Source of the DNA: a virus
Virus record (IMG/VR): IMGVR_UViG_3300037461_000409
Span: 34,780-98,779 of that record
Direction: 5' to 3' (one strand)
Length of the DNA: 64,000 nucleotides
In this document: piece after piece, positions 1-64,000 of the stretch
Layout of the letters: every line of letters starts with the position of its first letter
Numbering within the stretch: position 1 is the stretch's first letter
Notes under the pieces: model-generated
Databases searched by the model: none
Seen by the model: only the letters and a program-made list of their open reading frames with translations
Told to the model about the DNA's origin: nothing
Made by a program: the position numbers and the translations under genes

Positions 1-160
1 GCTCGGCCCCCAGCAACAGGGCCGCCCCAAACAGCTGCCACTCGCCGACGGTCATTATCACCAGCCCGCACAGGGCCAGCTGTCCCGGGGTCTCACCCGC
101 GCGGACACGCATGTGGACGTGGCCGCCCTTGGCCTCACTCTCGATTCTGATTGTCAGCAT
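1..160 (-). CDS. Hypothetical phage protein (partial, runs off window start)
   Basis: ATG at 160 after GGAGG SD, overlapping the stop of the upstream gene; open to position 1 (MLTIRIESEAKGGHVHMRV...). Confidence 0.6.
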   Translation of the reverse strand, partial: MLTIRIESEAKGGHVHMRVRAGETPGQLALCGLVIMTVGEWQLFGAALLLGAE

Positions 161-924
161 CCTACCTCCAACGACCGGGCAGTGCCCGGGTGTCGTGCGC
201 TGGGCCGGGGCCAGCGACTGTGGAAGACCCAGCGCCCCTTGGGCGGGGGCGCATGCTCGAAGTACCGTGACAACATGGTCGATGGGTTCCACCGGCCGTT
301 GGCCTGGTCGCGAACCGCACGGGCATCGGCAACTGTCACCTGCCCAAGCTCCAGGCAGCGCCGTTCGAGTAACACCGCCGCGACCGACCAGGGGGTCACC
401 CGCTCGGGGCTGGGTACGCCGGCGGGCACCTGCGGTACCACCATCGGCAGAGTCTCTGGCCTCCGCGTCTGCCAGCGGTACCAGCGCCACCAAATCGGCG
501 CTGGCCTGGCACCGTTCCAGCCGTAGGTCGTCGCGAGGTTCAGCGGCGGGTGGACGCCGCCGAGCCACGTCTGGTACTCGTTCTCGGGTGGTCGCGCGAC
601 CAGGAGTCGCAGGTGCTGGGCGACGAGGCAGAAGTGGGCGCGGTTGCCGCGGCGGGCATTCTCGGTTCGCCCGGGCCAACCGCCGACCAGGACCAGCCGA
701 TAGTGGGGGCCTCGGGCCAGGGCATTGCGCCTCCGGACGCTCAGGTAGGTGCCCATGTCGGGCATCGCCTGGATCATCCCCCATTGGTCGGCCTGGAGCT
801 TGGACTGGACACCTACCTGGACCTGGCCACGAACCATCAGGATGTCCCAGCCGGCGGTCTCGGGATAGGCGGTCCAGCCCGAGCAGGCGTCGATGAACTG
901 CTGGCAGAGGTCCGCCTCGGTCAT
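154..924 (-). CDS. Phage protein with N-terminal restriction-endonuclease-like (PD-(D/E)xK-like) fold
   Basis: MTEADLC...YPETAGWDILMV...VGVQSKL pattern; ATGA coupling at 921-924. Confidence 0.6.
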   Translation of the reverse strand: MTEADLCQQFIDACSGWTAYPETAGWDILMVRGQVQVGVQSKLQADQWGMIQAMPDMGTYLSVRRRNALARGPHYRLVLVGGWPGRTENARRGNRAHFCLVAQHLRLLVARPPENEYQTWLGGVHPPLNLATTYGWNGARPAPIWWRWYRWQTRRPETLPMVVPQVPAGVPSPERVTPWSVAAVLLERRCLELGQVTVADARAVRDQANGRWNPSTMLSRYFEHAPPPKGRWVFHSRWPRPSARHPGTARSLEVGC

Positions 925-1271
925 CGCCCGATCCATTGGCGCAACGGCCGACGGTGGCACAGCAGTCGCTGGCTCATCACCCAGTTGCCAGTGGGCTCGA
1001 TAATCTGGTCCCGCTCGGCTTCCTTCATCACCGCGCCCATCGCCCGGGGCTCCCGTGGGGCGATGGCCGTCAGCTGTGCCCACACGTCATCGGTCGTGAA
1101 TGCCAGATGTTTTCTGGCCAGAAACTCAACAACCGACCTGGCTTCGGTCATCCAATCGTCCGGCGCATGCTCTCCAACCTGCTCGATAGCCCGGTCCCTG
1201 AGATTCTTTCCCGCGACCGCGTCGAACAGCTCTGTCTGTTGCATGGTGGGCCCCCCTTTCTTGTTGCTCAC
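921..1271 (-). CDS. Conserved phage hypothetical protein (possible HTH-like)
   Basis: RDRAIEQV..HA...W...FTTDDVW...EPRAMGAV...W; alternative ATG start at 1244. Confidence 0.65.
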   Translation of the reverse strand: MSNKKGGPTMQQTELFDAVAGKNLRDRAIEQVGEHAPDDWMTEARSVVEFLARKHLAFTTDDVWAQLTAIAPREPRAMGAVMKEAERDQIIEPTGNWVMSQRLLCHRRPLRQWIGR

Positions 1272-1648
1272 AGGGTTCCCCCTCTCCGGAAGTCCGGCAC
1301 CGCCCGCTGGTCCACTCGCACAAACAGGTGAAGCACATTCGGATGGTGGTTCACCCACTCTCGCCGCGGGGGGAGCACCTGCACCGCGCAGCTGTCGGTG
1401 CCAAGGAAAATCTCCTTGACCGCTACCAGCTCATCCCACGTCGGCAGCCGCCCGCGGGCGCTCACGCTGACATGCCGCCAGCGGTTGCCATCGCGCTCAA
1501 GCGCCTCACTCAAGATCACGGCCAAGCCGTCGCGGTAGGTATAGCTGAAGGCGTCGCGACGCTGCCAATGGGGCGGCAGGATTGCCGGAGCTGCCGTTGG
1601 CTCGGTCGGTCCGCAATCCCAGTCAACGTGTGGGATGATTGGCAACAT
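1268..1648 (-). CDS. Conserved phage hypothetical protein
   Basis: WRHVSVS..RLPTWDEL..VKE.F...VNHHPNVLHL motif, common in phage early regions. Confidence 0.75.
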   Translation of the reverse strand: MLPIIPHVDWDCGPTEPTAAPAILPPHWQRRDAFSYTYRDGLAVILSEALERDGNRWRHVSVSARGRLPTWDELVAVKEIFLGTDSCAVQVLPPRREWVNHHPNVLHLFVRVDQRAVPDFRRGGTL

Positions 1649-1974
1649 CAGTGTACGACCTTCCCTGGCAACGACCCGCTCGCGTCCACGATCTCAGACA
1701 CGGGCACGATCTCCATCTTCATCCCCTCGGAGACCAGCCGCACGAGGTACTCGCGATGGGTTATGGACAAAAGAGCCGATCCCAACATATCCGACGCTGT
1801 CGGACCGGAGAAGTTGGCCCAGTTGATCAGCCCCACAAACGCGCCCATCAGCGCCGCAGCCGCTTGCGGCAGGGACAGGCCGCAGATCTGGAGCGTGACG
1901 ACCAGCGCACGGATCGCGGCCTCGATCTCGTTGCTGAACTCGAACTCGAACTTGGGATCGGCGTCATCAGCCAT
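1648..1974 (-). CDS. Hypothetical protein
   Basis: Coupled ORF starting MADDADPKFEF. Confidence 0.55.
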   Translation of the reverse strand: MADDADPKFEFEFSNEIEAAIRALVVTLQICGLSLPQAAAALMGAFVGLINWANFSGPTASDMLGSALLSITHREYLVRLVSEGMKMEIVPVSEIVDASGSLPGKVVH

Positions 1975-2170
1975 CGGCCCGGGCCTCCAGTCCGAAGACG
2001 ATGATCGACAGGCAGTGGAACTCGCGGTCCGAGCTCTGGAGCACTCGCGTGTCGACGATGCTACCTCCCCAGCTGCCGAGCCAGTCGGCCACCCGCTGCC
2101 CAAGCTGCTCGCGGTCTCTGGCCTTGGTCGCGCTGAATACCTTGATCGTGTCGTACTTTCCCATGTTCAT
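1967..2170 (-). CDS. Small protein of a family recalled from myxobacteria (KVFSATKA...QSSD.EFHCL)
   Basis: MNMGKYDTIKVFSATKARDREQLG...VLQSSDREFHCLSIIVF; ATGA overlap with helicase stop. Confidence 0.7.
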   Translation of the reverse strand: MNMGKYDTIKVFSATKARDREQLGQRVADWLGSWGGSIVDTRVLQSSDREFHCLSIIVFGLEARADG

Positions 2171-3843
2171 CCCTTCCTGTTGAATGCCCGTGTCAAGATC
2201 ATCGCCGCCTGGCCCTTGGTGATGGCCGGCGGGTGCGGTATCCGCATGCGCTTGAGCAACTCCAACTGCTTGTCCGTAGCCGGCCCGTTTCGCCAGGCTG
2301 CCCGGGTATCCAAGAGCTTCTTGCATTGGGGGTCTTGTTCCTCGGCCATGGCCTCGGCCTCCTTGAGCGCCCCGCGCAGGGTATCCATCGGCGGTCGATC
2401 CAGGGAGGCAGCCGGTGGTGCCAGGAACCGCACGCTCCACCGCCCGAGGCGATCCTGCCGCACTACCATCCGCCGGCGTTTGGTCATCGCCAGGACGTAC
2501 CCTTCGCCGTCTGTGGTCGGCGTCCACTGGAGCGTGGTCCAGCTCGACAACTCCGGCGGAACGTCTGCGGCGAAAAACTGGATCTCGGTCACGGCCAGCG
2601 CCAGGTTTTCCAAGGTCTCGATCTTCGACGTGTCGATCCAGGGGAATTTCTCCTCGAACAGCTGCAGCTGTTCCAGAACTCGCTCGGGGCGGTCCACTTT
2701 CCGCATGCGCGGAGGCAACCCGAACAGGGTGTTGAGCGTGATCAACTTGTGGCGCCCGGCCTGGCCAGTGAAGTCCAGCACCAGACAATCGGACTTGCCC
2801 GGAGACCGCCGAATACCGCGGCCAATCATTTGCATGTAGAGCAGGCTGGACTTGGTTGGACGGCACATGAGGATGCAGTCCACGCGCGGCTCGTCAAACC
2901 CCTCGGTCAGCACCATGCAGTTGGTGAGCACCTGCAGATCGCCGGCGGCGAACCTGGCCAGGATCTCCCGGCGCTCATCTCGCGGTGTGGCTCCGGTCAG
3001 CACCTCCGAGCTCCGGCCGACGGCCCTGAAGCTCGCGCACAGCTGCTCGGCATGTGCTACGTCGACGCAGAAGGCGACGGTGCGGGTCCGGTCTTGCGCC
3101 TGCTGGAGATAGCCGGCCAGCACCTCCCGATGGCGTTCCTCCTGGTTCACCACCTTCGCCAGCTCGGCCACCGCGAAGTCGCCAGCACGGGTGGACACCT
3201 CCGACAGGTCGATCCCGGTCTTGACCTGCAGACCCCTGATCGGGGCCAGCCACCCGTCGCGCATGGCCTGCAGCAGCGGGTAGTCGTAGGCGATCTCCTC
3301 GAACACCGCTCCCAGGCCCACCTGGTCGGCACGGTTAGGCGTGGCGGTCCATCCGATCAAGGGCATCGGAGCAACGCCTCCGGAAAGAAACCCCATATGT
3401 CCCAATACGTTGGTGAAGGTTTTGGCAGTAGAATGATGACACTCGTCGATGATCACCAGCCCGAAGTCCTCGGGGTTCAAGTCTGCCAGACGCCGTCCTT
3501 GCAACGTCTGGATGCTCGCGATCATCACCTGGGCGTCTCCGGCACGCCGGTCGGCCTGCTCGACACCCACCGTGAGGTCTGGGCTGATGGCCGCGATCTT
3601 GCGCGCGGCCTGGTCGAGCAGCTCCTCCCGGTGGGCGATGATCAGCGTGCGCTTGGCGGGAGCCAAGCGCGATGGCAGCTGGGCAAAGGTCACGGTCTTG
3701 CCCGTGCCAGTGGGCATGGCCACCAGTAGCCGATTCTTTCCCAGCCGCAGGTGCCGCTCTATCTCGGAGAGCGCCTGCTGCTGATAGGGTCGCAGCGTCA
3801 TCTCCCGAGCACCCACCTGGCCCAGCTGCACAACCTCGCCCAT
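2167..3843 (-). CDS. Superfamily 2 DEAD/DEAH-box helicase (IRC3/ResIII-like)
   Basis: Walker A MPTGTGKT, DECHH, TATP, LTEGFD, QMIGRGIR; C-terminal ATDKQ...ITKGQA motif. Confidence 0.93.
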   Translation of the reverse strand: MGEVVQLGQVGAREMTLRPYQQQALSEIERHLRLGKNRLLVAMPTGTGKTVTFAQLPSRLAPAKRTLIIAHREELLDQAARKIAAISPDLTVGVEQADRRAGDAQVMIASIQTLQGRRLADLNPEDFGLVIIDECHHSTAKTFTNVLGHMGFLSGGVAPMPLIGWTATPNRADQVGLGAVFEEIAYDYPLLQAMRDGWLAPIRGLQVKTGIDLSEVSTRAGDFAVAELAKVVNQEERHREVLAGYLQQAQDRTRTVAFCVDVAHAEQLCASFRAVGRSSEVLTGATPRDERREILARFAAGDLQVLTNCMVLTEGFDEPRVDCILMCRPTKSSLLYMQMIGRGIRRSPGKSDCLVLDFTGQAGRHKLITLNTLFGLPPRMRKVDRPERVLEQLQLFEEKFPWIDTSKIETLENLALAVTEIQFFAADVPPELSSWTTLQWTPTTDGEGYVLAMTKRRRMVVRQDRLGRWSVRFLAPPAASLDRPPMDTLRGALKEAEAMAEEQDPQCKKLLDTRAAWRNGPATDKQLELLKRMRIPHPPAITKGQAAMILTRAFNRKG

Positions 3844-3852
3844 CGGCCTCTC

Positions 3853-4047
3853 CTATCCTGCCACCGGCTCAGGTGGAGTCGCGCGCCGGATTCGCTGTTC
3901 CGGCGCGTAGTGGTAACCTCCGATGGCCAGAAGGACCTGATACAGGCGGATCCCGCAGCACTTGTAGATCGTAGCAGCCTGCCAGGTCTCTCCATCAAGC
4001 GACACCTCGACAACTTCTCCAGCTCCGAACGTGGTCAGCATGCCCAT
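3853..4047 (-). CDS. Small hypothetical protein (SH3-like)
   Basis: 64-aa ORF with GAGG SD, in operon. Confidence 0.55.
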   Translation of the reverse strand: MGMLTTFGAGEVVEVSLDGETWQAATIYKCCGIRLYQVLLAIGGYHYAPEQRIRRATPPEPVAG

Positions 4048-4052
4048 GGTTG

Positions 4053-4289
4053 CTACCTCGGGGGCCAGTGCCAGGTGTTGACCGCGGGATCGTCGCTGTA
4101 GCGCACGACCCCTGCCTGGCCGGTCACGGGATCAATCGGCTGCATCGGCGCGTCGTTGGCGTCGAGAAACAGGTGCAGACCCACCGCTCGCCCATCCTCC
4201 AGCACGCGGGTTACGATAGCGGGGCGCTCCTCGCCGTTGGGTAGAACATAGCGAACGATTCTTCCGGGGGTGATGTTCTGCGGCGTCAT
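4053..4289 (-). CDS. Small conserved phage protein
   Basis: GRIVRYVL...PAIVTRV...TWHWPPR motif. Confidence 0.75.
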   Translation of the reverse strand: MTPQNITPGRIVRYVLPNGEERPAIVTRVLEDGRAVGLHLFLDANDAPMQPIDPVTGQAGVVRYSDDPAVNTWHWPPR

Positions 4290-4591
4290 GGCCTGTCTCC
4301 TTTCGATATGGCCGGGTCGACCAGGCTCTCGCCCGAGAGCGTGACAGCCCAGCGGTCATAGTGTTCCAGTGACGCCCAGCTGACCAGCCGCCATCCGACG
4401 GCCTCGGCCCAGGCGATGTAGAGCTCCAGCAACTGCAACGGGGTGATGCTCCGGCGCGGTCGCCCAGCCGGCTGCTCGTAATCGAACTCGGGCAACCACG
4501 GAGCCAAGGCCGCGATCTCCTCCCTGTCGAAGGTGCAGGCCCAGTCGAACAGCTGCTGGTCGGTCAGGTTGATGATCCTCGTTTGCTTCAT
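4286..4591 (-). CDS. Hypothetical protein
   Basis: ATGA-coupled ORF starting MKQTRIINL. Confidence 0.6.
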   Translation of the reverse strand: MKQTRIINLTDQQLFDWACTFDREEIAALAPWLPEFDYEQPAGRPRRSITPLQLLELYIAWAEAVGWRLVSWASLEHYDRWAVTLSGESLVDPAISKGDRP

Positions 4592-4860
4592 CCTATCCTC
4601 TCTAGCCGGATCTCGAACGGCTGGCTGTTCTGCTCGAACCAGGCGGCGTACTCGGCTATGACCCGCTCGGACCACCAAGCGAGCGCAAGCAAGTCTTTGG
4701 CCCCTGTCCTACTGAGCAGGGGCATGGTCTGGTCGTACAGCAAACGGATCTCGTCATCCCGCCCCTGCGCACGAGGGTACTGGCGCAGTTCCCGCAGGCG
4801 GACGTGCCGCCGGTGCAGCTCGTCAACTCCCACCTGCAACACCTCGATCACCGGATGCAC
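4588..4860 (-). CDS. Hypothetical protein
   Basis: GTG-start ORF (MHPVIEVLQ...) filling the gap in the operon. Confidence 0.5.
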   Translation of the reverse strand: MHPVIEVLQVGVDELHRRHVRLRELRQYPRAQGRDDEIRLLYDQTMPLLSRTGAKDLLALAWWSERVIAEYAAWFEQNSQPFEIRLERIG

Positions 4861-5297
4861 CGCAGCTCCGCTTCCATGGCGCTGCAGGCCATGCCCAGGT
4901 CCGCGTGGATGTCCAGGTTGATACCCGTGGCTCGGAGGGCTCCGGCGAGAGCAGGGGCTGCCGAGGGAAAGGTGCCGGACACCCCCACCACCGGAGAACG
5001 CGCTCGATTGTTGCGGCACAGGCCCAGGAGATAGCCGAACTCCCACTCAGACCACGAGGGGCTGTCGATCCAGATCAGGGACGCATCGGCAACCTCGATC
5101 ATGGGCACAAGCCATCGCAGGAACACCTCCGGCTCGGCCCCCTCCGGCCATGCCCCGCAGACGATGCAGCCGGCGCGCGGCTCTAGTTCTTCGGCGGCCC
5201 GCAGCTGCCAGTTGCCGTAGCTACCCAGCAGGATCCCCATCGGCCTGGGGGTCTTGCCGTTGGGGCCCATCGGCGCGCTTGGAAACGTGACGATCAT
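4848..5297 (-). CDS. Nucleoside 2-deoxyribosyltransferase-like domain protein (divergent)
   Basis: ILLGS..NWQ...W..PMIEVADASLIWI...WEFGY...VVGV pattern resembles the NDT-like family. Confidence 0.5.
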   Translation of the reverse strand: MIVTFPSAPMGPNGKTPRPMGILLGSYGNWQLRAAEELEPRAGCIVCGAWPEGAEPEVFLRWLVPMIEVADASLIWIDSPSWSEWEFGYLLGLCRNNRARSPVVGVSGTFPSAAPALAGALRATGINLDIHADLGMACSAMEAELRCIR

Positions 5298-5601
5298 GCC
5301 GCACCTTCTGTCCTCGCCGGATGCGCTTGTCTTTACGCACGGCCTCTCGCCGGTCGTAGGCATCGCGCATGCGAACGCCCTCGCAAGTCAGTCGCGCAAA
5401 CCACACCGCCAGCTGCTCTCGGCTCTCGGCCCGGGTTCTGGTCTTCTGCCCACCTGCCCGCTCACAGAAAACCCGCCTAAACTCGGCCAGTCCACGCTTC
5501 TCCAGCCAAGTGCGACACCCGGACGGAATCTGGACAGCGGACCAGTAGATGCGGATCTGCCCAGATTGCACGTAACGGAGGGCGATGCCGTCGCGCCTCA
5601 T
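5221..5601 (-). CDS. Hypothetical basic protein
   Basis: ATGA-coupled to nuclease stop; 3' end overlaps next gene. Confidence 0.45.
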   Translation of the reverse strand: MRRDGIALRYVQSGQIRIYWSAVQIPSGCRTWLEKRGLAEFRRVFCERAGGQKTRTRAESREQLAVWFARLTCEGVRMRDAYDRREAVRKDKRIRRGQKVRHDRHVSKRADGPQRQDPQADGDPAG

Positions 5602-6944
5602 CTCCACTCCCAGCGTTCAACCCGCTTCTTGCGGATCAGCCCCAGCTCGCGCAGGCGGTCCAGAAACGCCCGCCGTCCATCGGGAGCTACGCCCTTGCCC
5701 TTGAGTCCGTCTTCGATGCCGCTCTTGGTGGTCTTGGCCGCGGCCAAAGCCGTCTTCTGGTCGGTCAGCTTCATCAGTTCAGCCAGGCACCCCGCGGCAT
5801 CCACGATCTCATCCCGGTCGCGCTGTTGTGGACCCCACGAGTGACCCGACACCGGGTCTGCCACAGATCCGTTCTCCAGGATCCATGCCTTGGCCGCGGC
5901 CATCCCGGCTTCGAGCCGCTCCTCCACCAATGGCACCGCCAGCAGGAACCGCAGCACCTGCTCGGGCGCGGTGAAGGTCCCCTCGACATAGGGAGCGATC
6001 TCGGCGGTGGAGATGTCGCGGCCATGATTGCGATAGGCCGTGCAGTGTTGACGTACGAGACAGGTGCGGCACTGGGCCCCGACGTTGAACGTGGCCCGCC
6101 CGGCCCAGGCGGTCTCGGCCTCGTCCTGGACGACCTTCTTGGCCAGCTCCAGCACCGTCCCCTCAAGCTCGATCACCTCCGCGCGCCGGTAGTAAACCAG
6201 ATAGCGTCGGACATCCACCCTTGCCAGGTTTAGCTCGGCGGCCGTACCCACGCCGTAGGCGATCATCTGGATGTCCTCGGCGATGTCCGGTAGCATACTC
6301 GGGTCGTTGTAGAACTTCCAGTCGGCCACCACCGCCCGGTCTCCCTGGACCTGCACCAGATCCCGCGTGCCAGTGACCAGTACCTCGCCAGCTTGGTACT
6401 GCATCGGCGCCTCGCATCGGGTGCTCATCGCCCCTGCCAGCGAGATCTTGCCCTCGGTGGCCAGGAAGCCCAGAAACTCGACGATCTCCTGGATGAAGCC
6501 CAGGCCGGCCTCCTGGGTTTCGAGGTACTGTCGCATGGCGGCCGAGCCCTGGGTGAAGGCCAGCTCCAGAGCCGCGTGTCCCAGGGTGCCGACACTGGTG
6601 TAGGATGTCGACGTATCGACATCGCGCCGCTTGAGCCGGGCCGACAGAAAAATCGATCCCGGGCAGGTGAGGCCGAGATTGAGCGCCGAAGCCCGGATGG
6701 TCGGGCCCTCGCGCTTGGGCTGCGCCGGAACCATCGCCACCTCGGCCCACGGCATGCCCGCGGACTCCAAAGCCACGTCGAGCTTGCTCAGGGTTCCCTG
6801 GCCAATCCCCATGCAAAGCTGCCAGAATTGCCTACCTCGCTTCCGGATCTCCTCCGCGTCGTTGACTGCGCCCTCTTTGGCTAGCACTTTCATGATCGAC
6901 GAGAGCGCGCGCCCCTTGATCCCGCACAGATCCTGCACCACCAC
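5598..6944 (-). CDS. Cas4/RecB-like PD-(D/E)xK exonuclease with N-terminal HhH (RNAP alpha-CTD-like) domain
   Basis: TGTRDLV...VADWK, QMIAYG, one N-terminal Cys (TCPGS) plus CRTC..QHC Fe-S-type cysteines; GTG start just after upstream stop. Confidence 0.8.
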   Translation of the reverse strand: MVVQDLCGIKGRALSSIMKVLAKEGAVNDAEEIRKRGRQFWQLCMGIGQGTLSKLDVALESAGMPWAEVAMVPAQPKREGPTIRASALNLGLTCPGSIFLSARLKRRDVDTSTSYTSVGTLGHAALELAFTQGSAAMRQYLETQEAGLGFIQEIVEFLGFLATEGKISLAGAMSTRCEAPMQYQAGEVLVTGTRDLVQVQGDRAVVADWKFYNDPSMLPDIAEDIQMIAYGVGTAAELNLARVDVRRYLVYYRRAEVIELEGTVLELAKKVVQDEAETAWAGRATFNVGAQCRTCLVRQHCTAYRNHGRDISTAEIAPYVEGTFTAPEQVLRFLLAVPLVEERLEAGMAAAKAWILENGSVADPVSGHSWGPQQRDRDEIVDAAGCLAELMKLTDQKTALAAAKTTKSGIEDGLKGKGVAPDGRRAFLDRLRELGLIRKKRVERWEWR

Positions 6945-6945
6945 G

Positions 6946-7833
6946 TCACACCCCCATCCCATCGTCGTCCAAGGGCGGGGGCTCGTCGCCGCTGGTGGCA
7001 GCCGGAGCGCCGCCCGGCAGCAGGGCAGCCTTTCCCTGCTCGACCGTCTCGAACTCATTGGCCGCCGTCGTCTGTCCATCCTCCAGCGCGGTGTAGATCG
7101 CGCGGATGTCCGCCACGTCCTCCTCGGACCAGTCGGGCGCCTTCTTTCCCACGCGCTGCTCAAGCATCTCGATGGTGACGCTGTACTTGGCAAACGCTTT
7201 CTTCACCTTCTCCACCGCCTTGTGGACGCCTCCCTCTTTCTTGACCCCCTGGGCGATGGCCTTCTTCGCCGCGTCCATCGCCATCTTGACCAGCCCCGCG
7301 GGCATGGCGTTGACGATGGCATTCCGCTGGGCCTTGGACTGGCCGACCTGGAAGTTGATGTCGATCACGCGATCCTCGTCCATGCGACCCATGCCCTTCG
7401 ACGGCTTCCTCTGGAGGTACTCACGCGCGAGGTTGAAGCCGGTCTCGTAGTCCACGAACTTGCCCCGGATGCGCCAGTGGCTGACGCTCTCGCCCACGGT
7501 GTCAGACGAGGCGAAGCAGTTGCCCCACGACCTCGCGAGGATCATCGCCATCTTGATCGACGGTCCCTCGATCTGCCCGCGGCTACCGTCCTTGTTCTTC
7601 GTCTGCCACGCATAGACCAGGCCCTCCGGGAACATCCCGCACTCCTGCTCGACCCGCTTGGCGACGAGCGGCAGATCCCGAGGTTGCTGGACGGACAGGG
7701 CCGTGACGTGGTCGGTCTGGACGGCCATCATGGTCGAGCCGGACATAATCGCTGCCTCGGATGCGGACTCGGGATGCGCCGACTGGATCGCTCCCTTGAA
7801 TCTGGACAGGGCCCTCTGGTTCTGGTTATCCAT
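6946..7833 (-). CDS. Putative single-strand annealing/recombination protein
   Basis: PRD...Y...IEGPSIKMA..LARSWGN motif; adjacent to exonuclease; acidic C-terminal tail. Confidence 0.65.
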   Translation of the reverse strand: MDNQNQRALSRFKGAIQSAHPESASEAAIMSGSTMMAVQTDHVTALSVQQPRDLPLVAKRVEQECGMFPEGLVYAWQTKNKDGSRGQIEGPSIKMAMILARSWGNCFASSDTVGESVSHWRIRGKFVDYETGFNLAREYLQRKPSKGMGRMDEDRVIDINFQVGQSKAQRNAIVNAMPAGLVKMAMDAAKKAIAQGVKKEGGVHKAVEKVKKAFAKYSVTIEMLEQRVGKKAPDWSEEDVADIRAIYTALEDGQTTAANEFETVEQGKAALLPGGAPAATSGDEPPPLDDDGMGV

Positions 7834-8050
7834 TGCGGTCTCCTTTTTCTTCGCCGCGGAAGCGCCCGAAGTGCGCTTTCAGCAGCAGCTGCGCGCCCCC
7901 TCCGACGCGGAGGGTAAGCGAGTAGTGATCCCACCGGATCAGTGCCCCGGTAATCTCGTCATGCTGGGAAAACGCGGTGATGGTTTTCCCGAGGTGCTCG
8001 CGAAACCAATCATCCTGGACCCGATTGGGGCCGGCCGCCGATTCACCCAT
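7826..8050 (-). CDS. Hfq/Sm-like RNA-binding protein
   Basis: VQDDWF...ITG.LIRWDHYSLTL....QLLLKAH follows the Hfq pattern LQDPFL...LQGQIESFDQFVILL...QMVYKHA. Confidence 0.6.
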   Translation of the reverse strand: MGESAAGPNRVQDDWFREHLGKTITAFSQHDEITGALIRWDHYSLTLRVGGGAQLLLKAHFGRFRGEEKGDRNG

Positions 8051-8510
8051 TGGCCGCCCCCTCTGCCAGTGCCACTTCCTCGGCACTCATCTCCTGAAGC
8101 ACCCACAGCAATCCAGTGCCCGAACAGGAGTTGCACTGCGGGTCTGGTCTGCGCTGGCCACCGTCCGTGCAGTCGCACGTCTCTTGCGCCGACGGCTCGC
8201 CCTTGCGCTCCCTAACTTCGTGGTAGCCGCAAAGCATCACCTGCACAGCCTGGAGATCCTCAAGCGACATCTGACAGACATGGGCCATCGGCAGCAGGAT
8301 GTATCCATCTTGTCCGGCTCGCTGGATCCGGCCGGTGACGGTGTCGTGCGGTGGCGCGGAACGCCCAAGGCGATCCAATAGCTCAAGCAACAGCGCCTGA
8401 TCGTCGGCCCCCATCTCCATCGCATCCGCGACGCGAACGACCAATGATCGGTGGGCTTTGGCCTCGAAGAACTTGCGCAGCCTGGCTGGATCGTCTATTC
8501 CGAGAAGCAT
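8043..8510 (-). CDS. Hypothetical protein with C-terminal Cys-rich (CxxCxGxG) Zn motif
   Basis: CDC...QCNSCSGTG; AGGAG SD. Confidence 0.65.
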   Translation of the reverse strand: MLLGIDDPARLRKFFEAKAHRSLVVRVADAMEMGADDQALLLELLDRLGRSAPPHDTVTGRIQRAGQDGYILLPMAHVCQMSLEDLQAVQVMLCGYHEVRERKGEPSAQETCDCTDGGQRRPDPQCNSCSGTGLLWVLQEMSAEEVALAEGAANG

Positions 8511-8529
8511 GGGCGGTCTCCTGAAGAAG

Positions 8530-8590
8530 AGAAAAAGTGGCCCGATCGCCGGAGACCACGCGCTGGACAGCGCTAGGATGCGATCGGGCT
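8530..8590 (-). terminator. Putative intrinsic terminator/structured RNA between lysis and early genes
   Basis: 10-bp inverted repeat 8540-8549/8580-8589 followed on the minus strand by a U-rich tract. Confidence 0.5.
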
Positions 8591-8622
8591 CGTTTGGCTC
8601 GCCAAGTGGACGGTGAGCCTAG

Positions 8623-9000
8623 CTATCGCTCACCGCCGAGGTCTCCCGGGGCCCGAGGGCCCATCCCGGCATCGGGCGTTAGCCTAAGTGGAATGCCGCT
8701 GTCAACTGCATTCTCGCAACGAGCCCGAACTTCAAGGATCCACGCCCGGAGAGCCGAGACGTTCTTGGCCAAGATCGCGGCATTGGGAGTGTCGTAGCAG
8801 ACCATCTTCTCCGGACATCCCATGGTCTGGCGCTTGACCGTCTCGATCAGCACCTTCGGTGGGAGCTTGCAGGGCACTTCCACCTTGACCACCGCTGCCG
8901 GCGGGCACGCTGGGCATGGGGCGAAGCACTCTCGCTTCGAGAGCCAGCAGCAACCAGAAAGCAGAACCGCGTGACACGTAACGATCAGCTTGGCGGTCAC
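8623..9000 (-). CDS. Outer-membrane spanin lipoprotein (Rz1-like)
   Basis: Lipobox LLSGC, Pro/Cys-rich, overlaps the i-spanin stop. Confidence 0.75.
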   Translation of the reverse strand: MTAKLIVTCHAVLLSGCCWLSKRECFAPCPACPPAAVVKVEVPCKLPPKVLIETVKRQTMGCPEKMVCYDTPNAAILAKNVSALRAWILEVRARCENAVDSGIPLRLTPDAGMGPRAPGDLGGER

Positions 9001-9317
9001 ACCTCACCCCCTTCGAGCTCGTGGTCGAGCCACTGCCGAACCGCCTCGGGATCGCCGCATTTGGCCAGTCGGTCGCGCGTCTCTTGCAACTGTCCGCGGA
9101 GAACGGCCGCCTGGTCGTCCATGGTCTTGATCTGGCGCTCCAGCTCGAACACCCGCTCGCGGTTGGCATCGGCGATCTTGCGACACTCGCGCTCACGCTC
9201 ACCGGCGTCCTTCGCATCATTCTCGGCGCGCTGCTTGTCCGCGCGCTCATCCAGCGCCCAGATCATCAGCACCAGCCCCACGATCAAGCCCGCGCCCCCG
9301 ATCACCGCGTACCACAT
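8997..9317 (-). CDS. Inner-membrane spanin (Rz-like)
   Basis: Single N-terminal TM helix plus coiled-coil periplasmic domain. Confidence 0.75.
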   Translation of the reverse strand: MWYAVIGGAGLIVGLVLMIWALDERADKQRAENDAKDAGERERECRKIADANRERVFELERQIKTMDDQAAVLRGQLQETRDRLAKCGDPEAVRQWLDHELEGGEV

Positions 9318-9331
9318 GGTCCTCCCTCCCT

Positions 9332-9811
9332 CTATCCGTTTGTCGTGTGCGGCTTGCCGAGGATTCCGTGGTTGACCAGCTCCTCAAGCATCCCCGTGGC
9401 CCAGCCCGTGGCGAACACACCGGCCGCGGCCTCGAAAGTCAAGCCCCCCTGGAACGTCGCCAGGAGAGCCGCCGTCAGCGACAGCACGGGCGAGACGACG
9501 TACTTCCAGCGGCCCATCTTCTCCAAGAGCTTGGTAGTCTTCAGCCCGAACATCGCGAGCATGATGATCACCGCCGAGAGATACCACCATTGGCCGCCTT
9601 TGGCCGCGGCGATAGCGTCCTTGACCGCGCCCGTGGCCTCGCCGATGTCTTTGGGCTCACTTGGCTGGCTGGCCGGAACCGGCTTCGTCACCGGCTGGCT
9701 GGTCGGGGACAGCCTCGCATCGGCAGCGGCCATTGCCGGAGCCGAGCGGAAAGCCGGCGACACCAGAAGCAACGCCAGGACCGCGCAGCTGATTTGTCTC
9801 CCCAGGAACAT
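9332..9811 (-). CDS. Holin-like membrane protein
   Basis: Signal-like N-terminus, Pro-rich linker, about 3 hydrophobic segments; AAGGAG SD; immediately upstream of spanins. Confidence 0.55.
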   Translation of the reverse strand: MFLGRQISCAVLALLLVSPAFRSAPAMAAADARLSPTSQPVTKPVPASQPSEPKDIGEATGAVKDAIAAAKGGQWWYLSAVIIMLAMFGLKTTKLLEKMGRWKYVVSPVLSLTAALLATFQGGLTFEAAAGVFATGWATGMLEELVNHGILGKPHTTNG

Positions 9812-10034
9812 GCTCGTTCTCCTTTGCCGAGTCATCGGCAGTGAAGTCCCACGCTCGCCCCGATGCTCTGACCAGCACCAGACCGAGCTCGGTCGCTCGC
9901 GTGGGAGTGACAGAAGCGTGGATGGCGCCGACAGGAGTCCTGACGATCACGACTATCTCGTGCGTCCGTCGGTCTACCCCAACGCCAAAGGCCCCGAGGC
10001 TGTCGATCATGTGGATGTTGTCTGCGTTTTTCAT
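9657..10034 (-). CDS. Hypothetical protein
   Basis: Starts a few nt after previous stop; 3' end overlaps the holin-like gene by about 155 nt. Confidence 0.4.
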   Translation of the reverse strand: MKNADNIHMIDSLGAFGVGVDRRTHEIVVIVRTPVGAIHASVTPTRATELGLVLVRASGRAWDFTADDSAKENEHVPGETNQLRGPGVASGVAGFPLGSGNGRCRCEAVPDQPAGDEAGSGQPAK

Positions 10035-10037
10035 CGT

Positions 10038-11846
10038 CTACACCACCGGATAGGGTTGAGCCCACTGGTAGGTGAAATTGACCCTGATCCAGTGGATGCG
10101 GCAGTCCTTGGCCTCGGCCGTCGGGCTGACAAAAGAGAGTACCAGCTGGTCCGTGTGTTGATCCATCGTTCGATCCGCGGCGTCTGCGTCACAGGTGAAG
10201 CGCATGATGTTCGTGTTCGAGATAGAGCCGTAGGCCCACTCTATGAACTGCTGTGTGGAGTTGAGATTCTTGAAGTCCGTGACATCTGACAGCGCGGGCT
10301 TATCTCCGACGGCCGTGAACCCCATCCGGTGCAGCTGGGCGTGCATTCGCATGTTGTTGCCGCTGCTGACTTCCCCCCCGTCCTGGGTCCACATGACATC
10401 GATGTAGTTGATGATCGCTCCGTCGGGCAAGTTGATGAAGAACCGACAGGCTTTGGACATGACGTTGCAGTTGTAGAGCTCGGCCTCGCTGTCGGTGGGA
10501 GACGTGTCGCTGAGCAGCACCCACCCGTCGGCGCTGGACCGGACATCGGCAGCCCATTGCAGCGGGATCACGGTCGTGACGGTCTTGGTTTCCCACAGCG
10601 AGAACCCATTTTTTGCGAACACCGCCCCCTGCTCGGCCGCGATCCCCCGGGCGATAGCCGATGAGCCCATGCGGATCACCACCTCGTCCGTGCCTCCCCA
10701 GTTCAACGTGCGTTTCCCGAAGTTGGTGTTCGACAGCTCGGTCGCGTCGATAAAGGAGTTGCCGAAGTAGGTCAAGGACATCGTGTCGCCATTGGCCCCG
10801 AACCCCTCGTCATCCCCGCGAGGATCCATCACCAGGTACCCGTAGCGCTTCCCAGCGTCCTCGTAGAACGCGAACTTGGCCACGGGCGTGTCAGTCACGT
10901 AGTCACTGCCCCAGAATGCTATCGCTGGGGCATAGGCCAGGTGGAGATTGGCCGTGGCCTGCATCTTCACCGAGTCGACCGTGTTGTGCAGCGTCACCTG
11001 CTTGTGCGCGCCCGGCACCGCGGCCCCCGGCCCGAAATGTTCCACTCCAGCGCTTTCGAGGTCGATGGCCGGCAGCTTCACATGCGAGACGTTGCTGCCG
11101 TTGTCGATAATCTCCCCGAGCTGGCGACGGACCATCTGGGACCACAGGTGCAGGTCGCCCAGGCCGTAGGTCGCCCGGTCGGCATTCCGGTCGTTCGTCC
11201 CGTCGCCCCACTCCTGCTCATAAGGGCCATCGGCCGTCGCGGCACTGCCCTCGAAGAAGAAGTGCCGGTAGTCCGCCAGGGCGCTGATCACGGGACCGGA
11301 TGCAATTGTGACGCGGTAGACGCGGAACCACTCGCCGTTGCCCGGCGGGGCCAGCGCCGCTGCCTGATAGACTGCCTCCCACGTTGCTTCCTTCTGGGTG
11401 TAGACCGTGTCCACCTCTTCAGCCGCGGGCGATCCCACGGGGTTCCAGAAAATGCGGTTTTCGCGGCTGGAATCGGCCTGGACGTAGCGGACGTAGACAT
11501 CGTAGTTGCCGACGCTGGCCGTGGAAAAGTCCAGGGTGTAGCTATCGGGGCTGGAGTCGCCATGGACCACCCCAAACTCCAGGTCCGCCCCGTTCAACAG
11601 CCCCAGGATCGCCTTGCCCGAAGACAGCACCAGCGTCGTGCCGGTCCCAAGCCCGCCGGGCACGGTCCCGGAGAACCCGGAGAGAACCCTCGCCTCGTGA
11701 GCCGCGGCGCTTCCGGTGGAACGCCCTCGGGGAAGGATCAGACACCGGGTCGCCCGGGCCATATCCTGCTCCACCAGCTGGCCGGTCGCGAGCTCCAGGT
11801 CGGACAGCTGCACTCGCTCGTTTGGGTACCATTGGATGTGGTCCAT
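10038..11846 (-). CDS. Tail/baseplate-associated structural protein (fibre or receptor-binding candidate)
   Basis: N-terminal WYPNERVQLSDLE...VLSGF baseplate/fibre-attachment-like region; beta-rich C-terminus; follows wedge protein. Confidence 0.6.
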   Translation of the reverse strand: MDHIQWYPNERVQLSDLELATGQLVEQDMARATRCLILPRGRSTGSAAAHEARVLSGFSGTVPGGLGTGTTLVLSSGKAILGLLNGADLEFGVVHGDSSPDSYTLDFSTASVGNYDVYVRYVQADSSRENRIFWNPVGSPAAEEVDTVYTQKEATWEAVYQAAALAPPGNGEWFRVYRVTIASGPVISALADYRHFFFEGSAATADGPYEQEWGDGTNDRNADRATYGLGDLHLWSQMVRRQLGEIIDNGSNVSHVKLPAIDLESAGVEHFGPGAAVPGAHKQVTLHNTVDSVKMQATANLHLAYAPAIAFWGSDYVTDTPVAKFAFYEDAGKRYGYLVMDPRGDDEGFGANGDTMSLTYFGNSFIDATELSNTNFGKRTLNWGGTDEVVIRMGSSAIARGIAAEQGAVFAKNGFSLWETKTVTTVIPLQWAADVRSSADGWVLLSDTSPTDSEAELYNCNVMSKACRFFINLPDGAIINYIDVMWTQDGGEVSSGNNMRMHAQLHRMGFTAVGDKPALSDVTDFKNLNSTQQFIEWAYGSISNTNIMRFTCDADAADRTMDQHTDQLVLSFVSPTAEAKDCRIHWIRVNFTYQWAQPYPVV

Positions 11847-11857
11847 GGATGCTCCTC

Positions 11858-14374
11858 TTATCCCTCGTCGCCGCGCTGGGTGATGCCGTACCGCGGAATA
11901 ACCCCAGCAGCCACGATAGCGTCAATGATCTCCCTGGTCAGCCGATCCACGTCCGCCAGGTACATGGGGTAGTAGATTTCTCCGACGGTCCCGCCCGCTC
12001 CGTCGTTGTGAACAAACTCGTCGAGCAGCACCTGCGCTGATGGGATGGTCGTGTAGGCCACTCGCACGGGAGTGGCCGCCGCCGGCAAGGCATCGCGCAC
12101 GGTGATGTTCGATGTGGCGTAGGATGCCGTACCGACCACCTCGAACATCAGACCCGATTCTGCCACCATCTGCGATTCGTCGAACGACCAGTCAAGCCCG
12201 GTCTCGGTGACGAACCCGCCGGCCTTGAACACCACGGCCGTGTACTCGTCCTGGATTGCCACCACCCAATAGCTGCCGTTGTTCGACGGCGTGGCACTGC
12301 TGCCGGCGATCTTGATGTACTTATTCGCGTCCCTGTCGGTCAGCCGCGGGTGACGTAGGATGATCCGGCTGATCGTGTCGTCCCCGGTCTCGACCTTGGC
12401 CTCGTCCGCCCGGACTTCCCCGACAAGATCCAGCTGGCCGGCCCCCACGTAACTGGCCAGCCACACCCCATCGTTCTGGTTCCAGTCCTGGGAGTACACC
12501 GCCACACGCCGGCCATCATCGTCGGCGGTGAACGGGCTGGACGCGCTGGAAAGAGATGACCCGGGCATCCCGATCACTCCATCGGCGCGCCGGACGTTCG
12601 TCCACTCGCGGTCGTTTGCTGACCAGATTCGCAGACCATCCCACTGGCAGGTCCACGTCTGGTTGTCGCCGTTGTTGACGTAGCCGAAGCTGAACAGCGT
12701 GTCCGAGGAAGCCCCAAAGTCATCCCACGGGACAGACAGGGCCGTCCGGCCATCGATGTTCGCCCGCACCACGCCCTTGGCGCACTCGATTTCGATCCGA
12801 TGCCAGTCGGTGGCATCACCCCACGTCCAGTCAACGGTGTCCAGCGCCACCTCGGCCACGCTGCCCAGAGATACCTCGTTCTCGAAGTCCCAGAACAGGC
12901 ACACCTCGCGCTCGCCGTCGCACACGATCAGCTTCCAGGGCGCCCCGGCCGAGGCCGTGTGAGAGTCGATGCGCCACCAAACGCCGAGCTTCCACTGACC
13001 AGGACCGATCCACGCGATCTCCCGCTCGTACCGACCGCCGTTCGCCGTCCCGCCCGCCTGAGCCTGCACGAGCAGGCCACCCGACACAGAGAACACTGAC
13101 CCCTCGGCAGCCCCCTCGTTTTGGTAGGCCCACGCGGGATCCGCGGCGCTGGGCAGGACCGTCATCGCCAGCTCCTGCAGGACATCACCGACCCTGATCG
13201 AACAGATGGTGGTCGGGTCGGATGTCACGGGGATGGTGTTGGCGTCGGAGCTGGTCGGCCACAGCACCTCTTCCAGGAATGCTTTGCCCTCGTAGACCTC
13301 AGACACCTCCATGACCGGGGTATCGATGAACACCTCACATGGATGCCCCACCAGATCCTCGTAGACCGACCATCCTCCCTCTGGGAACAACGCGGCCATC
13401 GCGAGCTCCAGCGCGTAGACCGGCGTCTTCGCCAGGTAGGGCAGCACCATCAGCAGTCGACGCCAGGTCTCATCCGGGCAGCCGCGCGGCCTGGAGAGCC
13501 CGTGGCGACGGGCGATGCGGTCGAGCTCCTCGCCCTCGGCATAGTCGACTTGAAGCGCCCGGCGCAGCCTATCCAGGCCGGAGTAGCCTTCGCCTCCGTC
13601 GTAGACCTCGGCGTCCTCCGGATGCAGCCGCGCGAGGTAGCCGTCCTCGTCGTAGGTCTTCATCCGCCACCACACGCCGCTCTCGCTGGTCACGAAGGCC
13701 GGCCCGGCCAGGTCGACGGTTTTGTCATCCACGACGGTAGCGATCACGCGCCAGCCGGCGTTGTCCACCGCCCCGTTCGCCATGGGCAAGATCCACAAGG
13801 ACTTCCCCGTGTCGCCAGACGCGAAGGTGCCTGCGGCCTTCACCACCAGGCGCTGGGGTGACGCGGGGTCGATCTCGCCATCCACCCCGCTAACGTCCGG
13901 CCCAAGGCCAATGAACTCCTGCGCCCCGGGAAGCACGACCGTTCCGCAGTAGGGCGTGGACAAGCTCTCGTTGTCGATCCACAGCCGAAGGTTTCGGTCG
14001 CGAGTCGCGAAGTCGAGCGCGCTCTCAACCTGAATGCTAGACCATCGCCAGCGCACGTCGGTGCTGCCAATCCAGACCGGCGCGGTACCAGCAACGTCCA
14101 CGACCTCCACCGACCCCGGATCGTTGAACGTGGCCACCCGGAAGGTCCCGCGGTTGGGCAGGGTCAAGATGTCCAACAGGCGACCCACGTCGCTGGCTGC
14201 GAAAGCGTTGATGGTTCGGCTTTGCAGGTGCCCGGGCGTGATCGCCGAGAGCTCTGCGTCGTCCCCCCCGTAATTGGTCGCCTTGCGCAGCCGGGTGACC
14301 AACATCCCGCCGATCTCGTTGTCCGACTCGGCGACGGCTTCGATGGTTGCCGGCAGAAGGTTTTTGGTCGTCAT
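11858..14374 (-). CDS. Baseplate wedge protein (P2 gpI-like core) with inserted lectin/ConA-like and repeat domains
   Basis: DYAEGEELDRIARRHGLSRPRG..DE.WR motif; C-terminal IVAAGV; WHRIEI...ANIDG beta-sandwich. Confidence 0.65.
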   Translation of the reverse strand: MTTKNLLPATIEAVAESDNEIGGMLVTRLRKATNYGGDDAELSAITPGHLQSRTINAFAASDVGRLLDILTLPNRGTFRVATFNDPGSVEVVDVAGTAPVWIGSTDVRWRWSSIQVESALDFATRDRNLRLWIDNESLSTPYCGTVVLPGAQEFIGLGPDVSGVDGEIDPASPQRLVVKAAGTFASGDTGKSLWILPMANGAVDNAGWRVIATVVDDKTVDLAGPAFVTSESGVWWRMKTYDEDGYLARLHPEDAEVYDGGEGYSGLDRLRRALQVDYAEGEELDRIARRHGLSRPRGCPDETWRRLLMVLPYLAKTPVYALELAMAALFPEGGWSVYEDLVGHPCEVFIDTPVMEVSEVYEGKAFLEEVLWPTSSDANTIPVTSDPTTICSIRVGDVLQELAMTVLPSAADPAWAYQNEGAAEGSVFSVSGGLLVQAQAGGTANGGRYEREIAWIGPGQWKLGVWWRIDSHTASAGAPWKLIVCDGEREVCLFWDFENEVSLGSVAEVALDTVDWTWGDATDWHRIEIECAKGVVRANIDGRTALSVPWDDFGASSDTLFSFGYVNNGDNQTWTCQWDGLRIWSANDREWTNVRRADGVIGMPGSSLSSASSPFTADDDGRRVAVYSQDWNQNDGVWLASYVGAGQLDLVGEVRADEAKVETGDDTISRIILRHPRLTDRDANKYIKIAGSSATPSNNGSYWVVAIQDEYTAVVFKAGGFVTETGLDWSFDESQMVAESGLMFEVVGTASYATSNITVRDALPAAATPVRVAYTTIPSAQVLLDEFVHNDGAGGTVGEIYYPMYLADVDRLTREIIDAIVAAGVIPRYGITQRGDEG

Positions 14375-14736
14375 TGTCGTGGCTCGCTGTTGAAGTTCCG
14401 TGCTCCCACCCCAAACTCCGGCGGAAACGATCTGCGGATGCGCTGGAGCTTGACTGGCCAGGATCTCTCGCAGACATCGACGAGGATGCTGTCGGAGTCC
14501 ACTCCGTCTGTGATCTCCAGGGACACCTCTCCCTTTGGCACCGGGGGCGCCACGCACAGCAGAACCGCCCCATCATCGGACATGGGAGCATATCCTCGGC
14601 CAGTCCCGCCGTGACATCGCTGACCAGAGAGCTCGACCGTCAAGGGGGTGGAGACCGGGAATTCACCGGAAACGACGATCAGATCGCCGCCGGCCATCGA
14701 GAACGCGCTGGGAGAACAGGCGTCGATGCGGATCAT
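14371..14736 (-). CDS. Ig/IPT-like domain structural protein
   Basis: PSAFSMAGGDLIVVSGEF...CVAPP; paralogous to the upstream ORF. Confidence 0.55.
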   Translation of the reverse strand: MIRIDACSPSAFSMAGGDLIVVSGEFPVSTPLTVELSGQRCHGGTGRGYAPMSDDGAVLLCVAPPVPKGEVSLEITDGVDSDSILVDVCERSWPVKLQRIRRSFPPEFGVGARNFNSEPRQ

Positions 14737-15266
14737 CGGAGCACCCCCTGGCGAGCGTACCACGGGGCGAAGTTGGCCAGCATCGACCGCATCCGCGAGC
14801 GCCTGGTGCGCTCTACCACGGCGATCTCGGCGTCGAGCGGGATTACGATGTCACCGACCTCCAGCGTCACGTATGCCTGTCCCACCGGCGTTGGCGGGGT
14901 CCAGATCGTGACCTCGGCCGTGGGGGCAATCCGCTCGTAACCATACCCCTGTCCGCAGTAGCACAGCGGGTCATCTACCGTGTGGAGCGCGCCGAAGTGG
15001 AAGCGCACGGTGTCCGATGAACTCCATGGCCCGCGAATTGTGATGGGATCTCCTCCGGCGTCGGAAATGATCTGGGGATAGACCAGCAGCTCCGGCGCCA
15101 GCACCGCGCAGTTTCCGTACCGAACCTGCCCGTAGGGGCTCCGTCCATATCGGCACGAACTGTCGCCCGGGTCATACGGTACCGGCGGGGGTGGTGAGAC
15201 CTCCACGTCGAACTCGGCGTAGTCGACCCCAAGAGAACTGGCGATGTAGATCCTGATGATAGCCAT
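14733..15266 (-). CDS. Ig/IPT-like domain structural protein
   Basis: YGRSPYGQVRYG motif, then PQIISDAGGDPITIRG...TPP. Confidence 0.55.
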   Translation of the reverse strand: MAIIRIYIASSLGVDYAEFDVEVSPPPPVPYDPGDSSCRYGRSPYGQVRYGNCAVLAPELLVYPQIISDAGGDPITIRGPWSSSDTVRFHFGALHTVDDPLCYCGQGYGYERIAPTAEVTIWTPPTPVGQAYVTLEVGDIVIPLDAEIAVVERTRRSRMRSMLANFAPWYARQGVLR

Positions 15267-15268
15267 GA

Positions 15269-17263
15269 TCAGGCCGCCATGCTGACGACGGGACCACCCA
15301 TCTTGGATGTCACGTCCTCGCTTCCAACAAGCTCGCCCGTGCTGTGGTTGACCAGGTGAACGTAGTAGTTCGTACCATCGCGCACCGCAAACGAGAACAG
15401 CTGGTAGACGCCGTCCGTGTGCGGCACGGTCACGGCGTCCACCCGGTCGTAGTCGATCTCCAGCTCAACCGCCGCACCGCTTCCAACCTTGCCATAGGCG
15501 AGTTGCCATTGCGGCGTCTCATCCAACCAGTTGATGAGGTAGACCCCCTCGGTCGCGGCCATGATCATCAAGAATGGAGTGATGAAGGCCGGTATGAATT
15601 GCGCGCGAGATCCGAACGGGAGGCTGACAGAGCTGCGCGTGCCGGGGGTGATGATCGCCAACTCAGCCGACCAGGACCCGCCGGACACTGAAAGCCCGCT
15701 TTTCCAGGCAGCAGCTCGGTAGGTCTTGGTTGCCGACTGGTAATAGAGCACCCCCGTCTGCGGCTCGATGCCCACCCACAGGATGGTCTCGACCTCGGAA
15801 CTGACCCCATACTTTGGCCGGGCATATCCTCCGCTGTCTTCCAAGTACCAGCGGGTGCAAGATGCCGCCCAAACCCCGCCCTGCTCTATCAGTGAGCCGT
15901 ATGAGACAATTCGCTGGTGACCCGCCGCCCACACCAGCTGGTCGCCGAGCTGCCCGCAGTCGACGCAGGTACATGACCGGCTGCGCAGCTGATAGCCAGG
16001 AATCGAAATGCCACCGCCCCACGCCGTGTAACCGCCCCAGCCAGATCCGCCGATGTTTCGCTGCTGCCACCTCCCGTAGCTTGTGGTCCGAATCGGCGAC
16101 GTGTTGTACCCGATGAACCACGGGCCATCAGGATTGTACCCACGCTTGAAGGCCCCCGGCGCTCCGCTCCCCCACGCGGACTCCAACAGGCGCGTGTCGT
16201 CCAAGGTCAGGTCAGACAGGATGGCCGTGCGCAGCGCATAGTTCGGCGCGCCCCCGGTGTTGCATGTCAGCAGACAGCCGTCCTTGAATGCTGACATGAC
16301 CCCGTACTGAGGAAGGGTTCGACCGAAGCCGGAGATCTTTCGCGACCAGAGTTTGGCGTCTTCCGGATCTTCGACGCCGATCAAGTTGACGCTGCTGTCT
16401 CCAGTCACTACCAGCACCCTGTCAGGTACTGCCACCTGAAGCCCGCGGTGGGCGTTACTGGACTCGCGCGACCAAGCGGCGCCTTCCAGGATGGTTCCCT
16501 CGGCCACGGCGGCTGTGACTTGCCAGGCGGTCGTCACCCATCCATACCAGCTTTGCCATGGCTCAACGCCCAACTCAATCCATGCCGGTCCTGACAAGCC
16601 GACATGCGTCCTGGTGCTCAGCAGCCGCTTCACCGCAGAGCGGTCCCATCCGTACACACTGACCGTGTTTCCCACCCTCTCGATCTGAGCGTGGACCTCT
16701 CTCCACGATGCGTAGCAAGCGCCGGTGTTGAACGGGTCGTAATTCAACTGCACACGCCCGTTGAGCGACTGACCAGCGTAGGAGGCGGCGCACCGAATTT
16801 CGGCGTAGTCTCCAGCGGTCATGAACACGCGACAGAGACAACCGGTGTTGTCATGCCACCACTTGGCGGTCAGGCTGGTCCAGTTCACATCGATCAGAAA
16901 GTCACCGTCCACCCACCAGCGATGGGAAGATGAGATGAACTTGGATTGCCCGCACTTGCCCTGGAAGGTGACAGTGCCTTCACCAATGGCCGAGAGTCCC
17001 GTTGACTTGGAGTAGAAGCCAAACGGCTCTTGAGCCACGAGGCTGTGCCGCCGGTTGTTCATTGGCCCTTGCCCGCACGCGACCCCGCCATCGTAGATCT
17101 GGCCATCCCTACCGATGCCGGTCCCGATGAACTCGGGCGAGTCCGGATCCCACATTTCTCCAGCCACCTTGCGCACCGCGATGTGTCGCACGTTAGAACC
17201 GTAGACGAACTCCTTGCCATCGGTGTCGTACTGGCCGGATCTCCAACGCGGGGCCATTGTCAT
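15269..17263 (-). CDS. Tail-associated beta-rich protein
   Basis: 664-aa Trp/Gly-rich ORF in tail module with GGAGGAG SD. Confidence 0.6.
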   Translation of the reverse strand: MTMAPRWRSGQYDTDGKEFVYGSNVRHIAVRKVAGEMWDPDSPEFIGTGIGRDGQIYDGGVACGQGPMNNRRHSLVAQEPFGFYSKSTGLSAIGEGTVTFQGKCGQSKFISSSHRWWVDGDFLIDVNWTSLTAKWWHDNTGCLCRVFMTAGDYAEIRCAASYAGQSLNGRVQLNYDPFNTGACYASWREVHAQIERVGNTVSVYGWDRSAVKRLLSTRTHVGLSGPAWIELGVEPWQSWYGWVTTAWQVTAAVAEGTILEGAAWSRESSNAHRGLQVAVPDRVLVVTGDSSVNLIGVEDPEDAKLWSRKISGFGRTLPQYGVMSAFKDGCLLTCNTGGAPNYALRTAILSDLTLDDTRLLESAWGSGAPGAFKRGYNPDGPWFIGYNTSPIRTTSYGRWQQRNIGGSGWGGYTAWGGGISIPGYQLRSRSCTCVDCGQLGDQLVWAAGHQRIVSYGSLIEQGGVWAASCTRWYLEDSGGYARPKYGVSSEVETILWVGIEPQTGVLYYQSATKTYRAAAWKSGLSVSGGSWSAELAIITPGTRSSVSLPFGSRAQFIPAFITPFLMIMAATEGVYLINWLDETPQWQLAYGKVGSGAAVELEIDYDRVDAVTVPHTDGVYQLFSFAVRDGTNYYVHLVNHSTGELVGSEDVTSKMGGPVVSMAA

Positions 17264-17484
17264 CTCCTCCGGGGCTTGCGTTCTTTCTTGGTCGGGATCA
17301 GGCCCGCGTCTCTGACCTTCCACTCGGGGACATTGAAATCAAGCCGCAGCGAAATTCCATCTTCCTCGCCTTCCCACGATACCCGTAAACTTCCGTCTCC
17401 CCCCACTTGCAGAACCGATACCCGCGTGCCCGCCGGCATCACTCGCCCGCAACTGAGCTCGACGCTGTCAACCAAAACCATCAT
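17260..17484 (-). CDS. Small SH3-like hypothetical protein
   Basis: ATGA-coupled; PAGTRVSVL...LRVSW. Confidence 0.5.
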   Translation of the reverse strand: MMVLVDSVELSCGRVMPAGTRVSVLQVGGDGSLRVSWEGEEDGISLRLDFNVPEWKVRDAGLIPTKKERKPRRR

Positions 17485-17621
17485 TTTCCCACCCGCTGGC
17501 TGCAGCCCTTCCTCCATTTTCGGAATCTGCGATCCTGCAACCATGCCATCGACAACGGCACGACAACCGCGAGAAAAAACGCGCCCAGGGTAATCCATAC
17601 AACCTTCCAGTCGTCGCTCAT
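17481..17621 (-). CDS. Small single-TM membrane protein
   Basis: MSDDWKVVWITLGAFFLAVVVPLSMAW followed by basic tail. Confidence 0.55.
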   Translation of the reverse strand: MSDDWKVVWITLGAFFLAVVVPLSMAWLQDRRFRKWRKGCSQRVGK

Positions 17622-17896
17622 TCGCCCTTCTCCTGGATGCTGCCTTCTACGATCTCGAAGTCCAGTCCCGGGTCGGTCGAGGTCTTCATCGCCATCTCCA
17701 AGTCTCTGACCACCTGCTCCAGCTCTATGATCCGTCTCCCTTGTTCGTTGCATCGCTTGACCAGCGTAGCCCGCTCCGACTGGTAGCACCGCAGCTGGTA
17801 CTCCAGTTGCCGGCGGTGAGCCTGGCACAGCCCCAGGTCGTGACGAAGCCTGAGCACGTCCTCAACCAGGCTGTTGCGATCTCGGTCATCAGGCAC
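17618..17896 (-). CDS. Small coiled-coil hypothetical protein
   Basis: GTG start overlapping the previous stop; heptad pattern. Confidence 0.5.
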   Translation of the reverse strand: MPDDRDRNSLVEDVLRLRHDLGLCQAHRRQLEYQLRCYQSERATLVKRCNEQGRRIIELEQVVRDLEMAMKTSTDPGLDFEIVEGSIQEKGE

Positions 17897-18167
17897 AGCA
17901 CCGTTCCAATGCCGCGTAGATCCTTTGCCTGGCTTCCCCTGGAAGCAGGAGACACGGACCCAGATCGGACCGGTCAAACCGCACCTCGGCCTGCCGGCCT
18001 GTACCATCCACCCCCACCAGCGCCACTACCCCGTCCTCTTCGTCCGCCAACTCGGTCACCGCGTAGAGCTTCCCGTTGTCCGGCCAGACCCAACCTCCGG
18101 AGTTGGTGGAGGCGATACTGGGCAACCAATACTCGAAGATCCAGCGGTACCTGCTGTTCGTGGTCAC
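17889..18167 (-). CDS. Hypothetical protein
   Basis: GTGA-coupled 92-aa ORF. Confidence 0.5.
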   Translation of the reverse strand: MTTNSRYRWIFEYWLPSIASTNSGGWVWPDNGKLYAVTELADEEDGVVALVGVDGTGRQAEVRFDRSDLGPCLLLPGEARQRIYAALERCCA

Positions 18168-18742
18168 AGCCCCAACCTCCGGTGCGTCTTGGCCATGGTG
18201 ATCGTCCAGAACGGCTCGACGTGGTCCTTGGTGGTGTCCTCCGGAATCCCGAGCCGGGCCATCACCAGGTGCCCCAGCTCATGAAGTAGGGTATTGCGCC
18301 ACTCCTCGCGAACCTGACCCGTACCAGCCACGCAGTGGGGCTCGGTTGGCCACTCCGAGGTGCAGATGGGCGGCCACCATCTGGAAACCCAGATGTCAGA
18401 CCCACCGTAAGCGCAACCAGCCTTCCTGGCAGACTGGCCCTTGGGCCCGTATGGACCTCGCCCGCCGCATGTTTCGGGCTCATCGATCAGACAGACCCCG
18501 TTGCGCGTTCCGATCCTCCGCGTGGCCTCATCCACGGACTGGACATAGCCGTCCGCTTTCGCTGTCTCCAGAATGGCCGCCAGGTCCCTCTCAGCTTCCG
18601 CTACGACTTCTGCGCCGTTGGAGCACTTCTGCACGGTGTTGTGGGTCTGGTAGTCCTGCGCCCACGTCATCCTCCCGAGAGTCACGTACTTTGGGCAGGC
18701 GGCCAGCAGTGGCAGGATCAACAGCAGAAGACACCTTGTCAT
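18164..18742 (-). CDS. Lipoprotein with HExxH zinc-metallopeptidase motif
   Basis: Lipobox LLAAC; TLLHELGHLV...H; multiple Cys; GGAGGAG SD. Confidence 0.7.
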   Translation of the reverse strand: MTRCLLLLILPLLAACPKYVTLGRMTWAQDYQTHNTVQKCSNGAEVVAEAERDLAAILETAKADGYVQSVDEATRRIGTRNGVCLIDEPETCGGRGPYGPKGQSARKAGCAYGGSDIWVSRWWPPICTSEWPTEPHCVAGTGQVREEWRNTLLHELGHLVMARLGIPEDTTKDHVEPFWTITMAKTHRRLGL

Positions 18743-18841
18743 GACCAACTCCTCCAGCAAGGAAGCCAAGGACGAATCCGACCAGCAACGCCATGGGCGG
18801 TCCCAGCACCGCCAGCATGGCAAGGTCAGTGCAGTCCAACG

Positions 18842-19168
18842 TCAAGATGTCGCCCCAGTTCCCACCAGCCCTTCGGTCGCCATCAGGTCCCAGAGCTTGG
18901 CTTTGACCACCTCGTACAGCCCGCCGCTAACCTGAGAAGCAAACGCGGCGTCCAGGTTAGTGCCGGAGATGGTGTCCTCGAACACCTGCCCGACGTGGTA
19001 GGCGTCATTCTCGTCGACCCACCCCTTGCACCATTTGACGACCAGGGTCGCAGCCTGGGTGTCAGGTGGAAGAGTCAGGCAGAGGCTCAGGATCTGGTAC
19101 TTGTCCAGCTCCTTCTCGGTTGCCACAGCGACCGTCTCGGTCGGTGGTACAGTCGGTGTGTACGGCAT
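18842..19168 (-). CDS. Putative tail fibre assembly/chaperone protein
   Basis: Small ORF directly after the long fibre gene. Confidence 0.5.
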   Translation of the reverse strand: MPYTPTVPPTETVAVATEKELDKYQILSLCLTLPPDTQAATLVVKWCKGWVDENDAYHVGQVFEDTISGTNLDAAFASQVSGGLYEVVKAKLWDLMATEGLVGTGATS

Positions 19169-19180
19169 GGTCCATGTCTC

Positions 19181-22100
19181 CTATGCCAGGTACTGGTCGA
19201 CCCAGCCCCTGACCGAGATGCGCCCGCTGTTGCAGGAGACGGTGCGCTGGTAGTAGATCGTCTTCGGAGTGCTCGGAGTCGGGATCATCCCGACAACCGT
19301 GTCACCACCGTAGGTGGCATCTCCGCTGGCGGCGCGTAGCTGCCATTGGTCGTTCGCCCCTCCGCTTCCCTGCTGACCATCGACCCAGATGTAGCCGAGG
19401 CCGATACCTCCGGCCGACTGGTAGAACATGAACAGGTCAGCCAACGAGGCGGTCACCGGGATGTACGCCGCAAGCGAGGCGGACACTGGCGAGCCATCAG
19501 TACCAGACGCCAGGGTGACCGCCTGCTGTTGCTGCGCGAAGTACGTTGTCGATCCCGTCTGGTAGAACGGGATGATGTTGGACGAGCCATCGTTCCGGAA
19601 CGCGCCAAGGTACTTCCAGTTGGTGTATCCAGTTGGACCTGTTGCAGGTCCAGTCACGCTGGCTCGGACGGACAGCTGGTTGTCATCGCCCGTCTTTGGC
19701 ACGGCATAGAGATAGTACCAGGTCGAGCTGGCTTCGCTCCCGGTGTCCAGCCCCAGGTCAGCCACGCCGTTAGCGAATGCCCAAGCGAGCGTGCCGCTGA
19801 AATACCTCTGCTTGGCATCCTGGAGCGTAAGCAGCACCGTCGACGGAGCCCCGGCTGCAGCAGCGACGTTGACTGCTCCGGCGGCAGAGTAGGTCAAGGT
19901 CGGGAGCTTGGTGTCCGGCGTGTACTTGCCAGCGATCTGCGCCGTTGGATTCAGCAGGTACTTGTCCTGATAGCCACGTATGGTTACTGCGTAGTCCAGC
20001 GATCCAGAACCAGAGTGGCGCATGGTCCAGATGGAGATAGTCCCATCAAACAACGGCACGATGTTCCTGGTGCCACCACACTGAACGTCGTTGTTCAGCG
20101 CCCCGAGAGACCAGGTGCGATCGTTGTAGGCAGAGCCAGGAGTATACCCAGGAGGGTTCCCTGGCTCGACCCAGGCGATCCACCCGTCAGTGCCGTCTGC
20201 GTCCATGAACGCCTGGGCTTCGACGGCTCCAGCCATCGCAGCGGGAACCGCAGTGGCAAGCTGAGTGCTGCGGTCCACCCACGCTCCTGTTTGGGCGCCA
20301 GCGGTGACTGAGTACAGCTCCATCTCCGAATCGGTGTTGGGCTCGAAGTAGAACCAGTCCTTGGCCTGCCAGAACTTGCGGAGGTTGCTGCTGGCGTTGT
20401 TCCTGACGGCCCCGATGTACCTCCAGATGGGATACCCGGTCGGACCACCACCGGCCGGAGACGCGACCGATCCCACGATTGACATCTGACCAGCTACGGC
20501 AGACGGCACGAGGTAGAGGTAGTACCAGGTGCTGGCCGCCTCGCTCCCAGTGTCCAGTCCCCCAAGTCCCGAGACTGTGATGTCCCAGGTGAGCGGAGCG
20601 GCAGCCGTGTACCTGGCCCCATTGTTCAGGCAGGCTCGCAACTCGGTCGAGCAGCCAGGCTGTGCCGCAATCTGGATCGTGCTGTTCGAGGCCCAGACCA
20701 GACGGGGGACGTTCTCCTCCCGCACGTAGCCACCACGCCACTGCGTGATCGAAGCTCTTGTGGGAGTAACTGAGCCGTAGGTGGTAGTGATCCCGGAACT
20801 GCTGTCCATGTTGCGGAAGGAGAACTCGATAGTGTGCGATCCGGCGGATAGTCCGGACACGATCCATGCCGGCTCGAAGTTGTACGAACCGCTGACCGAG
20901 TGCAGCCACCACTGAGCTACATGAACCCAACTCCCGCTGTCGATCCTGTAGTAGATGCCTGCAGTGCGGTTGGCCGTTCCAGCGATGATGGCATTCAGGG
21001 CCACCGCGACACTCTCACCAACCAGGGTGTAGAAGGTCGTGGTCAAGCCAGAGTAGATCAGGTAGGTCGTGGTGTCGTTCGGTAAGCTGCGGTCAACTGG
21101 GTCCGTCTTGGAGTAGCAGATCGCCCCATCGGCCCCAGTTAGGCTGACCTTGGCTGTACCCCCGACATTGGTGACCTGGCATCCTGGCCCGGTGAAGTCG
21201 AACGCCGCGGGCGTGTCAATGACCTGGGCCCCGTCCTTGCGAACAGGAACCAACCCACCGCGGAAGCTCGTGACGATCAGGAACGTGGACGCATTGTCCG
21301 GCGTGCCTTTGACCGAGAAGTTCCCGTCTCCAGATGAGCTCTTATACGCTTTCAACTTGATGGTGTGCGAGCCAGCAGCCAGCGGACCGGACACCCACGA
21401 ACACGATATGTTCTGCGATCTGGTTCCATCGCTGTGGAAGAACGTGTTGTTCGCGGTAGACCCATCAATGTCGATGGCGATGTTGCCGGTTGTCGCGGCA
21501 GCCGGGGTCAGCCCGACCGAGAATACGATCTTCACCCGCTCGTTTGTCGTGGTTATGACAGTAGCGGTCATGCCGGTCAGGTCAGTGAACGTAGGAGACG
21601 CACTGCTAACCACCTGGGCTGCGTCTGCCTTGTTGACCACCGTATCGAGCGTGCCGCCAGCTCCAGAACCGGACACCAGCGTCAGGGTCGTCGTGAAGTC
21701 ACCCACTGCCGCTGATGCCGTCCCGCGCACGATCAGAGTCGTGCCGGATGTTTCCTTGGCATAGGCTTTCAGCGTGTGGTTCCCCGCCGACAGCACGACC
21801 GTCCCGGAGAACTTCGGGCTCTGGTAGACCGACCCCGATGTACGGAACTGCCACGCGGCGTTGTAGCCGATGTACTGTTCATCGGCCGTTCCCTCGTCGA
21901 ACACCAGCTTGACCTGACCCGTGGTATTGGAACTGCTGTCGAGAAAGTTGTTCCCAGTCCACTGTACCAGGTACGTTCCGGTTGAGTTGACTGCGAACGC
22001 CAGCGATCCAGCGGACGGCATGAACTGCGTGTCGCCACTGCCAATCGCAACATCAGAGGCGGGCTGGGGCCCCACGACCACCACCGCCTGCCCCGAAGCG

Positions 22101-23089
22101 GTCAACGCCTCGTTCATCTCGACGTTGAGCACCTTGTCCGTGCCCTCGCTCAGGCTCACGCCTGAACCTATGAAGTTCACGGCCCTCGGAGTCCCGACAA
22201 CGTCAACCCCGTCCTTCTGCCAGGGGATCATTCCTCCCCGGAAACGAAGGACCTGAATGCGACCATCGTACAGATCCCAGGAGTGGGTGACGTACTTGGC
22301 CTGGAGCTTGATCACATGCTGTCCCGCAGCGGGGATGGTGTACAGAATCACCCGCTCCAGGTTCGTGGCCGTGTTGTTCCCGCTTATGGACCCGGTGGGT
22401 GAGTCCACCACCGCCCCGTCTACCACCCACTGGGTGTAGGTGCTATATCCTGCCGAGTACCAGCCTACCCCGCGAAAGCACAACAGCACGGTCTCGGCCG
22501 CGTTGGTGTTGATCGTGACTGATAGCCCCGCGACATCTGCAAAGCTGGCACTGCTGATGTTGACCGGGTTGGTGCTGGCATTGGCTGCCGACAGCATCGT
22601 GCCGCCGGCGCCGCTACCGCCTGCCAGCGTGCCATAGATCCGGATGAACGACCCGGCTGTCACTTGCACCGACCCGGTACCACTGACCCGCCGCCACTGC
22701 ATCTTGATGGAATGACTCCCGGCTGTCAGCACGACCGGAAGGACAAGAGTCCGCCAACAACGCGCGCCCGCCGCCGAAGACTGCATGTTGGCCGACGAAT
22801 CATCACCAATGAGGTACTGCTCCTCTGCCCCTCCCACGTCGATGCCGATTCGGTAACGTCCAGTTGTGTCGGCAACCGACATCACCGCGTCGAGCATGAT
22901 GTCCAGCAAGTACGTCCCCGCCAGCGGAGCCACGAACTCCCCAGCCACCTCGGCGTTCACGTCGACGAACGTGCCCGACGTGGTTGAGTACGTTCCAGAC
23001 GGGATCACGTCTAGCAGGTTGATCACAACGTCCGGTGCGGCGATGATGGCCGGAGCAACCTGGTCTACCTGAAGTCCTGGGGTCGTCAT
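19181..23089 (-). CDS. Long multidomain tail fibre/adhesin
   Basis: About 5 tandem beta-sandwich repeats plus two C-terminal repeats with GLDTGSEA.STWYYLY motif; Ser/Thr/Gly-rich. Confidence 0.8.
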   Translation of the reverse strand: MTTPGLQVDQVAPAIIAAPDVVINLLDVIPSGTYSTTSGTFVDVNAEVAGEFVAPLAGTYLLDIMLDAVMSVADTTGRYRIGIDVGGAEEQYLIGDDSSANMQSSAAGARCWRTLVLPVVLTAGSHSIKMQWRRVSGTGSVQVTAGSFIRIYGTLAGGSGAGGTMLSAANASTNPVNISSASFADVAGLSVTINTNAAETVLLCFRGVGWYSAGYSTYTQWVVDGAVVDSPTGSISGNNTATNLERVILYTIPAAGQHVIKLQAKYVTHSWDLYDGRIQVLRFRGGMIPWQKDGVDVVGTPRAVNFIGSGVSLSEGTDKVLNVEMNEALTASGQAVVVVGPQPASDVAIGSGDTQFMPSAGSLAFAVNSTGTYLVQWTGNNFLDSSSNTTGQVKLVFDEGTADEQYIGYNAAWQFRTSGSVYQSPKFSGTVVLSAGNHTLKAYAKETSGTTLIVRGTASAAVGDFTTTLTLVSGSGAGGTLDTVVNKADAAQVVSSASPTFTDLTGMTATVITTTNERVKIVFSVGLTPAAATTGNIAIDIDGSTANNTFFHSDGTRSQNISCSWVSGPLAAGSHTIKLKAYKSSSGDGNFSVKGTPDNASTFLIVTSFRGGLVPVRKDGAQVIDTPAAFDFTGPGCQVTNVGGTAKVSLTGADGAICYSKTDPVDRSLPNDTTTYLIYSGLTTTFYTLVGESVAVALNAIIAGTANRTAGIYYRIDSGSWVHVAQWWLHSVSGSYNFEPAWIVSGLSAGSHTIEFSFRNMDSSSGITTTYGSVTPTRASITQWRGGYVREENVPRLVWASNSTIQIAAQPGCSTELRACLNNGARYTAAAPLTWDITVSGLGGLDTGSEAASTWYYLYLVPSAVAGQMSIVGSVASPAGGGPTGYPIWRYIGAVRNNASSNLRKFWQAKDWFYFEPNTDSEMELYSVTAGAQTGAWVDRSTQLATAVPAAMAGAVEAQAFMDADGTDGWIAWVEPGNPPGYTPGSAYNDRTWSLGALNNDVQCGGTRNIVPLFDGTISIWTMRHSGSGSLDYAVTIRGYQDKYLLNPTAQIAGKYTPDTKLPTLTYSAAGAVNVAAAAGAPSTVLLTLQDAKQRYFSGTLAWAFANGVADLGLDTGSEASSTWYYLYAVPKTGDDNQLSVRASVTGPATGPTGYTNWKYLGAFRNDGSSNIIPFYQTGSTTYFAQQQQAVTLASGTDGSPVSASLAAYIPVTASLADLFMFYQSAGGIGLGYIWVDGQQGSGGANDQWQLRAASGDATYGGDTVVGMIPTPSTPKTIYYQRTVSCNSGRISVRGWVDQYLA

Positions 23090-23092
23090 TGG

Positions 23093-24295
23093 CTAGCTCC
23101 CATAGACCACGGTGATGATGTCACCGGCGGTCAACGCCTTGCAGTTGATCGTCTGGGTCGCGGTGAAGCCCCACTCCAACCCGGTCGCCGGACTCGCCCG
23201 GTACCGAAGTCGCTGGCCGTTGCGGTACACGCCGATGATGTTCTTGCCCGAGAGCATGTTCGCGTTGGTGGCCGGCACCGCTGCCAGGGCAAAGTTCTGG
23301 TCTCCACCGGTCGCGGTAAACTCCTCTTCCCTTGGCAGGAATCCGCTGGTCGGAGGGTCTACCCACTCCAGCCCAGTTGCCTGTCCGGAGTTGGCGGACA
23401 GCAGCTTTCCGTTGGTGCCGACCGCCAGCCTGGTGTTGACCGTGCTGAACGTGTAGAGGTCGCCCTTGGTCGTCAGCGGCGAGGTCGTGCCTACCGATCC
23501 CCAGGTGCCGTCACCGCGCAGGCCATCCATAGAGCTTCCACTCAACTTCGGCAACAAACCGTGCGCTCCGATAGTGGCGTTGAGCGTAGTCACGTCGGTC
23601 GGGGCCGCGAGCTCGTCGAGCTTGATCGAATCCCCACCGCCACTCTTGTGGCTCGTTGCGTGCGTTGTCGGCGTCCTGGCGTCCGACAGGCGGCTGTCAT
23701 TGCCCGCGCAGGCGTCGGTGGCGCCCGTTCCAAGCTGCCGCAGGGAAGGCGTACCGGCCGCGGCATTGGCCGTGATCCACGAGTCCAGCTTGGCTGACCC
23801 ATTGGCCTTGGGGATGGCATTGGCGGCCGGGGTCGCCACCGCGATCTCGTCGTAGCCGCCATTCTGGTGAGCAGTGGCGTGAATCTCCAGCGCCCGCAGC
23901 GTCGGATTCAGGTACCGCTCTCCCCAGTCGAAGGCGTAGTCCGGGGGCAACCACACCTGACCAAGTTCGGTGCGGACCATCACGATCTGTTGGCCACCGG
24001 CCTTGTCCGACGCGGGGTCGGACTCGCCCTCGGAGTTGGTCGCCCGGCATTGGACGCAGTACGCCCCATCGACCGCGCCATCGATCTCCAGATCGGGGTT
24101 CTGAACCGTTGCCACGCCGTCGACGAAATCACCATGTGTCCCGACATTGGCCGTGGAACCCGGTGGCACCGAGAGGATGTCCCACCTCCAGTAGATCGGG
24201 CTTCCCGTGGCCGTAGCGGTCAGCCCGACAGTGCGCGGTGAGGCGCTGTAGCTGAGAACCTGGTCGGCCCCGCATGTCACTACCGGCTTTGCCAT
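23093..24295 (-). CDS. Tail fibre/baseplate attachment protein (PKD-like N-terminus)
   Basis: HATSHKSGG, LTTKGDL...RLAVGTNG fibre-shaft motifs; follows baseplate J. Confidence 0.65.
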   Translation of the reverse strand: MAKPVVTCGADQVLSYSASPRTVGLTATATGSPIYWRWDILSVPPGSTANVGTHGDFVDGVATVQNPDLEIDGAVDGAYCVQCRATNSEGESDPASDKAGGQQIVMVRTELGQVWLPPDYAFDWGERYLNPTLRALEIHATAHQNGGYDEIAVATPAANAIPKANGSAKLDSWITANAAAGTPSLRQLGTGATDACAGNDSRLSDARTPTTHATSHKSGGGDSIKLDELAAPTDVTTLNATIGAHGLLPKLSGSSMDGLRGDGTWGSVGTTSPLTTKGDLYTFSTVNTRLAVGTNGKLLSANSGQATGLEWVDPPTSGFLPREEEFTATGGDQNFALAAVPATNANMLSGKNIIGVYRNGQRLRYRASPATGLEWGFTATQTINCKALTAGDIITVVYGS

Positions 24296-24310
24296 CAGCG
24301 CACCTCTGCC

Positions 24311-25678
24311 TTACGAAATGGTGATTGCCGAGCTCAGGATCCTGGCCAGCTGGTTGTCCAGGACCACCCTGTTGCGCGTCGGGTCCGTGATCCCGATATC
24401 GTACATGCCAGGGACGGCCATTGCGCGCTTGCCGAGCTCCTGCCAAATCACGTCGTCGCCGATGCCCAGGGCGTTGATGTAGCCGCTGATTGCCGAGGCC
24501 ACCTGCGTCGCCACGTCGGTCTGGGAGTAACCGGAGCGGACGGTGATGTTCGCATCGAAGGCCATCTGGATGATCGTCGGAACCAAAACCCGCACCAACA
24601 CACCCGCCGAGCGGTACCCGGGGTAGTTGATCCGGTCGGCCGGGTCTCCGTCGATGATCTTCTGGCACTCGGCAATCAGACCCGTGAAGTAGGTGCAGGT
24701 CTCGGTCACGGTGTCACCGGTCGACAGCCCGGTGGCCAACTTGATGTGCCCGGACGCGGGGTTGATCGTGTAGTCGGTGTTGAGAACCAGCGGCACGGTG
24801 TTCTTTTTCAGAACAAACGTGTTCTCGATCTTGATCGGCTTGCGGCCGTAGAGATCCACCTCGCCACCCACGGCGGAAGAGACAACCACCTCGTCCACCA
24901 CGCTCGCCACCGACTCGGCAGTGCCTGAGCCATCATCGATGTAGATGATCACGTTGCCCGGGTGCACCTCATCTTCCACAACCGAGGCGAACGCCACGCT
25001 CTTGCCGGAAACCGTGTCCTCGGCCGTAAGGGCCGCGTAGGTCAAAGCAAGGTTGGTGGCCCTGCTCAAGCTCTTGGCAAACAGCTTGATGCGGGTTCGG
25101 AAGCTATCGTCCTTCTCGATGTCGTCGCCGTTGGTCAGTTGCGCGGGGTTGCTCACGGTGTCCACGCCCGAGGGCTTGGACACGAAGGCCCTGATCGTCT
25201 CGGGCGCGACGTTGTAGGCGGTCCCGGGCTCCGATGCGGTGATCTGGATCGAGCCGCTGACCGAGGCCCCGTCGGCGATCTGGCCCTCGGCAGTCGTGAC
25301 GAACTTCAGAGCGGCTGTCCCGGCGGTCGCCGGCACCTGAACCTGCGTCCCCTGGGGGATGCCGATGGCCCCGATGGTCCCCGTCCGGCCAAACACCACT
25401 GCTCCCGTGGCCTTCTTGGCAGGGTTCCGGCTGATGAGCGCGGGGTTGAGCTTTTTCGCCTCGGCATCGAGGTCCGGGCCAACGGCATTGTCGATGTCGT
25501 AGATGTCCAGCACCTTGCCCATCGCATACCACTGGTCATCATCCTCGCGGGCCGCAGCCGCGAGCACCTGGTTGACCGAGGATGTCTCGACGAGATCCGT
25601 CAGGTCGGTCCTGGCCACCACCCGGTTGCGCATGCGCTCCAGGATCTGCTTGTACCGCTTGATCTGTAGCTGCCCCAT
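24311..25678 (-). CDS. Baseplate J-like wedge protein
   Basis: AVGPDLD...ATGAVVF...GTAYNV...NGDDIEKDDSFRTRI; YINALGIGDDVI. Confidence 0.92.
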   Translation of the reverse strand: MGQLQIKRYKQILERMRNRVVARTDLTDLVETSSVNQVLAAAAREDDDQWYAMGKVLDIYDIDNAVGPDLDAEAKKLNPALISRNPAKKATGAVVFGRTGTIGAIGIPQGTQVQVPATAGTAALKFVTTAEGQIADGASVSGSIQITASEPGTAYNVAPETIRAFVSKPSGVDTVSNPAQLTNGDDIEKDDSFRTRIKLFAKSLSRATNLALTYAALTAEDTVSGKSVAFASVVEDEVHPGNVIIYIDDGSGTAESVASVVDEVVVSSAVGGEVDLYGRKPIKIENTFVLKKNTVPLVLNTDYTINPASGHIKLATGLSTGDTVTETCTYFTGLIAECQKIIDGDPADRINYPGYRSAGVLVRVLVPTIIQMAFDANITVRSGYSQTDVATQVASAISGYINALGIGDDVIWQELGKRAMAVPGMYDIGITDPTRNRVVLDNQLARILSSAITIS

Positions 25679-25688
25679 GGGGTCTCCC

Positions 25689-27572
25689 CTACGTCAGAGC
25701 GCGCGACATCACCCGCGCGGCGTTGAATCCTTTGGGCTTCACCGTTGCCTCCAACTCCACCTCATCGTTGACCACTGACAGCCGGTAGTTGACCAGCTGA
25801 TCCACCCGCGGATCGGCGATGAGTTGCTGGCGCACCTCAAACGCGGTGTCGGCTTTGGTGTCCTTCCACTGCAGAGCTCCTACCAACCGAGGCAGTCCCA
25901 CCCCGGGGTATAGGATGTTCTCGCCACGGGTAGTTCGCAGTCGCGTTGACAGCGCCTGCGCGAGGTTGTTGAAGCCCGAGATCTTCTCCGCGTCGGTCGA
26001 GCCGTGGGCAGCATCGACCTTCCAGCCGTACTGGCCCTTGCCGATCTTCACCAGCAGCAGCTCCCGGCCGAGATGCTCCTCGGCCTGGCTGTCGCCCAGG
26101 GGTACCGCCCCTGTCGACAGGACCATGCTCGTGGCGTTGGCGGTGGTCACCGGGATCATGATCGGGGCCCCCACCTTGAGCGTCCCGGGGATGTTGGCGT
26201 TGGCCGTGATGTACGGCGGCTTCAGATCGTTGATCATCGCCAGCTCGGGCCACCGTCGGGCATCCCCCAGGTATCTCGCGGCCAGGCTCTGAAGCGTATC
26301 GCCCTGCCCAACGACTCGCTCGGCAAACCCGGTGTACCTCCGGGGGTCGAAACGGTCCCCCGGCAACGGCAGCGCCTGACGCTTGAGGTCCCCGGGCTTG
26401 ATCGGACCAAACGCATCGCCGATGGGCATCGCCCCCCCGGACGCGGCGGCCGTGGCGGCCTTCTCCTCGATCTGTTCCTGGTACTGGGCGCTGCCGATTT
26501 CGATCTCGGCCGGGTCATCGGGAGCGCTGAGTCGGTTGTACTTGTCCACCATCGCCGACCAGCTGGCGCGGAAGTGGTCGCGCGTAGCTACTCCCAGGGA
26601 ATCCATCTGGTCTCCCAGTTGACGAAACGTCTGGCATACGTCCGCTGGTAGAGACAGAACGTCCTCGAACAGATCGGCCGTCGACTCCAGAACCCCGCTC
26701 ACGGCGTCCAGGAACCGCGCTGGCAGGTCGAAGAAGTCCTTGACCCCGTTCACCAGGTCATCAGCCGCTTGGATGATGCTGCCGATGTCGTCAATGATCG
26801 AGGCGATATTCTGAACAAACTGCTTCAGTTCATTGAGTGCGGCCGTGACATCGTCGACGAGCGCCTTGATCGACTGGATCGTGTCCCGGATCTGGCTGAT
26901 CGTGTCCTTGATCTTCTGGAACAGCGACCGCTCATCGGGCGCCACATAGATCAGCGCCGAAGCTGGCCCAATCACTTTCAAGGCAATGTCGTAGCGGTAG
27001 GTCACCCGCTCGCGGCCCACGTCACGACTGAGACGGAAGTGGACCGGCACCACCTCCACATGGATCTGTTCCTTTTGGATGTGCAGCTCCATGCGCGTTT
27101 TGTCGGCGGTCTTGGGGTCCTGCACCAGCTGGGAGTACCCCTCGAAACAGCGGTTGGCCAAGATCCAGAAGGCCATCTGACCAGACACCTCCTGGAGGTT
27201 CCCGCCGTATTCGCCGAGGCTCGAAGTGAACTTCGTCAGCGACGGAGCGACGGTGACCGTCTGTTGTTTGCGCAGCTTGAACCCGGTTGTCCCGCCGATG
27301 GTGATGTCCGCTATGACGATCCCTCCCGGTTCCACCACCACTCCGCTTTCCTGCTGCGGTGTCAGCTGTGACGCAAACGGGAGCGTGTACTCGAAGCGGT
27401 CGGGACTGATGGGCAACGGGAACAAGGCCGTTCCATCGCTGCCAACTGGGCCCACGTTGCTTTCGCCGTCGACCACCAGGCGGAACACCCACGCGAGGTT
27501 CTTGTAATAACGGTCGTCCTGGGTGATGCCCTGTCGGAGGTCTTCTTTGATCTCGTCGAGTATCGAGGCCAT
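25689..27572 (-). CDS. Tail tube initiator/LysM plus gp25-like baseplate fusion protein
   Basis: GDTLQSLAARYLGDARRW.ELA.IN (LysM); C-terminal NLAQAL..RL.T.RGE...YP..G...ADPRV (gp25/W-like). Confidence 0.8.
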   Translation of the reverse strand: MASILDEIKEDLRQGITQDDRYYKNLAWVFRLVVDGESNVGPVGSDGTALFPLPISPDRFEYTLPFASQLTPQQESGVVVEPGGIVIADITIGGTTGFKLRKQQTVTVAPSLTKFTSSLGEYGGNLQEVSGQMAFWILANRCFEGYSQLVQDPKTADKTRMELHIQKEQIHVEVVPVHFRLSRDVGRERVTYRYDIALKVIGPASALIYVAPDERSLFQKIKDTISQIRDTIQSIKALVDDVTAALNELKQFVQNIASIIDDIGSIIQAADDLVNGVKDFFDLPARFLDAVSGVLESTADLFEDVLSLPADVCQTFRQLGDQMDSLGVATRDHFRASWSAMVDKYNRLSAPDDPAEIEIGSAQYQEQIEEKAATAAASGGAMPIGDAFGPIKPGDLKRQALPLPGDRFDPRRYTGFAERVVGQGDTLQSLAARYLGDARRWPELAMINDLKPPYITANANIPGTLKVGAPIMIPVTTANATSMVLSTGAVPLGDSQAEEHLGRELLLVKIGKGQYGWKVDAAHGSTDAEKISGFNNLAQALSTRLRTTRGENILYPGVGLPRLVGALQWKDTKADTAFEVRQQLIADPRVDQLVNYRLSVVNDEVELEATVKPKGFNAARVMSRALT

Positions 27573-27575
27573 CGG

Positions 27576-28706
27576 CTACTCCGTCTTGACCTTCGTGGAA
27601 AGCCAGGTTGCCATCGCCCCCTGCAGCTGTGCCGCTGCCGACCCGTAGTCCTGCCAGGCGGTCTTGAGAGCCTCGAACGCGGCCTTCAGCGGGGCCAGCG
27701 GTCCGATGCAGGCGGCAGACAAAGCCTGGTACTGCGCGACGTTCACGCCCGCCAGTGAGACACAGGCTGCCAGGTACGGTGTCAGGCCCGCATTCAGCTC
27801 AGTCCCCTTGATCCCGGCGCTAGCCGCGGACGAGCTTCCCAGAGCCACCTGCCCTACCAGGCCAATGGCCGGGGAGGTCACGGTGATCGCCGAGACGGCC
27901 TTGGCTTCGAGCTTGGCCTGGGCGTCGAGGGTGATCGTCTTGCTGGCCTTGTCCATCTCGATCTTGTCCGCGCCCCCGTCGACGAGCGTGATCTTGCCCG
28001 TGTTGTCCAGCTCGACCCAGCTCTCGTCGCTGCCGTCGGTGGTGACGAGCTTGAGCTTGCCAGCCGCGCCCGAGGCGCTCTGTTCCACGCCCGACGGCCC
28101 GAGCTCGGGGTTGGCAGCCCCCCTCGCGTCGATGGTGAGGTTTCCCTCGTCATCCCATTCGATCAGCACCCCGTTGTGACGCATGCGCTTAGTGCGACCG
28201 TCAGCCTCCTTCGTCTCTCTCCGCGACTTCGGATGCGGTAGACAGAACGGCAGGACCACCGGCTGATGGATGTCGCACTCCATGAAGCCCACGATCACCT
28301 GATCTCCGTCGAGCGCCTCGGCCGGCGTGGGTTGCTCCCCCTGCTCCATCGGCGGCTCCGTGGCCATAATCCCGCCTTCGATGTTCTGCGAGCACCCGCG
28401 GGGGATGTAGGTGTCCTCGTCGAACAATCCCATAGCCCGCTGCGCGACTGGCACCCGATAGAGCGTGCGCGTCTGCCGGCCAAATACCCGGACATCGCAA
28501 CACACGGTCCGCATGCCATCGGCGGTCCATCCGCGCTCGGCCCAGCCGGCATCGTCGGTGTAGTAGACCTTGAGCACGGTCGCCCGGGCCATCCATCCGC
28601 CGGCGCTGCCCCAGCTCGGGACGCCAGCCATCCATGTCGGAACAGCCGCCTGCAGGACCGTCCCGTCGTCGAGCTGACACGGGCTGTATGGATCTATCAG
28701 GTCCAT
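27576..28706 (-). CDS. Baseplate central spike (gpV/gp5-like)
   Basis: OB-fold-like N-terminus (GDQVIVGFM...PVV), beta-helix region, C-terminal LSTKVKTE. Confidence 0.75.
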   Translation of the reverse strand: MDLIDPYSPCQLDDGTVLQAAVPTWMAGVPSWGSAGGWMARATVLKVYYTDDAGWAERGWTADGMRTVCCDVRVFGRQTRTLYRVPVAQRAMGLFDEDTYIPRGCSQNIEGGIMATEPPMEQGEQPTPAEALDGDQVIVGFMECDIHQPVVLPFCLPHPKSRRETKEADGRTKRMRHNGVLIEWDDEGNLTIDARGAANPELGPSGVEQSASGAAGKLKLVTTDGSDESWVELDNTGKITLVDGGADKIEMDKASKTITLDAQAKLEAKAVSAITVTSPAIGLVGQVALGSSSAASAGIKGTELNAGLTPYLAACVSLAGVNVAQYQALSAACIGPLAPLKAAFEALKTAWQDYGSAAAQLQGAMATWLSTKVKTE

Positions 28707-30184
28707 CACCACGACTCCTGGTAGCGGCCACTGACCCGCTCGACCATGTCCAGCAGGCTCGCATCATCGCCCTTCCATCCTCGGGTCACCGTGGCCACCG
28801 TGGATGTCCGCGGACCAGAAGATCCGTCGCTGGACCACTGGAAGGTGTGGTCAACTCCCTCGACATAAGCCTGCAATGAGGTCTCGGGGTCGCCCGTATC
28901 CAGAATCAGCCTGGTGCCGATGCGCAGCTCTGGCAACATGCACCCGAACGTGACACTGCCAGACAGGAAATAGGGGTTGGGGCCAAACCAGTCGGCCAAC
29001 ATCCTCTGCCAGTCCTTGCGGTCGCTGATCCACTCTCCCGGGGCCCCCTGAGCGATGTAGATGGTGCTCTCGGAGTAGGGTTTCACCCCGAAGTTGGTGA
29101 TGTCCGGTTTCGACCAAATGGGCGGGGCCAGAGCCGTGGACTCGGCGTTGGTGCCGAACGTGAAGTCGGCGCTCAGATCGAAGATCGTGAACCGCTCGTG
29201 CCCAGCGCGTCCAAGGTCGCGTTCTGTGACCAGCCACGTCGGGACGTACAGCGTTGGCAGGTCGAACCACGGGCTCGATCTGCCGGCGATGGTGTTGACA
29301 TAGGGGCGCTCTCGGATCTCGGCATAGATGTCGACCTTGCTGCGCCCCCCTGCGGGCTCGGCATCGTACCTCCATTCGTTCAGTAACGGATTGCACCACT
29401 GGCCTAGCAGCTGGTGCAGACTTTGACCGGGCTGGGTCCAGAGGTTCATGTTGAACAGCGCCCCCCGCAGTGGGCCCTTGGTGTTGATCTTGAGCATCTC
29501 CGAGAACCGAGACGATCCGGTCAGAGACTTGAGGGCCGGCGGCAGCGACCAGGCGCTGCGCGTGGTGGAGCTCCCCTGATGGAATGTCGCCTCGGTCAGG
29601 ATCTTGAACATCTCATCCGGGCGGCCACCGATGTTGTGCTTGACCGCGTTGGTGTTGATGCCGACGGTATACTCGCGCAGGCTCTGCACGTTCATCTGAT
29701 TCCAGGCGATCATCGTCTCGAACAGCGCCCCGTGGTCTCGCCCGGACAATGAGATGGTCCTGACGGTGGCGCCCCCGGCGCTAGATCGACCTTCGCGGAC
29801 CGTGTCCAGCACCCCCCGGCCCAGAGGCATCAGCAGGTTGTTCCGCAGGACGAACAGATCCACCCAGTCGCCATCAACGAGGTCCCCGCCGATGGCGTCC
29901 AGCGTCGAGAGCTTCCCGAGCTTGACCACCGCGCTCCACGTCCCGGACGGCTGCCCCAGGCGCTTGCTCCAAGTGAACTGCGTGACAGTGCCCTCGCTGG
30001 TGTCGCGCTCCCACGTCAGATACCGCGGCGACGAGCTCTTGCGCTTGGTGAACACCGGGTCGTTCGAGTGGGGGTACACATGCAGCCCCACCCTGTACGA
30101 CGGACGGATTACGCGGCTGTCATGGGATGTCGCCCGGACTCCATCCAGTAGGAGCAGCCCGCCTGATCCCTCGCGCTCGATCAT
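28706..30184 (-). CDS. Baseplate hub protein
   Basis: Position after tape measure; ISLSGRDHG, ELRIGTRL, YVEGVDH...TVTRG. Confidence 0.75.
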   Translation of the reverse strand: MIEREGSGGLLLLDGVRATSHDSRVIRPSYRVGLHVYPHSNDPVFTKRKSSSPRYLTWERDTSEGTVTQFTWSKRLGQPSGTWSAVVKLGKLSTLDAIGGDLVDGDWVDLFVLRNNLLMPLGRGVLDTVREGRSSAGGATVRTISLSGRDHGALFETMIAWNQMNVQSLREYTVGINTNAVKHNIGGRPDEMFKILTEATFHQGSSTTRSAWSLPPALKSLTGSSRFSEMLKINTKGPLRGALFNMNLWTQPGQSLHQLLGQWCNPLLNEWRYDAEPAGGRSKVDIYAEIRERPYVNTIAGRSSPWFDLPTLYVPTWLVTERDLGRAGHERFTIFDLSADFTFGTNAESTALAPPIWSKPDITNFGVKPYSESTIYIAQGAPGEWISDRKDWQRMLADWFGPNPYFLSGSVTFGCMLPELRIGTRLILDTGDPETSLQAYVEGVDHTFQWSSDGSSGPRTSTVATVTRGWKGDDASLLDMVERVSGRYQESW

Positions 30185-32484
30185 CGGCTACCCCCGCCTC
30201 TGGCCCCCGGGGGTTTCAGAACCGGGATGTTCCCGCGGAGGATATCCCAGAGCGTGATCTTTCCCTTGGCCAGCGCGTCGAGCGCCCCCACCCACCGCTG
30301 CATGATCCCCACGACCGATGTCAGCTCTTTGTTGAAGTTGGCCAGCGTTCTCACGCTGGCGATGCCGACCTTTTCCAGGCCGACGAAAGTCGAAGCCATG
30401 CTCGCACCCACCCCAACCCTCTGAGACTCCAACCCGGCAGAGGTCACAGCCAGGCCGGCGCCCCGACGGGCGAGTCCCTTGGCCCCGGTGGTCAGCATAC
30501 CCTCCAGTCCAGCTCGCTCGCCCTTGTCCCCGGCCCCCTGCTCGGACATGATCATGGCGATCCTGGCCCGAAAGTCCTCGGGCGTGCCCCCCTCTTGCAT
30601 CGCTCGCAGAATCCCCTCGGCCCCGCCCCCTGCTCCGCCGCTGATGGGCATCGAGCCTCCGTATTGCCCAATGAGTCGGGACATGGCAAACGCACGGCCC
30701 TTGAGGATGTCCTCCGGGCCTCTGGCGCCAGCGATCTCTAGACCGGTGGTGCCCTGCTGGATTTGCTGGAACAGGTTGAGCAATATCTCCGGAGACATCC
30801 CCTGCGTCTGGAGTTTCTCCATGGCCCGGATGTAACTCATCGGGCCTTCTTCAGGGTTATAGCCAGCCGCTCGCGCCATCAGCATGTCTGCCGGACTCTG
30901 AATACCTTTGAAACCCAGCTGCTGGGCAGAGCGGTTGAGGTTCTGTAGCAACGCCCCCCGCTGGTTCTTCTCCACCCCCAGCGCCCCGAGCATGGCCGTG
31001 CTGCGGGTGGCAGAGACCATCAGTTGCCCGATATCCCGGATCCGCAGCCCGCGCGTGAGCCCCTCCTCGCCCATCTGCACCAGCTGTTCCAGGTACTCGG
31101 GTACCAAACTCCCCTTCAGCCCCTGCTCGGTCGCGGCCTTGAGCACGCCCGCCAGGCCAGCTCCCGCGCCAAAGCCACCCAGCCGTCCAAACCTGCCAGA
31201 GGTCTGCATGTTCACGCCGAAGCCGACGTTGGCCGCCATCGCCACGTCAGCCTGTCTCTGGGCATTGGCCGTCGCGACCCCCCCGCGGGCACGCATGAAC
31301 TGGCCAAGCATCTGCTGAGTCTGCTCTGGCCCGGCCCCGTACTCGACTCCGAACCCAGGGGAAAACATCCCTGTGCCACCCATGCCCCCGGCGGCCTCGG
31401 CAAACTTCTTCCAGTTTTCCTTAACCAGCTCCATTCTGGCTGTCGCGAAACGGTCCTCTGCCGTCTGCACCTTCTTGGCAAGGGCTTTCCCACCCTTGCC
31501 GGCACCGCGCTCTATCCCAGCGGACAGGTCTCCATACGAAGCCACGTCCGCCTCCAATACCCGTCCGCCCATGCCGGTCCAGGCAGGGGGGCCTCCCTCT
31601 CCGCGGATCATCACGCCACCACCGGGCAGCTTTTTCCCCCCGGTGATTGCTCTCCCTTTGCCCGGAAGAAATGCCCCGCCAATGCCGCCCATGCTGATGA
31701 AGGTGCTGGTCAGTTCCTCCTGGGACATATCCCGGTAGACTTCGCCTCGCCTCGCCGCCTCTGCTGCGCCCTTGGCCGCCGCGTATTCTCTTGCCTGTTT
31801 GGTCGCGCCGATGGTCCTGTTCAATTCCCTCAGACGCTCTCCCCTGCCAAACACATCCCCGCCGCCAGCCCAAAAGAGATTGGCGAGCTTGGAGCGGTCA
31901 AATCCGACAGCCGACTGAAACATCCCCTGCCCGGCCTGCAGCGCCCCAGCGGCTGCACCCCCCAAGAACGGAATCGCCCCCAGCATCGAGGAAAGCCCGC
32001 CCATGCCCGGCATCAAGAAAGGCGCCGCCATCGCCCCGCCAAATCGCCTGGCAGCCCCCCCTAGCCAGGCGCCAGCCACCCTCGGCATCATCCCCGGGCC
32101 GGTCGGGATGTACTGCGCCAGTCCCGCACCCTGGGCCATCCCGGCCACGAATCCCTGCCGGCGTTGCTGACGACGGTCGAACTCTCCGTAGGCACCCTTT
32201 AGGCTGTCGATGGTGCCCTTGAGAGCCACCGCCTGAGCGCGGCTGTCCTTGAGGTTCTTGGACAGCTGCTTGAAAGCATCCGAGCCCCGCTCGACCCCCT
32301 TCATCGAGCTGACGAGCTTGAGCTGCTCGTCGACCAACCGCTTCAACTCCCGCTGGCTTTCGTTGACCGCTCGCTTGAACTCGCGGGGGGCCATTGGCGA
32401 AAAAGCATCACGCGCGGCCTTCCCGGCAGCCTTCAGGTCGCGAGCGTCGGCTTTGATTTTGATGTTCGTCGTCTGGTCGGCCAT
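30181..32484 (-). CDS. Tape measure protein
   Basis: Gly/Ala/Met-rich helical 767-aa ORF after the chaperones. Confidence 0.8.
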   Translation of the reverse strand: MADQTTNIKIKADARDLKAAGKAARDAFSPMAPREFKRAVNESQRELKRLVDEQLKLVSSMKGVERGSDAFKQLSKNLKDSRAQAVALKGTIDSLKGAYGEFDRRQQRRQGFVAGMAQGAGLAQYIPTGPGMMPRVAGAWLGGAARRFGGAMAAPFLMPGMGGLSSMLGAIPFLGGAAAGALQAGQGMFQSAVGFDRSKLANLFWAGGGDVFGRGERLRELNRTIGATKQAREYAAAKGAAEAARRGEVYRDMSQEELTSTFISMGGIGGAFLPGKGRAITGGKKLPGGGVMIRGEGGPPAWTGMGGRVLEADVASYGDLSAGIERGAGKGGKALAKKVQTAEDRFATARMELVKENWKKFAEAAGGMGGTGMFSPGFGVEYGAGPEQTQQMLGQFMRARGGVATANAQRQADVAMAANVGFGVNMQTSGRFGRLGGFGAGAGLAGVLKAATEQGLKGSLVPEYLEQLVQMGEEGLTRGLRIRDIGQLMVSATRSTAMLGALGVEKNQRGALLQNLNRSAQQLGFKGIQSPADMLMARAAGYNPEEGPMSYIRAMEKLQTQGMSPEILLNLFQQIQQGTTGLEIAGARGPEDILKGRAFAMSRLIGQYGGSMPISGGAGGGAEGILRAMQEGGTPEDFRARIAMIMSEQGAGDKGERAGLEGMLTTGAKGLARRGAGLAVTSAGLESQRVGVGASMASTFVGLEKVGIASVRTLANFNKELTSVVGIMQRWVGALDALAKGKITLWDILRGNIPVLKPPGARGGGSR

Positions 32485-32493
32485 CTGACTCCC

Positions 32494-32890
32494 CTAGTCG
32501 TCCAAGTCGGGCATCTCACCACGGGCGATCTGCCGCTCCCACTCGTCGGCCACGGGGTCACCAGTACGCCGTGGGACGCACCAGTTTTCGAGGCTCTCGT
32601 CCGCGTCTAGGGCCTGGAGGTCATCGTCGCGTTCGGAGAACAGCCGCTCCAGATCGGCTATCCTCGCCTCTGCATCGGGATCTGGCCCGTCAGCTAGAGC
32701 TCCCCGTAGTCGCGATAGATCATGTGCTGCGTCGCAGAAAAACTCCCTCAGAAGCCCTCCCTTGGTTTGGTCCTCGAAGTTCCCACCACGCTGCGCCTCG
32801 TACTTCCGGTCGTACCAGCTCTTGAGTCTCCCCCTGAGCGTCTCAGGCTCCAGCCTGGCCAGTGCCCTGATCTTCTCCAGATCCGCGAAA
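32494..32890 (-). CDS. Tail assembly chaperone, frameshift-extended (GT-like) portion
   Basis: Open +1 frame overlapping the chaperone end at TTT CGC; TGDPVADEWE..IA.G..PDL C-terminus. Confidence 0.65.
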
Positions 32891-33313
32891 CGTGGCCTCA
32901 TGCAAGGCCACCTCCGCATAGATCCGGTCCAGGATCTGCGGATCGTGCAAATTGGACAGCTTCTCCCCCATCGCCCACGGCGGTCTTTTTCCGAGGCTGA
33001 CCGTCAAATGCGCGACCTTCTCTGTCATATCCAAGGTGTTCAGGTCCAACGCCTCCATCGGCAAGCCCCCGTTCATCTGCGCCCGGATCGTCCCCACCTG
33101 GGTCCTCATTCTGTAGGTCAAGATCCGGTTGACGAACGTGCCGTGCCAGCGCTTCCCCCGGTTGTCGGTGTAGTCGATCTCGAACTCGTACTCGGGTTGC
33201 ATCTTCGGGTCAGATGCGATCTTCTCGTACTTGTCCTCGGACGCCTCGTCCTTCCCGTCGAGGTCCTCTTTCAGCTCCTCCGGACTCTTCATTGCCTGGG
33301 TCATTCCGCCCAT
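32843..33313 (-). CDS. Tail assembly chaperone (G-like)
   Basis: Acidic 156-aa protein between tube and tape measure, ending ...ATFR. Confidence 0.75.
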   Translation of the reverse strand: MGGMTQAMKSPEELKEDLDGKDEASEDKYEKIASDPKMQPEYEFEIDYTDNRGKRWHGTFVNRILTYRMRTQVGTIRAQMNGGLPMEALDLNTLDMTEKVAHLTVSLGKRPPWAMGEKLSNLHDPQILDRIYAEVALHEATFRGSGEDQGTGQAGA

Positions 33314-33361
33314 TGTTCCCGCTCTCCTTTCTGCGCATACCATCGGTTGCGGTAGAGGATG

Positions 33362-33808
33362 CTAGCTGTCAGCCTCGTCGCGCATGCGAATTGCGACGAA
33401 CGTCATGTCCTGCCCGACGATGCCACGAGCGTTGATGGTGAAGTTGTGGCTCGCGAGCTTCACCTGTTCGACCGTGAGCAGGATCTTTTTGGTCTTGTTG
33501 TCTTCGATGGTGGCCGCGAGGTCACCCGACAGCAGCACGTTCTTGAGATGTTCCTCGGGACTGGTACCAAGCTTGGGGAACCAGCCGGCGCTCTTGACGC
33601 TCTCTCCGACGATCCGCACCATCGATGCGGTGAAACTTACGCGATAGCCGGTCGGTGCGTATTCCTCGACCTGGAGGTTGTCCAGCACTTCAATGGGTTC
33701 GTAGGTGATCTCCTCGGACCCCGAGACGTTGGTCGCGTAGCCGACTTTCTTGCCGTTCAGCAGAAAGCGGGCCCGTGCTCCGGTGAAAACTCGCCCTTTC
33801 TCGGCCAT
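33362..33808 (-). CDS. Tail tube protein
   Basis: VFTGARA...KKVGYATNVSGSE...; directly after sheath. Confidence 0.88.
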   Translation of the reverse strand: MAEKGRVFTGARARFLLNGKKVGYATNVSGSEEITYEPIEVLDNLQVEEYAPTGYRVSFTASMVRIVGESVKSAGWFPKLGTSPEEHLKNVLLSGDLAATIEDNKTKKILLTVEQVKLASHNFTINARGIVGQDMTFVAIRMRDEADS

Positions 33809-33817
33809 GGTTCTCTC

Positions 33818-36142
33818 CTATGCCGTCGCCGCGCTCTGGGGCACGGCAACAAGGTGGACGGTGGACTTGACGAAGTTGATCGGCAACACCGGTGCCATCT
33901 CGACCGCCACCTCCAGCACGTCGAGAATCAGCGAGATCTGGAGCGAGCGGTATGCCACCAACGCTACCCCGACGAGCTGGCCGAGGATGTTGACGCCCAG
34001 GCCGTAGGCGGCCGTGACCGACCCGGCGAATCCGCTCTTGCCTACCATCGTCTCCATCTGCCCGCGGAAGTTGTAGACCGCGTAGTTGACGGCTTCGTTC
34101 ACCGATGCCTCGGTGTAGGCGATGTTCGAGCTCGACAGGTGGGTCGTGACGTTGCGGACCACCCGCCGCCCCACGCCATCGACGGTCTCGCCGAAACACA
34201 GACCAGCCTGGATCATCTCCTCGGCATCGTCGTTGGGGTTCCAGCTGCTGTGCTGCTTGAGCGACAGCGTGTTCATGTACTTCCAGGTCAGCGACGTGCC
34301 AACGGGGCTACCCGCTTGCATGCCCGCGATGATGCACGCTCCAAAGGGGGGATCGAACAGCTCCTTTTCGCCAACTGTGTTGTACCGCTCCACCTGCTGG
34401 GCCCACACGCGGGCGTGACGGGTGTTGAGGTCCACGATCTGGGCTTTGATCTCGGCCTTGGTGGCCAAACTGGTCATGCCCGTGTTGAGCACCCCCACCA
34501 CCATGTCACGTTCGGAACGACCGACTCCACCCATGTACTTGCAGTGTTCCTTCACCGCCGCATGCACAGCCGGATCAGCCGTGATTGCGACGATGGTGTT
34601 GACCCGAACCTTCTTGAGCAGGTCCAGCGCTCCCTGCCAGTCCGCGAACGTCGTGGTGGGCACCCCCTCCTGGCCCGGCGTGTCGTCCCCCTCGTGCCCG
34701 CCGGCGAGGTATACCGGGCCCGTGGTGTTGTCGGGCGCTCCCGATCCGCCGGTGGCCCGGGCTGCCGAGATGAGCGCCGACTCGTTGTTCAGCTTCTCCA
34801 CGATCAACGCCAGGTTCGCGTAGAACGTGGCCTCGGCCGGGTCGAGCACGTTGGTCGCCGCGGCATAGTCGAGGTCGGACCCCAAGAACGTCGTGCGCCC
34901 GGTAACGAGGGTGAGCGTGTAGCCGGGCGTGCCATTGAAGCGGTCAGCCAGCTTCTGCAGCGTCGGCAGACCAGCGAACGGGGCGCTGACGGACTTGGCC
35001 GAGACCGTCACGGTCCCGGCCGCAGCCACCTCGCCCATGGCCAGGTAGTCCAGCGCCGACCAGGTGCCGGTGGTGGACACCGGGGTCGTTCCCGTGAGGG
35101 TCACCTTCTCCATCTGGGCCGCCCCGCCGTTGTTCTTTCCGATCACCAGCAGGCTCTCGGTACCAGAGGCCGAACGGACCGCCGACAGGACCACCTTCGC
35201 CACCGCGACATCCGACAGCACGCGCAGCCCTTTCGTGAGGGCCACCGATGTCAGGGTCGTGATCGTGGAACCTCCGGACAGGTTTCGGATGGTGATGGTC
35301 CCATCCGGAGCGCTGCCAATCTTGGCCCCGTGGACCTTGTTCCAGGTCTTGGTGCTCTGCACCACGCTCGTGCCGTCGACCACCACGTCCTCGGACTGGG
35401 CAGCGTTGGTCGCGCTCAGGCCGTAGACCGTGACCGTCTGGTCGTCATCGGCGTCGCTGGACACCAACTCGAACTTCGCACCCGGCGTCACCTGGTTGCT
35501 GATGTCGCTGTCCAGGCCGGCCCGGGCGACCGTGAACGAGCTGTAGAGCTCGGATGCGGTGACCGTCGCCGTCAGCGTCGAGTACCCGTCGGCCGGGGTG
35601 GTCGCCGCGAACGTGATCTTGAACATCTCGTCCCCGCCCACGTCGTCAAACACCTCCTCCACGTCCTCGAAGATCACGGTCAAGAGCTTGCCCTTGTTCG
35701 TCCCGTTTCCGATCTGCTGGTTGATCTGGGTCGTGAAGTAGCCGTAGTCGCGGCTCTCGGTTTCCAAGGCCGTCCCCCCGCTGTTGGAGAACGACGCCAC
35801 CGAGGGCGCAGCGGGGTTGGTCTTGACGAACACCACCTCCTGGGCTCCCGCGGGGATGTCCTCGTCATCCGACGGCCCGAACAGCAACGGGGCCGCTTCC
35901 TTGAGGTCACCCTCGCGGAAGAACCTGGGCGGCTGCGCCGGAGACGAAGCCACTTGCAGGTTAGTCCTGACATCGCTGTCTCCGACTTCCGTCCAGGGCT
36001 TTCCCCCTACGGCTGTCCCCAGGCAGGCGACAATGCCCGAGGCGGTCAGCCCGACGGTCTCAAGTCCGGAGGCATCCACCTCGGTGTAGCTTCCGGGCAC
36101 AGAGATCAGTCGGCCGTTGAAAAAGATCGTGGTAGCGGCCAT
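33818..36142 (-). CDS. Contractile tail sheath protein
   Basis: FFNGRLISVPGSYTEVDAS, G.A.GG.P, YLAGG.EG...W..AL..L, SLTWK, RVVRNVTT. Confidence 0.95.
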   Translation of the reverse strand: MAATTIFFNGRLISVPGSYTEVDASGLETVGLTASGIVACLGTAVGGKPWTEVGDSDVRTNLQVASSPAQPPRFFREGDLKEAAPLLFGPSDDEDIPAGAQEVVFVKTNPAAPSVASFSNSGGTALETESRDYGYFTTQINQQIGNGTNKGKLLTVIFEDVEEVFDDVGGDEMFKITFAATTPADGYSTLTATVTASELYSSFTVARAGLDSDISNQVTPGAKFELVSSDADDDQTVTVYGLSATNAAQSEDVVVDGTSVVQSTKTWNKVHGAKIGSAPDGTITIRNLSGGSTITTLTSVALTKGLRVLSDVAVAKVVLSAVRSASGTESLLVIGKNNGGAAQMEKVTLTGTTPVSTTGTWSALDYLAMGEVAAAGTVTVSAKSVSAPFAGLPTLQKLADRFNGTPGYTLTLVTGRTTFLGSDLDYAAATNVLDPAEATFYANLALIVEKLNNESALISAARATGGSGAPDNTTGPVYLAGGHEGDDTPGQEGVPTTTFADWQGALDLLKKVRVNTIVAITADPAVHAAVKEHCKYMGGVGRSERDMVVGVLNTGMTSLATKAEIKAQIVDLNTRHARVWAQQVERYNTVGEKELFDPPFGACIIAGMQAGSPVGTSLTWKYMNTLSLKQHSSWNPNDDAEEMIQAGLCFGETVDGVGRRVVRNVTTHLSSSNIAYTEASVNEAVNYAVYNFRGQMETMVGKSGFAGSVTAAYGLGVNILGQLVGVALVAYRSLQISLILDVLEVAVEMAPVLPINFVKSTVHLVAVPQSAATA

Positions 36143-36154
36143 GTGATGCCTCCT

Positions 36155-36322
36155 CTAGTTGGTTACCGGGGTGGACCAGAACCTGTCCCATAGGACGGTC
36201 CACTCCTGAATCGAAGCCCTATGGTTCTTCCCGCACTGCGCGGCAGCCCAATGAAGGAACCCCCCGCATCGTTCCCAGCGTTCTCCTCGCGCAATCGTGA
36301 ATTGCCTGGCTGTCAACTTCAT
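36155..36322 (-). CDS. Small pre-sheath protein (55 aa; absent from the ORF track)
   Basis: ATGA-coupled ORF MKLTARQF...GGFLHW...EW..LWDRF; fills the gap before the sheath SD. Confidence 0.65.
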   Translation of the reverse strand: MKLTARQFTIARGERWERCGGFLHWAAAQCGKNHRASIQEWTVLWDRFWSTPVTN

Positions 36323-37032
36323 GTGGGTTCCTCCGTGTAGACGGTGACGCCTCGGACCACCGACTCGGCTTCTGTCCGTTCGGCCTCGGTCATGCCCGGG
36401 GCCACGACCGGTTCGTCATCGGCGACAACCATGCCCCTGATCGTGGTCCCACGCTGCGGTATCGGGTCATGGTACTCCTCATCGGCCCGAAGGGTTATCG
36501 AGAACCGCCGGGTGAACATTTCCGACGGCATGTAGCGTGGGTCGGGCGCCAGCTCGGCGCCGCTGTAGGTGATCTCGTCCAGGCCCTCTGCCTGAAACAC
36601 GGATCGGCCGCTGACCAGGATGTGCTTGGCGAGCTGGTAGAGATACAAGCATTCGTCCGGGTGGTCCGCATAGACATAGGCGTCGTACCGTTGTTCCCAC
36701 CGACGGACGTGCGGATCTTCGACGTTGCCATGGTCGTCAAGGTAGGGCATGCCGTCTTCGTCCAGCATCTCCCCGTCCTCGCCGATGTAGTCCTGGGCAG
36801 TCGACTCCTGTCCCAGCACCAGGGCAATCACCGGGAACGGAGTTCCCCCACGGGCGTAACCGTGGACCACCGAAACCGGGCGCTCCTCCCAGCGCTCGCG
36901 CCCGATCTTGGCTTCCTCTTCCGGCAGGCCACACCCGATCAGGAACTTCTCGTAGAGCACGGGTTCGAGCTTGAGCTCCTCGACCTGGCTGTGCAGCCGC
37001 TCCCAGATGATCCTTTCGACAAACGCGCTCAT
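36319..37032 (-). CDS. Tail terminator/completion protein
   Basis: Position before sheath; FPVIALVLGQE...YIG...FTRRF. Confidence 0.7.
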   Translation of the reverse strand: MSAFVERIIWERLHSQVEELKLEPVLYEKFLIGCGLPEEEAKIGRERWEERPVSVVHGYARGGTPFPVIALVLGQESTAQDYIGEDGEMLDEDGMPYLDDHGNVEDPHVRRWEQRYDAYVYADHPDECLYLYQLAKHILVSGRSVFQAEGLDEITYSGAELAPDPRYMPSEMFTRRFSITLRADEEYHDPIPQRGTTIRGMVVADDEPVVAPGMTEAERTEAESVVRGVTVYTEEPT

Positions 37033-37847
37033 TTCCCACTCATGGCAGCCTGGATGGCCTGGTTGATCACAGCCGGAACAATGACCCCAACATGGTCGGC
37101 GACCTGCTCGACAAATCGGTGGGGTTCGATGCCTGGATGGATCCAGCCCGTGGTGTTCTCGGTGCTAATCCGGCGAAACGTGCCGTAAGTGCTTTGCACA
37201 GTTGTCTTGCCCGTGGTCGGATTGACGTAGGGCTTTCGCTCGTGCCGCATGCCCGTGTAGATACCCGTCGCGTGGTGCGGCCGTAGCAGAGGACCGCCCT
37301 CGCTCGCCGGCACCGTCGTGCGTCCTTTCCCGTGCGGTCCGCGGGAGGATAACCGCTTGGCCGCGGCATAGACGGCCTTGCCCAGGGCCTTCGCGGCATC
37401 GGCCGTGAGCGGCCCTCCGGCCCGCGACAACGCCCCCGCCGGAGCGTAGGGGGAGCCCATTGGCTGACCGGCCAGACCGGTCGACCCGGGTGTGCCATGA
37501 CGGAACGGCACGTTGGCGTACCAGCCCCCGGATCTCGACGCACGCCGGGTGGTAGCGTTCGGCCCAAGTAGCGTCTCCCTCAGATCGAACGAGTCCATCC
37601 CGTTCTCGACCGCGTTCGCGAGCCAACCAACCAGCGCGATCGAGCGCAGACCGGGCTCGCTCTCCACCTCCTGGATCCCCTCGATGTAGCTTTGCCTGGT
37701 CGTATGCAACTCCGTCTGGGCCAGCCTTTGCCACTTGGCCCGGGCGGACGCGGCCACGTCGTCGAGAACGGCCTCGACCAGATCGAGGCTCTCAAGCATC
37801 TGCATCAGGGATTCGGGCAGAGCCTCGCTGATGTCCACGTCGATCAC
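37029..37847 (-). CDS. Neck/tail completion protein
   Basis: W..LA..ELHTTR..YI..., YANVPFRH, YGTFRRIS...WIHPG motifs of SPO1/Twort-like neck proteins. Confidence 0.75.
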   Translation of the reverse strand: MIDVDISEALPESLMQMLESLDLVEAVLDDVAASARAKWQRLAQTELHTTRQSYIEGIQEVESEPGLRSIALVGWLANAVENGMDSFDLRETLLGPNATTRRASRSGGWYANVPFRHGTPGSTGLAGQPMGSPYAPAGALSRAGGPLTADAAKALGKAVYAAAKRLSSRGPHGKGRTTVPASEGGPLLRPHHATGIYTGMRHERKPYVNPTTGKTTVQSTYGTFRRISTENTTGWIHPGIEPHRFVEQVADHVGVIVPAVINQAIQAAMSGK

Positions 37848-38683
37848 TCGCCACCTCCCCCCAGCAGGAAATCCAGCTTGACCATCGCGTTCACCGGCAA
37901 CATCCGATGCTGTTCTTGCTTGGTTTTCGCTTTCTTGGCGACATTTGTATCCCGGACCGCGTGAACGTGGTCCATTACCCGGTAGACTGGATGGATCTCG
38001 TAGTTGCAGGTCAGTATCGTCCCCGCCGCGGGCGGTGTGATCGACCATTTGATCGACCCGTCCGCCAAGTCCAGCTGCCAGTCGCTGCCCTCGGCATAGA
38101 CCCGTGACTCGCTGCGTAGCAGATTGACCGATACCACCGGGTACCAGAGCGCCTTCTGCCCGGCCGCGGCGGTTTTGACCGAGATCCGCGCACTGCCGTC
38201 GGCCTGAAGCAGCTGCCCGAACATCATCAGCGACTCGGACATCACCAGGCGGTCGCGGTAGCCCAGGCGGTTGCGGCTGTGGACCGTCGCCCGGAAGGTG
38301 CCGAAGATGAACCCCCCGAACCGCTCGTAGACCTGGGGGTCCTGGGTCGCCTGGGTCATCACCGCCGAGATCAGAACCGCATCGCCAGCGGCGTTGATTT
38401 CGATGGGGTTTCCATCGGCGTCCTCGGCGCAATTCTGTAGGCCCACCTCGGGCAGGTAGAAGTGCCATCCGCTGCCCTTGCACAGGGGGCAGGTGAGCTT
38501 GGGCTGTTCGGTCTGATCGTTCTGGCGACAGGGGCAGACGGCCGCCCTGGACCACCACACGAGGTAGCCCTTGCTGTCCAGGAACGCATCGATCAACTCC
38601 GGGCGCATGTCCGCCCGAGGCCGGCCCTTGTTTCCTGTCGGAAGGCCCGTGAGGATGCGCGGCTTGAGATCCAGATCGCTCAT
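37844..38683 (-). CDS. Head closure/neck protein
   Basis: W.RAAVCPC...CPLCKGSG, LGYRDRL, Y..HPVY.V.D. Confidence 0.75.
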   Translation of the reverse strand: MSDLDLKPRILTGLPTGNKGRPRADMRPELIDAFLDSKGYLVWWSRAAVCPCRQNDQTEQPKLTCPLCKGSGWHFYLPEVGLQNCAEDADGNPIEINAAGDAVLISAVMTQATQDPQVYERFGGFIFGTFRATVHSRNRLGYRDRLVMSESLMMFGQLLQADGSARISVKTAAAGQKALWYPVVSVNLLRSESRVYAEGSDWQLDLADGSIKWSITPPAAGTILTCNYEIHPVYRVMDHVHAVRDTNVAKKAKTKQEQHRMLPVNAMVKLDFLLGGGGE

Positions 38684-38684
38684 C

Positions 38685-39707
38685 TCATACCGCCGCCAGC
38701 CGGACGCCCTTGTAGAAGTTTCTGAGCATCGGAAGCCAGGCTTTGATCTCCTTTTCGTACTGAATGATCCGCGCGCCGTATCCGGCATTGGTCGCGGAGC
38801 TCGTGGTGCTGATGGACTGGCTCACGCCATCTAGCGACACGCTCTGGCTGGCGATGCCAGCGCCTGCGATGAGGTCACCCGCGACGTTCAGGGGTCCGCA
38901 CGCAGCCTTCTTCCCGATGAGCTCCCGGAGGTCGAACGGGAGCTTGCCAGCCTCGAACCCCGCAGTGTACTGCACACGGATGGCGTTAGGGATGTAGTCC
39001 CGGCCCTGGGCCAGCAGGGGCAGGAACGTCCCGCCGGCCGTAAACAACACCTGGCTGATTCCGGTCGAGGTCGGGACGATGTTGATGTGCCCACAGTCCT
39101 TGATCAGGCTGATCCACTCGGCAGGGAATACCATCACCTCGGTATTCGCCGGCCACATAAGGGCTACCTGTTCGACCGAGATGACCGGGCTCTGCCGGAG
39201 TTTGATGAACATCCACTCGGAGAAATCCCTTCGGTAATAGTCGTACCGCTCATCCATCGTTGTCGGGCGCAACCGGATGTCCAGCTCGTGCTCCAACCAG
39301 TCGATGGCGAACTTGATCGACCACTCGAACATCACGTCCGGGAATGGCTCCCCGAGATCATTGGTCAGGTCCACGCCGAACAGGTAGATGTCCTTGAGAT
39401 CCTGGACGCTCATGACCAGGCTGTTGAGCTCCATGTCCTCGCCCTGCCGGGGGTCGGACTGCCCGCTCTCTAGCGCGGTGTCGGTGTGGTAGTAGCTGGT
39501 CTTGTACCAGCTGGTCGTTTGGCCCGCGGCATCGTCGAACAGGTAGAGCGTGATCCCCTGTTGCAAGCGGATGCGACTGTCCTCGTCGGTGATCTCCGAG
39601 TAGGTGCCGCTGATGCCGTCGTCCGCGCGGTAGACCTTGATCCGATTGAACAGCGTGAGCACGTTCTCCAACTCGGCGACGCTGATCTTGAGCTTGATCG
39701 CGGCCAT
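38685..39707 (-). CDS. Head-tail adaptor/neck protein
   Basis: YLFGVDL, LEHELDI, VQYTAGF, GAGIASQSVSLDGVSQSISTTSSA..YGARI. Confidence 0.82.
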   Translation of the reverse strand: MAAIKLKISVAELENVLTLFNRIKVYRADDGISGTYSEITDEDSRIRLQQGITLYLFDDAAGQTTSWYKTSYYHTDTALESGQSDPRQGEDMELNSLVMSVQDLKDIYLFGVDLTNDLGEPFPDVMFEWSIKFAIDWLEHELDIRLRPTTMDERYDYYRRDFSEWMFIKLRQSPVISVEQVALMWPANTEVMVFPAEWISLIKDCGHINIVPTSTGISQVLFTAGGTFLPLLAQGRDYIPNAIRVQYTAGFEAGKLPFDLRELIGKKAACGPLNVAGDLIAGAGIASQSVSLDGVSQSISTTSSATNAGYGARIIQYEKEIKAWLPMLRNFYKGVRLAAV

Positions 39708-40163
39708 CTATTCGTCCTCCTGCTTCTTGGTGTCGACGATCAAGGGCCGCAGATCCTCGGTCTGCTTGGCGGCCGGTTTGGGCGCCTGTTGCGTGTCCGT
39801 GACGCTGGGACGCAAGTCCTTGCCCTTAGCCAGGCTGGGACGCGGTCCCTTGCGCGCGCTCACCCGCGGCCGGGGCCCGGCAGAGGTTTCGGTCAGCTCG
39901 GGCTTGAGCACGCGCGAACGAGCGCTGGGCCTGCGCGGCTTCTCCGCGCCGTCCGTGACCGCCGGTCGCAACACCTTGGCTCGGACGCCAGACCGCCGCG
40001 GAGACTCGCTGCCATCCACCAGCTGCGGTCGTAACTCGACCGTCTCACGTATCACCGGCTCCAGCGGCTTGTCCGGCCAGACCGCGGGCATACCACCACC
40101 CCATCCCCAGGTCGTGATCGCCCCGGCCCCGTGTCCCAAAGTGACGATAGCTCCCAGGGTCAT
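39708..40163 (-). CDS. Hypothetical structural protein with (L)RP repeats
   Basis: About 8 imperfect LRP.V repeats. Confidence 0.6.
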   Translation of the reverse strand: MTLGAIVTLGHGAGAITTWGWGGGMPAVWPDKPLEPVIRETVELRPQLVDGSESPRRSGVRAKVLRPAVTDGAEKPRRPSARSRVLKPELTETSAGPRPRVSARKGPRPSLAKGKDLRPSVTDTQQAPKPAAKQTEDLRPLIVDTKKQEDE

Positions 40164-40771
40164 GCGGGCCTCCTGCGAGCGGGCGTGAAGCCAGCGATCC
40201 GGATGCCCTGGCCGTCCTTGTCTTGCACGTCCCAGGTGAGCAGCGGCGTAACGCTGTCGTCGTCGTAGAGCACCCAGTTGGAGGCTGCGCCCTCAGTGAG
40301 CTCTAGACGGTTCTGCATGATCTTTCTGGCGAGCGTGGCCTGGTCGGAGATGCTGGGGATCAAGTCCAGGCTGGCAGCCCTGGCCGCTGTCAGACGCGCT
40401 TCCAGCGTCGCGACCACGGCCGCGAGCGACCCAGGAACCCCCGAGTGGTCGGCAACTACCTCCCGAAGCACCGCATCCGCGATGGGGCCAGTCAGCCCGT
40501 TGATGGACCGCCAACTTTCCATGCCAATCCCATAGGCCGGGTCCTCGACAGTCCGCGCGGCATCCAAGAACACCCTGTACGTCACGGAGTAGATGTCAGA
40601 CGCCGCCGGGATCCAGCTGCCCTCGTACAGGCCGTCGATCACATGCGCCAGGTCGACTTCCGATTCGAGAGACCCCAGACGATAGGCCGATGCCCTTGGA
40701 TAGCGGTTGGACAGCCCATCCTCCAGCTGCAAACTGAGCCTGGCGATCTCGCCCGCGGCGTACAGATTCAT
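40160..40771 (-). CDS. Hypothetical virion protein
   Basis: Start overlaps the upstream stop; LYDDDSVTPLLTWD C-terminal motif. Confidence 0.65.
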   Translation of the reverse strand: MNLYAAGEIARLSLQLEDGLSNRYPRASAYRLGSLESEVDLAHVIDGLYEGSWIPAASDIYSVTYRVFLDAARTVEDPAYGIGMESWRSINGLTGPIADAVLREVVADHSGVPGSLAAVVATLEARLTAARAASLDLIPSISDQATLARKIMQNRLELTEGAASNWVLYDDDSVTPLLTWDVQDKDGQGIRIAGFTPARRRPA

Positions 40772-41904
40772 CAGTACGGCACTCCCACGAACCGCAGCGG
40801 CATGGCGCTCCCCCCCGTGGGCATCCACTGGACCCACACCGTGAAGCTGCTTCCCGGGTCGTACTTGCCAGAAACCGCGCCCTTGGTGTTGTCCCCGGTC
40901 GATGCCGATCCGTCCGGGATCAGGATCTTGCCGCCGGAGGTAATGCCAGCCACAGCCCACTGGGCACCTCCCCACTGGCCGCCTCGGGGGTTGAGCAGGA
41001 ACCCCAGCTTCTTGCTGTCGCTGGCCTTGGTGTTCAAGTGCATCTTGTAGAGCACCCCGTAGTTGCCGGTCAGCGTCTGCGACGAGCTGTCGGTGGCGTC
41101 CACACCGACGGCGTTGGTGTCGTTTGTCGAGCCGGCTGCCACTGGCAACTGTTGCACCCCGTCGGCTGTGTCGATCTGGATTCCGCTGGCCGTGTCGTAG
41201 ACCTTGTCGGCATACGGGAACGTCCCCCGCTGGTGTGAGTCTCTGGAGAGCACTGACAGGCCCGGGCAGACGGAGACCGGATCGTCGTTGCGGTCCAGCG
41301 CGCAGACCGTGATCTGGTGGGTCTGGGTGAAACTGTAGTCGTAGATTCCGTGCATCAGATACGCGGGCGAGGCCAGTGTCTCGATAGCGGTCGTCAACCT
41401 CACGGTCTGCCCGGCCGTGACCGTGACCGGAGTCTCCGCGGTCGACTGCAGCCAACGCTGGAACGCCAGCTTGCCCGCGTAAAGGTAACTCGTACTCGGC
41501 CCGGCGGTCCCTGTCTTCTGCACAGTCAAGGTACCCGACGATCCACTGGTGTTCTTCAGCAGCACCGCGAACTTCATCTTGGTCGACCCGCTGTAGCCGT
41601 TGACGTGGTAGACGAAGACGCGGTTGTAGGTTGTCCCGCTTGTGTAGGACAGCCCGGTGTCCTCGTAGAGCTTGCCCCGCTGGGTCGGCGTCTCGGGCGA
41701 ATCGGCGAAAATCAACTTCCCGCCGGTCCATGTTTCTCCCATGCTGATCTCAGGGCAGTTGAGCGGGTTGACCCCACTGAGCGAGATCACCGCGGCCTGC
41801 GAGGCAGCGTTCAGGTCGGTTGCCAACTGTGATGGTGTCGGACACGTCTGCGCATGCGAGAGAGACGATGCAAGCAGGACCAGCGACAGCAGAAAGACTC
41901 TCAT
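40771..41904 (-). CDS. Secreted beta-rich protein with Sec signal peptide
   Basis: MRVFLLSLVLLASSLSHA signal; IFADSPE...LYED...RVFVYHVN...GNYGVLY...NPRGG. Confidence 0.7.
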   Translation of the reverse strand: MRVFLLSLVLLASSLSHAQTCPTPSQLATDLNAASQAAVISLSGVNPLNCPEISMGETWTGGKLIFADSPETPTQRGKLYEDTGLSYTSGTTYNRVFVYHVNGYSGSTKMKFAVLLKNTSGSSGTLTVQKTGTAGPSTSYLYAGKLAFQRWLQSTAETPVTVTAGQTVRLTTAIETLASPAYLMHGIYDYSFTQTHQITVCALDRNDDPVSVCPGLSVLSRDSHQRGTFPYADKVYDTASGIQIDTADGVQQLPVAAGSTNDTNAVGVDATDSSSQTLTGNYGVLYKMHLNTKASDSKKLGFLLNPRGGQWGGAQWAVAGITSGGKILIPDGSASTGDNTKGAVSGKYDPGSSFTVWVQWMPTGGSAMPLRFVGVPY

Positions 41905-41915
41905 GATCGGTTCTC

Positions 41916-42629
41916 CTATTCTTCCCAGATGCGAAGTTCGCCACGAATCACAGTGGACGTGGCTTGGTTGGGCACGACGGTGATTCTGATGTACGCCTTC
42001 TCCGAGTAGGGCACCCCCAGCAGTTTCTTGTCGAACTCCAGGTGGCCCGGCGGTGTGGCGATGCCCATGAGGTTGTGGAGGTCCCAGTGCTCGTCGACCA
42101 GGTTCAACCCGTAGGTAGACCGACCCAGGAGCTTGAACTTCACTTCATCGTCCACGCACGCCCACCAGCTGTGCACATACCCAGACTTTCCAGCTGGCAC
42201 GTAGTGGTGGCACAGGAAAGCGTCATAGGTGCCGACGCCGATCCCGCAGAACTCCGCGGCCTCACCGCCCGTACCGTTTAGCAGCTTGATCGCTCCCACA
42301 GCCGCAGCACCTTCGATCACATGGAACTTCTCCACGAAGCGAATGTCGCTGTTCGCGGTATTGACCTTGCTCGTGCCGTTCAGCGTCACGTCCTCGGACT
42401 TGAGAACGTAGTTGCTGGTCAGGTACACGATCCTGACCTTCTTGGCTCCGCTCCCGCCGGCAGCGTCCTGGGCAGACGTGGATTGGACAGATCGCTGGGC
42501 CTCACTGCTCTGCTCGACGTAGGCCCTGGCCGCCAGTAGCACCTCTGACCCAGACGCGGCTGTGAGATTGCCGAACCGGCGCAGCATCCGTGGGTCGCAG
42601 AACGCGAGGTTGAACGAGTTGACTGGCAT
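41916..42629 (-). CDS. Putative virion decoration protein
   Basis: STSAQD...GAKKVRI...SEDVTLNGT motif; beta-rich. Confidence 0.6.
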   Translation of the reverse strand: MPVNSFNLAFCDPRMLRRFGNLTAASGSEVLLAARAYVEQSSEAQRSVQSTSAQDAAGGSGAKKVRIVYLTSNYVLKSEDVTLNGTSKVNTANSDIRFVEKFHVIEGAAAVGAIKLLNGTGGEAAEFCGIGVGTYDAFLCHHYVPAGKSGYVHSWWACVDDEVKFKLLGRSTYGLNLVDEHWDLHNLMGIATPPGHLEFDKKLLGVPYSEKAYIRITVVPNQATSTVIRGELRIWEE

Positions 42630-42630
42630 G

Positions 42631-43731
42631 TCACACCACGTACCCGCGAATCACGGCGAACACCTCCTGTGCCGCACCTGAAAGACGATGGCGCAGCAGC
42701 CGGATCTTCTTCGTCGAGCCGTCACCCAGCATAGTGGTCCCGTCTATGGACTTGCTCGTGTCAGGCAGCGTCTCAAACACGCTCGATCCAGCGATGTAGA
42801 CCCGTTCCACATATCGCATGGTGCCGTTGTCGTTGAAGATCACGTCAATGCGAGACCCCCTCTCGGATGGGTCTCCCTCGGCTCCACAGGAGATGTTCTG
42901 CAGGTGGAAGATCTTGCCATCTGGAATGGTGTACTCGTCGTAGTCGTCACTGGTGATCGACAGCGGGTCATCCGAGGCGAGCACCACCTCAGTCGAAGCT
43001 CCGGGCGGCTTGGGTGGAGCGGCAGCCACCCTGAGCACTCCGTCCTCTTCGACCAGTAGGAAGTGAGCGTCGCCCTCGGCGCAGGACCCCATTGCAAGCA
43101 ACCCGCGGGTGTTCGCCGGAATGCTTGTAGAGTCGGCGCAAGCTAGTTCAACCGCGTTCACTCCGTCGACCAGCTTGGATGGCCAGGCCGAGGCATTGGC
43201 CGCGGCCGTTCCCTGCGCGATTTTTCCCACTTCGTTCGTGCCGGCGGGTAGTGGGTCGGTGATCTTCTTAACCCCGTCCGTGCTCTTGATCGCGGCCAGC
43301 GTGGTTTCACTGGCCCTGGTAGAAAGGGCCACGTCCAGCTGCGCCAGCACCGCAGCCAGCGTGGTCTGCGTCGCGAAGTCCTTGCCCGCAAGCGTCGCCA
43401 GGTTCCCGCCAGACTCAGCCGCACGAGTGGACAGGGCCACGTCCAACTTGGCCAGGATCGCCGCCAGGGTCGTCTGAGTCGCGGGGTCGCTCGACAGCTT
43501 GGCCAGAACCGCGGCCAAAGTCGTCTGGGTAGAGAAGTCCTTTCCCGCCAGAGTGGCGAGGTTCCCTGACTCCTGAGCCGCCCCAGCCGGTAGCGGCAAC
43601 GTCGAGGCCGAGACGGGCTGCGTCGTCGCCCCCGTCGGGTCGGTGCGGAACGGCTTGGAGCTGGTGCCCTTCTCCTCGTACCCGCCTACGCCATCCGAGC
43701 CGTAGATGATCGATACCGGCGAGTCGCTCAT
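42631..43731 (-). CDS. Putative fibre/whisker protein with coiled-coil repeats
   Basis: Repeated (A/S)TQTTLAA(V/I)LA.LDVALSTRA units. Confidence 0.65.
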   Translation of the reverse strand: MSDSPVSIIYGSDGVGGYEEKGTSSKPFRTDPTGATTQPVSASTLPLPAGAAQESGNLATLAGKDFSTQTTLAAVLAKLSSDPATQTTLAAILAKLDVALSTRAAESGGNLATLAGKDFATQTTLAAVLAQLDVALSTRASETTLAAIKSTDGVKKITDPLPAGTNEVGKIAQGTAAANASAWPSKLVDGVNAVELACADSTSIPANTRGLLAMGSCAEGDAHFLLVEEDGVLRVAAAPPKPPGASTEVVLASDDPLSITSDDYDEYTIPDGKIFHLQNISCGAEGDPSERGSRIDVIFNDNGTMRYVERVYIAGSSVFETLPDTSKSIDGTTMLGDGSTKKIRLLRHRLSGAAQEVFAVIRGYVV

Positions 43732-44297
43732 GACACGGTCCTTGTTCTGCTGGTCTCGAACGCACCGCTGTAGGTGATGCTGTCTGTCACGGTCGCGACC
43801 AGTGCTCCAGCCACATCGTAGACCTTCCAGACGACCGTAGTCGGAAAGGCTCCAGTCCAGGTGATCAACTTCTCGACGATCTTCTTCAGCTTAGAGCTCG
43901 ACTCCCACCAGACGATGGCGGTGGGAAAGACGGTTCCGGTCACCTCCCGATAGGATCCGCTGTCGAACCCCTCGGCCGGACCTTCATCGATGAAGTGGAT
44001 CAGCTGCCGCAGCACCTTGTGCCCATCGGCCGTCAAGCCAGACCCGCCGGTAGCCAGGTCTTGCAGGGTGTGCGGCCCGGTGGTCTGGTCCTGGAACTTC
44101 CAGTCCGACCCGTCCCGCCAGATCAGAACATCCTCGTCAGCCGGCCCGCCGGCTGGTTGCCCGTAAAGCCCCCGACCAGACAAGGCATCCTCGGTCTCGT
44201 CGATGCCGGTGGGGTAGGCGTCTTCCTGCGTGCCACCGTGGGAAGGGTCCTCCCACTTGACAGCCTGCACGCGGTCGAGGTTGGGGGGTGGCGCCAC
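43728..44297 (-). CDS. Hypothetical virion protein
   Basis: GTG start overlapping TAG; H..LRQLIHFIDEGP; C-terminal Y..FETSRTRT. Confidence 0.6.
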   Translation of the reverse strand: MAPPPNLDRVQAVKWEDPSHGGTQEDAYPTGIDETEDALSGRGLYGQPAGGPADEDVLIWRDGSDWKFQDQTTGPHTLQDLATGGSGLTADGHKVLRQLIHFIDEGPAEGFDSGSYREVTGTVFPTAIVWWESSSKLKKIVEKLITWTGAFPTTVVWKVYDVAGALVATVTDSITYSGAFETSRTRTVS

Positions 44298-44512
44298 TAC
44301 GCCTCCAACCGGGCCAGGACGATGGTGGGCTTCCCGTCTACCACCACAGCCTGTGGAACCATGGCCGCCCACTTAGAAGCCTGGGCGGCCGAGGTGAAGT
44401 GCGCAGCCAGGTAAGTGCGCCTGGATTTGCACCGGACTGCACCGGAGACGGCAGCCGACCGGCGAAGGTCAGCCACCGTCTCCGGTGCCTTGGCTTTGGT
44501 CCGGCGGGCCAT
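44297..44512 (-). CDS. Small basic protein (paralog of upstream ORF)
   Basis: YLAAHFTSAAQASKW...IVLA. Confidence 0.55.
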   Translation of the reverse strand: MARRTKAKAPETVADLRRSAAVSGAVRCKSRRTYLAAHFTSAAQASKWAAMVPQAVVVDGKPTIVLARLEA

Positions 44513-44513
44513 G

Positions 44514-44759
44514 CTAGGTCGCCGTGGCCAGCACGATGTGCTTGTCAGACACGGGGATGTCCGTTCGGTACCCAAGCGCCTCCACGTCATGCTTCCACTG
44601 CTGGGCCTGGCCGTGCGTGGTGAAGTGACCCACCACGTACCCGGACCGGTCCTTGGTGCGCGTGCAGCCGGTCGCCACCTGCGCGCTGCCTCGGACCAAG
44701 ATGCGGGTAGCCCGGTCAGCGAACCTCTTGGGAGTGATCTTGATGTCAGGCTTTGCCAT
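44514..44759 (-). CDS. Small basic protein
   Basis: YVVGHFTTHGQAQQW...IVLA. Confidence 0.6.
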   Translation of the reverse strand: MAKPDIKITPKRFADRATRILVRGSAQVATGCTRTKDRSGYVVGHFTTHGQAQQWKHDVEALGYRTDIPVSDKHIVLATAT

Positions 44760-44766
44760 GGCTCAC

Positions 44767-46506
44767 CTACGCTGCTTTCTTCCCGTAGTCCTTGATGTCG
44801 ACCATCAGGTCGGTGTCGCCGATGGCGTAGCCGATCAGGATCACGCGCTTGCCTGCCGCCGGCAGGCCCGTTCCGATGCCACCTCCGTCCTGGAGGTAGT
44901 ACGGGGTGTTCGCCGTGGCGCTCGACAGAACACCATCGCACCGGCCGCAGGTGACCACTTGCACCGCCTGCGGCGCAGCCCCCGAGCCACTGCGGATGAT
45001 GCCGAGAACCCTGGCCTTGGTGTCGGTCGTGTCGGCCTTGCCGATGGTCTCGTCGCCGTTGGCGTACACCGGGTCGGCCACGGCCACCGTGTCGGTCGCG
45101 GTGGTCAGGGTGTTCTCGACGCGCTTGGCCTCGGCCGTCTCGGCCGCTTGGATCTGGCCAGAGCCGTTGAAGGTGATGGTCGTGCCGTCGACCTTGACCT
45201 GCACGCCATCGCCGTCCACCGCCACGCCCTTGTTCCCGTTCGGCTTGACCTGCAGGTCTCCGGACCCGTCGTACTGCAGGCCGGGGTTGCTGGCCGCGAT
45301 GTCCACACCGAAGCCGCTGGCGCCGACGCTCATGGCCTTGGACGAATCGGCCACGCCAGCCAGCCCGTTACCGCCGACCGTCAATCCCTTGCTGGCCTCG
45401 ATCTTGACGGCCAGCTCCTTGGGCGTCCCGGTGGCGAACTGCAAGCCACCCGAGGTCGACAGTTTCAGCCGCAGGATGCCGGTAGCGAGGTACAGCGCGT
45501 AGTCCTCGTCAGCCGTCATCTTGCCCTTGGTCCCACCGCCAGCGGCCGAGGTCGCGTCCGGGATCGAGCCGGTGCCGCTGAACTGCTGCCAGACATCGGT
45601 GTCGGCGTCCCAGCCCCAGATCTCGTCCTCGCCCAGGAAGTAGTGCAGCTCGCCGTCTACCAGGGCCGCGGCCTGAGCCCGGTAGCCGAAGCGGCCGGCC
45701 GCTGGGTCCGAAGACGGCAGGTCCACCGCGGTGATGCCGGTGTAGTCGTTTGCCACGGTCGGGGTAGCACCGCTGGCGTACTGCACGACCTTCGAGTTTG
45801 TCTGCGTTCCCCACACGCCGTAGATGCGGCTGGCGCTGGCCCCCGAGGCGGTCGTCCGCTCGACCACCACGATCACGCCGTCGGCGTTGATGCGGTCCTG
45901 ATCGGCCGGCTCCCAGAAGAGGTCCCACTGGGTGTTGCCCGTGTCGGCCATGGCGCGCGTCACCAGGCGCTGCATGGCGGTCACGGCGTCGGACTCGATG
46001 GACACATCGGTGTCGGCCGACTCTGCCCCCTGGTTCGCGACGAAGGTGTAGGTCCTGGTGAGTGTCCCGTTCTTGAAGATCACGGTGTCGGTGGCGACGG
46101 GCTGGGCTGCGAAGAACAGCACCTCCGCGGCCTTGATGCCCAGGGAGTCCGACTTCTGGTCGGTGGTCAGCAGGGCCGCCTTGAACTGGCCGCCGGTGAC
46201 CACCATGGTGTCGACGTAGCTCTTGCTGGCTGCGTCCCCCGCAGCGCTCGGAGCCCCCAGCCCGGTGATCTTGTTGTCGCCCATGGTGAGGTTGCCGGTC
46301 AGGGCCAGCCCCGCCAGGCTGCCTCCCGACTGTCCATACGCCAGAGCGTCTCCCGAGCCGGTCGCCGCTCCCATGCCGGTGACCTTGTTGGTCCCCATGG
46401 CGATGTTGCCGCCCATGGTGAGTCCACCCAGGGTCATACTGTCGCCGGTGGCCATCTCCTCGCTGAAACCCTCGGTCCCCATGAACAACGGTTTGCGAGC
46501 TGCCAT
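44767..46506 (-). CDS. Head/collar fibre protein
   Basis: MG.NK(V/I)TG...DAASKSYVD and L.VK beta-spiral-like repeats; C-terminal capsid-cement-like domain. Confidence 0.7.
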   Translation of the reverse strand: MAARKPLFMGTEGFSEEMATGDSMTLGGLTMGGNIAMGTNKVTGMGAATGSGDALAYGQSGGSLAGLALTGNLTMGDNKITGLGAPSAAGDAASKSYVDTMVVTGGQFKAALLTTDQKSDSLGIKAAEVLFFAAQPVATDTVIFKNGTLTRTYTFVANQGAESADTDVSIESDAVTAMQRLVTRAMADTGNTQWDLFWEPADQDRINADGVIVVVERTTASGASASRIYGVWGTQTNSKVVQYASGATPTVANDYTGITAVDLPSSDPAAGRFGYRAQAAALVDGELHYFLGEDEIWGWDADTDVWQQFSGTGSIPDATSAAGGGTKGKMTADEDYALYLATGILRLKLSTSGGLQFATGTPKELAVKIEASKGLTVGGNGLAGVADSSKAMSVGASGFGVDIAASNPGLQYDGSGDLQVKPNGNKGVAVDGDGVQVKVDGTTITFNGSGQIQAAETAEAKRVENTLTTATDTVAVADPVYANGDETIGKADTTDTKARVLGIIRSGSGAAPQAVQVVTCGRCDGVLSSATANTPYYLQDGGGIGTGLPAAGKRVILIGYAIGDTDLMVDIKDYGKKAA

Positions 46507-46568
46507 TTTCGTGTCCCCTTCCGAAGTCCAGAAAGCCGAGGTGCTACGCCGACACCATGCCGGACGAG

Positions 46569-46988
46569 CTACTCGGTCGTTTCCTTGGTGAGATCCCGCA
46601 GAATGCCAGTGTCGGGATCGTAGGCCATCTTCGTGGCGTCAAGTCCGTACTTTTGCGCCACCTCTTGGATCGTGCTCTCCTGCTCCTTCTTCTTCACGCT
46701 GAAAGCAGAGATCAGCTGCGCCCGATGGGCGGCACGGGCCTGCATCGCGTCCGCGTGCTCCCTGGCCAGCTGGTTGGTCTCCAGGTCATGGATGCGAATC
46801 GCCTGTGCGAGGTTGGCCAGCTCGGCTTCGACCTTGCCGACGTTCAGCCGCTCCAGCGGCTCCATCTTCAGCACCTCGTCGACCGGATAGATGATCGGTA
46901 CGGGAGCTCGGAAGTGCTCCCGGCACACGTCCATCCCCTCTTGCTGTTGCCGTCGGCAACCCTTCACGCCGCATCGCTTGCGTTTCAT
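46569..46988 (-). CDS. Hypothetical coiled-coil protein with N-terminal C..GC...C..H motif
   Basis: AGGAG SD; MKRKRCGVKGC...CREH. Confidence 0.6.
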   Translation of the reverse strand: MKRKRCGVKGCRRQQQEGMDVCREHFRAPVPIIYPVDEVLKMEPLERLNVGKVEAELANLAQAIRIHDLETNQLAREHADAMQARAAHRAQLISAFSVKKKEQESTIQEVAQKYGLDATKMAYDPDTGILRDLTKETTE

Positions 46989-47001
46989 CGTTCCCGCTCT
47001 C

Positions 47002-47418
47002 CTATGAAGCCTGCAGAACAACAGGCTGATCAATCCGAAGCAAAAGCGCATCCGTCGCCAATGCCACACCGGCAGCCTGCAGCCACCTCTTCCCGGACAG
47101 TGGCCTCCCGGGTGGAGAATGCGTCAGACGCGCTCCAGATCCAGATCCAAGAAACAGATGATGTCCCGGAGTCAAACCGGAATAGACAGAGGTAGCCTCA
47201 CCGTCGAGCAACACCGTCCCGAGGGTGGAAGTCGACTTCTGCAGTATCATGCCCACGGGTCGCCGGTTCGGGAAGTCTATGTGGCACAGGTCGACCAGAT
47301 ACAACCCCCCGGGGGTCTTGTCCCCGGCGACGTAGACCATGTCGCCGACCAGCGCTCCCGCCGGGCATTCGACAACCAGAGTGCGACTTCCCCCGGATCG
47401 TCGTAGCGTGACCCCCAT
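47002..47418 (-). CDS. Capsid cement/decoration-like protein
   Basis: VGDMVYV...GL.PG..LFL...GVAL; similar to the C-terminal domain of the 44767-46506 protein. Confidence 0.55.
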   Translation of the reverse strand: MGVTLRRSGGSRTLVVECPAGALVGDMVYVAGDKTPGGLYLVDLCHIDFPNRRPVGMILQKSTSTLGTVLLDGEATSVYSGLTPGHHLFLGSGSGARLTHSPPGRPLSGKRWLQAAGVALATDALLLRIDQPVVLQAS

Positions 47419-47454
47419 GGATACCTCTCGTGTCCATGGCCCAAAGCTGCGTCG

Positions 47455-47754
47455 TTACCCGCGGCGAATGAAGGCCAGGGCTTCCCATGTTGTCGTGCTC
47501 ACCGTGGCCTTTACCCAGATGGTCGCCGACTCTGCCGGCCATGGGCCCACGGTGACCCCGTTTCCAACCGTCCACCCAACTCCCGCGTCGGCGTCCTCTT
47601 TCGAGAGTGCCAACAGCAATGGATTCGCACCGGTGTTCTTGAACACCAGCGAATTGCAGGGTCCGTCTGGGAACTCGAACCTGCTCCAGGCCGTGGCGTC
47701 GGCCCCGCCCGCCAGAAACCGCGGGATCCCTCCGCGGATGTACATGGCGCTCAT
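47455..47754 (-). CDS. Hypothetical virion protein
   Basis: Beta-rich 99 aa downstream of capsid. Confidence 0.6.
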   Translation of the reverse strand: MSAMYIRGGIPRFLAGGADATAWSRFEFPDGPCNSLVFKNTGANPLLLALSKEDADAGVGWTVGNGVTVGPWPAESATIWVKATVSTTTWEALAFIRRG

Positions 47755-47757
47755 GGT

Positions 47758-48060
47758 CTACTCCGTCGCCTGGACACCCTGAACCAGGACGTGAACGATC
47801 TCGGCGGCCACCCCGTGGAGCAGATCGAATCCCGCCTCGGTGATGCTGGACTCGTCGACATGGACCACCGACGCGGTTTCGCCCCCGACCAAGATGCGGT
47901 AGTTGGCATCGGCCATCGGGAGCAGCCCCTGGTCTTTGAAGAGGATCGAATGCGGGGCCGACCCCGCGAGGGTCACTTTGAAGGACAGGATCTTCTCTCC
48001 CGCGACCGTATCGGCGTCGAGCTGCTCGATGTCGCGGTGGGTCACACGTTCTACGCTCAT
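47758..48060 (-). CDS. Hypothetical virion protein
   Basis: ATGA-coupled 100 aa. Confidence 0.6.
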   Translation of the reverse strand: MSVERVTHRDIEQLDADTVAGEKILSFKVTLAGSAPHSILFKDQGLLPMADANYRILVGGETASVVHVDESSITEAGFDLLHGVAAEIVHVLVQGVQATE

Positions 48061-48383
48061 TTCCGCTTCTCCTCCTCGGCCTCAACGGCCGCGGCGATCT
48101 TGTTGGTCGACAACCGACGGTCGAGCTTGATTCCAAGCGTCTCGGCCCGGGCGAGCAGGCGCTCGCGCTCGACATCCGGCGCAGCCGGAGCGGGGGTGGG
48201 GGCGGGAGGCGGCCGAACGGCTTGCTTCACCTGCACCCAACCAGAGCCCTGGAGCATCATCGCCGCGTGCTCGTCGGACACGTCCACCTGCCCGATCTCG
48301 TCGATCACGTAGCGCGCGCCGCCGACCAGAATCAGACCCGGGTCGTTTGCCCCGCGCCGTCGGACTCGATGCTGGACTCGCAT
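48057..48383 (-). CDS. Hypothetical protein with C-terminal HeH/LEM-like helix pair
   Basis: L.ARAE.LGIKLDRR.S..KI; GGGAGG SD. Confidence 0.65.
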   Translation of the reverse strand: MRVQHRVRRRGANDPGLILVGGARYVIDEIGQVDVSDEHAAMMLQGSGWVQVKQAVRPPPAPTPAPAAPDVERERLLARAETLGIKLDRRLSTNKIAAAVEAEEEKRK

Positions 48384-48395
48384 GCTACCTCCCTT

Positions 48396-48441
48396 GGCTA
48401 TCGGGGGGCCCGGGCCAACCGCCCAGGCCCCCCCACTAGCC
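48396..48441 (-). promoter_or_regulatory. Strong GC stem-loop downstream of major capsid gene
   Basis: About 13-bp stem GGGGGGCCCGGGC/GCCCAGGCCCCCC, no U-tract; probable mRNA stabiliser or pause site. Confidence 0.55.
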
Positions 48442-48460
48442 TACGTTCATCCGGTCACGG

Positions 48461-49918
48461 CTAGACGCCGTAGAGCCGAGAGTTGTCGAGCCCAGCGCTT
48501 CCGCTGGCGCGACCGACGTTCTTGTAGATCACGGCTCGCCCGGGGGCGTAGACCACGGGCGTCCCGTAGATCAGCTGCATCCACCGGATCGCGGTGGAGA
48601 TGGTGGCGAGCGGGATCTTCAGGAACGGCGCCAGCTGCTTGAACGAGAAGAACTCCAGGTTCTGCTGGATCAGGACCGCCTTGGAGGTCCCGGGGAGCTC
48701 GGCGTTCCAGTCGGTGAGCACAGTGGTTGCGCCGGAGCGCGCCGTGGTCTTCGCCAGCTTGCACGTTGTCGCCAGGCCATCCTTGGTTGAGCGATAGAGC
48801 TCGAAGGCCGTGCCGGCGTCACTGCCGTCGGCGACGGTCATGGTCACCTTCTTGCCGCTGCTGACAGTGCAGGGACCTGTCATCGCCACCGCGGCCGACC
48901 GGCCGTAGCGGTTGATGGCGCAGACCTTGTAGTAGTAGTCGCCGCTGTCGCTGGCGACCCAGTACGAGGTCTCGCCCCCGCCAAGCGACACTTCCGTCGG
49001 AGCCACGCTCTCGGTCGGGGTGCTCGGGCGCTTGCCCGAGGGGCCCGCGGCGGTCGATGGCGCCACCGGGCCAAACTGGATGAAGGTGTCGGGGCTGAAC
49101 TTGATCGGTCCGAACTGGCTGTAGAAGCCCTGGATGTTCAGACCGACCATCCCGTTCTGCCACCCAGCGGGATTGAGCGGGATGCGCTCGGCCGGGTAGA
49201 AGCCCTTGGCCAGATCGCTGAAGGCGCCATCGGCCAGGTAGAGGTCGGTAGCGCGCCCGTAGTTGGGCTCGGTCTTGACGATCAGGCACCCGTCGTTGAG
49301 CGCATCCTCGGACAGCGGGCGGCCACGCATGTCGATCACGTTCAGGGTGGGATTCGGGGCGCCGGCGGTGATCTGCTTGACCAGGCCATCCCACTGCTGG
49401 GGGATCATCGTGCTGTCACCGAAGAACAGCGCCCGCTCCACCTGGCGCAGCAGCCAGGCGGTGCCGTTCACGGTCTCCTGCGCGATCACGTTGCCGTGGG
49501 CCGGGCGGATCAAGGACATGACGTGCGACACCGACCGCGTCACACCCATGTACTTGACCACGCTGTACTCACGGCTGTAGGTCGAGTCGTCCGACTCGGG
49601 GAGATCCCCCTCGTCGATGAACGCCGCGACCCCCGAGCCGTACTCGCGCAACCTGTTGTGCTCCTCGACCGTGTTGAACGCCGGCAGCTTGGTCACGCTC
49701 TGCCACAGCCGCACGTCATCCATGCGGTAGGTGACGACCTTCAGCGTGTTCTCCAGGGACTCGATCCTGAGCGGGAAGCCCTCGCCCGCGGACACGCCCG
49801 GGTTGTTGATCGACTGACCAGCGGTGAGCGCCTTGCGCAGATCGGCCAGGTCATCCGGAGACGGCACCCCGTACCCTTCGACGCCGGCGTAGTCCCGCCA
49901 CGACACGTTGCCTTGCAT
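48461..49918 (-). CDS. Major capsid protein (SPO1/Twort-like)
   Basis: LRKALTAG...LRIESLE, NTVEE, E.ALFFGDS...WDGL, NVIDMRG, YG.P; 485 aa. Confidence 0.95.
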   Translation of the reverse strand: MQGNVSWRDYAGVEGYGVPSPDDLADLRKALTAGQSINNPGVSAGEGFPLRIESLENTLKVVTYRMDDVRLWQSVTKLPAFNTVEEHNRLREYGSGVAAFIDEGDLPESDDSTYSREYSVVKYMGVTRSVSHVMSLIRPAHGNVIAQETVNGTAWLLRQVERALFFGDSTMIPQQWDGLVKQITAGAPNPTLNVIDMRGRPLSEDALNDGCLIVKTEPNYGRATDLYLADGAFSDLAKGFYPAERIPLNPAGWQNGMVGLNIQGFYSQFGPIKFSPDTFIQFGPVAPSTAAGPSGKRPSTPTESVAPTEVSLGGGETSYWVASDSGDYYYKVCAINRYGRSAAVAMTGPCTVSSGKKVTMTVADGSDAGTAFELYRSTKDGLATTCKLAKTTARSGATTVLTDWNAELPGTSKAVLIQQNLEFFSFKQLAPFLKIPLATISTAIRWMQLIYGTPVVYAPGRAVIYKNVGRASGSAGLDNSRLYGV

Positions 49919-49971
49919 GATGTTCTCCTCTGCTCGTGTGAGTTGACGCCCGAACGTCTCGGGCGGGTTGT

Positions 49972-51063
49972 CTACTTGCCCAGCTCGGCCTTGATGTCGC
50001 CGAGCATGCTCTTGGAGATGTGCCCGGTCGTCTCGTACAGAGCGACCGCGCGCTCAAGCGGCTCCCCGCAGGGGGCCATGAAGTTGTTGTTGCGGGACTT
50101 CTGCATGAGACGCTCCATGCCCTCAAGGATCTGCTCGCGCGAGAGCGCATCCCCCGCCTGGCCGCCGTCGAAGGACTTGGCGAGCGCCCTGGTGCCACTC
50201 ACGCTCTTGCGCGGCATGGGCGTCGACTCGACCACCCCCAGGCGCTCGGAGAGCGCGCGGATCTGGGTCTGCTGGCTCTTGATCAGGTCCGCCTGCTCAA
50301 GCACGGTCTGGCCGATGTTGCGGAAGGACTTGGCGAGAGCCGCGTTGAAGCTGCTCTGCCGCTCGCTCGACTTTTCCATGCTCGTGCGCAGGAAGTCGAG
50401 ACCCTCGGCAATCAGCTGAGAGTGCCGCTCGATGAAGGGGCTGATCTCGTAGTCCTGCTTGAGCTGGTCATCGTTCGCGAACAGCTCTTTGAAGGACTTG
50501 TCCAGATCCTCGCCCTCGGGCTCGGCCGTCCCGCCAAGCAGCTGCACCAGCTCTTGCTGCTCGGCCTTCTCGATGGTCCCGTCGGCGAGCTTGGCCGCGA
50601 GCTCGGCGCGGCGGTCCACCGGGCCGTCGGCCCCGGCGGCCGTGGCTTCCAGCACGTCCAGGGCCTTCATGAGGTCGCTCTCGGCGATGTCGGACTTGCA
50701 GGCTTTCTTCTTCTTCATGTCCTCGCCATCCTCCTCGCCTTCGGCCTTCTTCGCCCTCTTCTCCTCCTCCTCCTCCCCCTCTTCCTCCTCCTCCTCGCCC
50801 TCTTCCTTCTCGTCCTCTTCCTCGGCCTTGGCGACCGACTTCTGCGTCTTGGCCCAAGGGGGAGCCGGCTTCTTCTCCTCGTCCTTGTCCTTCTCCTGCT
50901 CCTCGGCCTTCTTGGCCTTGCCGACCATCGGTTTGCCGGGAGCCTTGTCCGACAGACCACCATCGGCGGCCTGCTGAGACTGGGGCATCCCTCCCTCGCT
51001 CTTGCCGAACATCCTCTCGGCCGCAGCGGTCGCGGCCTCGTCGGCGGTCATCAGGTGTTGCAT
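49972..51063 (-). CDS. Scaffold/core protein
   Basis: Acidic low-complexity coiled coil between protease and capsid; at least 12 hydrophobic-x-K[S/A] motifs. Confidence 0.78.
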   Translation of the reverse strand: MQHLMTADEAATAAAERMFGKSEGGMPQSQQAADGGLSDKAPGKPMVGKAKKAEEQEKDKDEEKKPAPPWAKTQKSVAKAEEEDEKEEGEEEEEEGEEEEEKRAKKAEGEEDGEDMKKKKACKSDIAESDLMKALDVLEATAAGADGPVDRRAELAAKLADGTIEKAEQQELVQLLGGTAEPEGEDLDKSFKELFANDDQLKQDYEISPFIERHSQLIAEGLDFLRTSMEKSSERQSSFNAALAKSFRNIGQTVLEQADLIKSQQTQIRALSERLGVVESTPMPRKSVSGTRALAKSFDGGQAGDALSREQILEGMERLMQKSRNNNFMAPCGEPLERAVALYETTGHISKSMLGDIKAELGK

Positions 51064-51065
51064 TC

Positions 51066-51842
51066 TCAGGCTCCTTTCCTGGTCATCCTGGCCGCGAATC
51101 GCCAGATTCGTTCGGCGGCCCGCCCGGTGATGTGCGGGTGCCGTTCATGGATCACGCGCATGGCCTCGGCCTTGGTCAGCCGTCGCTTGCGCTTCTTTTT
51201 CTGCGGACGAGACGGGCTACTGACGCCCTCCAGTGATTCGGTGCGCAGAGCAAACCCATCGCCAGGGGTCGGAGTCGCTGGAGGGGATATGGCGGCTCCG
51301 GCGGTGAGCATCTTCTCGACCGCCAGCATGCTCTTGGCAAGGACATCCAGTCCGGTTTTGGTGTTAACGGGGCAGTTAGTTACAGCTACATTGGTGACGC
51401 GAGCCGAAGCGATTGTCCTGCCGTCATCACCGGAGCGCCTGAGAACCTTGCCCTCGATGGAGAACCCCAGACGCCGGTCCGTCTGCTGGAGCGCCTGGGC
51501 CAATTCCCAGAGCTTGTCCGCCTGGGTGGTGCCTGCGAGGAGATAGCCCTCCATCCGCGTCGCGGGCTTGCCGTCTACGACCGTGCGCTCGACCTTGAGC
51601 GGATAGCCAACGACCCCGGCGGTGTCCCGGCTGTGGTTGTCGTTGAGCCAGCCGTTCCGGATGAAGTCCGAGAACTCCAGGCCGCGCTGGAGTACCACCT
51701 CGCCCTGCTTGTCCTCGTGCTCGGTGCTGATTACCCCGCCGATCCGGCGTTCTTTGCCAGGCTCGCCGGCCTTGTGCCACACCTCGATGGGAATGTCGAT
51801 CCGGAACGGGATTTCGGGACTGACAGGATACTCAGGGGCCAT
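51066..51842 (-). CDS. Prohead protease
   Basis: IGGVISTEHED.QGE.V.Q.GL, NDNH, LGFSIEG, NVAVTNCPVN. Confidence 0.9.
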   Translation of the reverse strand: MAPEYPVSPEIPFRIDIPIEVWHKAGEPGKERRIGGVISTEHEDKQGEVVLQRGLEFSDFIRNGWLNDNHSRDTAGVVGYPLKVERTVVDGKPATRMEGYLLAGTTQADKLWELAQALQQTDRRLGFSIEGKVLRRSGDDGRTIASARVTNVAVTNCPVNTKTGLDVLAKSMLAVEKMLTAGAAISPPATPTPGDGFALRTESLEGVSSPSRPQKKKRKRRLTKAEAMRVIHERHPHITGRAAERIWRFAARMTRKGA

Positions 51843-51905
51843 ACGCGCCTCATCGGCACCCCGCCTCTTTGTCAGGCCCCTGGGGTTGGATCGGATGTGT
51901 CTCTA

Positions 51906-51935
51906 ACGCTACGGGCGACCGAGATTAGCTGTCAA
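51906..51935 (-). promoter_or_regulatory. Sigma70-like promoter for the protease-scaffold-capsid operon
   Basis: TTGACA-N18-TAGCGT ahead of one of the few intergenic gaps. Confidence 0.5.
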
Positions 51936-52146
51936 CCTTTTTCGCAATGACCAGCCGACGGGCATCGTCGGCGAGCGCCTTTGATAGCTCTGACCCTACC
52001 TGCAAGTCGATGGGCACGGGCTCGCCGCATTGGCGACAGATCACCTGTACCGCGCCCTTGTCGATCAGCAGCATGGACGTGCGAATCTTAAGCTTTTCTC
52101 CCGCGTGGTAGACCACCATGTGCGAGCAGGATGGGCACCTGGTCAT
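51925..52146 (-). CDS. Small zinc-ribbon protein (Com-like architecture)
   Basis: RCPSC...ICRQC, 73 aa, ATGA-coupled to the MuF fusion. Confidence 0.7.
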   Translation of the reverse strand: MTRCPSCSHMVVYHAGEKLKIRTSMLLIDKGAVQVICRQCGEPVPIDLQVGSELSKALADDARRLVIAKKVDS

Positions 52147-55133
52147 TGGCGCAGCTGTCCAGGGCCAAGGGTGAGTCGACCGGCTTGCAGCCGCCGACCG
52201 CGACGCTCGGCCTCTTGGTCGAATACCTCACGGTTGGCCTCGGTGCCACGCTCGTCGCGGCCCTCCATCTCGGGCATCGGGTGGGCCCAGTTTTGATTGG
52301 GCGGGGCCAATGCTCGCATGCGATCCTGTTTTTCCTTCGGACCGTCGGTGAACCCGCGGCGCTTCTTCTTTCTCCGCCGCTCCTCGCTCGCCGGATGGTC
52401 ACCGGCCATCCTCGGCGCGAACGCCACCTGTCCGGGAGTACGCGCGGGATCGCCGTAGTTGCCCATGGTCCCGACGGAAGAGCGGTGGCTGATGTCGACC
52501 GCCAGGGCATCGGCCTTGCCGAACAGGTCGAGCTGCTCGTGATGTTCGAGCAGCGACCAGTCGGCCGAAGCCGCCGCGGGCCCGGCCTCCCAGCGGATCT
52601 TGTCGACCCGCGTGAGGCTCTCCTCGCCAGCGCCAGCCCGAGCCCCGTGGGGCCGGTCACCGCGGATGTACTCCACTGGTCGCAAGCCCTTGTCCGCAAG
52701 CGCCCTGTAGGTGTTCCCCTGCTCGGTCGCAAGCTGGTAGGTGATGAACAGCCCGGGCTTGCTGAGATCGCCGCGCTTGCTTGTCTCCAGCAGGTCGAGC
52801 AACCGGGCGATCAGCATGCTCGCGGCGTTCTTGGTCGTGCCGTCGCTGGCGACCCGGGTGAGCTCGACGACGTTGCGGGGATCCAGCCCGCGCAGAGCCC
52901 TGCCGGTGGGATGGCCGGCGGTGGCGACCGCGACCAGGCGATTGCCGCGCTTGACGCCGATGGCGTACATGAGGCCGCGCGGGTTGAGGTAGGGCAGCGT
53001 CTTGTGGTGCTCGGCGATGAACTTCGCCGCCTCGGTCTTGGGCACGTTGACCAGGCGTAGCTCGCGGTGCTCGCGGTCCATGCTGTCGGCAAGGATGGCC
53101 GCGGCCACCCACGTCGGGATCGCCATCCCCTCCCGGAACCGCTCGGGGTTCCAATCGTCCATCCACCCTCGGCGGTGCTTGACCTTGGGCAACTCGATTC
53201 CGGTCTCACCCTGGGCCGCATGGGCGTAGGTCTCGCCGGCGATGTGGACCAAGCGCTCGGCGATCATCAGGCGCTGGTCGTCGGTGTAGGGTTCGCCCTG
53301 GCCATCCTTGTAGGGAACGTGGAGCAGATCGGGGAGGTCGGAGTAGGTGAAGCCCTGCCACTCGGGCTCCTCGCCCCCCTCCGGCTCCTGGTCGCCCAGC
53401 TTGGCGATCATTCCGTAGTCCACGTCCTCCCAGACCTTGCGCGCGGCGGCGATCATGTCGTGCGCCAGCACGTCCGGGTCCTCGCCGTCCCACGCGCCCT
53501 CGGGGCGCTTGATCGGTTCCTTGTAGCCGCGCTCTCCTTCCTGCGGAGCTCCACTGGGGCCGAACCGTTCATGCAGGCGTGGCCCGCCCTTCGGCTCCTC
53601 TGGCTGATAGGACCGCGTGTGCTGCGGATCCGCCCAGCGTCCGCCGCGCGGGCCGAGGTAGAGCTGCCGGGCCTTGACCAGCTCACCCTTTCGATACTTG
53701 CCCGCGAGACAGTTGGCGCGGAACTTCTCCACCGGGATCGTGGTCGCCGATCCCCAGAACCCGGGGTTGTCGTAGTGGCTCAGATAGGCGTGCTTGGCGC
53801 TGGCCAGGTCGGGCCAGCCAAGCATGATCTTGTCCTCGTCCACCTCCGTGAACTCCGGAGCGCGCATCTGATGAACCACGTAGACCTGTTTGGCGTTCTC
53901 GTCCGGGCCCAGGAACACGTCCAGGTGGTCTCCGTCGGTCCCCTCGGTCATGCGGATGTAGCCGTATGGCACGCGCATGCGCGTCTCGCCGTCGGTGCCA
54001 GTGGCCTGGTCATGCCAACGACGGATGCTGCCCTTCCGATTCTCGACGCTGATCGGCAAGCCCGCGAACATCGTGCGGTAGTGGAGCTTGCGCGCCTTGC
54101 TCAGTGGCTGGTAGTGCTGAATCAGCTTCAGCGCCAGCTTGCGACGCTCCCACATGTCCCGGCGTCGCTCGGGATCCTCTTCCTTGGTGGCCATCACCCG
54201 CAACTGATCGACCACGCGCAACAGTCGCGCCACCAGGTCATCCGCGGCGACGGGCGCTTCACTCTTTTCCGACTCCTCCGTGAGCATGCTCTCGGGCACG
54301 AGATCCCAGTCATCGTTGAACGCCATGCCCCGGGGGACGCGGGTCAGGACGCACTGGCACCAGGGATGAACGGCGCCCATAACCGGCAGCCAGTCGTCGC
54401 GCTTGCGCCCGACGTTGTTGACCCCCTGCTCGGCCCACCAACTCGCCGGATGGGCCTCGGGCTTGCCATCCTCGTCGAGGTACAACCGCTTGCAATCGGG
54501 GCACGCAGTCGGTTCTGGCATTTTTGCCAGAAGCTCCTCCGACCCATACCGCCGCATGGTCGACTCCAGAAACCCCTGCTGGTAGGCCATCTGGCTCTCG
54601 GTCGACGCAATCCTCCCCCAGTCGCGCGCCCAGTCCCTGCTCATCTGCCGGAGCTTGGTGGTCAGCGTCCCCACGGCCTCCCGCCTGACCACATTGGCTG
54701 CGGTCTCATCCCGGATGCCCTCGCGGAATTGCTGGGCCAGCTTTTCGTCGATGGGTACCACGGCCGGCCCCACCTCGCCTGACCAGCGGGTGCCCAGGCC
54801 GACGCAGAACTGCCCAGCGCGATCTCGCGCGAGCTCCCAAGCTCGACGCTCTTGTTCGCTCATCTCGACCGGGTTCTTTTCGAGGTATCGCTTGAAGTCC
54901 TCGTAGCTCATCTGCGCGAGGCCGGGCAGCTTTTCCAGCAGCCTACCGTACTCGAAAGCGTCCAGGGTCAGGTCGCGGATGTCCTCTTCGCGGAGGTATC
55001 CGAGGTCGACCAGGCGCTTGAGCTCATCTGGCCCCACCCGCAAGCCAGTGGTGGCCACCGACACCGCGGTGCTGGCGTCGCGGACGATCTGGCGAAGCTC
55101 CTCAAGTTGCTGGGGGGTAAGCAGCGGCATCAA
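52143..55133 (-). CDS. MuF-like head morphogenesis protein fused to inorganic pyrophosphatase-like and Mom/XF1762-like GNAT domains
   Basis: RIASTE...ACPDC...HPWCQC (MuF); ISVENRKGS.R...YGYI...DGDHLDV...DEDKIMLG (InPase); EA..FI.EHH...ELTRVASDG..NAASML...ITY....E.G..YRA...K.RWE (Mom-like). Confidence 0.85.
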   Translation of the reverse strand: MMPLLTPQQLEELRQIVRDASTAVSVATTGLRVGPDELKRLVDLGYLREEDIRDLTLDAFEYGRLLEKLPGLAQMSYEDFKRYLEKNPVEMSEQERRAWELARDRAGQFCVGLGTRWSGEVGPAVVPIDEKLAQQFREGIRDETAANVVRREAVGTLTTKLRQMSRDWARDWGRIASTESQMAYQQGFLESTMRRYGSEELLAKMPEPTACPDCKRLYLDEDGKPEAHPASWWAEQGVNNVGRKRDDWLPVMGAVHPWCQCVLTRVPRGMAFNDDWDLVPESMLTEESEKSEAPVAADDLVARLLRVVDQLRVMATKEEDPERRRDMWERRKLALKLIQHYQPLSKARKLHYRTMFAGLPISVENRKGSIRRWHDQATGTDGETRMRVPYGYIRMTEGTDGDHLDVFLGPDENAKQVYVVHQMRAPEFTEVDEDKIMLGWPDLASAKHAYLSHYDNPGFWGSATTIPVEKFRANCLAGKYRKGELVKARQLYLGPRGGRWADPQHTRSYQPEEPKGGPRLHERFGPSGAPQEGERGYKEPIKRPEGAWDGEDPDVLAHDMIAAARKVWEDVDYGMIAKLGDQEPEGGEEPEWQGFTYSDLPDLLHVPYKDGQGEPYTDDQRLMIAERLVHIAGETYAHAAQGETGIELPKVKHRRGWMDDWNPERFREGMAIPTWVAAAILADSMDREHRELRLVNVPKTEAAKFIAEHHKTLPYLNPRGLMYAIGVKRGNRLVAVATAGHPTGRALRGLDPRNVVELTRVASDGTTKNAASMLIARLLDLLETSKRGDLSKPGLFITYQLATEQGNTYRALADKGLRPVEYIRGDRPHGARAGAGEESLTRVDKIRWEAGPAAASADWSLLEHHEQLDLFGKADALAVDISHRSSVGTMGNYGDPARTPGQVAFAPRMAGDHPASEERRRKKKRRGFTDGPKEKQDRMRALAPPNQNWAHPMPEMEGRDERGTEANREVFDQEAERRGRRLQAGRLTLGPGQLRQ

Positions 55134-55369
55134 ATCGATCCCTTGAGCGTCTCTTCCATCCGGCGCACCATCGCCTGGCGGATGCGCTCGACCACCGGAC
55201 CAGCCAGGTCAATCGATTCCTGAAGCGCCCGGGCGTCGAGCTTGCGCGGCTGCTGATCGTCGGCGGTGGCCTTGCACAGATGATCGTGGGCCTCAGATCG
55301 TAACTTTTCGATCAGCGGTTCGAGCTTGTCTGCCAGCTCCCCCTCATCCGCCTGAATCAACACCCTCAT
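55130..55369 (-). CDS. Small head-module protein
   Basis: Coupled 79-aa ORF with LCKA motif. Confidence 0.6.
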   Translation of the reverse strand: MRVLIQADEGELADKLEPLIEKLRSEAHDHLCKATADDQQPRKLDARALQESIDLAGPVVERIRQAMVRRMEETLKGSI

Positions 55370-55770
55370 GGCACGCCGGCGACCAGGTAGGTCACGATTG
55401 CGTCCTCGGTTGTCGAGGCGTTGCTGGCCTTGATCTCCGTGATCTCGCCCTCCCAGAACAGCTTGGCCTTGGCGCCGCTCGTGGGAGTGAGCTTGAACTG
55501 CTCGGTCCCGCCGTTGAGCTTGAGCGTCAACTCCTGGTCGGTCTCCATGTACAGCAGGTTCGCCGTGCCCACGCCACCCAGGTCCAAGTCAGCGTCGGTT
55601 GTGGATTTGGGGATCACCCGCGTGTCGCTCTTGCCCACCTCCAGATCCGTGCGGATGGTCTGGATCGTGGTCTTTTCCGCTCGCTCGAATCCGACCAGCT
55701 TCTCGTCCGAGTCCAGGGTCGCCAGGATCGCGATGCTGTGCTTCACTCGATAGGTGCTCGCCATCGTCAA
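55366..55770 (-). CDS. Hypothetical beta-rich virion protein
   Basis: Directly after portal. Confidence 0.65.
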   Translation of the reverse strand: MTMASTYRVKHSIAILATLDSDEKLVGFERAEKTTIQTIRTDLEVGKSDTRVIPKSTTDADLDLGGVGTANLLYMETDQELTLKLNGGTEQFKLTPTSGAKAKLFWEGEITEIKASNASTTEDAIVTYLVAGVP

Positions 55771-57467
55771 ACCTCGATTCGGTAGGTGCGCCGGTGGCGC
55801 ATAGACTTTTTCTGCTCCTCCTCCGGCTCGCCCTCGGTGCCGGGGAACTCATCGAACTGAGAGAGCATCTCATCCCAGGGCCCCGGCTGTCCCTCCTCCT
55901 GGCCCTCGTCTCCCGGCGGCTGACCGCCCTCGGACTCCGGCGGCTGTTCGCCTTCTCCCTCCTCCGGGGCGGCGCCCTCGGCTCCCGCTGGACCCATCTG
56001 CTGCTGCTGGGCCGCCATCTCCTTTGCCTGCGAGAACTGCAGCCACGTCGGGTCGAGGATGCACTCGCCCTTACCGTCTGGCAGCGGCGGTAGATCGTCC
56101 TCGGCCCGGATCTCGTCTACGGTCTTGAGGTAGGTGGACTGTTTCTTCTGCAGGTCAGCGATCTCGGCCCCGCTTCTCATGTCCAGGCCGGTGAAGACGA
56201 TCTGGTAATCCTCGTCGATACGCCAGATCAAGTAGCGGTTGAGCCACTCTCCGAGTGCCCGCAACAACGGACGCAGGCCGCGGTCCTTCGAGCTCTTGAT
56301 CCTCCCCTCGGCCGGCGCCTGGAACATCTGCTGCTGCTGGCCGGTGTTGCCGAACAGGAAGTTGATCTCCGATGGATCAATCTGATAGACGGCGCTGGCG
56401 ATCTTGATCAGCCAGTCCAGGAACGCCGAGAACTCCATGTCCCGGTTGCTGCTATGGAGGTTGATGTACTGCAGATCCTCGGCGTTGATCACCGGCGTCC
56501 GCCAGGCGTTCGCCACGCCGGCGATCTGCTGGTACCACTGGCGACGGAAGGCTTCGAGCTTGGTGTCGGGGATGGCGCCCTTGATGTTGATCAGGCCCTT
56601 GGTCACGCTGCCCTGGGAGAAGAATCGGGCGTTGTACTCGAAGGCCCAGAGCATCGCCGTGACCGTGCGGATGAGCATCTCGATCTCACTCATGCCATAG
56701 CCATTGAGACGAATGCCCGTGCGGGGGTTGCGGACGCCGAAGCACAACTCCGACGCCGCGAACTCGGCGATCACCACGTCGTCATAGACCTGAACATAGC
56801 GCACGCGCTTGGGGTCGTCGCTCGGTTCAGCGGCCGTGGGGATGTCAGCCAGGCGGATGGTGCTGGCATCGACGGCGTAGAAGTCGCTGGGCTCGCCCTT
56901 GCGGTTGTCGACCACCTCGAAACAGCCCTGGTCGTAGACGAGGCTGTCCCGGATCAGCTTGCGAACGAAGGACTCCAGCGAGTCCTTGCCATAGGCGCGG
57001 GTGCTCCCGGTGTAGCGCAGCCAGTCCTCAATGGCCTTCGCCCGGACCATCTCTTTCTTGGTCGGCGACTTCTCTTCGTCCCGGAGCTTGATCTGGTAGC
57101 CCGGCTCCCGGTCGTTCAGCTGGGGGATGCAGAAGTTGGCGACCTGGTTGACGCGGGTTTGGATGATCGCCGAGACCACCGGGACCTTGCGGTGGATGTC
57201 TTCGAGCATGGCATAGGTCATGCCCGACGGGCGGTCCTTGAACCCCAGCTGATCGATCACGCTGAATGGGTCGTACAGTAGGGCTTTGGCCCCCTGATCC
57301 GCAGGATCTGGCATGTCCGGCGGGTTGTTCAGGTGCCCGTCGTTCTTGGCGCCCGGCGCCGCCTGGGCGGCCTTGGCGAACGTGTCGAACGCCAGGCCAC
57401 CCATGTAGCCCAGCGCCCCCCCGAGAGCGCTGGACACGCTCTCGCGCAGTCGATCCTGCCAGCCCAT
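55767..57467 (-). CDS. Portal protein (SPO1/Twort-like)
   Basis: AIIQTRVNQV..F, RKLIRDSL.YDQ, AVDASTIR, RNPRT...GYG.SE.E, NAWR.P, DMEF, IDPSEINF. Confidence 0.95.
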   Translation of the reverse strand: MGWQDRLRESVSSALGGALGYMGGLAFDTFAKAAQAAPGAKNDGHLNNPPDMPDPADQGAKALLYDPFSVIDQLGFKDRPSGMTYAMLEDIHRKVPVVSAIIQTRVNQVANFCIPQLNDREPGYQIKLRDEEKSPTKKEMVRAKAIEDWLRYTGSTRAYGKDSLESFVRKLIRDSLVYDQGCFEVVDNRKGEPSDFYAVDASTIRLADIPTAAEPSDDPKRVRYVQVYDDVVIAEFAASELCFGVRNPRTGIRLNGYGMSEIEMLIRTVTAMLWAFEYNARFFSQGSVTKGLINIKGAIPDTKLEAFRRQWYQQIAGVANAWRTPVINAEDLQYINLHSSNRDMEFSAFLDWLIKIASAVYQIDPSEINFLFGNTGQQQQMFQAPAEGRIKSSKDRGLRPLLRALGEWLNRYLIWRIDEDYQIVFTGLDMRSGAEIADLQKKQSTYLKTVDEIRAEDDLPPLPDGKGECILDPTWLQFSQAKEMAAQQQQMGPAGAEGAAPEEGEGEQPPESEGGQPPGDEGQEEGQPGPWDEMLSQFDEFPGTEGEPEEEQKKSMRHRRTYRIEV

Positions 57468-57484
57468 GGTCGCTCCTCGGTCGG

Positions 57485-60400
57485 TCAGTCGCGCTTCCGG
57501 AACGCCTGCCTCACCATCGGGTCACTGTCATCGACCACGGTAGTCGGAGGAACGGCGGCCCCCATGAAACCGAACCACGCGGGGTCGCCCCCGTTGCCCT
57601 GGTTGCCCGCGGCGTCGTCTTCGAGCGTCTGATCGAGCACCTGCTGGCGCATGAACGCCTCACGGTCGTCCGCCTGGTTGGGCAACGCGGCCTCGCCCTG
57701 GTAGATCGTGCCCTTCATCATGTCCACGTTCAGCCGCCGCGGCTGATCGTAGTGCCGGGCGCCGACCCCGAGTTCCATCCCACCGTCCATGGCCTTGCAA
57801 ACGTACTCGTCCGAGGACAGTCCCAGGTCGACCGAGCCCATGCGGACGCTCTTGTGCGCCTCGGGCAGGGGCGGATTGTCCGGCTCGACATGCGGCTTCA
57901 GCTTCGGCATCTTTCCAACTCCTTCCTTGTCCAGCTTGATCAGAGGGGCCTTGGCCTTCCTGGCGGTGCCCCTCTCGATGCGGTCATCCTCCGGTGACGC
58001 AACAGACGCGCTTCGGCGCCAGTGCTGAAGGTTGTGCTCCTTGCGGAGCTTCTCAGCCTGGTTCGCGTGCTCGTGCATCTTGGACCGAGCGGCTTCGACG
58101 GCCTCGTGCGGATGGCCCTGTTCCTGTCTCTTCGCCGACCGCTCGCGCCACTTGTCACTCTGGGTGTCGTGGTGCTGGATCTCCTTCTTCGCGGCCTCGG
58201 TCTTGACGTGTCGCTCTGCCTGCTCTTGGGTTCCCCCTTGAGCTCCCATGCCAGGGTACCAGTAGACGTAGCCACCTGGCCCCATCTTCCGGAACCCTCC
58301 CTTGGCCCCTCCTGGGATCGGGGACCAACCGGACCCCGGGGGGCGCTTGCCGAGCTTGGCTGCGATGCGGTGGAGCAGCCCGGGCTTTTTCTCCTCCGCG
58401 TGCTCGCCTGCTACCGGCTTGTACGGGCTTGGTCTCTCCCTGCCCGTTCGCTCGGCCACGGCGGTCATGGCCGACTTGCCCAACTTGCCCCGCTCGTCGA
58501 TCAGATCGGCCCTCGCCATTCTCGCACCCTCGAACTGGGCCGTGAGGTGCTGTGACGGCGAACCAGAGACGATCGCTCGCAGGTAGGCCCGATAGTGCAA
58601 TCCCTCTTGCCCCTCGTGCTTCGATGCGTCCAACAACTTCTTGGCCGTATCTTTCCACCGGTTTGCTTCTGCCTCACCCTCCGAGGTTCCTCCACTACCG
58701 CCGGCCGCTTTCTGCGAGGCTTCCTCGGCCACGCGACTTCTCTCGGCGGCGTGTGCAACATCCTCCTCGTTGCCCGTCCGAGACGCATTTTCGTGAGCGA
58801 TAGCGGCGTTCTTGTGGGCCATGTACGCCGCTCCGTGGGAGTCCCGCGCTTCCTTGTGCGGATCGGCCCGCATCATCTTTTGCGCCGGCAGCTTCTTGAG
58901 GACTTCCTCGTGTTCGATCATCGCGGCCATGTGCTTCTCCGCGGCCTTATGGTGCGGATTTCGAGGCACGTCCTTCGGCTCTGCGAGAAGCGCCGCCGTT
59001 GCGCGATGGTGCTCGGCCAGGTCGGCCTCGTGCGGCTCGGTAGTTGTCACGCCCTTCCCCGGATACCAGTAGATGTACCCGGACCCATGGCGCTTGCGGT
59101 ATCCACCGTGGGCGCTCCTCGGCACCGGCTCGTATCCCGCGGGGGCTTTCGACGACTTCTCCATTCTCTGGAGCTTGATGTAGTAGTGCCTGTCCTCCGT
59201 CAGGTGGTCCATCGCAATCTCCCGTGCGACCTTCCGGTCGCGGGTGTGCTCCATCTCGACCTTGATCCCGGCATGGAGCTGTTCCTGGTCGAAGTCCTCC
59301 GGACGCTTGCCCGCAGCCACCCCTCCGGGGATGCGCTCAGCCTTCTCAAGCCAGTCGTCGAGTTCCGAGGTCAGGCCGATCATCGCCCGCAGGGCCTTGG
59401 CCACCTCCACCCCAAAGAACCGGTCCATCGCCGCGTTGCGGTCCTCGCCCTCGGGCATCTTCTGGATCTCATCCCACTGGCTGCGCACGCGCTTCATGAT
59501 CTCCGCATGTTTTCGCTCGGCCGGATCCTTCGCGGGTTGTCCACCGGGCTCCCACTTGAAGTTGATGCCGTTTCCCTTGTCTCCGATGTGAGCCTCTGGG
59601 GGGGGCTTGCCGTCGAGAATCTTATGGGGATCGGTTCCGTAGTCCTTGAGCAGCTTCGCGAACTGCTTGTCTTCCTCGTCGTCTCCGAACACCTCGCCGA
59701 TGGTCTGGCGCGCGTCCGATTGTTCGATCACGACGTTCATGTCGCCGCCCTTGAAGGAAAACTCGGGGCTCCTGCCGGCGAGGCGGCTGATCAGGAACTT
59801 AGGAGTCATCTCCCCGAGTTCCTGTGCCGCCTGCTGGAGCAGAGCCTTCGAGCTCGGCGGCAGATCATCGCGGCGGTCGATCTCGGCAGAAAGCGCCCGT
59901 TTGACGCCGCCGATCATGGCCTTGACCTTGGCCTTATCCTCGGGCTTGCGCTCGCCGTCCTTGGGCTTGGGAAACATCTCCTGCGCCAGCCGGATCTTGA
60001 CCAGACACTCGACCGCCTCGGGCCGGTCGAACATCACCTCCGGCATCTTGTCCGAGAACAGGTGGGTGTTGTCGGCCAACCGAATGGCGCTCCCGAAGTG
60101 GTCGCCCTTCCAATCGACGGCCGTGCCGCTATGGTTGGCGACCGCCTGGACGTAGGTCTCGAACTTGTCGGCGCCGAACAGTTCCTCGTACTTCTTTCGC
60201 TGTTGCATCACCAGGACCGCGCTCGCCTGGGGATGGTAGTTGTCCTTCACCGCAAAGCCACCCTGGGCAATGGCTGGGGTGGTGTAGCCCATGTCATGAT
60301 CGATCCAAGCCTGATAGGCCATGAATCGATCCCGCGGGTCCAGCTCGACCCCGCCCTTTTCCAGCTGGTCGAAGATCGCGTCGGACATCCGGGCGTTCGA

Positions 60401-61171
60401 CGCCAGGTGCCGCACGCCATGGTCGCCCAGGGTCCGCCGGGCGCTCTCGGTTTCCTGCTGCGCGAGCTTTCGGACGTTCTCTTCCATCACCTCCGTCAGC
60501 TTCTGCCTGTCGATGCCCGCGGCCTGACCATGCTTGACCATCTGGCCCATCATCTCCTTCGCCTTCTCGACGTTCGAGGGGATGATGTAGCCCTGCCGGC
60601 CGAGGTGCTCGATGTGAGCGTCGACGGCCTTGCCGAGGTCTCCCTTGTACTCCCTGGGCGGGCCCTGGCGGTCCTCGATCTGCTTCTGGACGTTCTCCCA
60701 ATCGGCGGTCATCACCGCCCGGGTCTTCTTGTCCAAGTCGTTGAAGCCCGGGGGCAGCTGACTAGGGTCGATGATCACCTCGGCCTTGGGTGGCTTGTCC
60801 TCTTTCTTCGCCTCTGGCTCGGGCTTGGCAGGTTCTTTCTCGGGCGCTGTCTTGCCCTCGCCCGCGCCTCCCTCCTGGGGCTTGCTCGTGATCCCCACGC
60901 CCGGATACCAGTAGATGTACCCGGCCCCATGCTTCTTGTGGTACCCGCCGTGCTTGCTGTTGGCGATGGGAGAAAAGCCAGCCGGAGCCTTGGAGGTCGA
61001 GTCGGCTTTCACCAGGTCCAATACCAGTCTCTCGGACTTCGCGCCCTTCGCGTGCTGGTAGATTCCCATGATGTAAGCGTAGTCCCCCGACCGACCCTCT
61101 TCCTTAGCGCGACGCTTGGCCAGCGACCACAGGTGCTCGTCGCGCTTGGTCTTCACGGCTCCGACTGGCAT
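57485..61171 (-). CDS. Large multidomain internal-head polyprotein (HD phosphohydrolase, DUF5661-like, 3x GYxYWYPG repeats)
   Basis: DHG..H...HDMGY...H...H...LADN (HD); GIKVEMEH...EIAMDHL.E..YY.KL (DUF5661-like); GGAGGGAG SD before ATG at 61171. Confidence 0.8.
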   Translation of the reverse strand: MPVGAVKTKRDEHLWSLAKRRAKEEGRSGDYAYIMGIYQHAKGAKSERLVLDLVKADSTSKAPAGFSPIANSKHGGYHKKHGAGYIYWYPGVGITSKPQEGGAGEGKTAPEKEPAKPEPEAKKEDKPPKAEVIIDPSQLPPGFNDLDKKTRAVMTADWENVQKQIEDRQGPPREYKGDLGKAVDAHIEHLGRQGYIIPSNVEKAKEMMGQMVKHGQAAGIDRQKLTEVMEENVRKLAQQETESARRTLGDHGVRHLASNARMSDAIFDQLEKGGVELDPRDRFMAYQAWIDHDMGYTTPAIAQGGFAVKDNYHPQASAVLVMQQRKKYEELFGADKFETYVQAVANHSGTAVDWKGDHFGSAIRLADNTHLFSDKMPEVMFDRPEAVECLVKIRLAQEMFPKPKDGERKPEDKAKVKAMIGGVKRALSAEIDRRDDLPPSSKALLQQAAQELGEMTPKFLISRLAGRSPEFSFKGGDMNVVIEQSDARQTIGEVFGDDEEDKQFAKLLKDYGTDPHKILDGKPPPEAHIGDKGNGINFKWEPGGQPAKDPAERKHAEIMKRVRSQWDEIQKMPEGEDRNAAMDRFFGVEVAKALRAMIGLTSELDDWLEKAERIPGGVAAGKRPEDFDQEQLHAGIKVEMEHTRDRKVAREIAMDHLTEDRHYYIKLQRMEKSSKAPAGYEPVPRSAHGGYRKRHGSGYIYWYPGKGVTTTEPHEADLAEHHRATAALLAEPKDVPRNPHHKAAEKHMAAMIEHEEVLKKLPAQKMMRADPHKEARDSHGAAYMAHKNAAIAHENASRTGNEEDVAHAAERSRVAEEASQKAAGGSGGTSEGEAEANRWKDTAKKLLDASKHEGQEGLHYRAYLRAIVSGSPSQHLTAQFEGARMARADLIDERGKLGKSAMTAVAERTGRERPSPYKPVAGEHAEEKKPGLLHRIAAKLGKRPPGSGWSPIPGGAKGGFRKMGPGGYVYWYPGMGAQGGTQEQAERHVKTEAAKKEIQHHDTQSDKWRERSAKRQEQGHPHEAVEAARSKMHEHANQAEKLRKEHNLQHWRRSASVASPEDDRIERGTARKAKAPLIKLDKEGVGKMPKLKPHVEPDNPPLPEAHKSVRMGSVDLGLSSDEYVCKAMDGGMELGVGARHYDQPRRLNVDMMKGTIYQGEAALPNQADDREAFMRQQVLDQTLEDDAAGNQGNGGDPAWFGFMGAAVPPTTVVDDSDPMVRQAFRKRD

Positions 61172-61187
61172 GGCTCTCCCTCCTTGC

Positions 61188-61769
61188 CTACAGGTCGCCA
61201 AAGGTCTCGTCGACGGTCACGCCGAGGATGGGACGGAACTGGTTGTACTGCGCCTGCGTCACGCTGGTGTCCCCGGTGCGATTCAGGACCGCCTGGGCCA
61301 GCTCGATCCACTGGTTGTTCGCCCCAACGGCCGCCTGCACGTCCGCGTCTGATGGCGCTTTCTCCGAGCCGGTGGTGGCGGGCGTGCCCTTGACCGCCAC
61401 GACTGTGATCGTGCCGGCGACGTTCTTGGCCACGATCCTCGCGCGGCAGCTCTTGCCCGATGTCAGCCCCGTCAGGAAGCTCCCACTGTGGATGGCGAAG
61501 TCGGCCAGGGCGTCGATGTCCTTGACCACCCCGTCCACGACCACCTGTCCGAGTGCGTAGTTGATGTTCCAGAGCGTGTCGCCCGTGCCGGTGGCCTGAT
61601 CGCTGGGCGTGGTCGGATCGTCGGTCAGAACGCCGAACAGCACCTTGTTGGTCTCGTGCGCGCGGATGGCCTCGAACCACCTGGCGATGATGTCGCTGAT
61701 CTCCTCGATGTCCTCGGGCTGGTACTTGTGGCTCTTGCGGCTTTCAGCGACGACAGATCGGCTGCTCAT
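61188..61769 (-). CDS. Hypothetical protein (possibly virion)
   Basis: 193-aa ORF with GGAGG SD. Confidence 0.65.
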   Translation of the reverse strand: MSSRSVVAESRKSHKYQPEDIEEISDIIARWFEAIRAHETNKVLFGVLTDDPTTPSDQATGTGDTLWNINYALGQVVVDGVVKDIDALADFAIHSGSFLTGLTSGKSCRARIVAKNVAGTITVVAVKGTPATTGSEKAPSDADVQAAVGANNQWIELAQAVLNRTGDTSVTQAQYNQFRPILGVTVDETFGDL

Positions 61770-61778
61770 TGGTGCCTC

Positions 61779-62093
61779 CTATTCCACGTCCTGGTCGTGG
61801 ATGAGATAGAGCTCCCCATCGGGAGAGCTGGTCATGTTCGAGTTGTACTTCGAGAAAGCATGCGCGTACTGGAAAGAGTAGGCCCGGCGGTCCAGCTCGG
61901 CCGGTGATATCCCCGCGTAATAGGGGGTGGCCGAGGGGTCGGTAAAGGGGCCCAGGTGAAACAGCTGGTCGGGCCCGAAGCCGTTGCGCTTGAGCTCGCT
62001 CTTGACGTGCCACCACCAGATGCCGAAGTTGCGGTAGTAGAGCGGCACCTTCTGCAGGATCGCCACCACGTTCTGCGCTTGTTCCTTGGTCAT
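61779..62093 (-). CDS. ulx: Ulx-like protein (P1 DarB packaging accessory)
   Basis: LQKVPLYYRNFGIWWWHVKSELKRNGF resembles the P1 Ulx core as recalled (LxKxPxxYRxYGxYWxxxKxxLxxxGY); ATGA-coupled downstream of the DarB-like gene as in P1. Confidence 0.65.
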   Translation of the reverse strand: MTKEQAQNVVAILQKVPLYYRNFGIWWWHVKSELKRNGFGPDQLFHLGPFTDPSATPYYAGISPAELDRRAYSFQYAHAFSKYNSNMTSSPDGELYLIHDQDVE

Positions 62094-64000
62094 GCCGAAC
62101 GCCTTTCTTCCCAGGCCGATTCTGCCTCTTTTGCCACGGCGCTGAACAGCCCCTCAGAGCGACTGTAGCCATAGCCGCCGCCCCCGTAGTTCTGCCGTCC
62201 GACCTTGAGCAGCGGGTTCTCCCACTCGCGCCACGATGGTCCCTTGTTCGCCTCGGCCAGCGCCCGCACCAGATCCTGGCGATCCTTGCCCCAGGGGTAG
62301 ACGATCTTGAGGCCGCCGATCTTGTCCGTTGGCGCGACCACGATGTCTCCCCCAGCATCTCGAACCAGCATTTCCCGGCCACGACCGTGCTTTGACAGCC
62401 ATTCCCGCACGGCCCCGTCCACCATGTCCTGGTTGGCCGCCAGCACGTCCGGTGAGATGTGGGTGATGGCTTCCAGCGGCGTGAGGTACGACACGTCGGC
62501 ATTCTTTCCGAGCGCCTCGCGCAGCTCGTCGACCGCGGTGTACTTGCTGACGGTGTACCCGTGCTCGGCGATCTTGTCCACGTCGATGGTGTGGCTGTGG
62601 GGGTATCCCCAGCTGCGCACCGTGAGCTTTCGCTCACCAAGGTCGACCTTCTCAACCACCATCCGCCCGGGCTGGCCGTAGCCGGTGTCCTTCTCCTGAA
62701 TCACCGTTCCCGCGCGAATGAGGCCGGCCGCCAGACGCCGGGCGTCTCCTTCTCCCGTGAGGTAGGTATTGACCGCCACCGGCGCGGTGTCCCCGGAGTT
62801 GAGCAGGGCCTTGATCTCCAGCGGCAGCAACTCGTTCCGAAGCAACTGCCGCTTGAGCCGACTGGACTCCTCGACCAGGCGGTCACGGGTCTCTCCCTCT
62901 CGCATCTTCCCCATGCGCTCGATCTTCCGCTGGTAGCTGTAGAACCCGTCCACCGCCAGCTGCGCTTGCCTGGTGTACCAGGCGCTCTCGGCGCTGGCCC
63001 GCTTTTCCTTGATCAGGCGCAGGGCCTCGTCGGGGTTGTCCGAAAGCATGGCCAGCATTTCCACCTCGTCCAGCCCCTGGCCGTCCATGTCGTTGTCAAT
63101 GTCATTAGCCCCACTCCGGAGCTTGTCGAGCCATCGTTCCTTGCCCATGAGCGTCGAATGGCGGAAGCCATCGAAGCTGCCTTTGGCGAGGTAGGTGTGG
63201 ACGTTGACCTGCTCGGCCCGGTTACCCTGACGCACCCCGCGGCCATTGCGCTGGTGCAGCGTCCCGGGATCCCACGGCTGATCCAGATGGTGGATGTCCG
63301 TCGTCCCGGCCGCATGTTTCTTGCCCTGGAGGTTGACCCCCTCGCCCATGGTTCCGGTGTTTCCGATCACGACCTTGATTTCACCACGGTTGAAGCGGTC
63401 CCCCACTCGCTGGCGCGCCTCGGAGTCAGGCGCGACCTGGGCGTTGATGATGCCGATCTGGTCCTCGCGCAGCCCGCGCTCCATCAGCAGCTTTTTCAGA
63501 CGCTCGTGGCTGGCGTTGTGGTCGCAGAAGATGATCTGCCCTCCGCGCTCGCGCACTCCCTTGGAAGCCTCATCCGCACAGGCCAGGTACTTTGGGCTCT
63601 CGGTCCAGCCGTCGGGGTACTCCTCGGGATCGTAGAGCGACAGATCCTGGGCAGCCTTTTTCATCTGGTCCAGCATCCGGAACATCCCGCCCGGGTCCTT
63701 GCGGCTGTCCGCAGTCTGAGCTTTCGCCCGGAGGTCGAAATAGACAGCCTTCTGCGTGGGCGTCATGTCGACCAGGTGCATCTCCTGCTTGGCGTCCGGG
63801 ATCTTCAACCCAACGTCGGTGGCCGTCTGGAGCATCATGTACTTGTCCATGATCCCCTCAAGCTCCTTGAGGTTGGTGAACCCAACGACGCACTGAGCCT
63901 CCTCCAGATTGCCCGCGCCCTCGAAGTCATCGTGGAACTGGGTCTCGTCCTCGTCCTCCTCGTCTTCGCCCTTCTTCTTCGGGCCCCTGCCCGGGGGTGT
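62090..64000 (-). CDS. darB: DarB-like SNF2 helicase protein, C-terminal part (5' end beyond window)
   Basis: Frame open to window edge; FTNLKEL, GQIIFCD, FNRG...IGNT.TMGEGVNLQ, HHLDQPW.P....QRNGRGVRQGN, Y..KGSFD. Confidence 0.75.
   Translation of the reverse strand, partial: TPPGRGPKKKGEDEEDEDETQFHDDFEGAGNLEEAQCVVGFTNLKELEGIMDKYMMLQTATDVGLKIPDAKQEMHLVDMTPTQKAVYFDLRAKAQTADSRKDPGGMFRMLDQMKKAAQDLSLYDPEEYPDGWTESPKYLACADEASKGVRERGGQIIFCDHNASHERLKKLLMERGLREDQIGIINAQVAPDSEARQRVGDRFNRGEIKVVIGNTGTMGEGVNLQGKKHAAGTTDIHHLDQPWDPGTLHQRNGRGVRQGNRAEQVNVHTYLAKGSFDGFRHSTLMGKERWLDKLRSGANDIDNDMDGQGLDEVEMLAMLSDNPDEALRLIKEKRASAESAWYTRQAQLAVDGFYSYQRKIERMGKMREGETRDRLVEESSRLKRQLLRNELLPLEIKALLNSGDTAPVAVNTYLTGEGDARRLAAGLIRAGTVIQEKDTGYGQPGRMVVEKVDLGERKLTVRSWGYPHSHTIDVDKIAEHGYTVSKYTAVDELREALGKNADVSYLTPLEAITHISPDVLAANQDMVDGAVREWLSKHGRGREMLVRDAGGDIVVAPTDKIGGLKIVYPWGKDRQDLVRALAEANKGPSWREWENPLLKVGRQNYGGGGYGYSRSEGLFSAVAKEAESAWEERRSA

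Follow-up and report, generated by a model that had tools for sequence, protein, structure and literature searches.

The head module described here lies within a 64,000-nucleotide window (IMG/VR record IMGVR_UViG_3300037461_000409, positions 34,780 to 98,779) from an uncultured phage (~98.6 kb, 64% GC) whose capsid, scaffold and protease are distant kin of their SPO1/Twort-like counterparts. Two large proteins encoded among the head genes flank the portal gene, a 996-amino-acid fusion on one side and a 1228-amino-acid pre-portal protein on the other. The features are listed below by window position, with an arrow at each predicted scissile bond.

48461–49918 (−): major capsid protein, 485 aa (phrog_752, E 2.7e-85; SPO1 Gp6.1, 9vel, E 1.6e-74)
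49972–51063 (−): scaffolding protein, 363 aa, with 12 [LIVMF]-x-K↓[AS] sites (phrog_15087)
51066–51842 (−): prohead protease, 258 aa (phrog_1028, E 4e-47)
51925–52146 (−): Zn-ribbon protein, 73 aa, with LSK56↓A, a site kept in relatives
52146–52514 (−): fusion residues 874–996, conserved C-terminal tail (GTMGNxGxPARTP, basic stretch; homologue alignment)
52515–53672 (−): fusion residues 488–873, YLGPRGGRWAD tag, low-confidence stretch and Mom-like module, ending FGK873↓A (phrog_1384)
53673–54095 (−): fusion residues 347–487, InPase (OB-fold pyrophosphatase), ending LVK487↓A (PF18823, E 1.9e-31)
54096–54263 (−): fusion residues 291–346, helical hairpin ending LSK346↓A (AF2)
54264–55133 (−): fusion residues 1–290, head-protein domain ending in the non-canonical ESEK290↓S (tblastn)
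55130–55369 (−): 79-aa protein with LCK33↓A, kept in relatives L002 and L004 and present as LRK39↓A in L011
55767–57467 (−): portal protein, 566 aa, with N-terminal FAK32↓A (PF04860, E 1.1e-19)
57488–58474 (−): pre-portal residues 900–1228, leader, YWYPG tag 3, long helices and conserved C-terminal block 1104–1228 (homologues, AF2)
58475–59155 (−): pre-portal residues 673–899, YWYPG tag 2 and helical module, ending LGK899↓S (homologues, AF2)
59156–59341 (−): pre-portal residues 611–672, DUF5661 module ending MEK672↓S (PF18905, E 9e-11)
59342–61006 (−): pre-portal residues 56–610, YWYPG tag 1, linker and HD/phosphodiesterase-like domain, ending VAK592↓A and LEK610↓A (AF2)
61007–61171 (−): pre-portal residues 1–55, basic N-terminal leader ending LVK55↓A (homologue HSPs)
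61779–64000 (−): Ulx-like gene (61779–62093) and C-terminal part of a DarB-like methylase-helicase ORF (phrog_1629, E 5e-9; phrog_10089/11801)

The predicted maturation cut of the capsid protein, LRK29↓A30 (K codon 49832–49834), aligns with VVK24↓S25 of phage 812 and LNK↓A of SPO1, and DLRK↓AL is kept in four relatives (L003, L004, L009 and L011). The mature capsid chain of phage 812 in PDB 9row (439 aa) begins at S25, and from PDB chain lengths we infer K24↓S25 to be its maturation site, which no paper found in our literature search states. The original prediction had taken this motif for the capsid maturation site of Twort-like phages, and the alignment with phage 812 agrees with it. The protease matches the profile of HK97/Herelleviridae-type prohead serine proteases (phrog_1028) and scores 17.2 bits against Pfam Peptidase_S78, under the cut-off of 21. 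It carries three sites (WHK24↓A, LAK170↓S and LTK224↓A, the last absent from the original prediction), and its residues 175–205 mimic the capsid N-arm (52% identity over 31 aa, E 3e-8), including an aligned VEK177↓M. In relatives the portal site is kept as LSK32↓A and FEK32↓A although its flanks diverge, and the Zn-ribbon site as LVK↓AL (L004) and FRK↓AL (L003). The Zn-ribbon protein had no family match in Pfam or PHROGs, and the 79-aa protein had none in the family-profile search. The two motif sites of a 134-aa protein lack conservation or fall within folded helices, and are probably not used.

Abundance of the motif

We counted [LIVMF]-x-K followed by S, A or G against a null of 500 composition-preserving shuffles. 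Every instance named in the original prediction (in the capsid, scaffold, protease, portal, Zn-ribbon, 79-aa and two large proteins) is present where it was placed. The scaffold contains 12 sites against 1.5 expected (p≤0.002) and the protease 3 against 0.6 (p=0.02), the 1238-aa ORF of the pre-portal protein (1228 aa in the form used here) has 8 against 3.7 (p=0.03), and the 996-aa fusion has 3 against 1.5, which is not significant. Fusions of relatives have 4–6 sites against 2.8–4.1 expected, and the capsid and portal proteins, with one site each, are near expectation. The number of motifs thus far exceeds chance in the scaffold and protease, is a borderline case for the 1228-aa protein and does not rise above chance in the fusion, so that the evidence for the two large proteins consists of position and conservation, not number. 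The expected enrichment of head over other proteins did emerge: the whole head block (4192 aa) has 32 sites against 10.2 expected, whereas the genome outside it has 33 against 38.0, or 20 against 33.8 once the DarB-like ORF is removed.

The scaffold signal is specific. After hydrophobic-x-K the next scaffold residue is A or S in 12 of 15 cases, and R, E, D or Q at the P1 position gave no comparable excess of A or S; over scaffold and protease together, 78 of 98 hydrophobic-x-K occurrences have A, S or G at P1′ (background ~26%). The excess recurs in the scaffolds of five relatives (among them 11 sites against 1.6 expected, 7 against ~1.1 or, with G included, 14 against 1.8, 14 against 1.1, and 10 against 1.0) and of Staphylococcus phage 812 (7 against 1.45).

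The DarB-like ORF lies outside our main finding yet is motif-rich, with 13 sites in its N part against 4.2 expected (p=0.002). It encodes N6_Mtase, SNF2 and Helicase_C domains and runs across the contig ends, which share a 126-nt overlap. Together with the Ulx-like gene it forms a pair upstream in the head module that corresponds to the DarB/Ulx pair of phage P1.

Module junctions in the two large proteins

The first module of the fusion is common to 'minor capsid' proteins of Herelleviridae (tblastn 2e-29 to Lysinibacillus/Bacillus myophages) and is ordered over residues 1–288 of the AF2 model, with a dip at 289–294; at the position of ESEK290↓S, relatives have ISK↓G and LDK↓S. The original prediction had called this protein a MuF fusion, a label that we drop: residues 1–346 had no Pfam match at E≤0.1 and no PHROG match at E≤0.01, PF04233 MuF included, and all that speaks for it is the tblastn similarity to 'minor capsid/hypothetical' proteins of Herelleviridae and a C..C...HPWCQC pattern noticed by eye. 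In the hairpin that follows (helices 296–316 and 320–346), pLDDT dips at LSK346↓A (K codon 54096–54098), and in ~40 homologues the motif directly precedes RKLH. The InPase module scores 109 bits against PF18823 (cut-off 26.8), a model that spans the N-flank motif, and Foldseek assigns it to family I pyrophosphatases with probability 1.00. Its pLDDT exceeds 90 up to a switch from order to disorder at residue 487, at LVK487↓A (K codon 53673–53675). The motif brackets InPase in ~40 homologues, and beyond it, also past the conserved C-flank motif, their sequences are unrelated. InPase of BcepF1-like phages lacks the motif, which is thus not intrinsic to the InPase fold.

Downstream of InPase, residues ~489–606 are disordered in the AF2 model and predicted helices follow. 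The Mom-like module matches phrog_1384 'Mom-like' (E 3.3e-13) and reaches 24.6–26.4 bits against the first half only of PF25680 (cut-off 27.1), in a region where AF2 is unreliable. Its homologue HSPs stop at 861–866, the module ends 6–10 residues before K873 (K codon 52515–52517), and the tail block begins at 871–886. This tail is found at the C terminus of nearly all homologues, with a motif at most 46 residues (mostly ~14–20) upstream in 20 of 22. The fusion thus carries at least two unrelated modules, InPase and Mom-like, beside the portal, as polyvalent proteins do, and InPase-bearing proteins elsewhere are annotated as head or virion proteins.

The pre-portal protein, which carries HD-like and DUF5661 domains and is likewise encoded beside the portal, has sites at K55, K592, K610, K672 and K899 and, unlisted in the original prediction, at K181, K203 and K1126. 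Five of the eight are conserved (K592, K610, K672 and K899, with K55 moderately so), all five lie in low-pLDDT inter-domain segments of the AF2 model, and unrelated modules follow most of them. Many homologue HSPs begin at 58–65, just past LVK55↓A. The next cassette comprises a beta-meander formed by the tag, a linker and a domain with pLDDT above 85, in which 19 sequences share invariant H/D columns; this HD-like domain had no Pfam match, and its Foldseek hits were weak, mostly PDE, HD-GYP and SdeD-type PDEs, all with E above 0.03. K592 and K610 share a low-pLDDT segment and are kept in homologues, homology breaks after LEK↓, and after both K610 and K672 different homologues carry different modules. 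The PF18905 model ends at K672. LEKA and MEKS had been proposed to bracket the DUF5661 domain, and both sites are present and conserved, but the [IMV]-E-K end is partly intrinsic to the domain: among wider DUF5661 proteins most end in it whatever follows, and P1′ is small in only ~10 of 22. Further on, several homologues share K↓SAMxAxxxTGRxRP as the conserved beginning of a module, and VCK1126↓A lies within the C-terminal block. K181 and K203 are not conserved and fall inside folded helices in the AF2 model, and are therefore probably not used.

We next considered homology breakpoints. They fell within 12 residues of a site in 46 of 112 cases against 22 expected from random placement in one family (z 6.4) and in 98 of 235 against 25.5 in the second (z 16), with z-scores that overstate significance because the homologues are related and their conserved junctions not independent. 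Control motifs with R, E or D at P1, a non-hydrophobic P3 or a non-small P1′ gave no comparable excess (z 2.2 or lower), and K was the most enriched of the 20 possible P1 residues at breakpoints in both families. The AF2 models of both large proteins place the conserved sites at hinges or between domains, in segments of low pLDDT. Two further elements of the original prediction, that the motif marks module boundaries and that these form modular slots, thus hold: the junctions are conserved in ~40 fusion and ~18 pre-portal homologues, and relatives place different enzyme modules there, with Pfam families that include a zeta-toxin-like kinase, RelA/SpoT, ADP-ribosyltransferase, NUDIX, protein kinase and C5 methylase.

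Many sites are followed by a tag. One, GPYIGPRGGKWAD..HTIPWK, begins just after sites, and a second, YWYPG (PPxGFxPxP..GGYRK..GYxYWYPG), likewise begins just past them; neither string occurred in any paper of the literature that we searched. A blind DNA-pattern scan of IMG/VR for the IGPRGGKW tag returned 102 in-frame unique contexts, 90 of which had the motif 3–10 residues upstream, as did 0 of 31 chance tag matches in bacterial genomes. The tag-bearing loci hold pairs of motif-rich ORFs, one of which was a phrog_1028 protease in 5 of 5 loci tested, with a phrog_15087 scaffold as its neighbour in 3 of the 5.

Probable processing inside the head and its alternatives

Because the motif stands at the joints between enzyme modules of both large proteins, and in dozens of relatives as well, these proteins are probably cut inside the head and, judging from their sequences, split there into separate enzymes. 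On balance we favor the reading that both are polyvalent proteins processed by the prohead protease and built as strings of cassettes closed by the motif. In the mechanism that we propose, a phrog_1028-type prohead protease would cut after Lys in [L/M/I/V/F]-x-K↓[S/A/G], taking 29 residues off the capsid protein, reducing the scaffold to small pieces and also trimming itself, the portal and two small proteins. Both large proteins would co-assemble into the prohead, their junctions would be cleaved once the protease fires, and the folded fragments would be kept in the head and leave along with the DNA. Every cassette ends in the shared motif, and many begin with a short conserved tag right after the predicted scissile bond. 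The motif statistics, the alignment with the phage 812 site, the placement at junctions, the conservation and the link to the protease family are observations; from sequence we infer the specificity of the protease, the packaging and cutting of the large proteins, the entry of their pieces into the host and the action of these pieces on its defences.

An unlikely but substantial alternative is that the motif is cut only in the capsid, scaffold, portal and protease, and that in the large proteins, which would stay intact whether packaged or not, it is structural or belongs to the tags. The motif may indeed be part of the conserved ends of domains or tags themselves, where it could serve as a helix cap or linker, open the GPYIGPRGGKW tag or close DUF5661. 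Consistent with intact proteins, the motif count of the fusion is at chance level, DUF5661 has its [IMV]-E-K end with any P1′ residue, K followed by a small residue precedes the tag almost without exception, as if part of it, DarB of phage P1 is described, and was found in virions, as a protein of 250 kDa (PMC9024508), and N4 packages its vRNAP without processing it (cited in PMC5512222). This alternative needs a coincidence, however, in that unrelated module ends (the InPase flanks, HD-like and Mom-like modules, C-tail and tags) share the tetrad of the scaffold and capsid. The controls that differ at one position lack a comparable junction excess, the sites lie in flexible segments, and the same protease family accompanies the tag on every contig tested, all of which favors cleavage.

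It is improbable that the large proteins are cut merely as assembly or core components, with pieces that are expelled or kept in the head and are not delivered effectors. The scaffold and the T4 core proteins are handled in this way, expelled peptides are of a size with the disordered linkers, tags and leaders, and the cuts in SPN3US mostly remove propeptides (PMC10052503). The modules, however, are folded enzymes (with the InPase and HD-like pLDDT values given above) that are probably too big to exit a closed shell, the enzyme- and toxin-type families swapped in by relatives are hard to square with a purely structural role, and a DarB/Ulx anti-restriction pair is encoded next door.

We consider it very improbable that the junctions are cut by another peptidase or after injection, whether by the Peptidase_C39-like domain of relatives' fusions or by a host enzyme. 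The fusions of L002 and L004 do carry a C39 papain-like domain, and processing by embedded peptidase domains has been proposed (Iyer et al., 2017; PMC5512222). Against this, neither large protein of the window has a peptidase domain in Pfam and both still keep the motif, which is identical to that of the capsid and scaffold. C39 peptidases, moreover, are known to cut after Gly-Gly, not Lys. Chance matches to a loosely defined motif of four residues, in proteins rich in Lys and Ala, are scarcely credible as a general explanation. The 1.5–4 sites expected per large protein are near the 3–8 observed, but the scaffold excess in seven phages, the conservation of alignment columns, the junction statistics and the outcome of the blind tag scan led us to reject chance for the scaffold and for those junction sites that are conserved; chance remains the explanation for K181, K203, both sites of the 134-aa protein and perhaps K1126.

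If the prohead protease does process these proteins, sequence alone would be enough to predict fragment boundaries in many uncultured phages, enzymes such as the pyrophosphatase, HD/PDE-like and Mom-like modules would stand out as probable early-acting injected factors, and a route would be suggested for packaging designed cargo. Few phage proteins are as large and as variable as polyvalent proteins, and for turning them into working units Iyer et al. (2017; PMC5512222) only proposed embedded peptidases; a junction motif common to the capsid and scaffold, together with tags after the cut, makes their processing testable. Semi-tryptic and standard tryptic mass spectrometry are blind to cuts after Lys, and this concealment may be one reason that such processing went unnoticed. 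More tentatively, a broad uncultured lineage with phrog_1028-type proteases could use a fixed cassette grammar for effectors delivered from the head, in which the motif closes a module and the tag opens the next and becomes its new N terminus. The tags would then be a new class of signal, with protease docking, head retention and DNA tethering for co-ejection as candidate roles, and such a grammar would account for the gain and loss of modules by polyvalent proteins that nonetheless keep their packaging and release. It would also offer a handle that could be designed to load phage heads with foreign proteins.

Comparison with known systems

The idea is not new in kind, with precedents in T4 gp21, phiKZ/SPN3US and the polyvalent proteins of Iyer et al. 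(2017). The gp21 protease of T4 recognizes L/I-x-E↓, and with IPI–III and Alt, each bearing a sequence that targets it to the capsid, one protease and one motif serve capsid, core and injected proteins, a likeness that we propose extends to this phage. The role of the T4 propeptides is cited in PMC10052503 and PMC9024508. In T4 a short N-terminal targeting peptide is removed from single-domain cargo, whereas here several internal cuts per protein are predicted, after Lys, by a protease of another family (phrog_1028), with conserved tags that lie after the cut and would stay on the fragments.

In phiKZ, 201phi2-1 and SPN3US many internal and ejection proteins are processed at the capsid motif (A-x-E↓, cut by gp245, in SPN3US), a single propeptide can hold several motif copies, and both the protease itself and the portal are trimmed by the protease (PMC10052503). 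Here, too, the capsid motif occurs in candidate cargo, protease and portal, as read from sequence alone. Thirteen of the 14 mapped SPN3US cuts remove N-terminal propeptides and do not separate enzyme domains, and the phages and their specificity differ from ours.

For polyvalent proteins, packaging and injection have been predicted and processing into units proposed (Iyer, Burroughs, Anand, de Souza and Aravind, 2017; PMC5512222). The large proteins described here resemble them in being multi-domain, in their head-gene neighbourhood with InPase and a DarB-type methylase-helicase, and in their many swappable effector domains. The processing suggested by Iyer et al. relies on an embedded MPTase or a C-terminal assemblin-like peptidase, whereas we propose a separate prohead protease gene and a junction motif; an embedded peptidase, frequent but not obligatory in polyvalent proteins, is found in neither window protein, and relatives have Peptidase_C39. 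The Dar system of phage P1 (DarB, Ulx, DarA, Hdf, DdrA/B) is similar in that DarB-like and Ulx-like genes adjoin the portal and protease genes here. DarB of P1, the 250 kDa virion protein, is packaged via an N-terminal signal, and cleavage of the P1 capsid falls at E120↓S121 (PMC9024508); the DarB-like ORF of our phage is motif-rich. MuF polymorphic toxins and SPP1 gp7 (Jamet et al., 2017; PMC5576092) likewise join a head-associated N-domain to variable C-terminal effectors, but our fusion matches no PF04233 or PHROG MuF family and has several modules in series in place of one C-terminal toxin. Most likely, the T4/phiKZ principle appears here in a new variant.

Motif density in the head module

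The window is the final 64 kb of a 98,779-bp IMG/VR viral contig (GC ~64%) whose minus strand carries nearly all genes. Bases 1–126 of the contig are repeated at 98651–98776 (window 63872–63997), so that the assembly closes on itself and the contig, despite its class 'linear', is a closed circle of ~98,650 bp. Nucleotide comparison revealed no close cultured phage at the DNA level, and the capsid is ~35% identical to the capsids of SPO1-like, Bacillus and Bacteroides myophages.

Features of the head module and adjacent genes (window coordinates, strand, description)
48461–49918, minus, capsid (phrog_752, E 2.7e-85)
49972–51063, minus, scaffold (phrog_15087)
51066–51842, minus, prohead protease (phrog_1028, E 4e-47; Pfam S78 below cut-off)
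head module, minus, 73-aa Zn-ribbon protein
52143–55133, minus, 996-aa fusion (InPase PF18823, E 1.9e-31, residues 353–472; Mom-like, residues 685–811)
52146–52514, C-terminal tail of the fusion, residues 874–996 (VGTMGNxGxPARTP plus a poly-basic stretch)
head module, minus, two small proteins of 79 aa and 134 aa
55767–57467, minus, portal
57485–61201, minus, 1228/1238-aa pre-portal protein (DUF5661 at residues 638–682)
61779–62093, minus, Ulx-like gene, 104 aa (phrog_1629, E 5e-9; anti-restriction family)
62090–64000, continuing into contig 1–6006, DarB-like methylase-helicase ORF spanning the contig ends

The original prediction had listed instances of a hydrophobic-x-K-[A/S] motif throughout the head genes, every one of which is present in the window. 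Counting [LIVMFW]-x-K-[AS] against 500 composition-preserving shuffles, we found 12 sites in the scaffold (1.5 expected), 3 in the protease (0.6 expected) and 8 in the 1238-aa ORF (3.7 expected); the 3 sites of the fusion (1.5 expected) were not significant in this test, and capsid and portal had 1 site each, about the expectation. The head block as a whole contained 32 sites versus 10.2 expected, compared with 33 versus 38 in the remaining genome (13 of those 33 in the DarB-like ORF), which confirmed the claimed enrichment in head genes. Within the scaffold, A or S followed 12 of the 15 occurrences of hydrophobic-x-K, and no other residue at the Lys position (P1) showed this pattern.

The DarB-like gene is a single ORF of ~2,600 aa containing N6 methylase, SNF2 and Helicase_C domains, with an intein/HINT insert of ~200 aa that is absent from a relative (IMG/VR locus L002), and the Ulx-like gene lies directly downstream of it, as in phage P1. 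The 13 motif sites of the DarB-like ORF (4.2 expected) include a cluster between methylase and helicase. An 899-aa protein outside the head block (window 11858–14557, minus strand) had 3 sites versus 0.75 expected (p about 0.04), an excess that is probably due to chance because many proteins were tested.

A putative prohead protease site in capsid and scaffold

The window capsid can be aligned both to SPO1 Gp6.1 (9vel, E 1.6e-74) and to its counterpart in phage 812, for which the PDB holds both the full 463-residue chain (5lii) and a 439-residue chain that starts at S25 by alignment offsets (9row). In the phage 812 genome the start of the shorter chain falls at VVK24|S25 (the bar marks the cut, with P1' the residue after it), which aligns with LRK29|A30 of the window capsid, and the corresponding residues of SPO1 are LNK|A. 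For phage 812, the site was assigned from PDB chain lengths together with the genome sequence; literature searches found no published explicit statement of a Herelleviridae capsid cleavage site.

Scaffolds of related phages were likewise rich in the motif. The phage 812 scaffold has 7 sites versus 1.45 and its protease 7 versus 1.7, and the scaffolds of five IMG/VR relatives (portal or protease 55–84% identical) gave 11, 7 (14 allowing Gly at P1'), 14 and 10 sites versus about 1–1.6 expected, with the motif almost absent from the tail genes of these relatives. A logo of 63 scaffold sites showed L>M>I at P3, K at P1, S>A>G at P1' and a hydrophobic residue at P2'. When we compared scaffold and cargo phage by phage for Gly at P1', one relative (L010) had Gly in both, in numbers too small to count. 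From these sequence comparisons, the motif is very probably the capsid and scaffold site of the prohead protease, which would cut after Lys in the motif context.

The C-terminal part of the protease contains a copy of the capsid cleavage site and N-arm (52% identity over 31 aa, E 3e-8), in which protease residues ~175–205 (window 51198–51365; K|MLTAG...GDGFALRTESLE) match capsid residues ~27–57 (49694–49876; K|ALTAG...GEGFPLRIESLE). Phage 812 pairs its protease (FMK164|SFLTGHG) with its capsid (VVK24|SFQTGYG) in the same way, and another relative (L009) has IHK|ALAAGQ. The copy may be a means of building the protease into the shell. Separately, the major capsid gene is split by group I introns (RF00028, 63–65 bits) in two relatives, twice in L007 (10780–11031 and 11121–11380) and once in L010 (10233–10487); the capsid gene of the window has no such intron.

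Predicted junctions in the two large proteins

The two large proteins encoded on either side of the portal gene had been read as polyproteins with the motif at their module boundaries. To map motif positions against boundaries, we compared the members of each family all against all by BLAST, clustered the internal alignment ends, and scored an end as near when it fell within 12 residues of a motif. In the pre-portal family 46 of 112 ends were near a motif, versus 22.1 ± 3.7 at random placement, and in the fusion family 98 of 235, versus 25.5 ± 4.5, figures that overstate independence because the sequences are related, so that the informative part is the contrast with control motifs. Controls altered at one position (R, E or D at P1; non-hydrophobic P3; non-small P1') gave z scores of 2.2 or lower and no comparable excess, and Lys was the most enriched of the 20 possible P1 residues in both families (1.81-fold and 1.44-fold). 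The proposed association with module boundaries was upheld in both.

Because the motif count of the fusion is uninformative, the evidence for this protein is one of position and conservation. In ~40 database homologues, [LIVMF]-x-K-[ASG] stands in front of the InPase module, immediately ahead of RKLH, and the module is followed by G-x-[MI]-[IV]-K-[ASG] and then unrelated sequences; a relative with frequent Gly at scaffold P1' also shows K|G at the InPase junction. The InPase of BcepF1-like phages has no motif, indicating that the motif is not a requirement of the InPase fold. An AlphaFold model built from a 52-sequence alignment has an ordered N-domain (residues 1–288), a confidence dip at 289–294 (occupied by a non-canonical ESEK|S in the window phage and by ISK|G or LDK|S in relatives), a helical hairpin finishing at the K346 site, the InPase module (pLDDT >90, fold confirmed by Foldseek) and then the K487 site, where order passes into a disordered stretch. 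Searching Foldseek with the whole model returned the InPase as the sole match.

Homologue alignments of the Mom-like module stop at 861–866 and the conserved C-terminal tail begins at 871–886, placing K873 in the joint. This tail, which matched no family, closes nearly every fusion homologue whichever modules come before, and in 20 of 22 homologues a motif lies ≤46 residues upstream of it (mostly about 14–20). In the shortest homologues the tail directly follows the predicted InPase cut site. These patterns imply a minimal form consisting of N-domain, predicted cut, InPase, predicted cut and tail, with extra modules inserted between the cuts. The inserted modules include Peptidase_C39 and PAPS reductase in relatives and, by Pfam, RelA/SpoT, zeta-toxin-like kinase, ADP-ribosyltransferase, RadC, topoisomerase, protein kinase and C5 methylase in other homologues. 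The orthologues of close relatives (L002 12328–17970, 1881+ aa; L004/L007 1720–8334, 2205 aa) carry the Peptidase_C39 and PAPS-reductase modules between N-domain and InPase. The 'MuF' label of the original prediction found no support for the N-domain in Pfam or PHROGs; the domain also occurs in Herelleviridae proteins whose annotation is 'minor capsid' or 'hypothetical'.

The pre-portal protein has 18 strong homologues, which are mosaic; the L002 protein is 1868 aa long. K592 (FFGxELxK|A) and K610 (LEK|A/S) are kept in nearly all 18, and past K610 the homologues part into different modules. DUF5661 is closed by K672, K899 opens a conserved leader (K|SAMxAxxxTGRxRP), and K55 is moderately conserved; in the AlphaFold model the conserved sites lie in low-pLDDT inter-domain segments. 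The K672 site is partly a property of the DUF5661 domain, since across most of the wider family this domain ends in [IMV]-E-K, with a small next residue in only about 10 of 22. We rejected K181 and K203 as likely cleavage sites, as they are not conserved as Lys and lie inside helices of the large domain, and likewise K47 and K55 of the 134-aa protein, given a lack of conservation or a location within a folded helix. The large domain contains invariant His/Asp columns, and Foldseek returned no significant match for the pre-portal model, the weak matches being mostly phosphodiesterases and HD-GYP proteins; the proposed 'HD segment' fits both observations, which do not amount to proof of it. On balance, we favor the large proteins being cut by the prohead protease at the conserved junction sites.

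Conserved tags and comparison with known systems

Short conserved tags begin just after many of the predicted cuts. A PPxGFxPxP..GGYRK..GYxYWYPG unit, modeled by AlphaFold as a small beta-meander (pLDDT 81–88), occurs in three copies in the 1228-aa protein. A second tag, GP[FY]IGPRGGKWAD..HTIPWK, comes after K487 of the fusion and lies ≤12 residues from a site in 22 of its 29 occurrences in the homologue sets. When IMG/VR was scanned blind with a degenerate DNA pattern encoding IGPRGGKW, 95 stretches matched, each holding up to five copies, and the motif stood 3–10 residues upstream in 90 of 102 in-frame unique contexts. As a negative control, the same pattern matched 596 Gb of prokaryote genomes 35 times, about the chance number: four matches were true tags, all in MAGs and three with the upstream motif, and none of the 31 chance matches had it. 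A tblastn search did not find the tag in cultured phage records, a result that does not imply absence because the low-complexity filter may hide the tag, and the tag peptide strings were not found in the literature searched.

Many tag-bearing loci also have an adjacent pair of motif-rich ORFs. In the pairs tested, a phrog_1028 protease was present in five of five and its neighbor was a phrog_15087 scaffold in three of five. Tags, junction motif and the phrog_1028 family thus travel together across many uncultured phages. At three IMG/VR loci (L060, L067 and L017), a single strand carries 3–5 copies of the GPYIGPRGGKWAD tag in a stretch of about 10 kb, which implies very large multi-cassette proteins. 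Protease docking, head retention and DNA tethering are our guesses at what the tags might do.

In the mechanism we propose, the large proteins would co-assemble into the prohead; when the protease fires, the scaffold would be degraded, the capsid, portal and protease itself would be trimmed, and the large proteins would be severed at their joints, leaving folded enzyme fragments that would be retained in the head and exit with the DNA. We infer packaging, cleavage and ejection from gene position, the head or virion annotations of related proteins, the DarB/Ulx neighbors and precedent. A role of the fragments as injected enzymes that counter host defence is a tentative proposal. The polyprotein-cargo interpretation is partly supported, in that its sequence-level predictions all hold.

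In T4, a single head protease with a single motif processes both shell and cargo, and so do those of phiKZ, 201phi2-1 and SPN3US; the SPN3US motif is A-x-E|, cut at 14 sites spread over nine proteins, in most cases at the end of an N-terminal propeptide (PMC10052503). P1 DarB has been described as a virion protein of 250 kDa that bears a targeting signal at its N-terminus (PMC9024508). Multi-domain 'polyvalent proteins' with InPase and DarB-type modules, predicted to be packaged and injected, were described by Iyer et al., 2017 (PMC5512222), who suggested that embedded MPTase or assemblin-like domains carry out the processing. The tags described here would stay on the fragments, in contrast to the targeting peptide of T4. 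What would be new relative to these systems is the predicted polyprotein-style cutting at multiple internal sites, by a separate protease of the Herelleviridae type with predicted Lys specificity, and a conserved grammar of the junctions, in which tags follow the predicted cut and which is widespread in uncultured phages.

Follow-up and report, generated by a model that had tools for sequence, protein, structure and literature searches.

The head module of an uncultured phage (~99 kb, represented by an IMG/VR contig that is 87% complete by CheckV) encodes a 995-aa protein that almost certainly joins a MuF-like anchor, an InPase domain and a Mom/XF1762-like unit in one polypeptide. The explanation that best accounts for this protein as a whole, to which we give a probability of about 0.4, is a head polyprotein that is packaged, freed by a protease and ejected, and whose GNAT domain acylates DNA.

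We analyzed a window of 64,000 nucleotides (positions 34,780 to 98,779 of IMG/VR record IMGVR_UViG_3300037461_000409), in which the gene occupies 52143..55130 on the minus strand (995 codons and a stop). An earlier note, made from the sequence alone, had described a MuF, pyrophosphatase and Mom-like triple fusion at 52143-55133. The architecture and the portal-proximal setting in the head module were confirmed, and the real start is the ATG at 55130, in agreement with the database gene call (P0002) and with the M(P/A)LLT start of the homologs. The ORF at 52143..55133(-) is single and intact, with neither a frameshift nor an internal stop. The ATG overlaps the upstream stop (TGATG) and the TGA overlaps the ATG of the next gene (ATGA); judging from its sequence, the gene is translationally coupled to both neighbors. 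The locus order is portal (55767..57467(-)), two small ORFs, the fusion gene, a Zn-ribbon gene, prohead maturation protease (51066..51842(-)), scaffolding protein (49972..51063(-)) and major capsid protein (MCP; 48461..49918(-)). The C-terminal part of a giant DarB-like methyltransferase/SNF2-helicase ORF (62090..64000(-)) lies in the same operon direction. No tRNA genes were found in the phage genome, and hence no phage tRNA-Gly to back a Mom-type donor.

The N-domain (residues 2-290; 54264..55130(-)) is a divergent MuF-like head-morphogenesis domain, ending at K290|S291, with RDWxRIAxTE, C211-x2-C214 and H256-P-W-C259-x-C261 as its invariant elements. The Pfam Phage_Mu_F model (PF04233, gathering score 29.6 bits) matched neither the N-domain at E<=10 nor anything else in the genome, and no Pfam or PHROG model was significant on the N-domain itself. 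Phage_Mu_F is nevertheless the commonest Pfam family among the relatives of the domain, though sub-threshold, with matches in 3 of 24 members (best E 0.001) and a match across the whole model in one relative (P0042, E 0.073). A Foldseek search of BFVD returned proteins annotated as "MuF-like minor capsid protein", "Phage head morphogenesis domain" and "Minor capsid protein" with probabilities of 0.98-1.0; these are short proteins without InPase, aligned over 265-314 columns with low TM-scores (0.2-0.4). In the ESM Atlas, 25 of the 30 nearest named clusters carry PF04233. The position of the gene also fits MuF, in the head module beside the portal gene with two small ORFs between. An HMM built from 24 diverse N-domains recovered neither Mu F nor SPP1 gp7, only the H..CxC element aligned when the N-domain family was compared with SPP1 gp7 in hhalign, and a search for short proteins with the N-domain returned three only. 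In common with SPP1 gp7 and Mu gpF, the N-domain comes just after the portal gene, spans ~290 residues and has a helical N-terminal part, a conserved "..TE.." helix and a C-terminal H/C-x-C-x-C element. It differs from them in sequence, neither HMM nor hhalign giving a significant match, and in containing the full CxxC...HxxCxC set, which suggests a putative metal site. We therefore describe the domain as MuF-like only, by fold, language-model neighbors and position, and below the Pfam threshold. Of the MuF-like domain proposed earlier at ~54290-55130, the place (residues 2-283), fold and context stand, and the PF04233 threshold is not reached.

A spacer (residues 291-346; 54096..54263(-)), predicted to form a two-helix hairpin and ending L-S-K346|A347, separates the N-domain from the InPase module (residues 347-487; 53673..54095(-)), a family-I-like pyrophosphatase domain ending L-V-K487|A488. 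The Pfam InPase model (PF18823) matches residues 353-472 with E 1.9e-31 and 109.1 bits against a cut-off of 26.8, and the acidic residues of the D400-G-D402-H-L-D405 motif are intact, making firm the InPase-like domain with DGDHLD that had been noticed at ~53690-54090. In 19 relatives, E364, D400, D405, D432 and K435 do not vary. InPase has been described as a domain of packaged polyvalent proteins (PMC5512222), and in the solved virion structure 9b41 it is fused to the portal.

The Mom-like unit has two parts. An LYLGPRGGRW tag and an acidic helical subdomain (residues 488-685, pI 4.9; 53079..53672(-)) precede the Mom/XF1762-like GNAT (residues 686-873, pI 9.7; 52515..53078(-)), which ends F-G-K873|A874. 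The helical subdomain, missing from the earlier note, belongs with the GNAT and is present in stand-alone relatives of ~340-430 aa; such free-standing proteins of 340-430 aa make up most of the family. Among the real genes of the phage genome, GPRGGxW occurs here only. The ESM Atlas returned nothing for the helical subdomain, and tblastn against 50,697 GenBank phage records gave no match to the Mom-like unit.

Profile searches bear out a Mom/XF1762-like GNAT, previously placed at ~52580-53065. NCBIfam NF045478 (XF1762_fam) matches residues 695-848 over model positions 3-142 of 143, at a borderline 51.6 bits that exceeds the curated cut-off of 50 by a small margin, and phrog_1384 ("Mom-like DNA modification protein") matches the GNAT at 3e-13. 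Pfam Mom (PF25680, cut-off 27.1) scores 24.6 bits in the full protein and 29.0 on the domain alone, over model positions 2-98 of 202; a PF25680 search across the phage's own genome, a less sensitive first pass, missed the domain. For the predicted model of the GNAT unit (pLDDT 87, pTM 0.82), the Foldseek comparison that had been proposed as a check ranked Mu Mom first (8bv8, chain 8bv8_B, E 1.6e-6). Mu Mom 8bv8 was also the top structure in VIA (Z 14.2, 166 aligned, rmsd 3.4), at an identity of 17%. The next neighbors in VIA are generic GNATs, ordinary protein acetyltransferases of the N-terminal and ribosomal-protein types (Z 12-12.7), the best of them only 1.5 lower at Z 12.7. A PDB profile search with the GNAT unit did not recover Mom, and the link to Mom comes from structure and hhalign only.

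Mu Mom (PDB 8bv8; Silva et al. 2026, PMC13219725) transfers glycine from Gly-tRNA onto adenine N6 in dsDNA; its R111 and S124 are essential, as is an HTH-like insertion, whose deletion abolishes activity (PMC13219725). In the hhalign profile alignment, Mom R111 corresponds to R760, S124 to S772 and H58-Y59 to H709-H710. H709-H710, R760, S772 and Y809 are invariant in a 35-sequence family alignment. Mom R151 is essential too; the stretch that contains it aligned unreliably, with R787 or a non-basic position near L801 as candidates. The GNAT resembles Mom in its fold, in having it as best structural neighbor, in the conserved equivalents of R111, S124 and H58-Y59, in its basic character (pI 9.7, and 10.0 in Mom) and in an anti-restriction link suggested by the fusion partners of the Mom-like unit. 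It differs, beyond the low identity, in lacking the HTH-like insertion (~175-209), where ~21 residues with one short helix connect beta6 (818-823) and beta7 (845-850); the family instead has the ~165-residue acidic helical subdomain (residues 521-685), N-terminal to the GNAT. Furthermore, the GNAT is embedded in a head polyprotein, whereas Mom is a free late protein under Com control. Since the essential insertion is absent, the chemistry of Mom is not simply transferable to this domain. A canonical CoA-binding Q/RxxGxG/A motif was not evident by eye. The GNAT is Mom-like, a member of the XF1762/Mom-like group and not a Mom ortholog. It matches nearly the whole XF1762 model, but XF1762-type proteins are small and stand-alone, whereas the domain here always travels with the helical subdomain; a literature search on XF1762 function found no paper.

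The protein closes with a conserved basic tail (residues 874-996, pI 10.5; 52146..52514(-)) that contains VGTMGNYGxPAR, DHPA, a K/R run and a terminal RLTLxP. This tail, also missing from the earlier note, is present in all full-length relatives, cargo-free proteins of N-domain plus tail included, and no paralog of it was found in the phage genome. The relatives keep the N-domain and the tail, and swap the cargo between them. A close relative of 2205 aa (L001) is 75% identical in the N-domain, 75% in the InPase-to-GNAT block and 54% in the tail, and additionally contains Peptidase_C39, PAPS_reductase and 480 further residues. Across the orthologs the cargo comprises Peptidase_C39, PAPS_reductase, DUF6884 (for which a literature search gave no informative paper), DUF5661, RadC, Hint/intein and topoisomerase I. 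Mom-like cargo on the N-domain anchor was found in three other metagenomic sequences only. The same architecture, which the earlier note had suggested seeking elsewhere, therefore does occur in other sequences; its statement that the architecture had not been described holds for the literature searched, yet the architecture is not unique. Two independent IMG/VR contigs share the junctions of the fusion at 75% identity, and a JGI protein shares them at 44%.

Phage polyvalent proteins, including MuF- and portal-fused forms, were described by Iyer, Burroughs, Anand, de Souza and Aravind in 2017 (PMC5512222), and exchangeable cargo around fixed parts is a hallmark of the packaged forms (PMC5512222). 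The retention of anchor and tail around swapped cargo identifies the 995-aa protein as a polyvalent protein. Like the published set, it has several unrelated effector domains, a virion-gene context, a MuF-type anchor and an InPase, and its architecture changes from one ortholog to another. It differs from that set in that Mom is never mentioned there, the two GNAT families there being RimI-like with predicted protein substrates, and in that a basic closing tail and K|S/A at every border are not described there. On the basis of the fixed N-domain and tail of the relatives, tethering of the protein to the capsid is plausible.

Only four K[SA] dipeptides occur in the 995-aa protein (K290, K346, K487 and K873), and every one lies at a module border, a pattern the earlier note did not contain. 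The 36 lysines that lie within domains all precede a residue other than A or S (P=0.006). In the scaffolding protein, K[SA] occurs 20 times where 7.1 occurrences are expected (P=2e-6); the MCP has LRK29|A30 close to its N-terminus, and the protease has LTK224|A at its C-terminus. The border sites, together with the scaffold enrichment and the site at MCP residue 29, point to cleavage by the prohead protease, the candidate enzyme for these cuts; we put its processing of the 995-aa protein at the candidate K|S/A sites at slightly better than even odds. Of 27 InPase domains among relatives, 25 have a K[SA] <=25 residues upstream, against an estimated ~26% by chance. A family-wide depletion of K[SA] inside domains was rejected (111 observed, 117 expected), and the cleavage rule may therefore hold for this phage only.

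In P1 and P7, the Dar anti-restriction proteins (DarB, Ulx) are packaged in the capsid and protect incoming DNA. The phage analyzed here likewise encodes a DarB-like methyltransferase/helicase with its head genes. Helicase_C/SNF2 lies at 62090-63997, and the ORF continues across the contig ends into G000:1-6336(-), where the remainder matches P7 darB, D6 "defense against restriction", Thermus "DarB-like" and a type I M subunit. Elsewhere, Mom-like units are fused to a C5 DNA methylase (P0065) and to a DarB-like region with a match to an M.TaqI-type N6-adenine methyltransferase (P0229), and at three loci in one MAG they lie 0.9-4 kb downstream of giant DarB-like ORFs. Fusion or adjacency to DNA methyltransferases thus occurs in at least five independent cases; a further Mom-like unit is joined to a protein kinase (P0056). 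The resemblance to Dar lies in the giant N6-methyltransferase/SNF2-helicase ORF that shares the operon direction of the fusion gene, in the association of Mom-like units with DarB-like proteins elsewhere, and in the identical logic proposed, a virion-borne enzyme acting on entering DNA. In contrast, no GNAT is among the Dar components, and the P1 Dar proteins are separate gene products. Judging from the association with DarB-like genes, the 995-aa protein may itself be a packaged Dar component that guards DNA on entry. In the cultured Bordetella phage vB_BbrM_PHB04 (94 kb), genes for a distant N-domain homolog (gp030, E 2e-10), a stand-alone InPase (gp028) and a DarB-like methyltransferase (gp027) lie side by side with an Ulx-like gene (gp026) close to the portal; there, the genes are separate and unfused, and the Mom-like unit is absent.

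Taken together, we propose that the MuF-like anchor and/or the tail would build the 995-aa protein into the procapsid, that the prohead protease would cut it at the K|S/A sites, and that the freed enzymes would exit the capsid along with the DNA. The GNAT would then acylate DNA; as for Mu Mom, the likeliest target is adenine N6 and the likeliest donor an aminoacyl-tRNA. In doing so it would belong to a Dar-like set against restriction, together with the giant DarB-like protein encoded in this operon. Packaging and ejection are probable, and DNA as the substrate of the GNAT falls a little short of an even chance. The complete scenario, in which a virion-borne Mom-type enzyme is freed from its MuF-like anchor, injected, and acylates adenines of the entering (or host) DNA using aminoacyl-tRNA of the new host, alongside the DarB-like methyltransferase, is unlikely to hold in every part. 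The earlier note had proposed that the tethered enzyme modifies DNA during packaging or right after injection. Tethering is plausible and action after ejection, or in the cytoplasm ahead of assembly, is possible; should aminoacyl-tRNA be the donor, modification inside the capsid during packaging is unlikely, since a procapsid offers no tRNA. If only a few enzyme molecules are ejected, their number or speed may also fall short of what protecting 99 kb of entering DNA demands.

An alternative that we regard as rather improbable is that the GNAT acts late in the cytoplasm, as Mu Mom does, on replicated phage DNA before or while it is packaged and with cytoplasmic aminoacyl-tRNA, the anchor only bringing it near the portal or co-regulating it and the packaged copies being irrelevant. 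The fusion gene does sit in a late structural operon with coupled neighbors, mom of Mu, too, is expressed late and works on dsDNA after replication (PMC13219725), most of the family consists of free-standing proteins, and modification before packaging guards better against restriction than modification after entry. Yet the anchor and tail kept around freely swapped cargo argue for loading into the capsid, as do the cleavage-type motifs at each border, and the DarB-like association points to the P1 logic of virion-borne protection.

The GNAT might also not act on DNA. It could instead serve, once ejected, as a toxin-like or host-takeover effector whose acylation target is a host protein or aminoacyl-tRNA (RimI-like, or of AtaT/TacT type). 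We consider this unlikely, if somewhat less so than late cytoplasmic action. Iyer et al. predicted protein substrates for the GNATs of polyvalent proteins, and toxins are common on MuF fusions (PMC5512222); the closest structures after Mom are protein acetyltransferases, the DNA/tRNA-related HTH-like insertion is missing, and in one relative (P0056) the unit is joined to a protein kinase. Against these stand the best sequence-family matches, which are all Mom-type (PF25680, NF045478 and phrog_1384), the invariant equivalents of Mom R111 and S124, the CoA-binding motif that is not evident, and the recurrent methyltransferase partners. That the fusion is non-functional, either because assembly produced a chimera or because genes were joined recently by accident and the cargo is inactive, is very improbable: the contig is metagenomic and the scores for XF1762 and Pfam Mom lie near their cut-offs, but the junctions are shared with the independent contigs and the JGI protein, neither InPase nor GNAT has lost its catalytic-type residues, and the ORF is unbroken.

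The packaged and ejected polyprotein thus remains the reading we prefer, with DNA modification and injection being what we infer for it. To our knowledge, phage DNA hypermodifications are made in the producing cell, and P1 DarB applies protection by methylation when the DNA arrives. If true, a capsid-borne Mom-type enzyme would be a second route, protecting on arrival as P1 DarB does by methylation, and would be the first case in which a capsid delivers a non-methyl DNA hypermodification in cis. The locus may also offer a clean, testable picture of how polyvalent proteins are handled, in which anchor and tail stay fixed, the cargo between them is exchanged and putative protease sites mark each joint. 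Finally, a large and so far unstudied branch of Mom-like GNATs emerges from the analysis (1358 clusters at 50% identity). It keeps the catalytic Arg and Ser without the essential insertion and therefore bears on what sets the donor and the target in this class of enzymes.

The window covers the last 64 kb, on the right, of one linear 98,779-bp IMG/VR virus contig (CheckV completeness 87%). Within it, a check of the open reading frame at 52143..55133(-) found 996 uninterrupted codons, and the triple fusion of MuF-like, pyrophosphatase and Mom-like domains proposed in the earlier note was borne out: one intact ORF encodes an N-terminal domain (residues 2-283), an InPase domain (residues 353-472) and a Mom/XF1762-like GNAT domain (residues 695-848). 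We assign the true start to the ATG at 55130, since it overlaps the stop of an upstream 79-codon ORF (TGATG), homologues begin with M(P/A)LLT, and the database gene call (P0002) has 995 residues. The gene lies in a head module, all on the minus strand: the portal gene (55767-57467), two small ORFs, the polyprotein gene (52143..55130), a gene for a 73-residue Zn-ribbon protein, and those for the prohead protease (51066-51842), the scaffold (49972-51063) and the major capsid protein (48461-49918). The TGA stop of the polyprotein gene shares ATGA with the ATG of the next gene.

The identity of the InPase domain is, by sequence, unambiguous. It matches PF18823 in Pfam with 109 bits against a cut-off of 26.8, has an intact DGDHLD motif, and E364, D400, D405, D432 and K435 are invariant in 19 relatives. 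The same domain forms the C-terminus of the portal protein in the solved virion structure 9b41.

The C-terminal domain matched phrog_1384, ‘Mom-like DNA modification protein’ (3e-13), and XF1762_fam (NCBIfam) over the entire model, with 51.6 bits against a cut-off of 50. The Pfam Mom profile scored 29.0 bits for the domain alone and 24.6 in the full protein (cut-off 27.1). Residues 521-867 were modelled with AlphaFold2 from an alignment to 34 homologues; the model, which is of good confidence (pLDDT 87, pTM 0.82), predicts that a helical subdomain (521-685) packs against the GNAT domain (~690-865). Stand-alone relatives of 340-430 residues align to 521-863, that is, to both parts of this unit. 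The best solved match by Foldseek is phage Mu Mom (8bv8, E 1.6e-6), which also ranks highest in VIA-align (Z 14.2, rmsd 3.4 over 166 residues), whereas ordinary acetyltransferases reach Z ≤12.7. In the profile alignment, R760, S772 and H709-H710 are equivalent to Mom R111, S124 and H58-Y59, and they are invariant in the family alignment of 35 sequences. R111 and S124 are essential in Mu Mom, which modifies adenine N6 in double-stranded DNA using Gly-tRNA(Gly) (PMC13219725). Like Mom (pI 10.0), the GNAT domain is basic (pI 9.7); the subdomain packed against it has an acidic pI of 4.9. The Mom-like designation holds for the fold and for the R111/S124 equivalents. It does not extend to the essential HTH-like insertion of Mom (Mom 175-209), which is absent from the GNAT domain, where the β6-β7 gap spans only ~21 residues; nor could profile alignment place an equivalent of Mom R151. 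The domain is therefore a Mom/XF1762-like GNAT and not a Mom orthologue.

The N-domain matched no Pfam or PHROG family, and its MuF-like character is indicated by several lines that agree, each weak and only partly independent. A model of residues 2-500 (pLDDT 80) matched BFVD proteins too short to contain an InPase with a probability of 0.98-1.0 and low TM; these are named ‘Phage head morphogenesis domain’, ‘MuF-like minor capsid protein’ or ‘Minor capsid protein’. Of the 30 named ESM-Atlas clusters closest to it, 25 carry PF04233. Among relatives, matches to Phage_Mu_F are more frequent than those to any other Pfam family, but none reaches the threshold (E 0.001-0.07). The gene's position just past the portal gene is a further MuF-like feature, and the motifs kept in the family (RDWxRIAxTE, CxxC, HPWCxC) resemble the pattern of SPP1 gp7. 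The N-domain nevertheless falls outside PF04233 as defined, because direct HMM and hhalign comparisons with Mu F and SPP1 gp7 gave nothing significant. The view that it may work like MuF is better supported than membership of that family. In some relatives (L014:1889-4591, L017:4209-5969, and proteins P0011, P0041 and P0049), a ~275-residue insert immediately ahead of HPWCxC interrupts the match to the N-domain HMM. Hint/intein-splicing matches at this point suggest an intein within the MuF-like domain.

The polyprotein ends in a conserved basic tail (residues 874-996; 52146-52514, -) containing VGTMGNYGxPAR, DHPA, a K/R run and a terminal RLTLxP. It matched none of the families tried and has no paralogue in the genome, and it ends every full-length relative, including the cargo-free N-domain and tail proteins P0195-P0197. 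Capsid targeting or DNA binding would be candidate roles for it. A close relative of 2205 residues, on IMG/VR contig UViG_3300032053_003745, retains 75% identity in the N-domain, 75% in the InPase-to-GNAT block and 54% in the tail, and carries a Peptidase_C39 and a PAPS_reductase domain inserted after the N-domain and ~480 more residues before the tail. Cargo in other relatives includes DUF6884, DUF5661, RadC, Hint/intein and topoisomerase I domains. Fixed ends with exchangeable cargo in a virion-gene setting characterize the ‘polyvalent proteins’ of Iyer et al. 2017 (PMC5512222), who describe InPase and MuF fusions and never mention Mom. DUF6884 (PF21818), for which we found no informative literature, occurs together with the Mom-like unit three times, each time in a different protein (P0003, P0066 and P0080), suggesting a functional link. 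Just upstream of the portal gene, 57485-61201(-) encodes a 1238-residue protein, probably a second polyvalent head protein, with a DUF5661 match at residues 638-682 and 20 sites of Lys followed by Ser or Ala (K[SA]).

Among 43 N-domain loci in IMG/VR, 13 encode the N-domain alone (310-350 residues) and most others add an InPase; only on two contigs, both from close relatives of this phage, does the same protein also carry the Mom-like unit. When the full library was searched with a profile of this unit, 1358 clusters matched at E≤1e-3, of which 192 reached E≤1e-30. Of 217 members examined, 40 exceed 800 residues, three have the N-domain (this protein, the 2205-residue relative and P0003), and four more combine InPase and Mom-like unit without it. 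None of 50,697 GenBank phage records contains the unit.

Candidate protease sites coincide with the module borders. Only four of the 47 polyprotein lysines (K290, K346, K487 and K873) precede Ser or Ala; every one lies at a border, and none of the 36 intra-domain lysines precedes either residue (P=0.006). In the scaffold, where 7.1 K[SA] dipeptides would be expected, there are 20 (P=2e-6), most of them with a hydrophobic P3 or P4, and they look like a dense array of prohead-protease sites. The motif also occurs as L-R-K29|A30 in the capsid protein and as L-T-K224|A close to the C-terminus of the protease. Among relatives, a K[SA] lies within 25 residues upstream of 25/27 InPase domains and 7/8 tails. 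Depletion of K[SA] inside domains does not hold across relatives as a family-wide rule.

The associations of the Mom-like unit point to DNA as the GNAT substrate. It is fused to a C5 DNA methylase in P0065 and, in P0229, to a DarB-like region matching M.TaqI-type N6-adenine methyltransferases. In the MAG HK-STAS-MYXO-43, three separate loci (L051, L052 and L053, on the large JACKEV01 contigs 6, 17 and 20) have a DarB-like giant ORF followed, 0.9-4 kb downstream, by a stand-alone unit. The three copies of this pair hint at a mobile cassette and may also indicate the host range; the MAG is labelled Alphaproteobacteria, and its isolate name suggests Myxococcota. This phage has its own DarB-like giant ORF, matching P7 darB, D6 ‘defense against restriction’ and Thermus ‘DarB-like’ proteins, which runs from window positions 62090-64000(-) into the opposite contig end (locus L055, G000:C1:1-6336(-)). 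The two pieces align one after the other to a single MAG protein (L052:686-6958) and look like one ~2750-residue gene. Since an apparently single gene spans both ends, the ‘linear’ contig is probably a circularly permuted, near-complete genome. In the cultured Bordetella phage PHB04 (L056, NC_047861.1 32601-34449), the corresponding genes stand separately in line: gp030, annotated as hypothetical, is a distant N-domain homologue (E 2e-10), and gp028 is an InPase standing alone, next to DarB-like gp027 and Ulx-like gp026.

We propose that the anchor and/or the tail would load the polyprotein into procapsids, for which we estimate a probability of about 0.65. Cleavage at the K|S/A joints, which we favour by a small margin, would then free enzymes to be ejected together with the DNA, and the GNAT would acylate DNA as one part of a Dar-like protection set, a step we put forward tentatively. 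A substrate other than DNA, for instance a host protein or charged tRNA, is unlikely; the missing HTH-like insertion speaks for it and the methylase fusions against it. Somewhat less likely again is a GNAT that acts like Mom in the cytoplasm before packaging. A non-functional fusion is highly improbable; the frame is intact, and the Mom-equivalent residues are invariant. The capsid-tethered DNA modification envisaged earlier is supported in part: packaging is retained as the favoured reading, and an aminoacyl-tRNA donor would make modification within the capsid unlikely. The polyprotein represents a known kind of system, the polyvalent proteins, here in a new form and with a new cargo whose GNAT activity is predicted.
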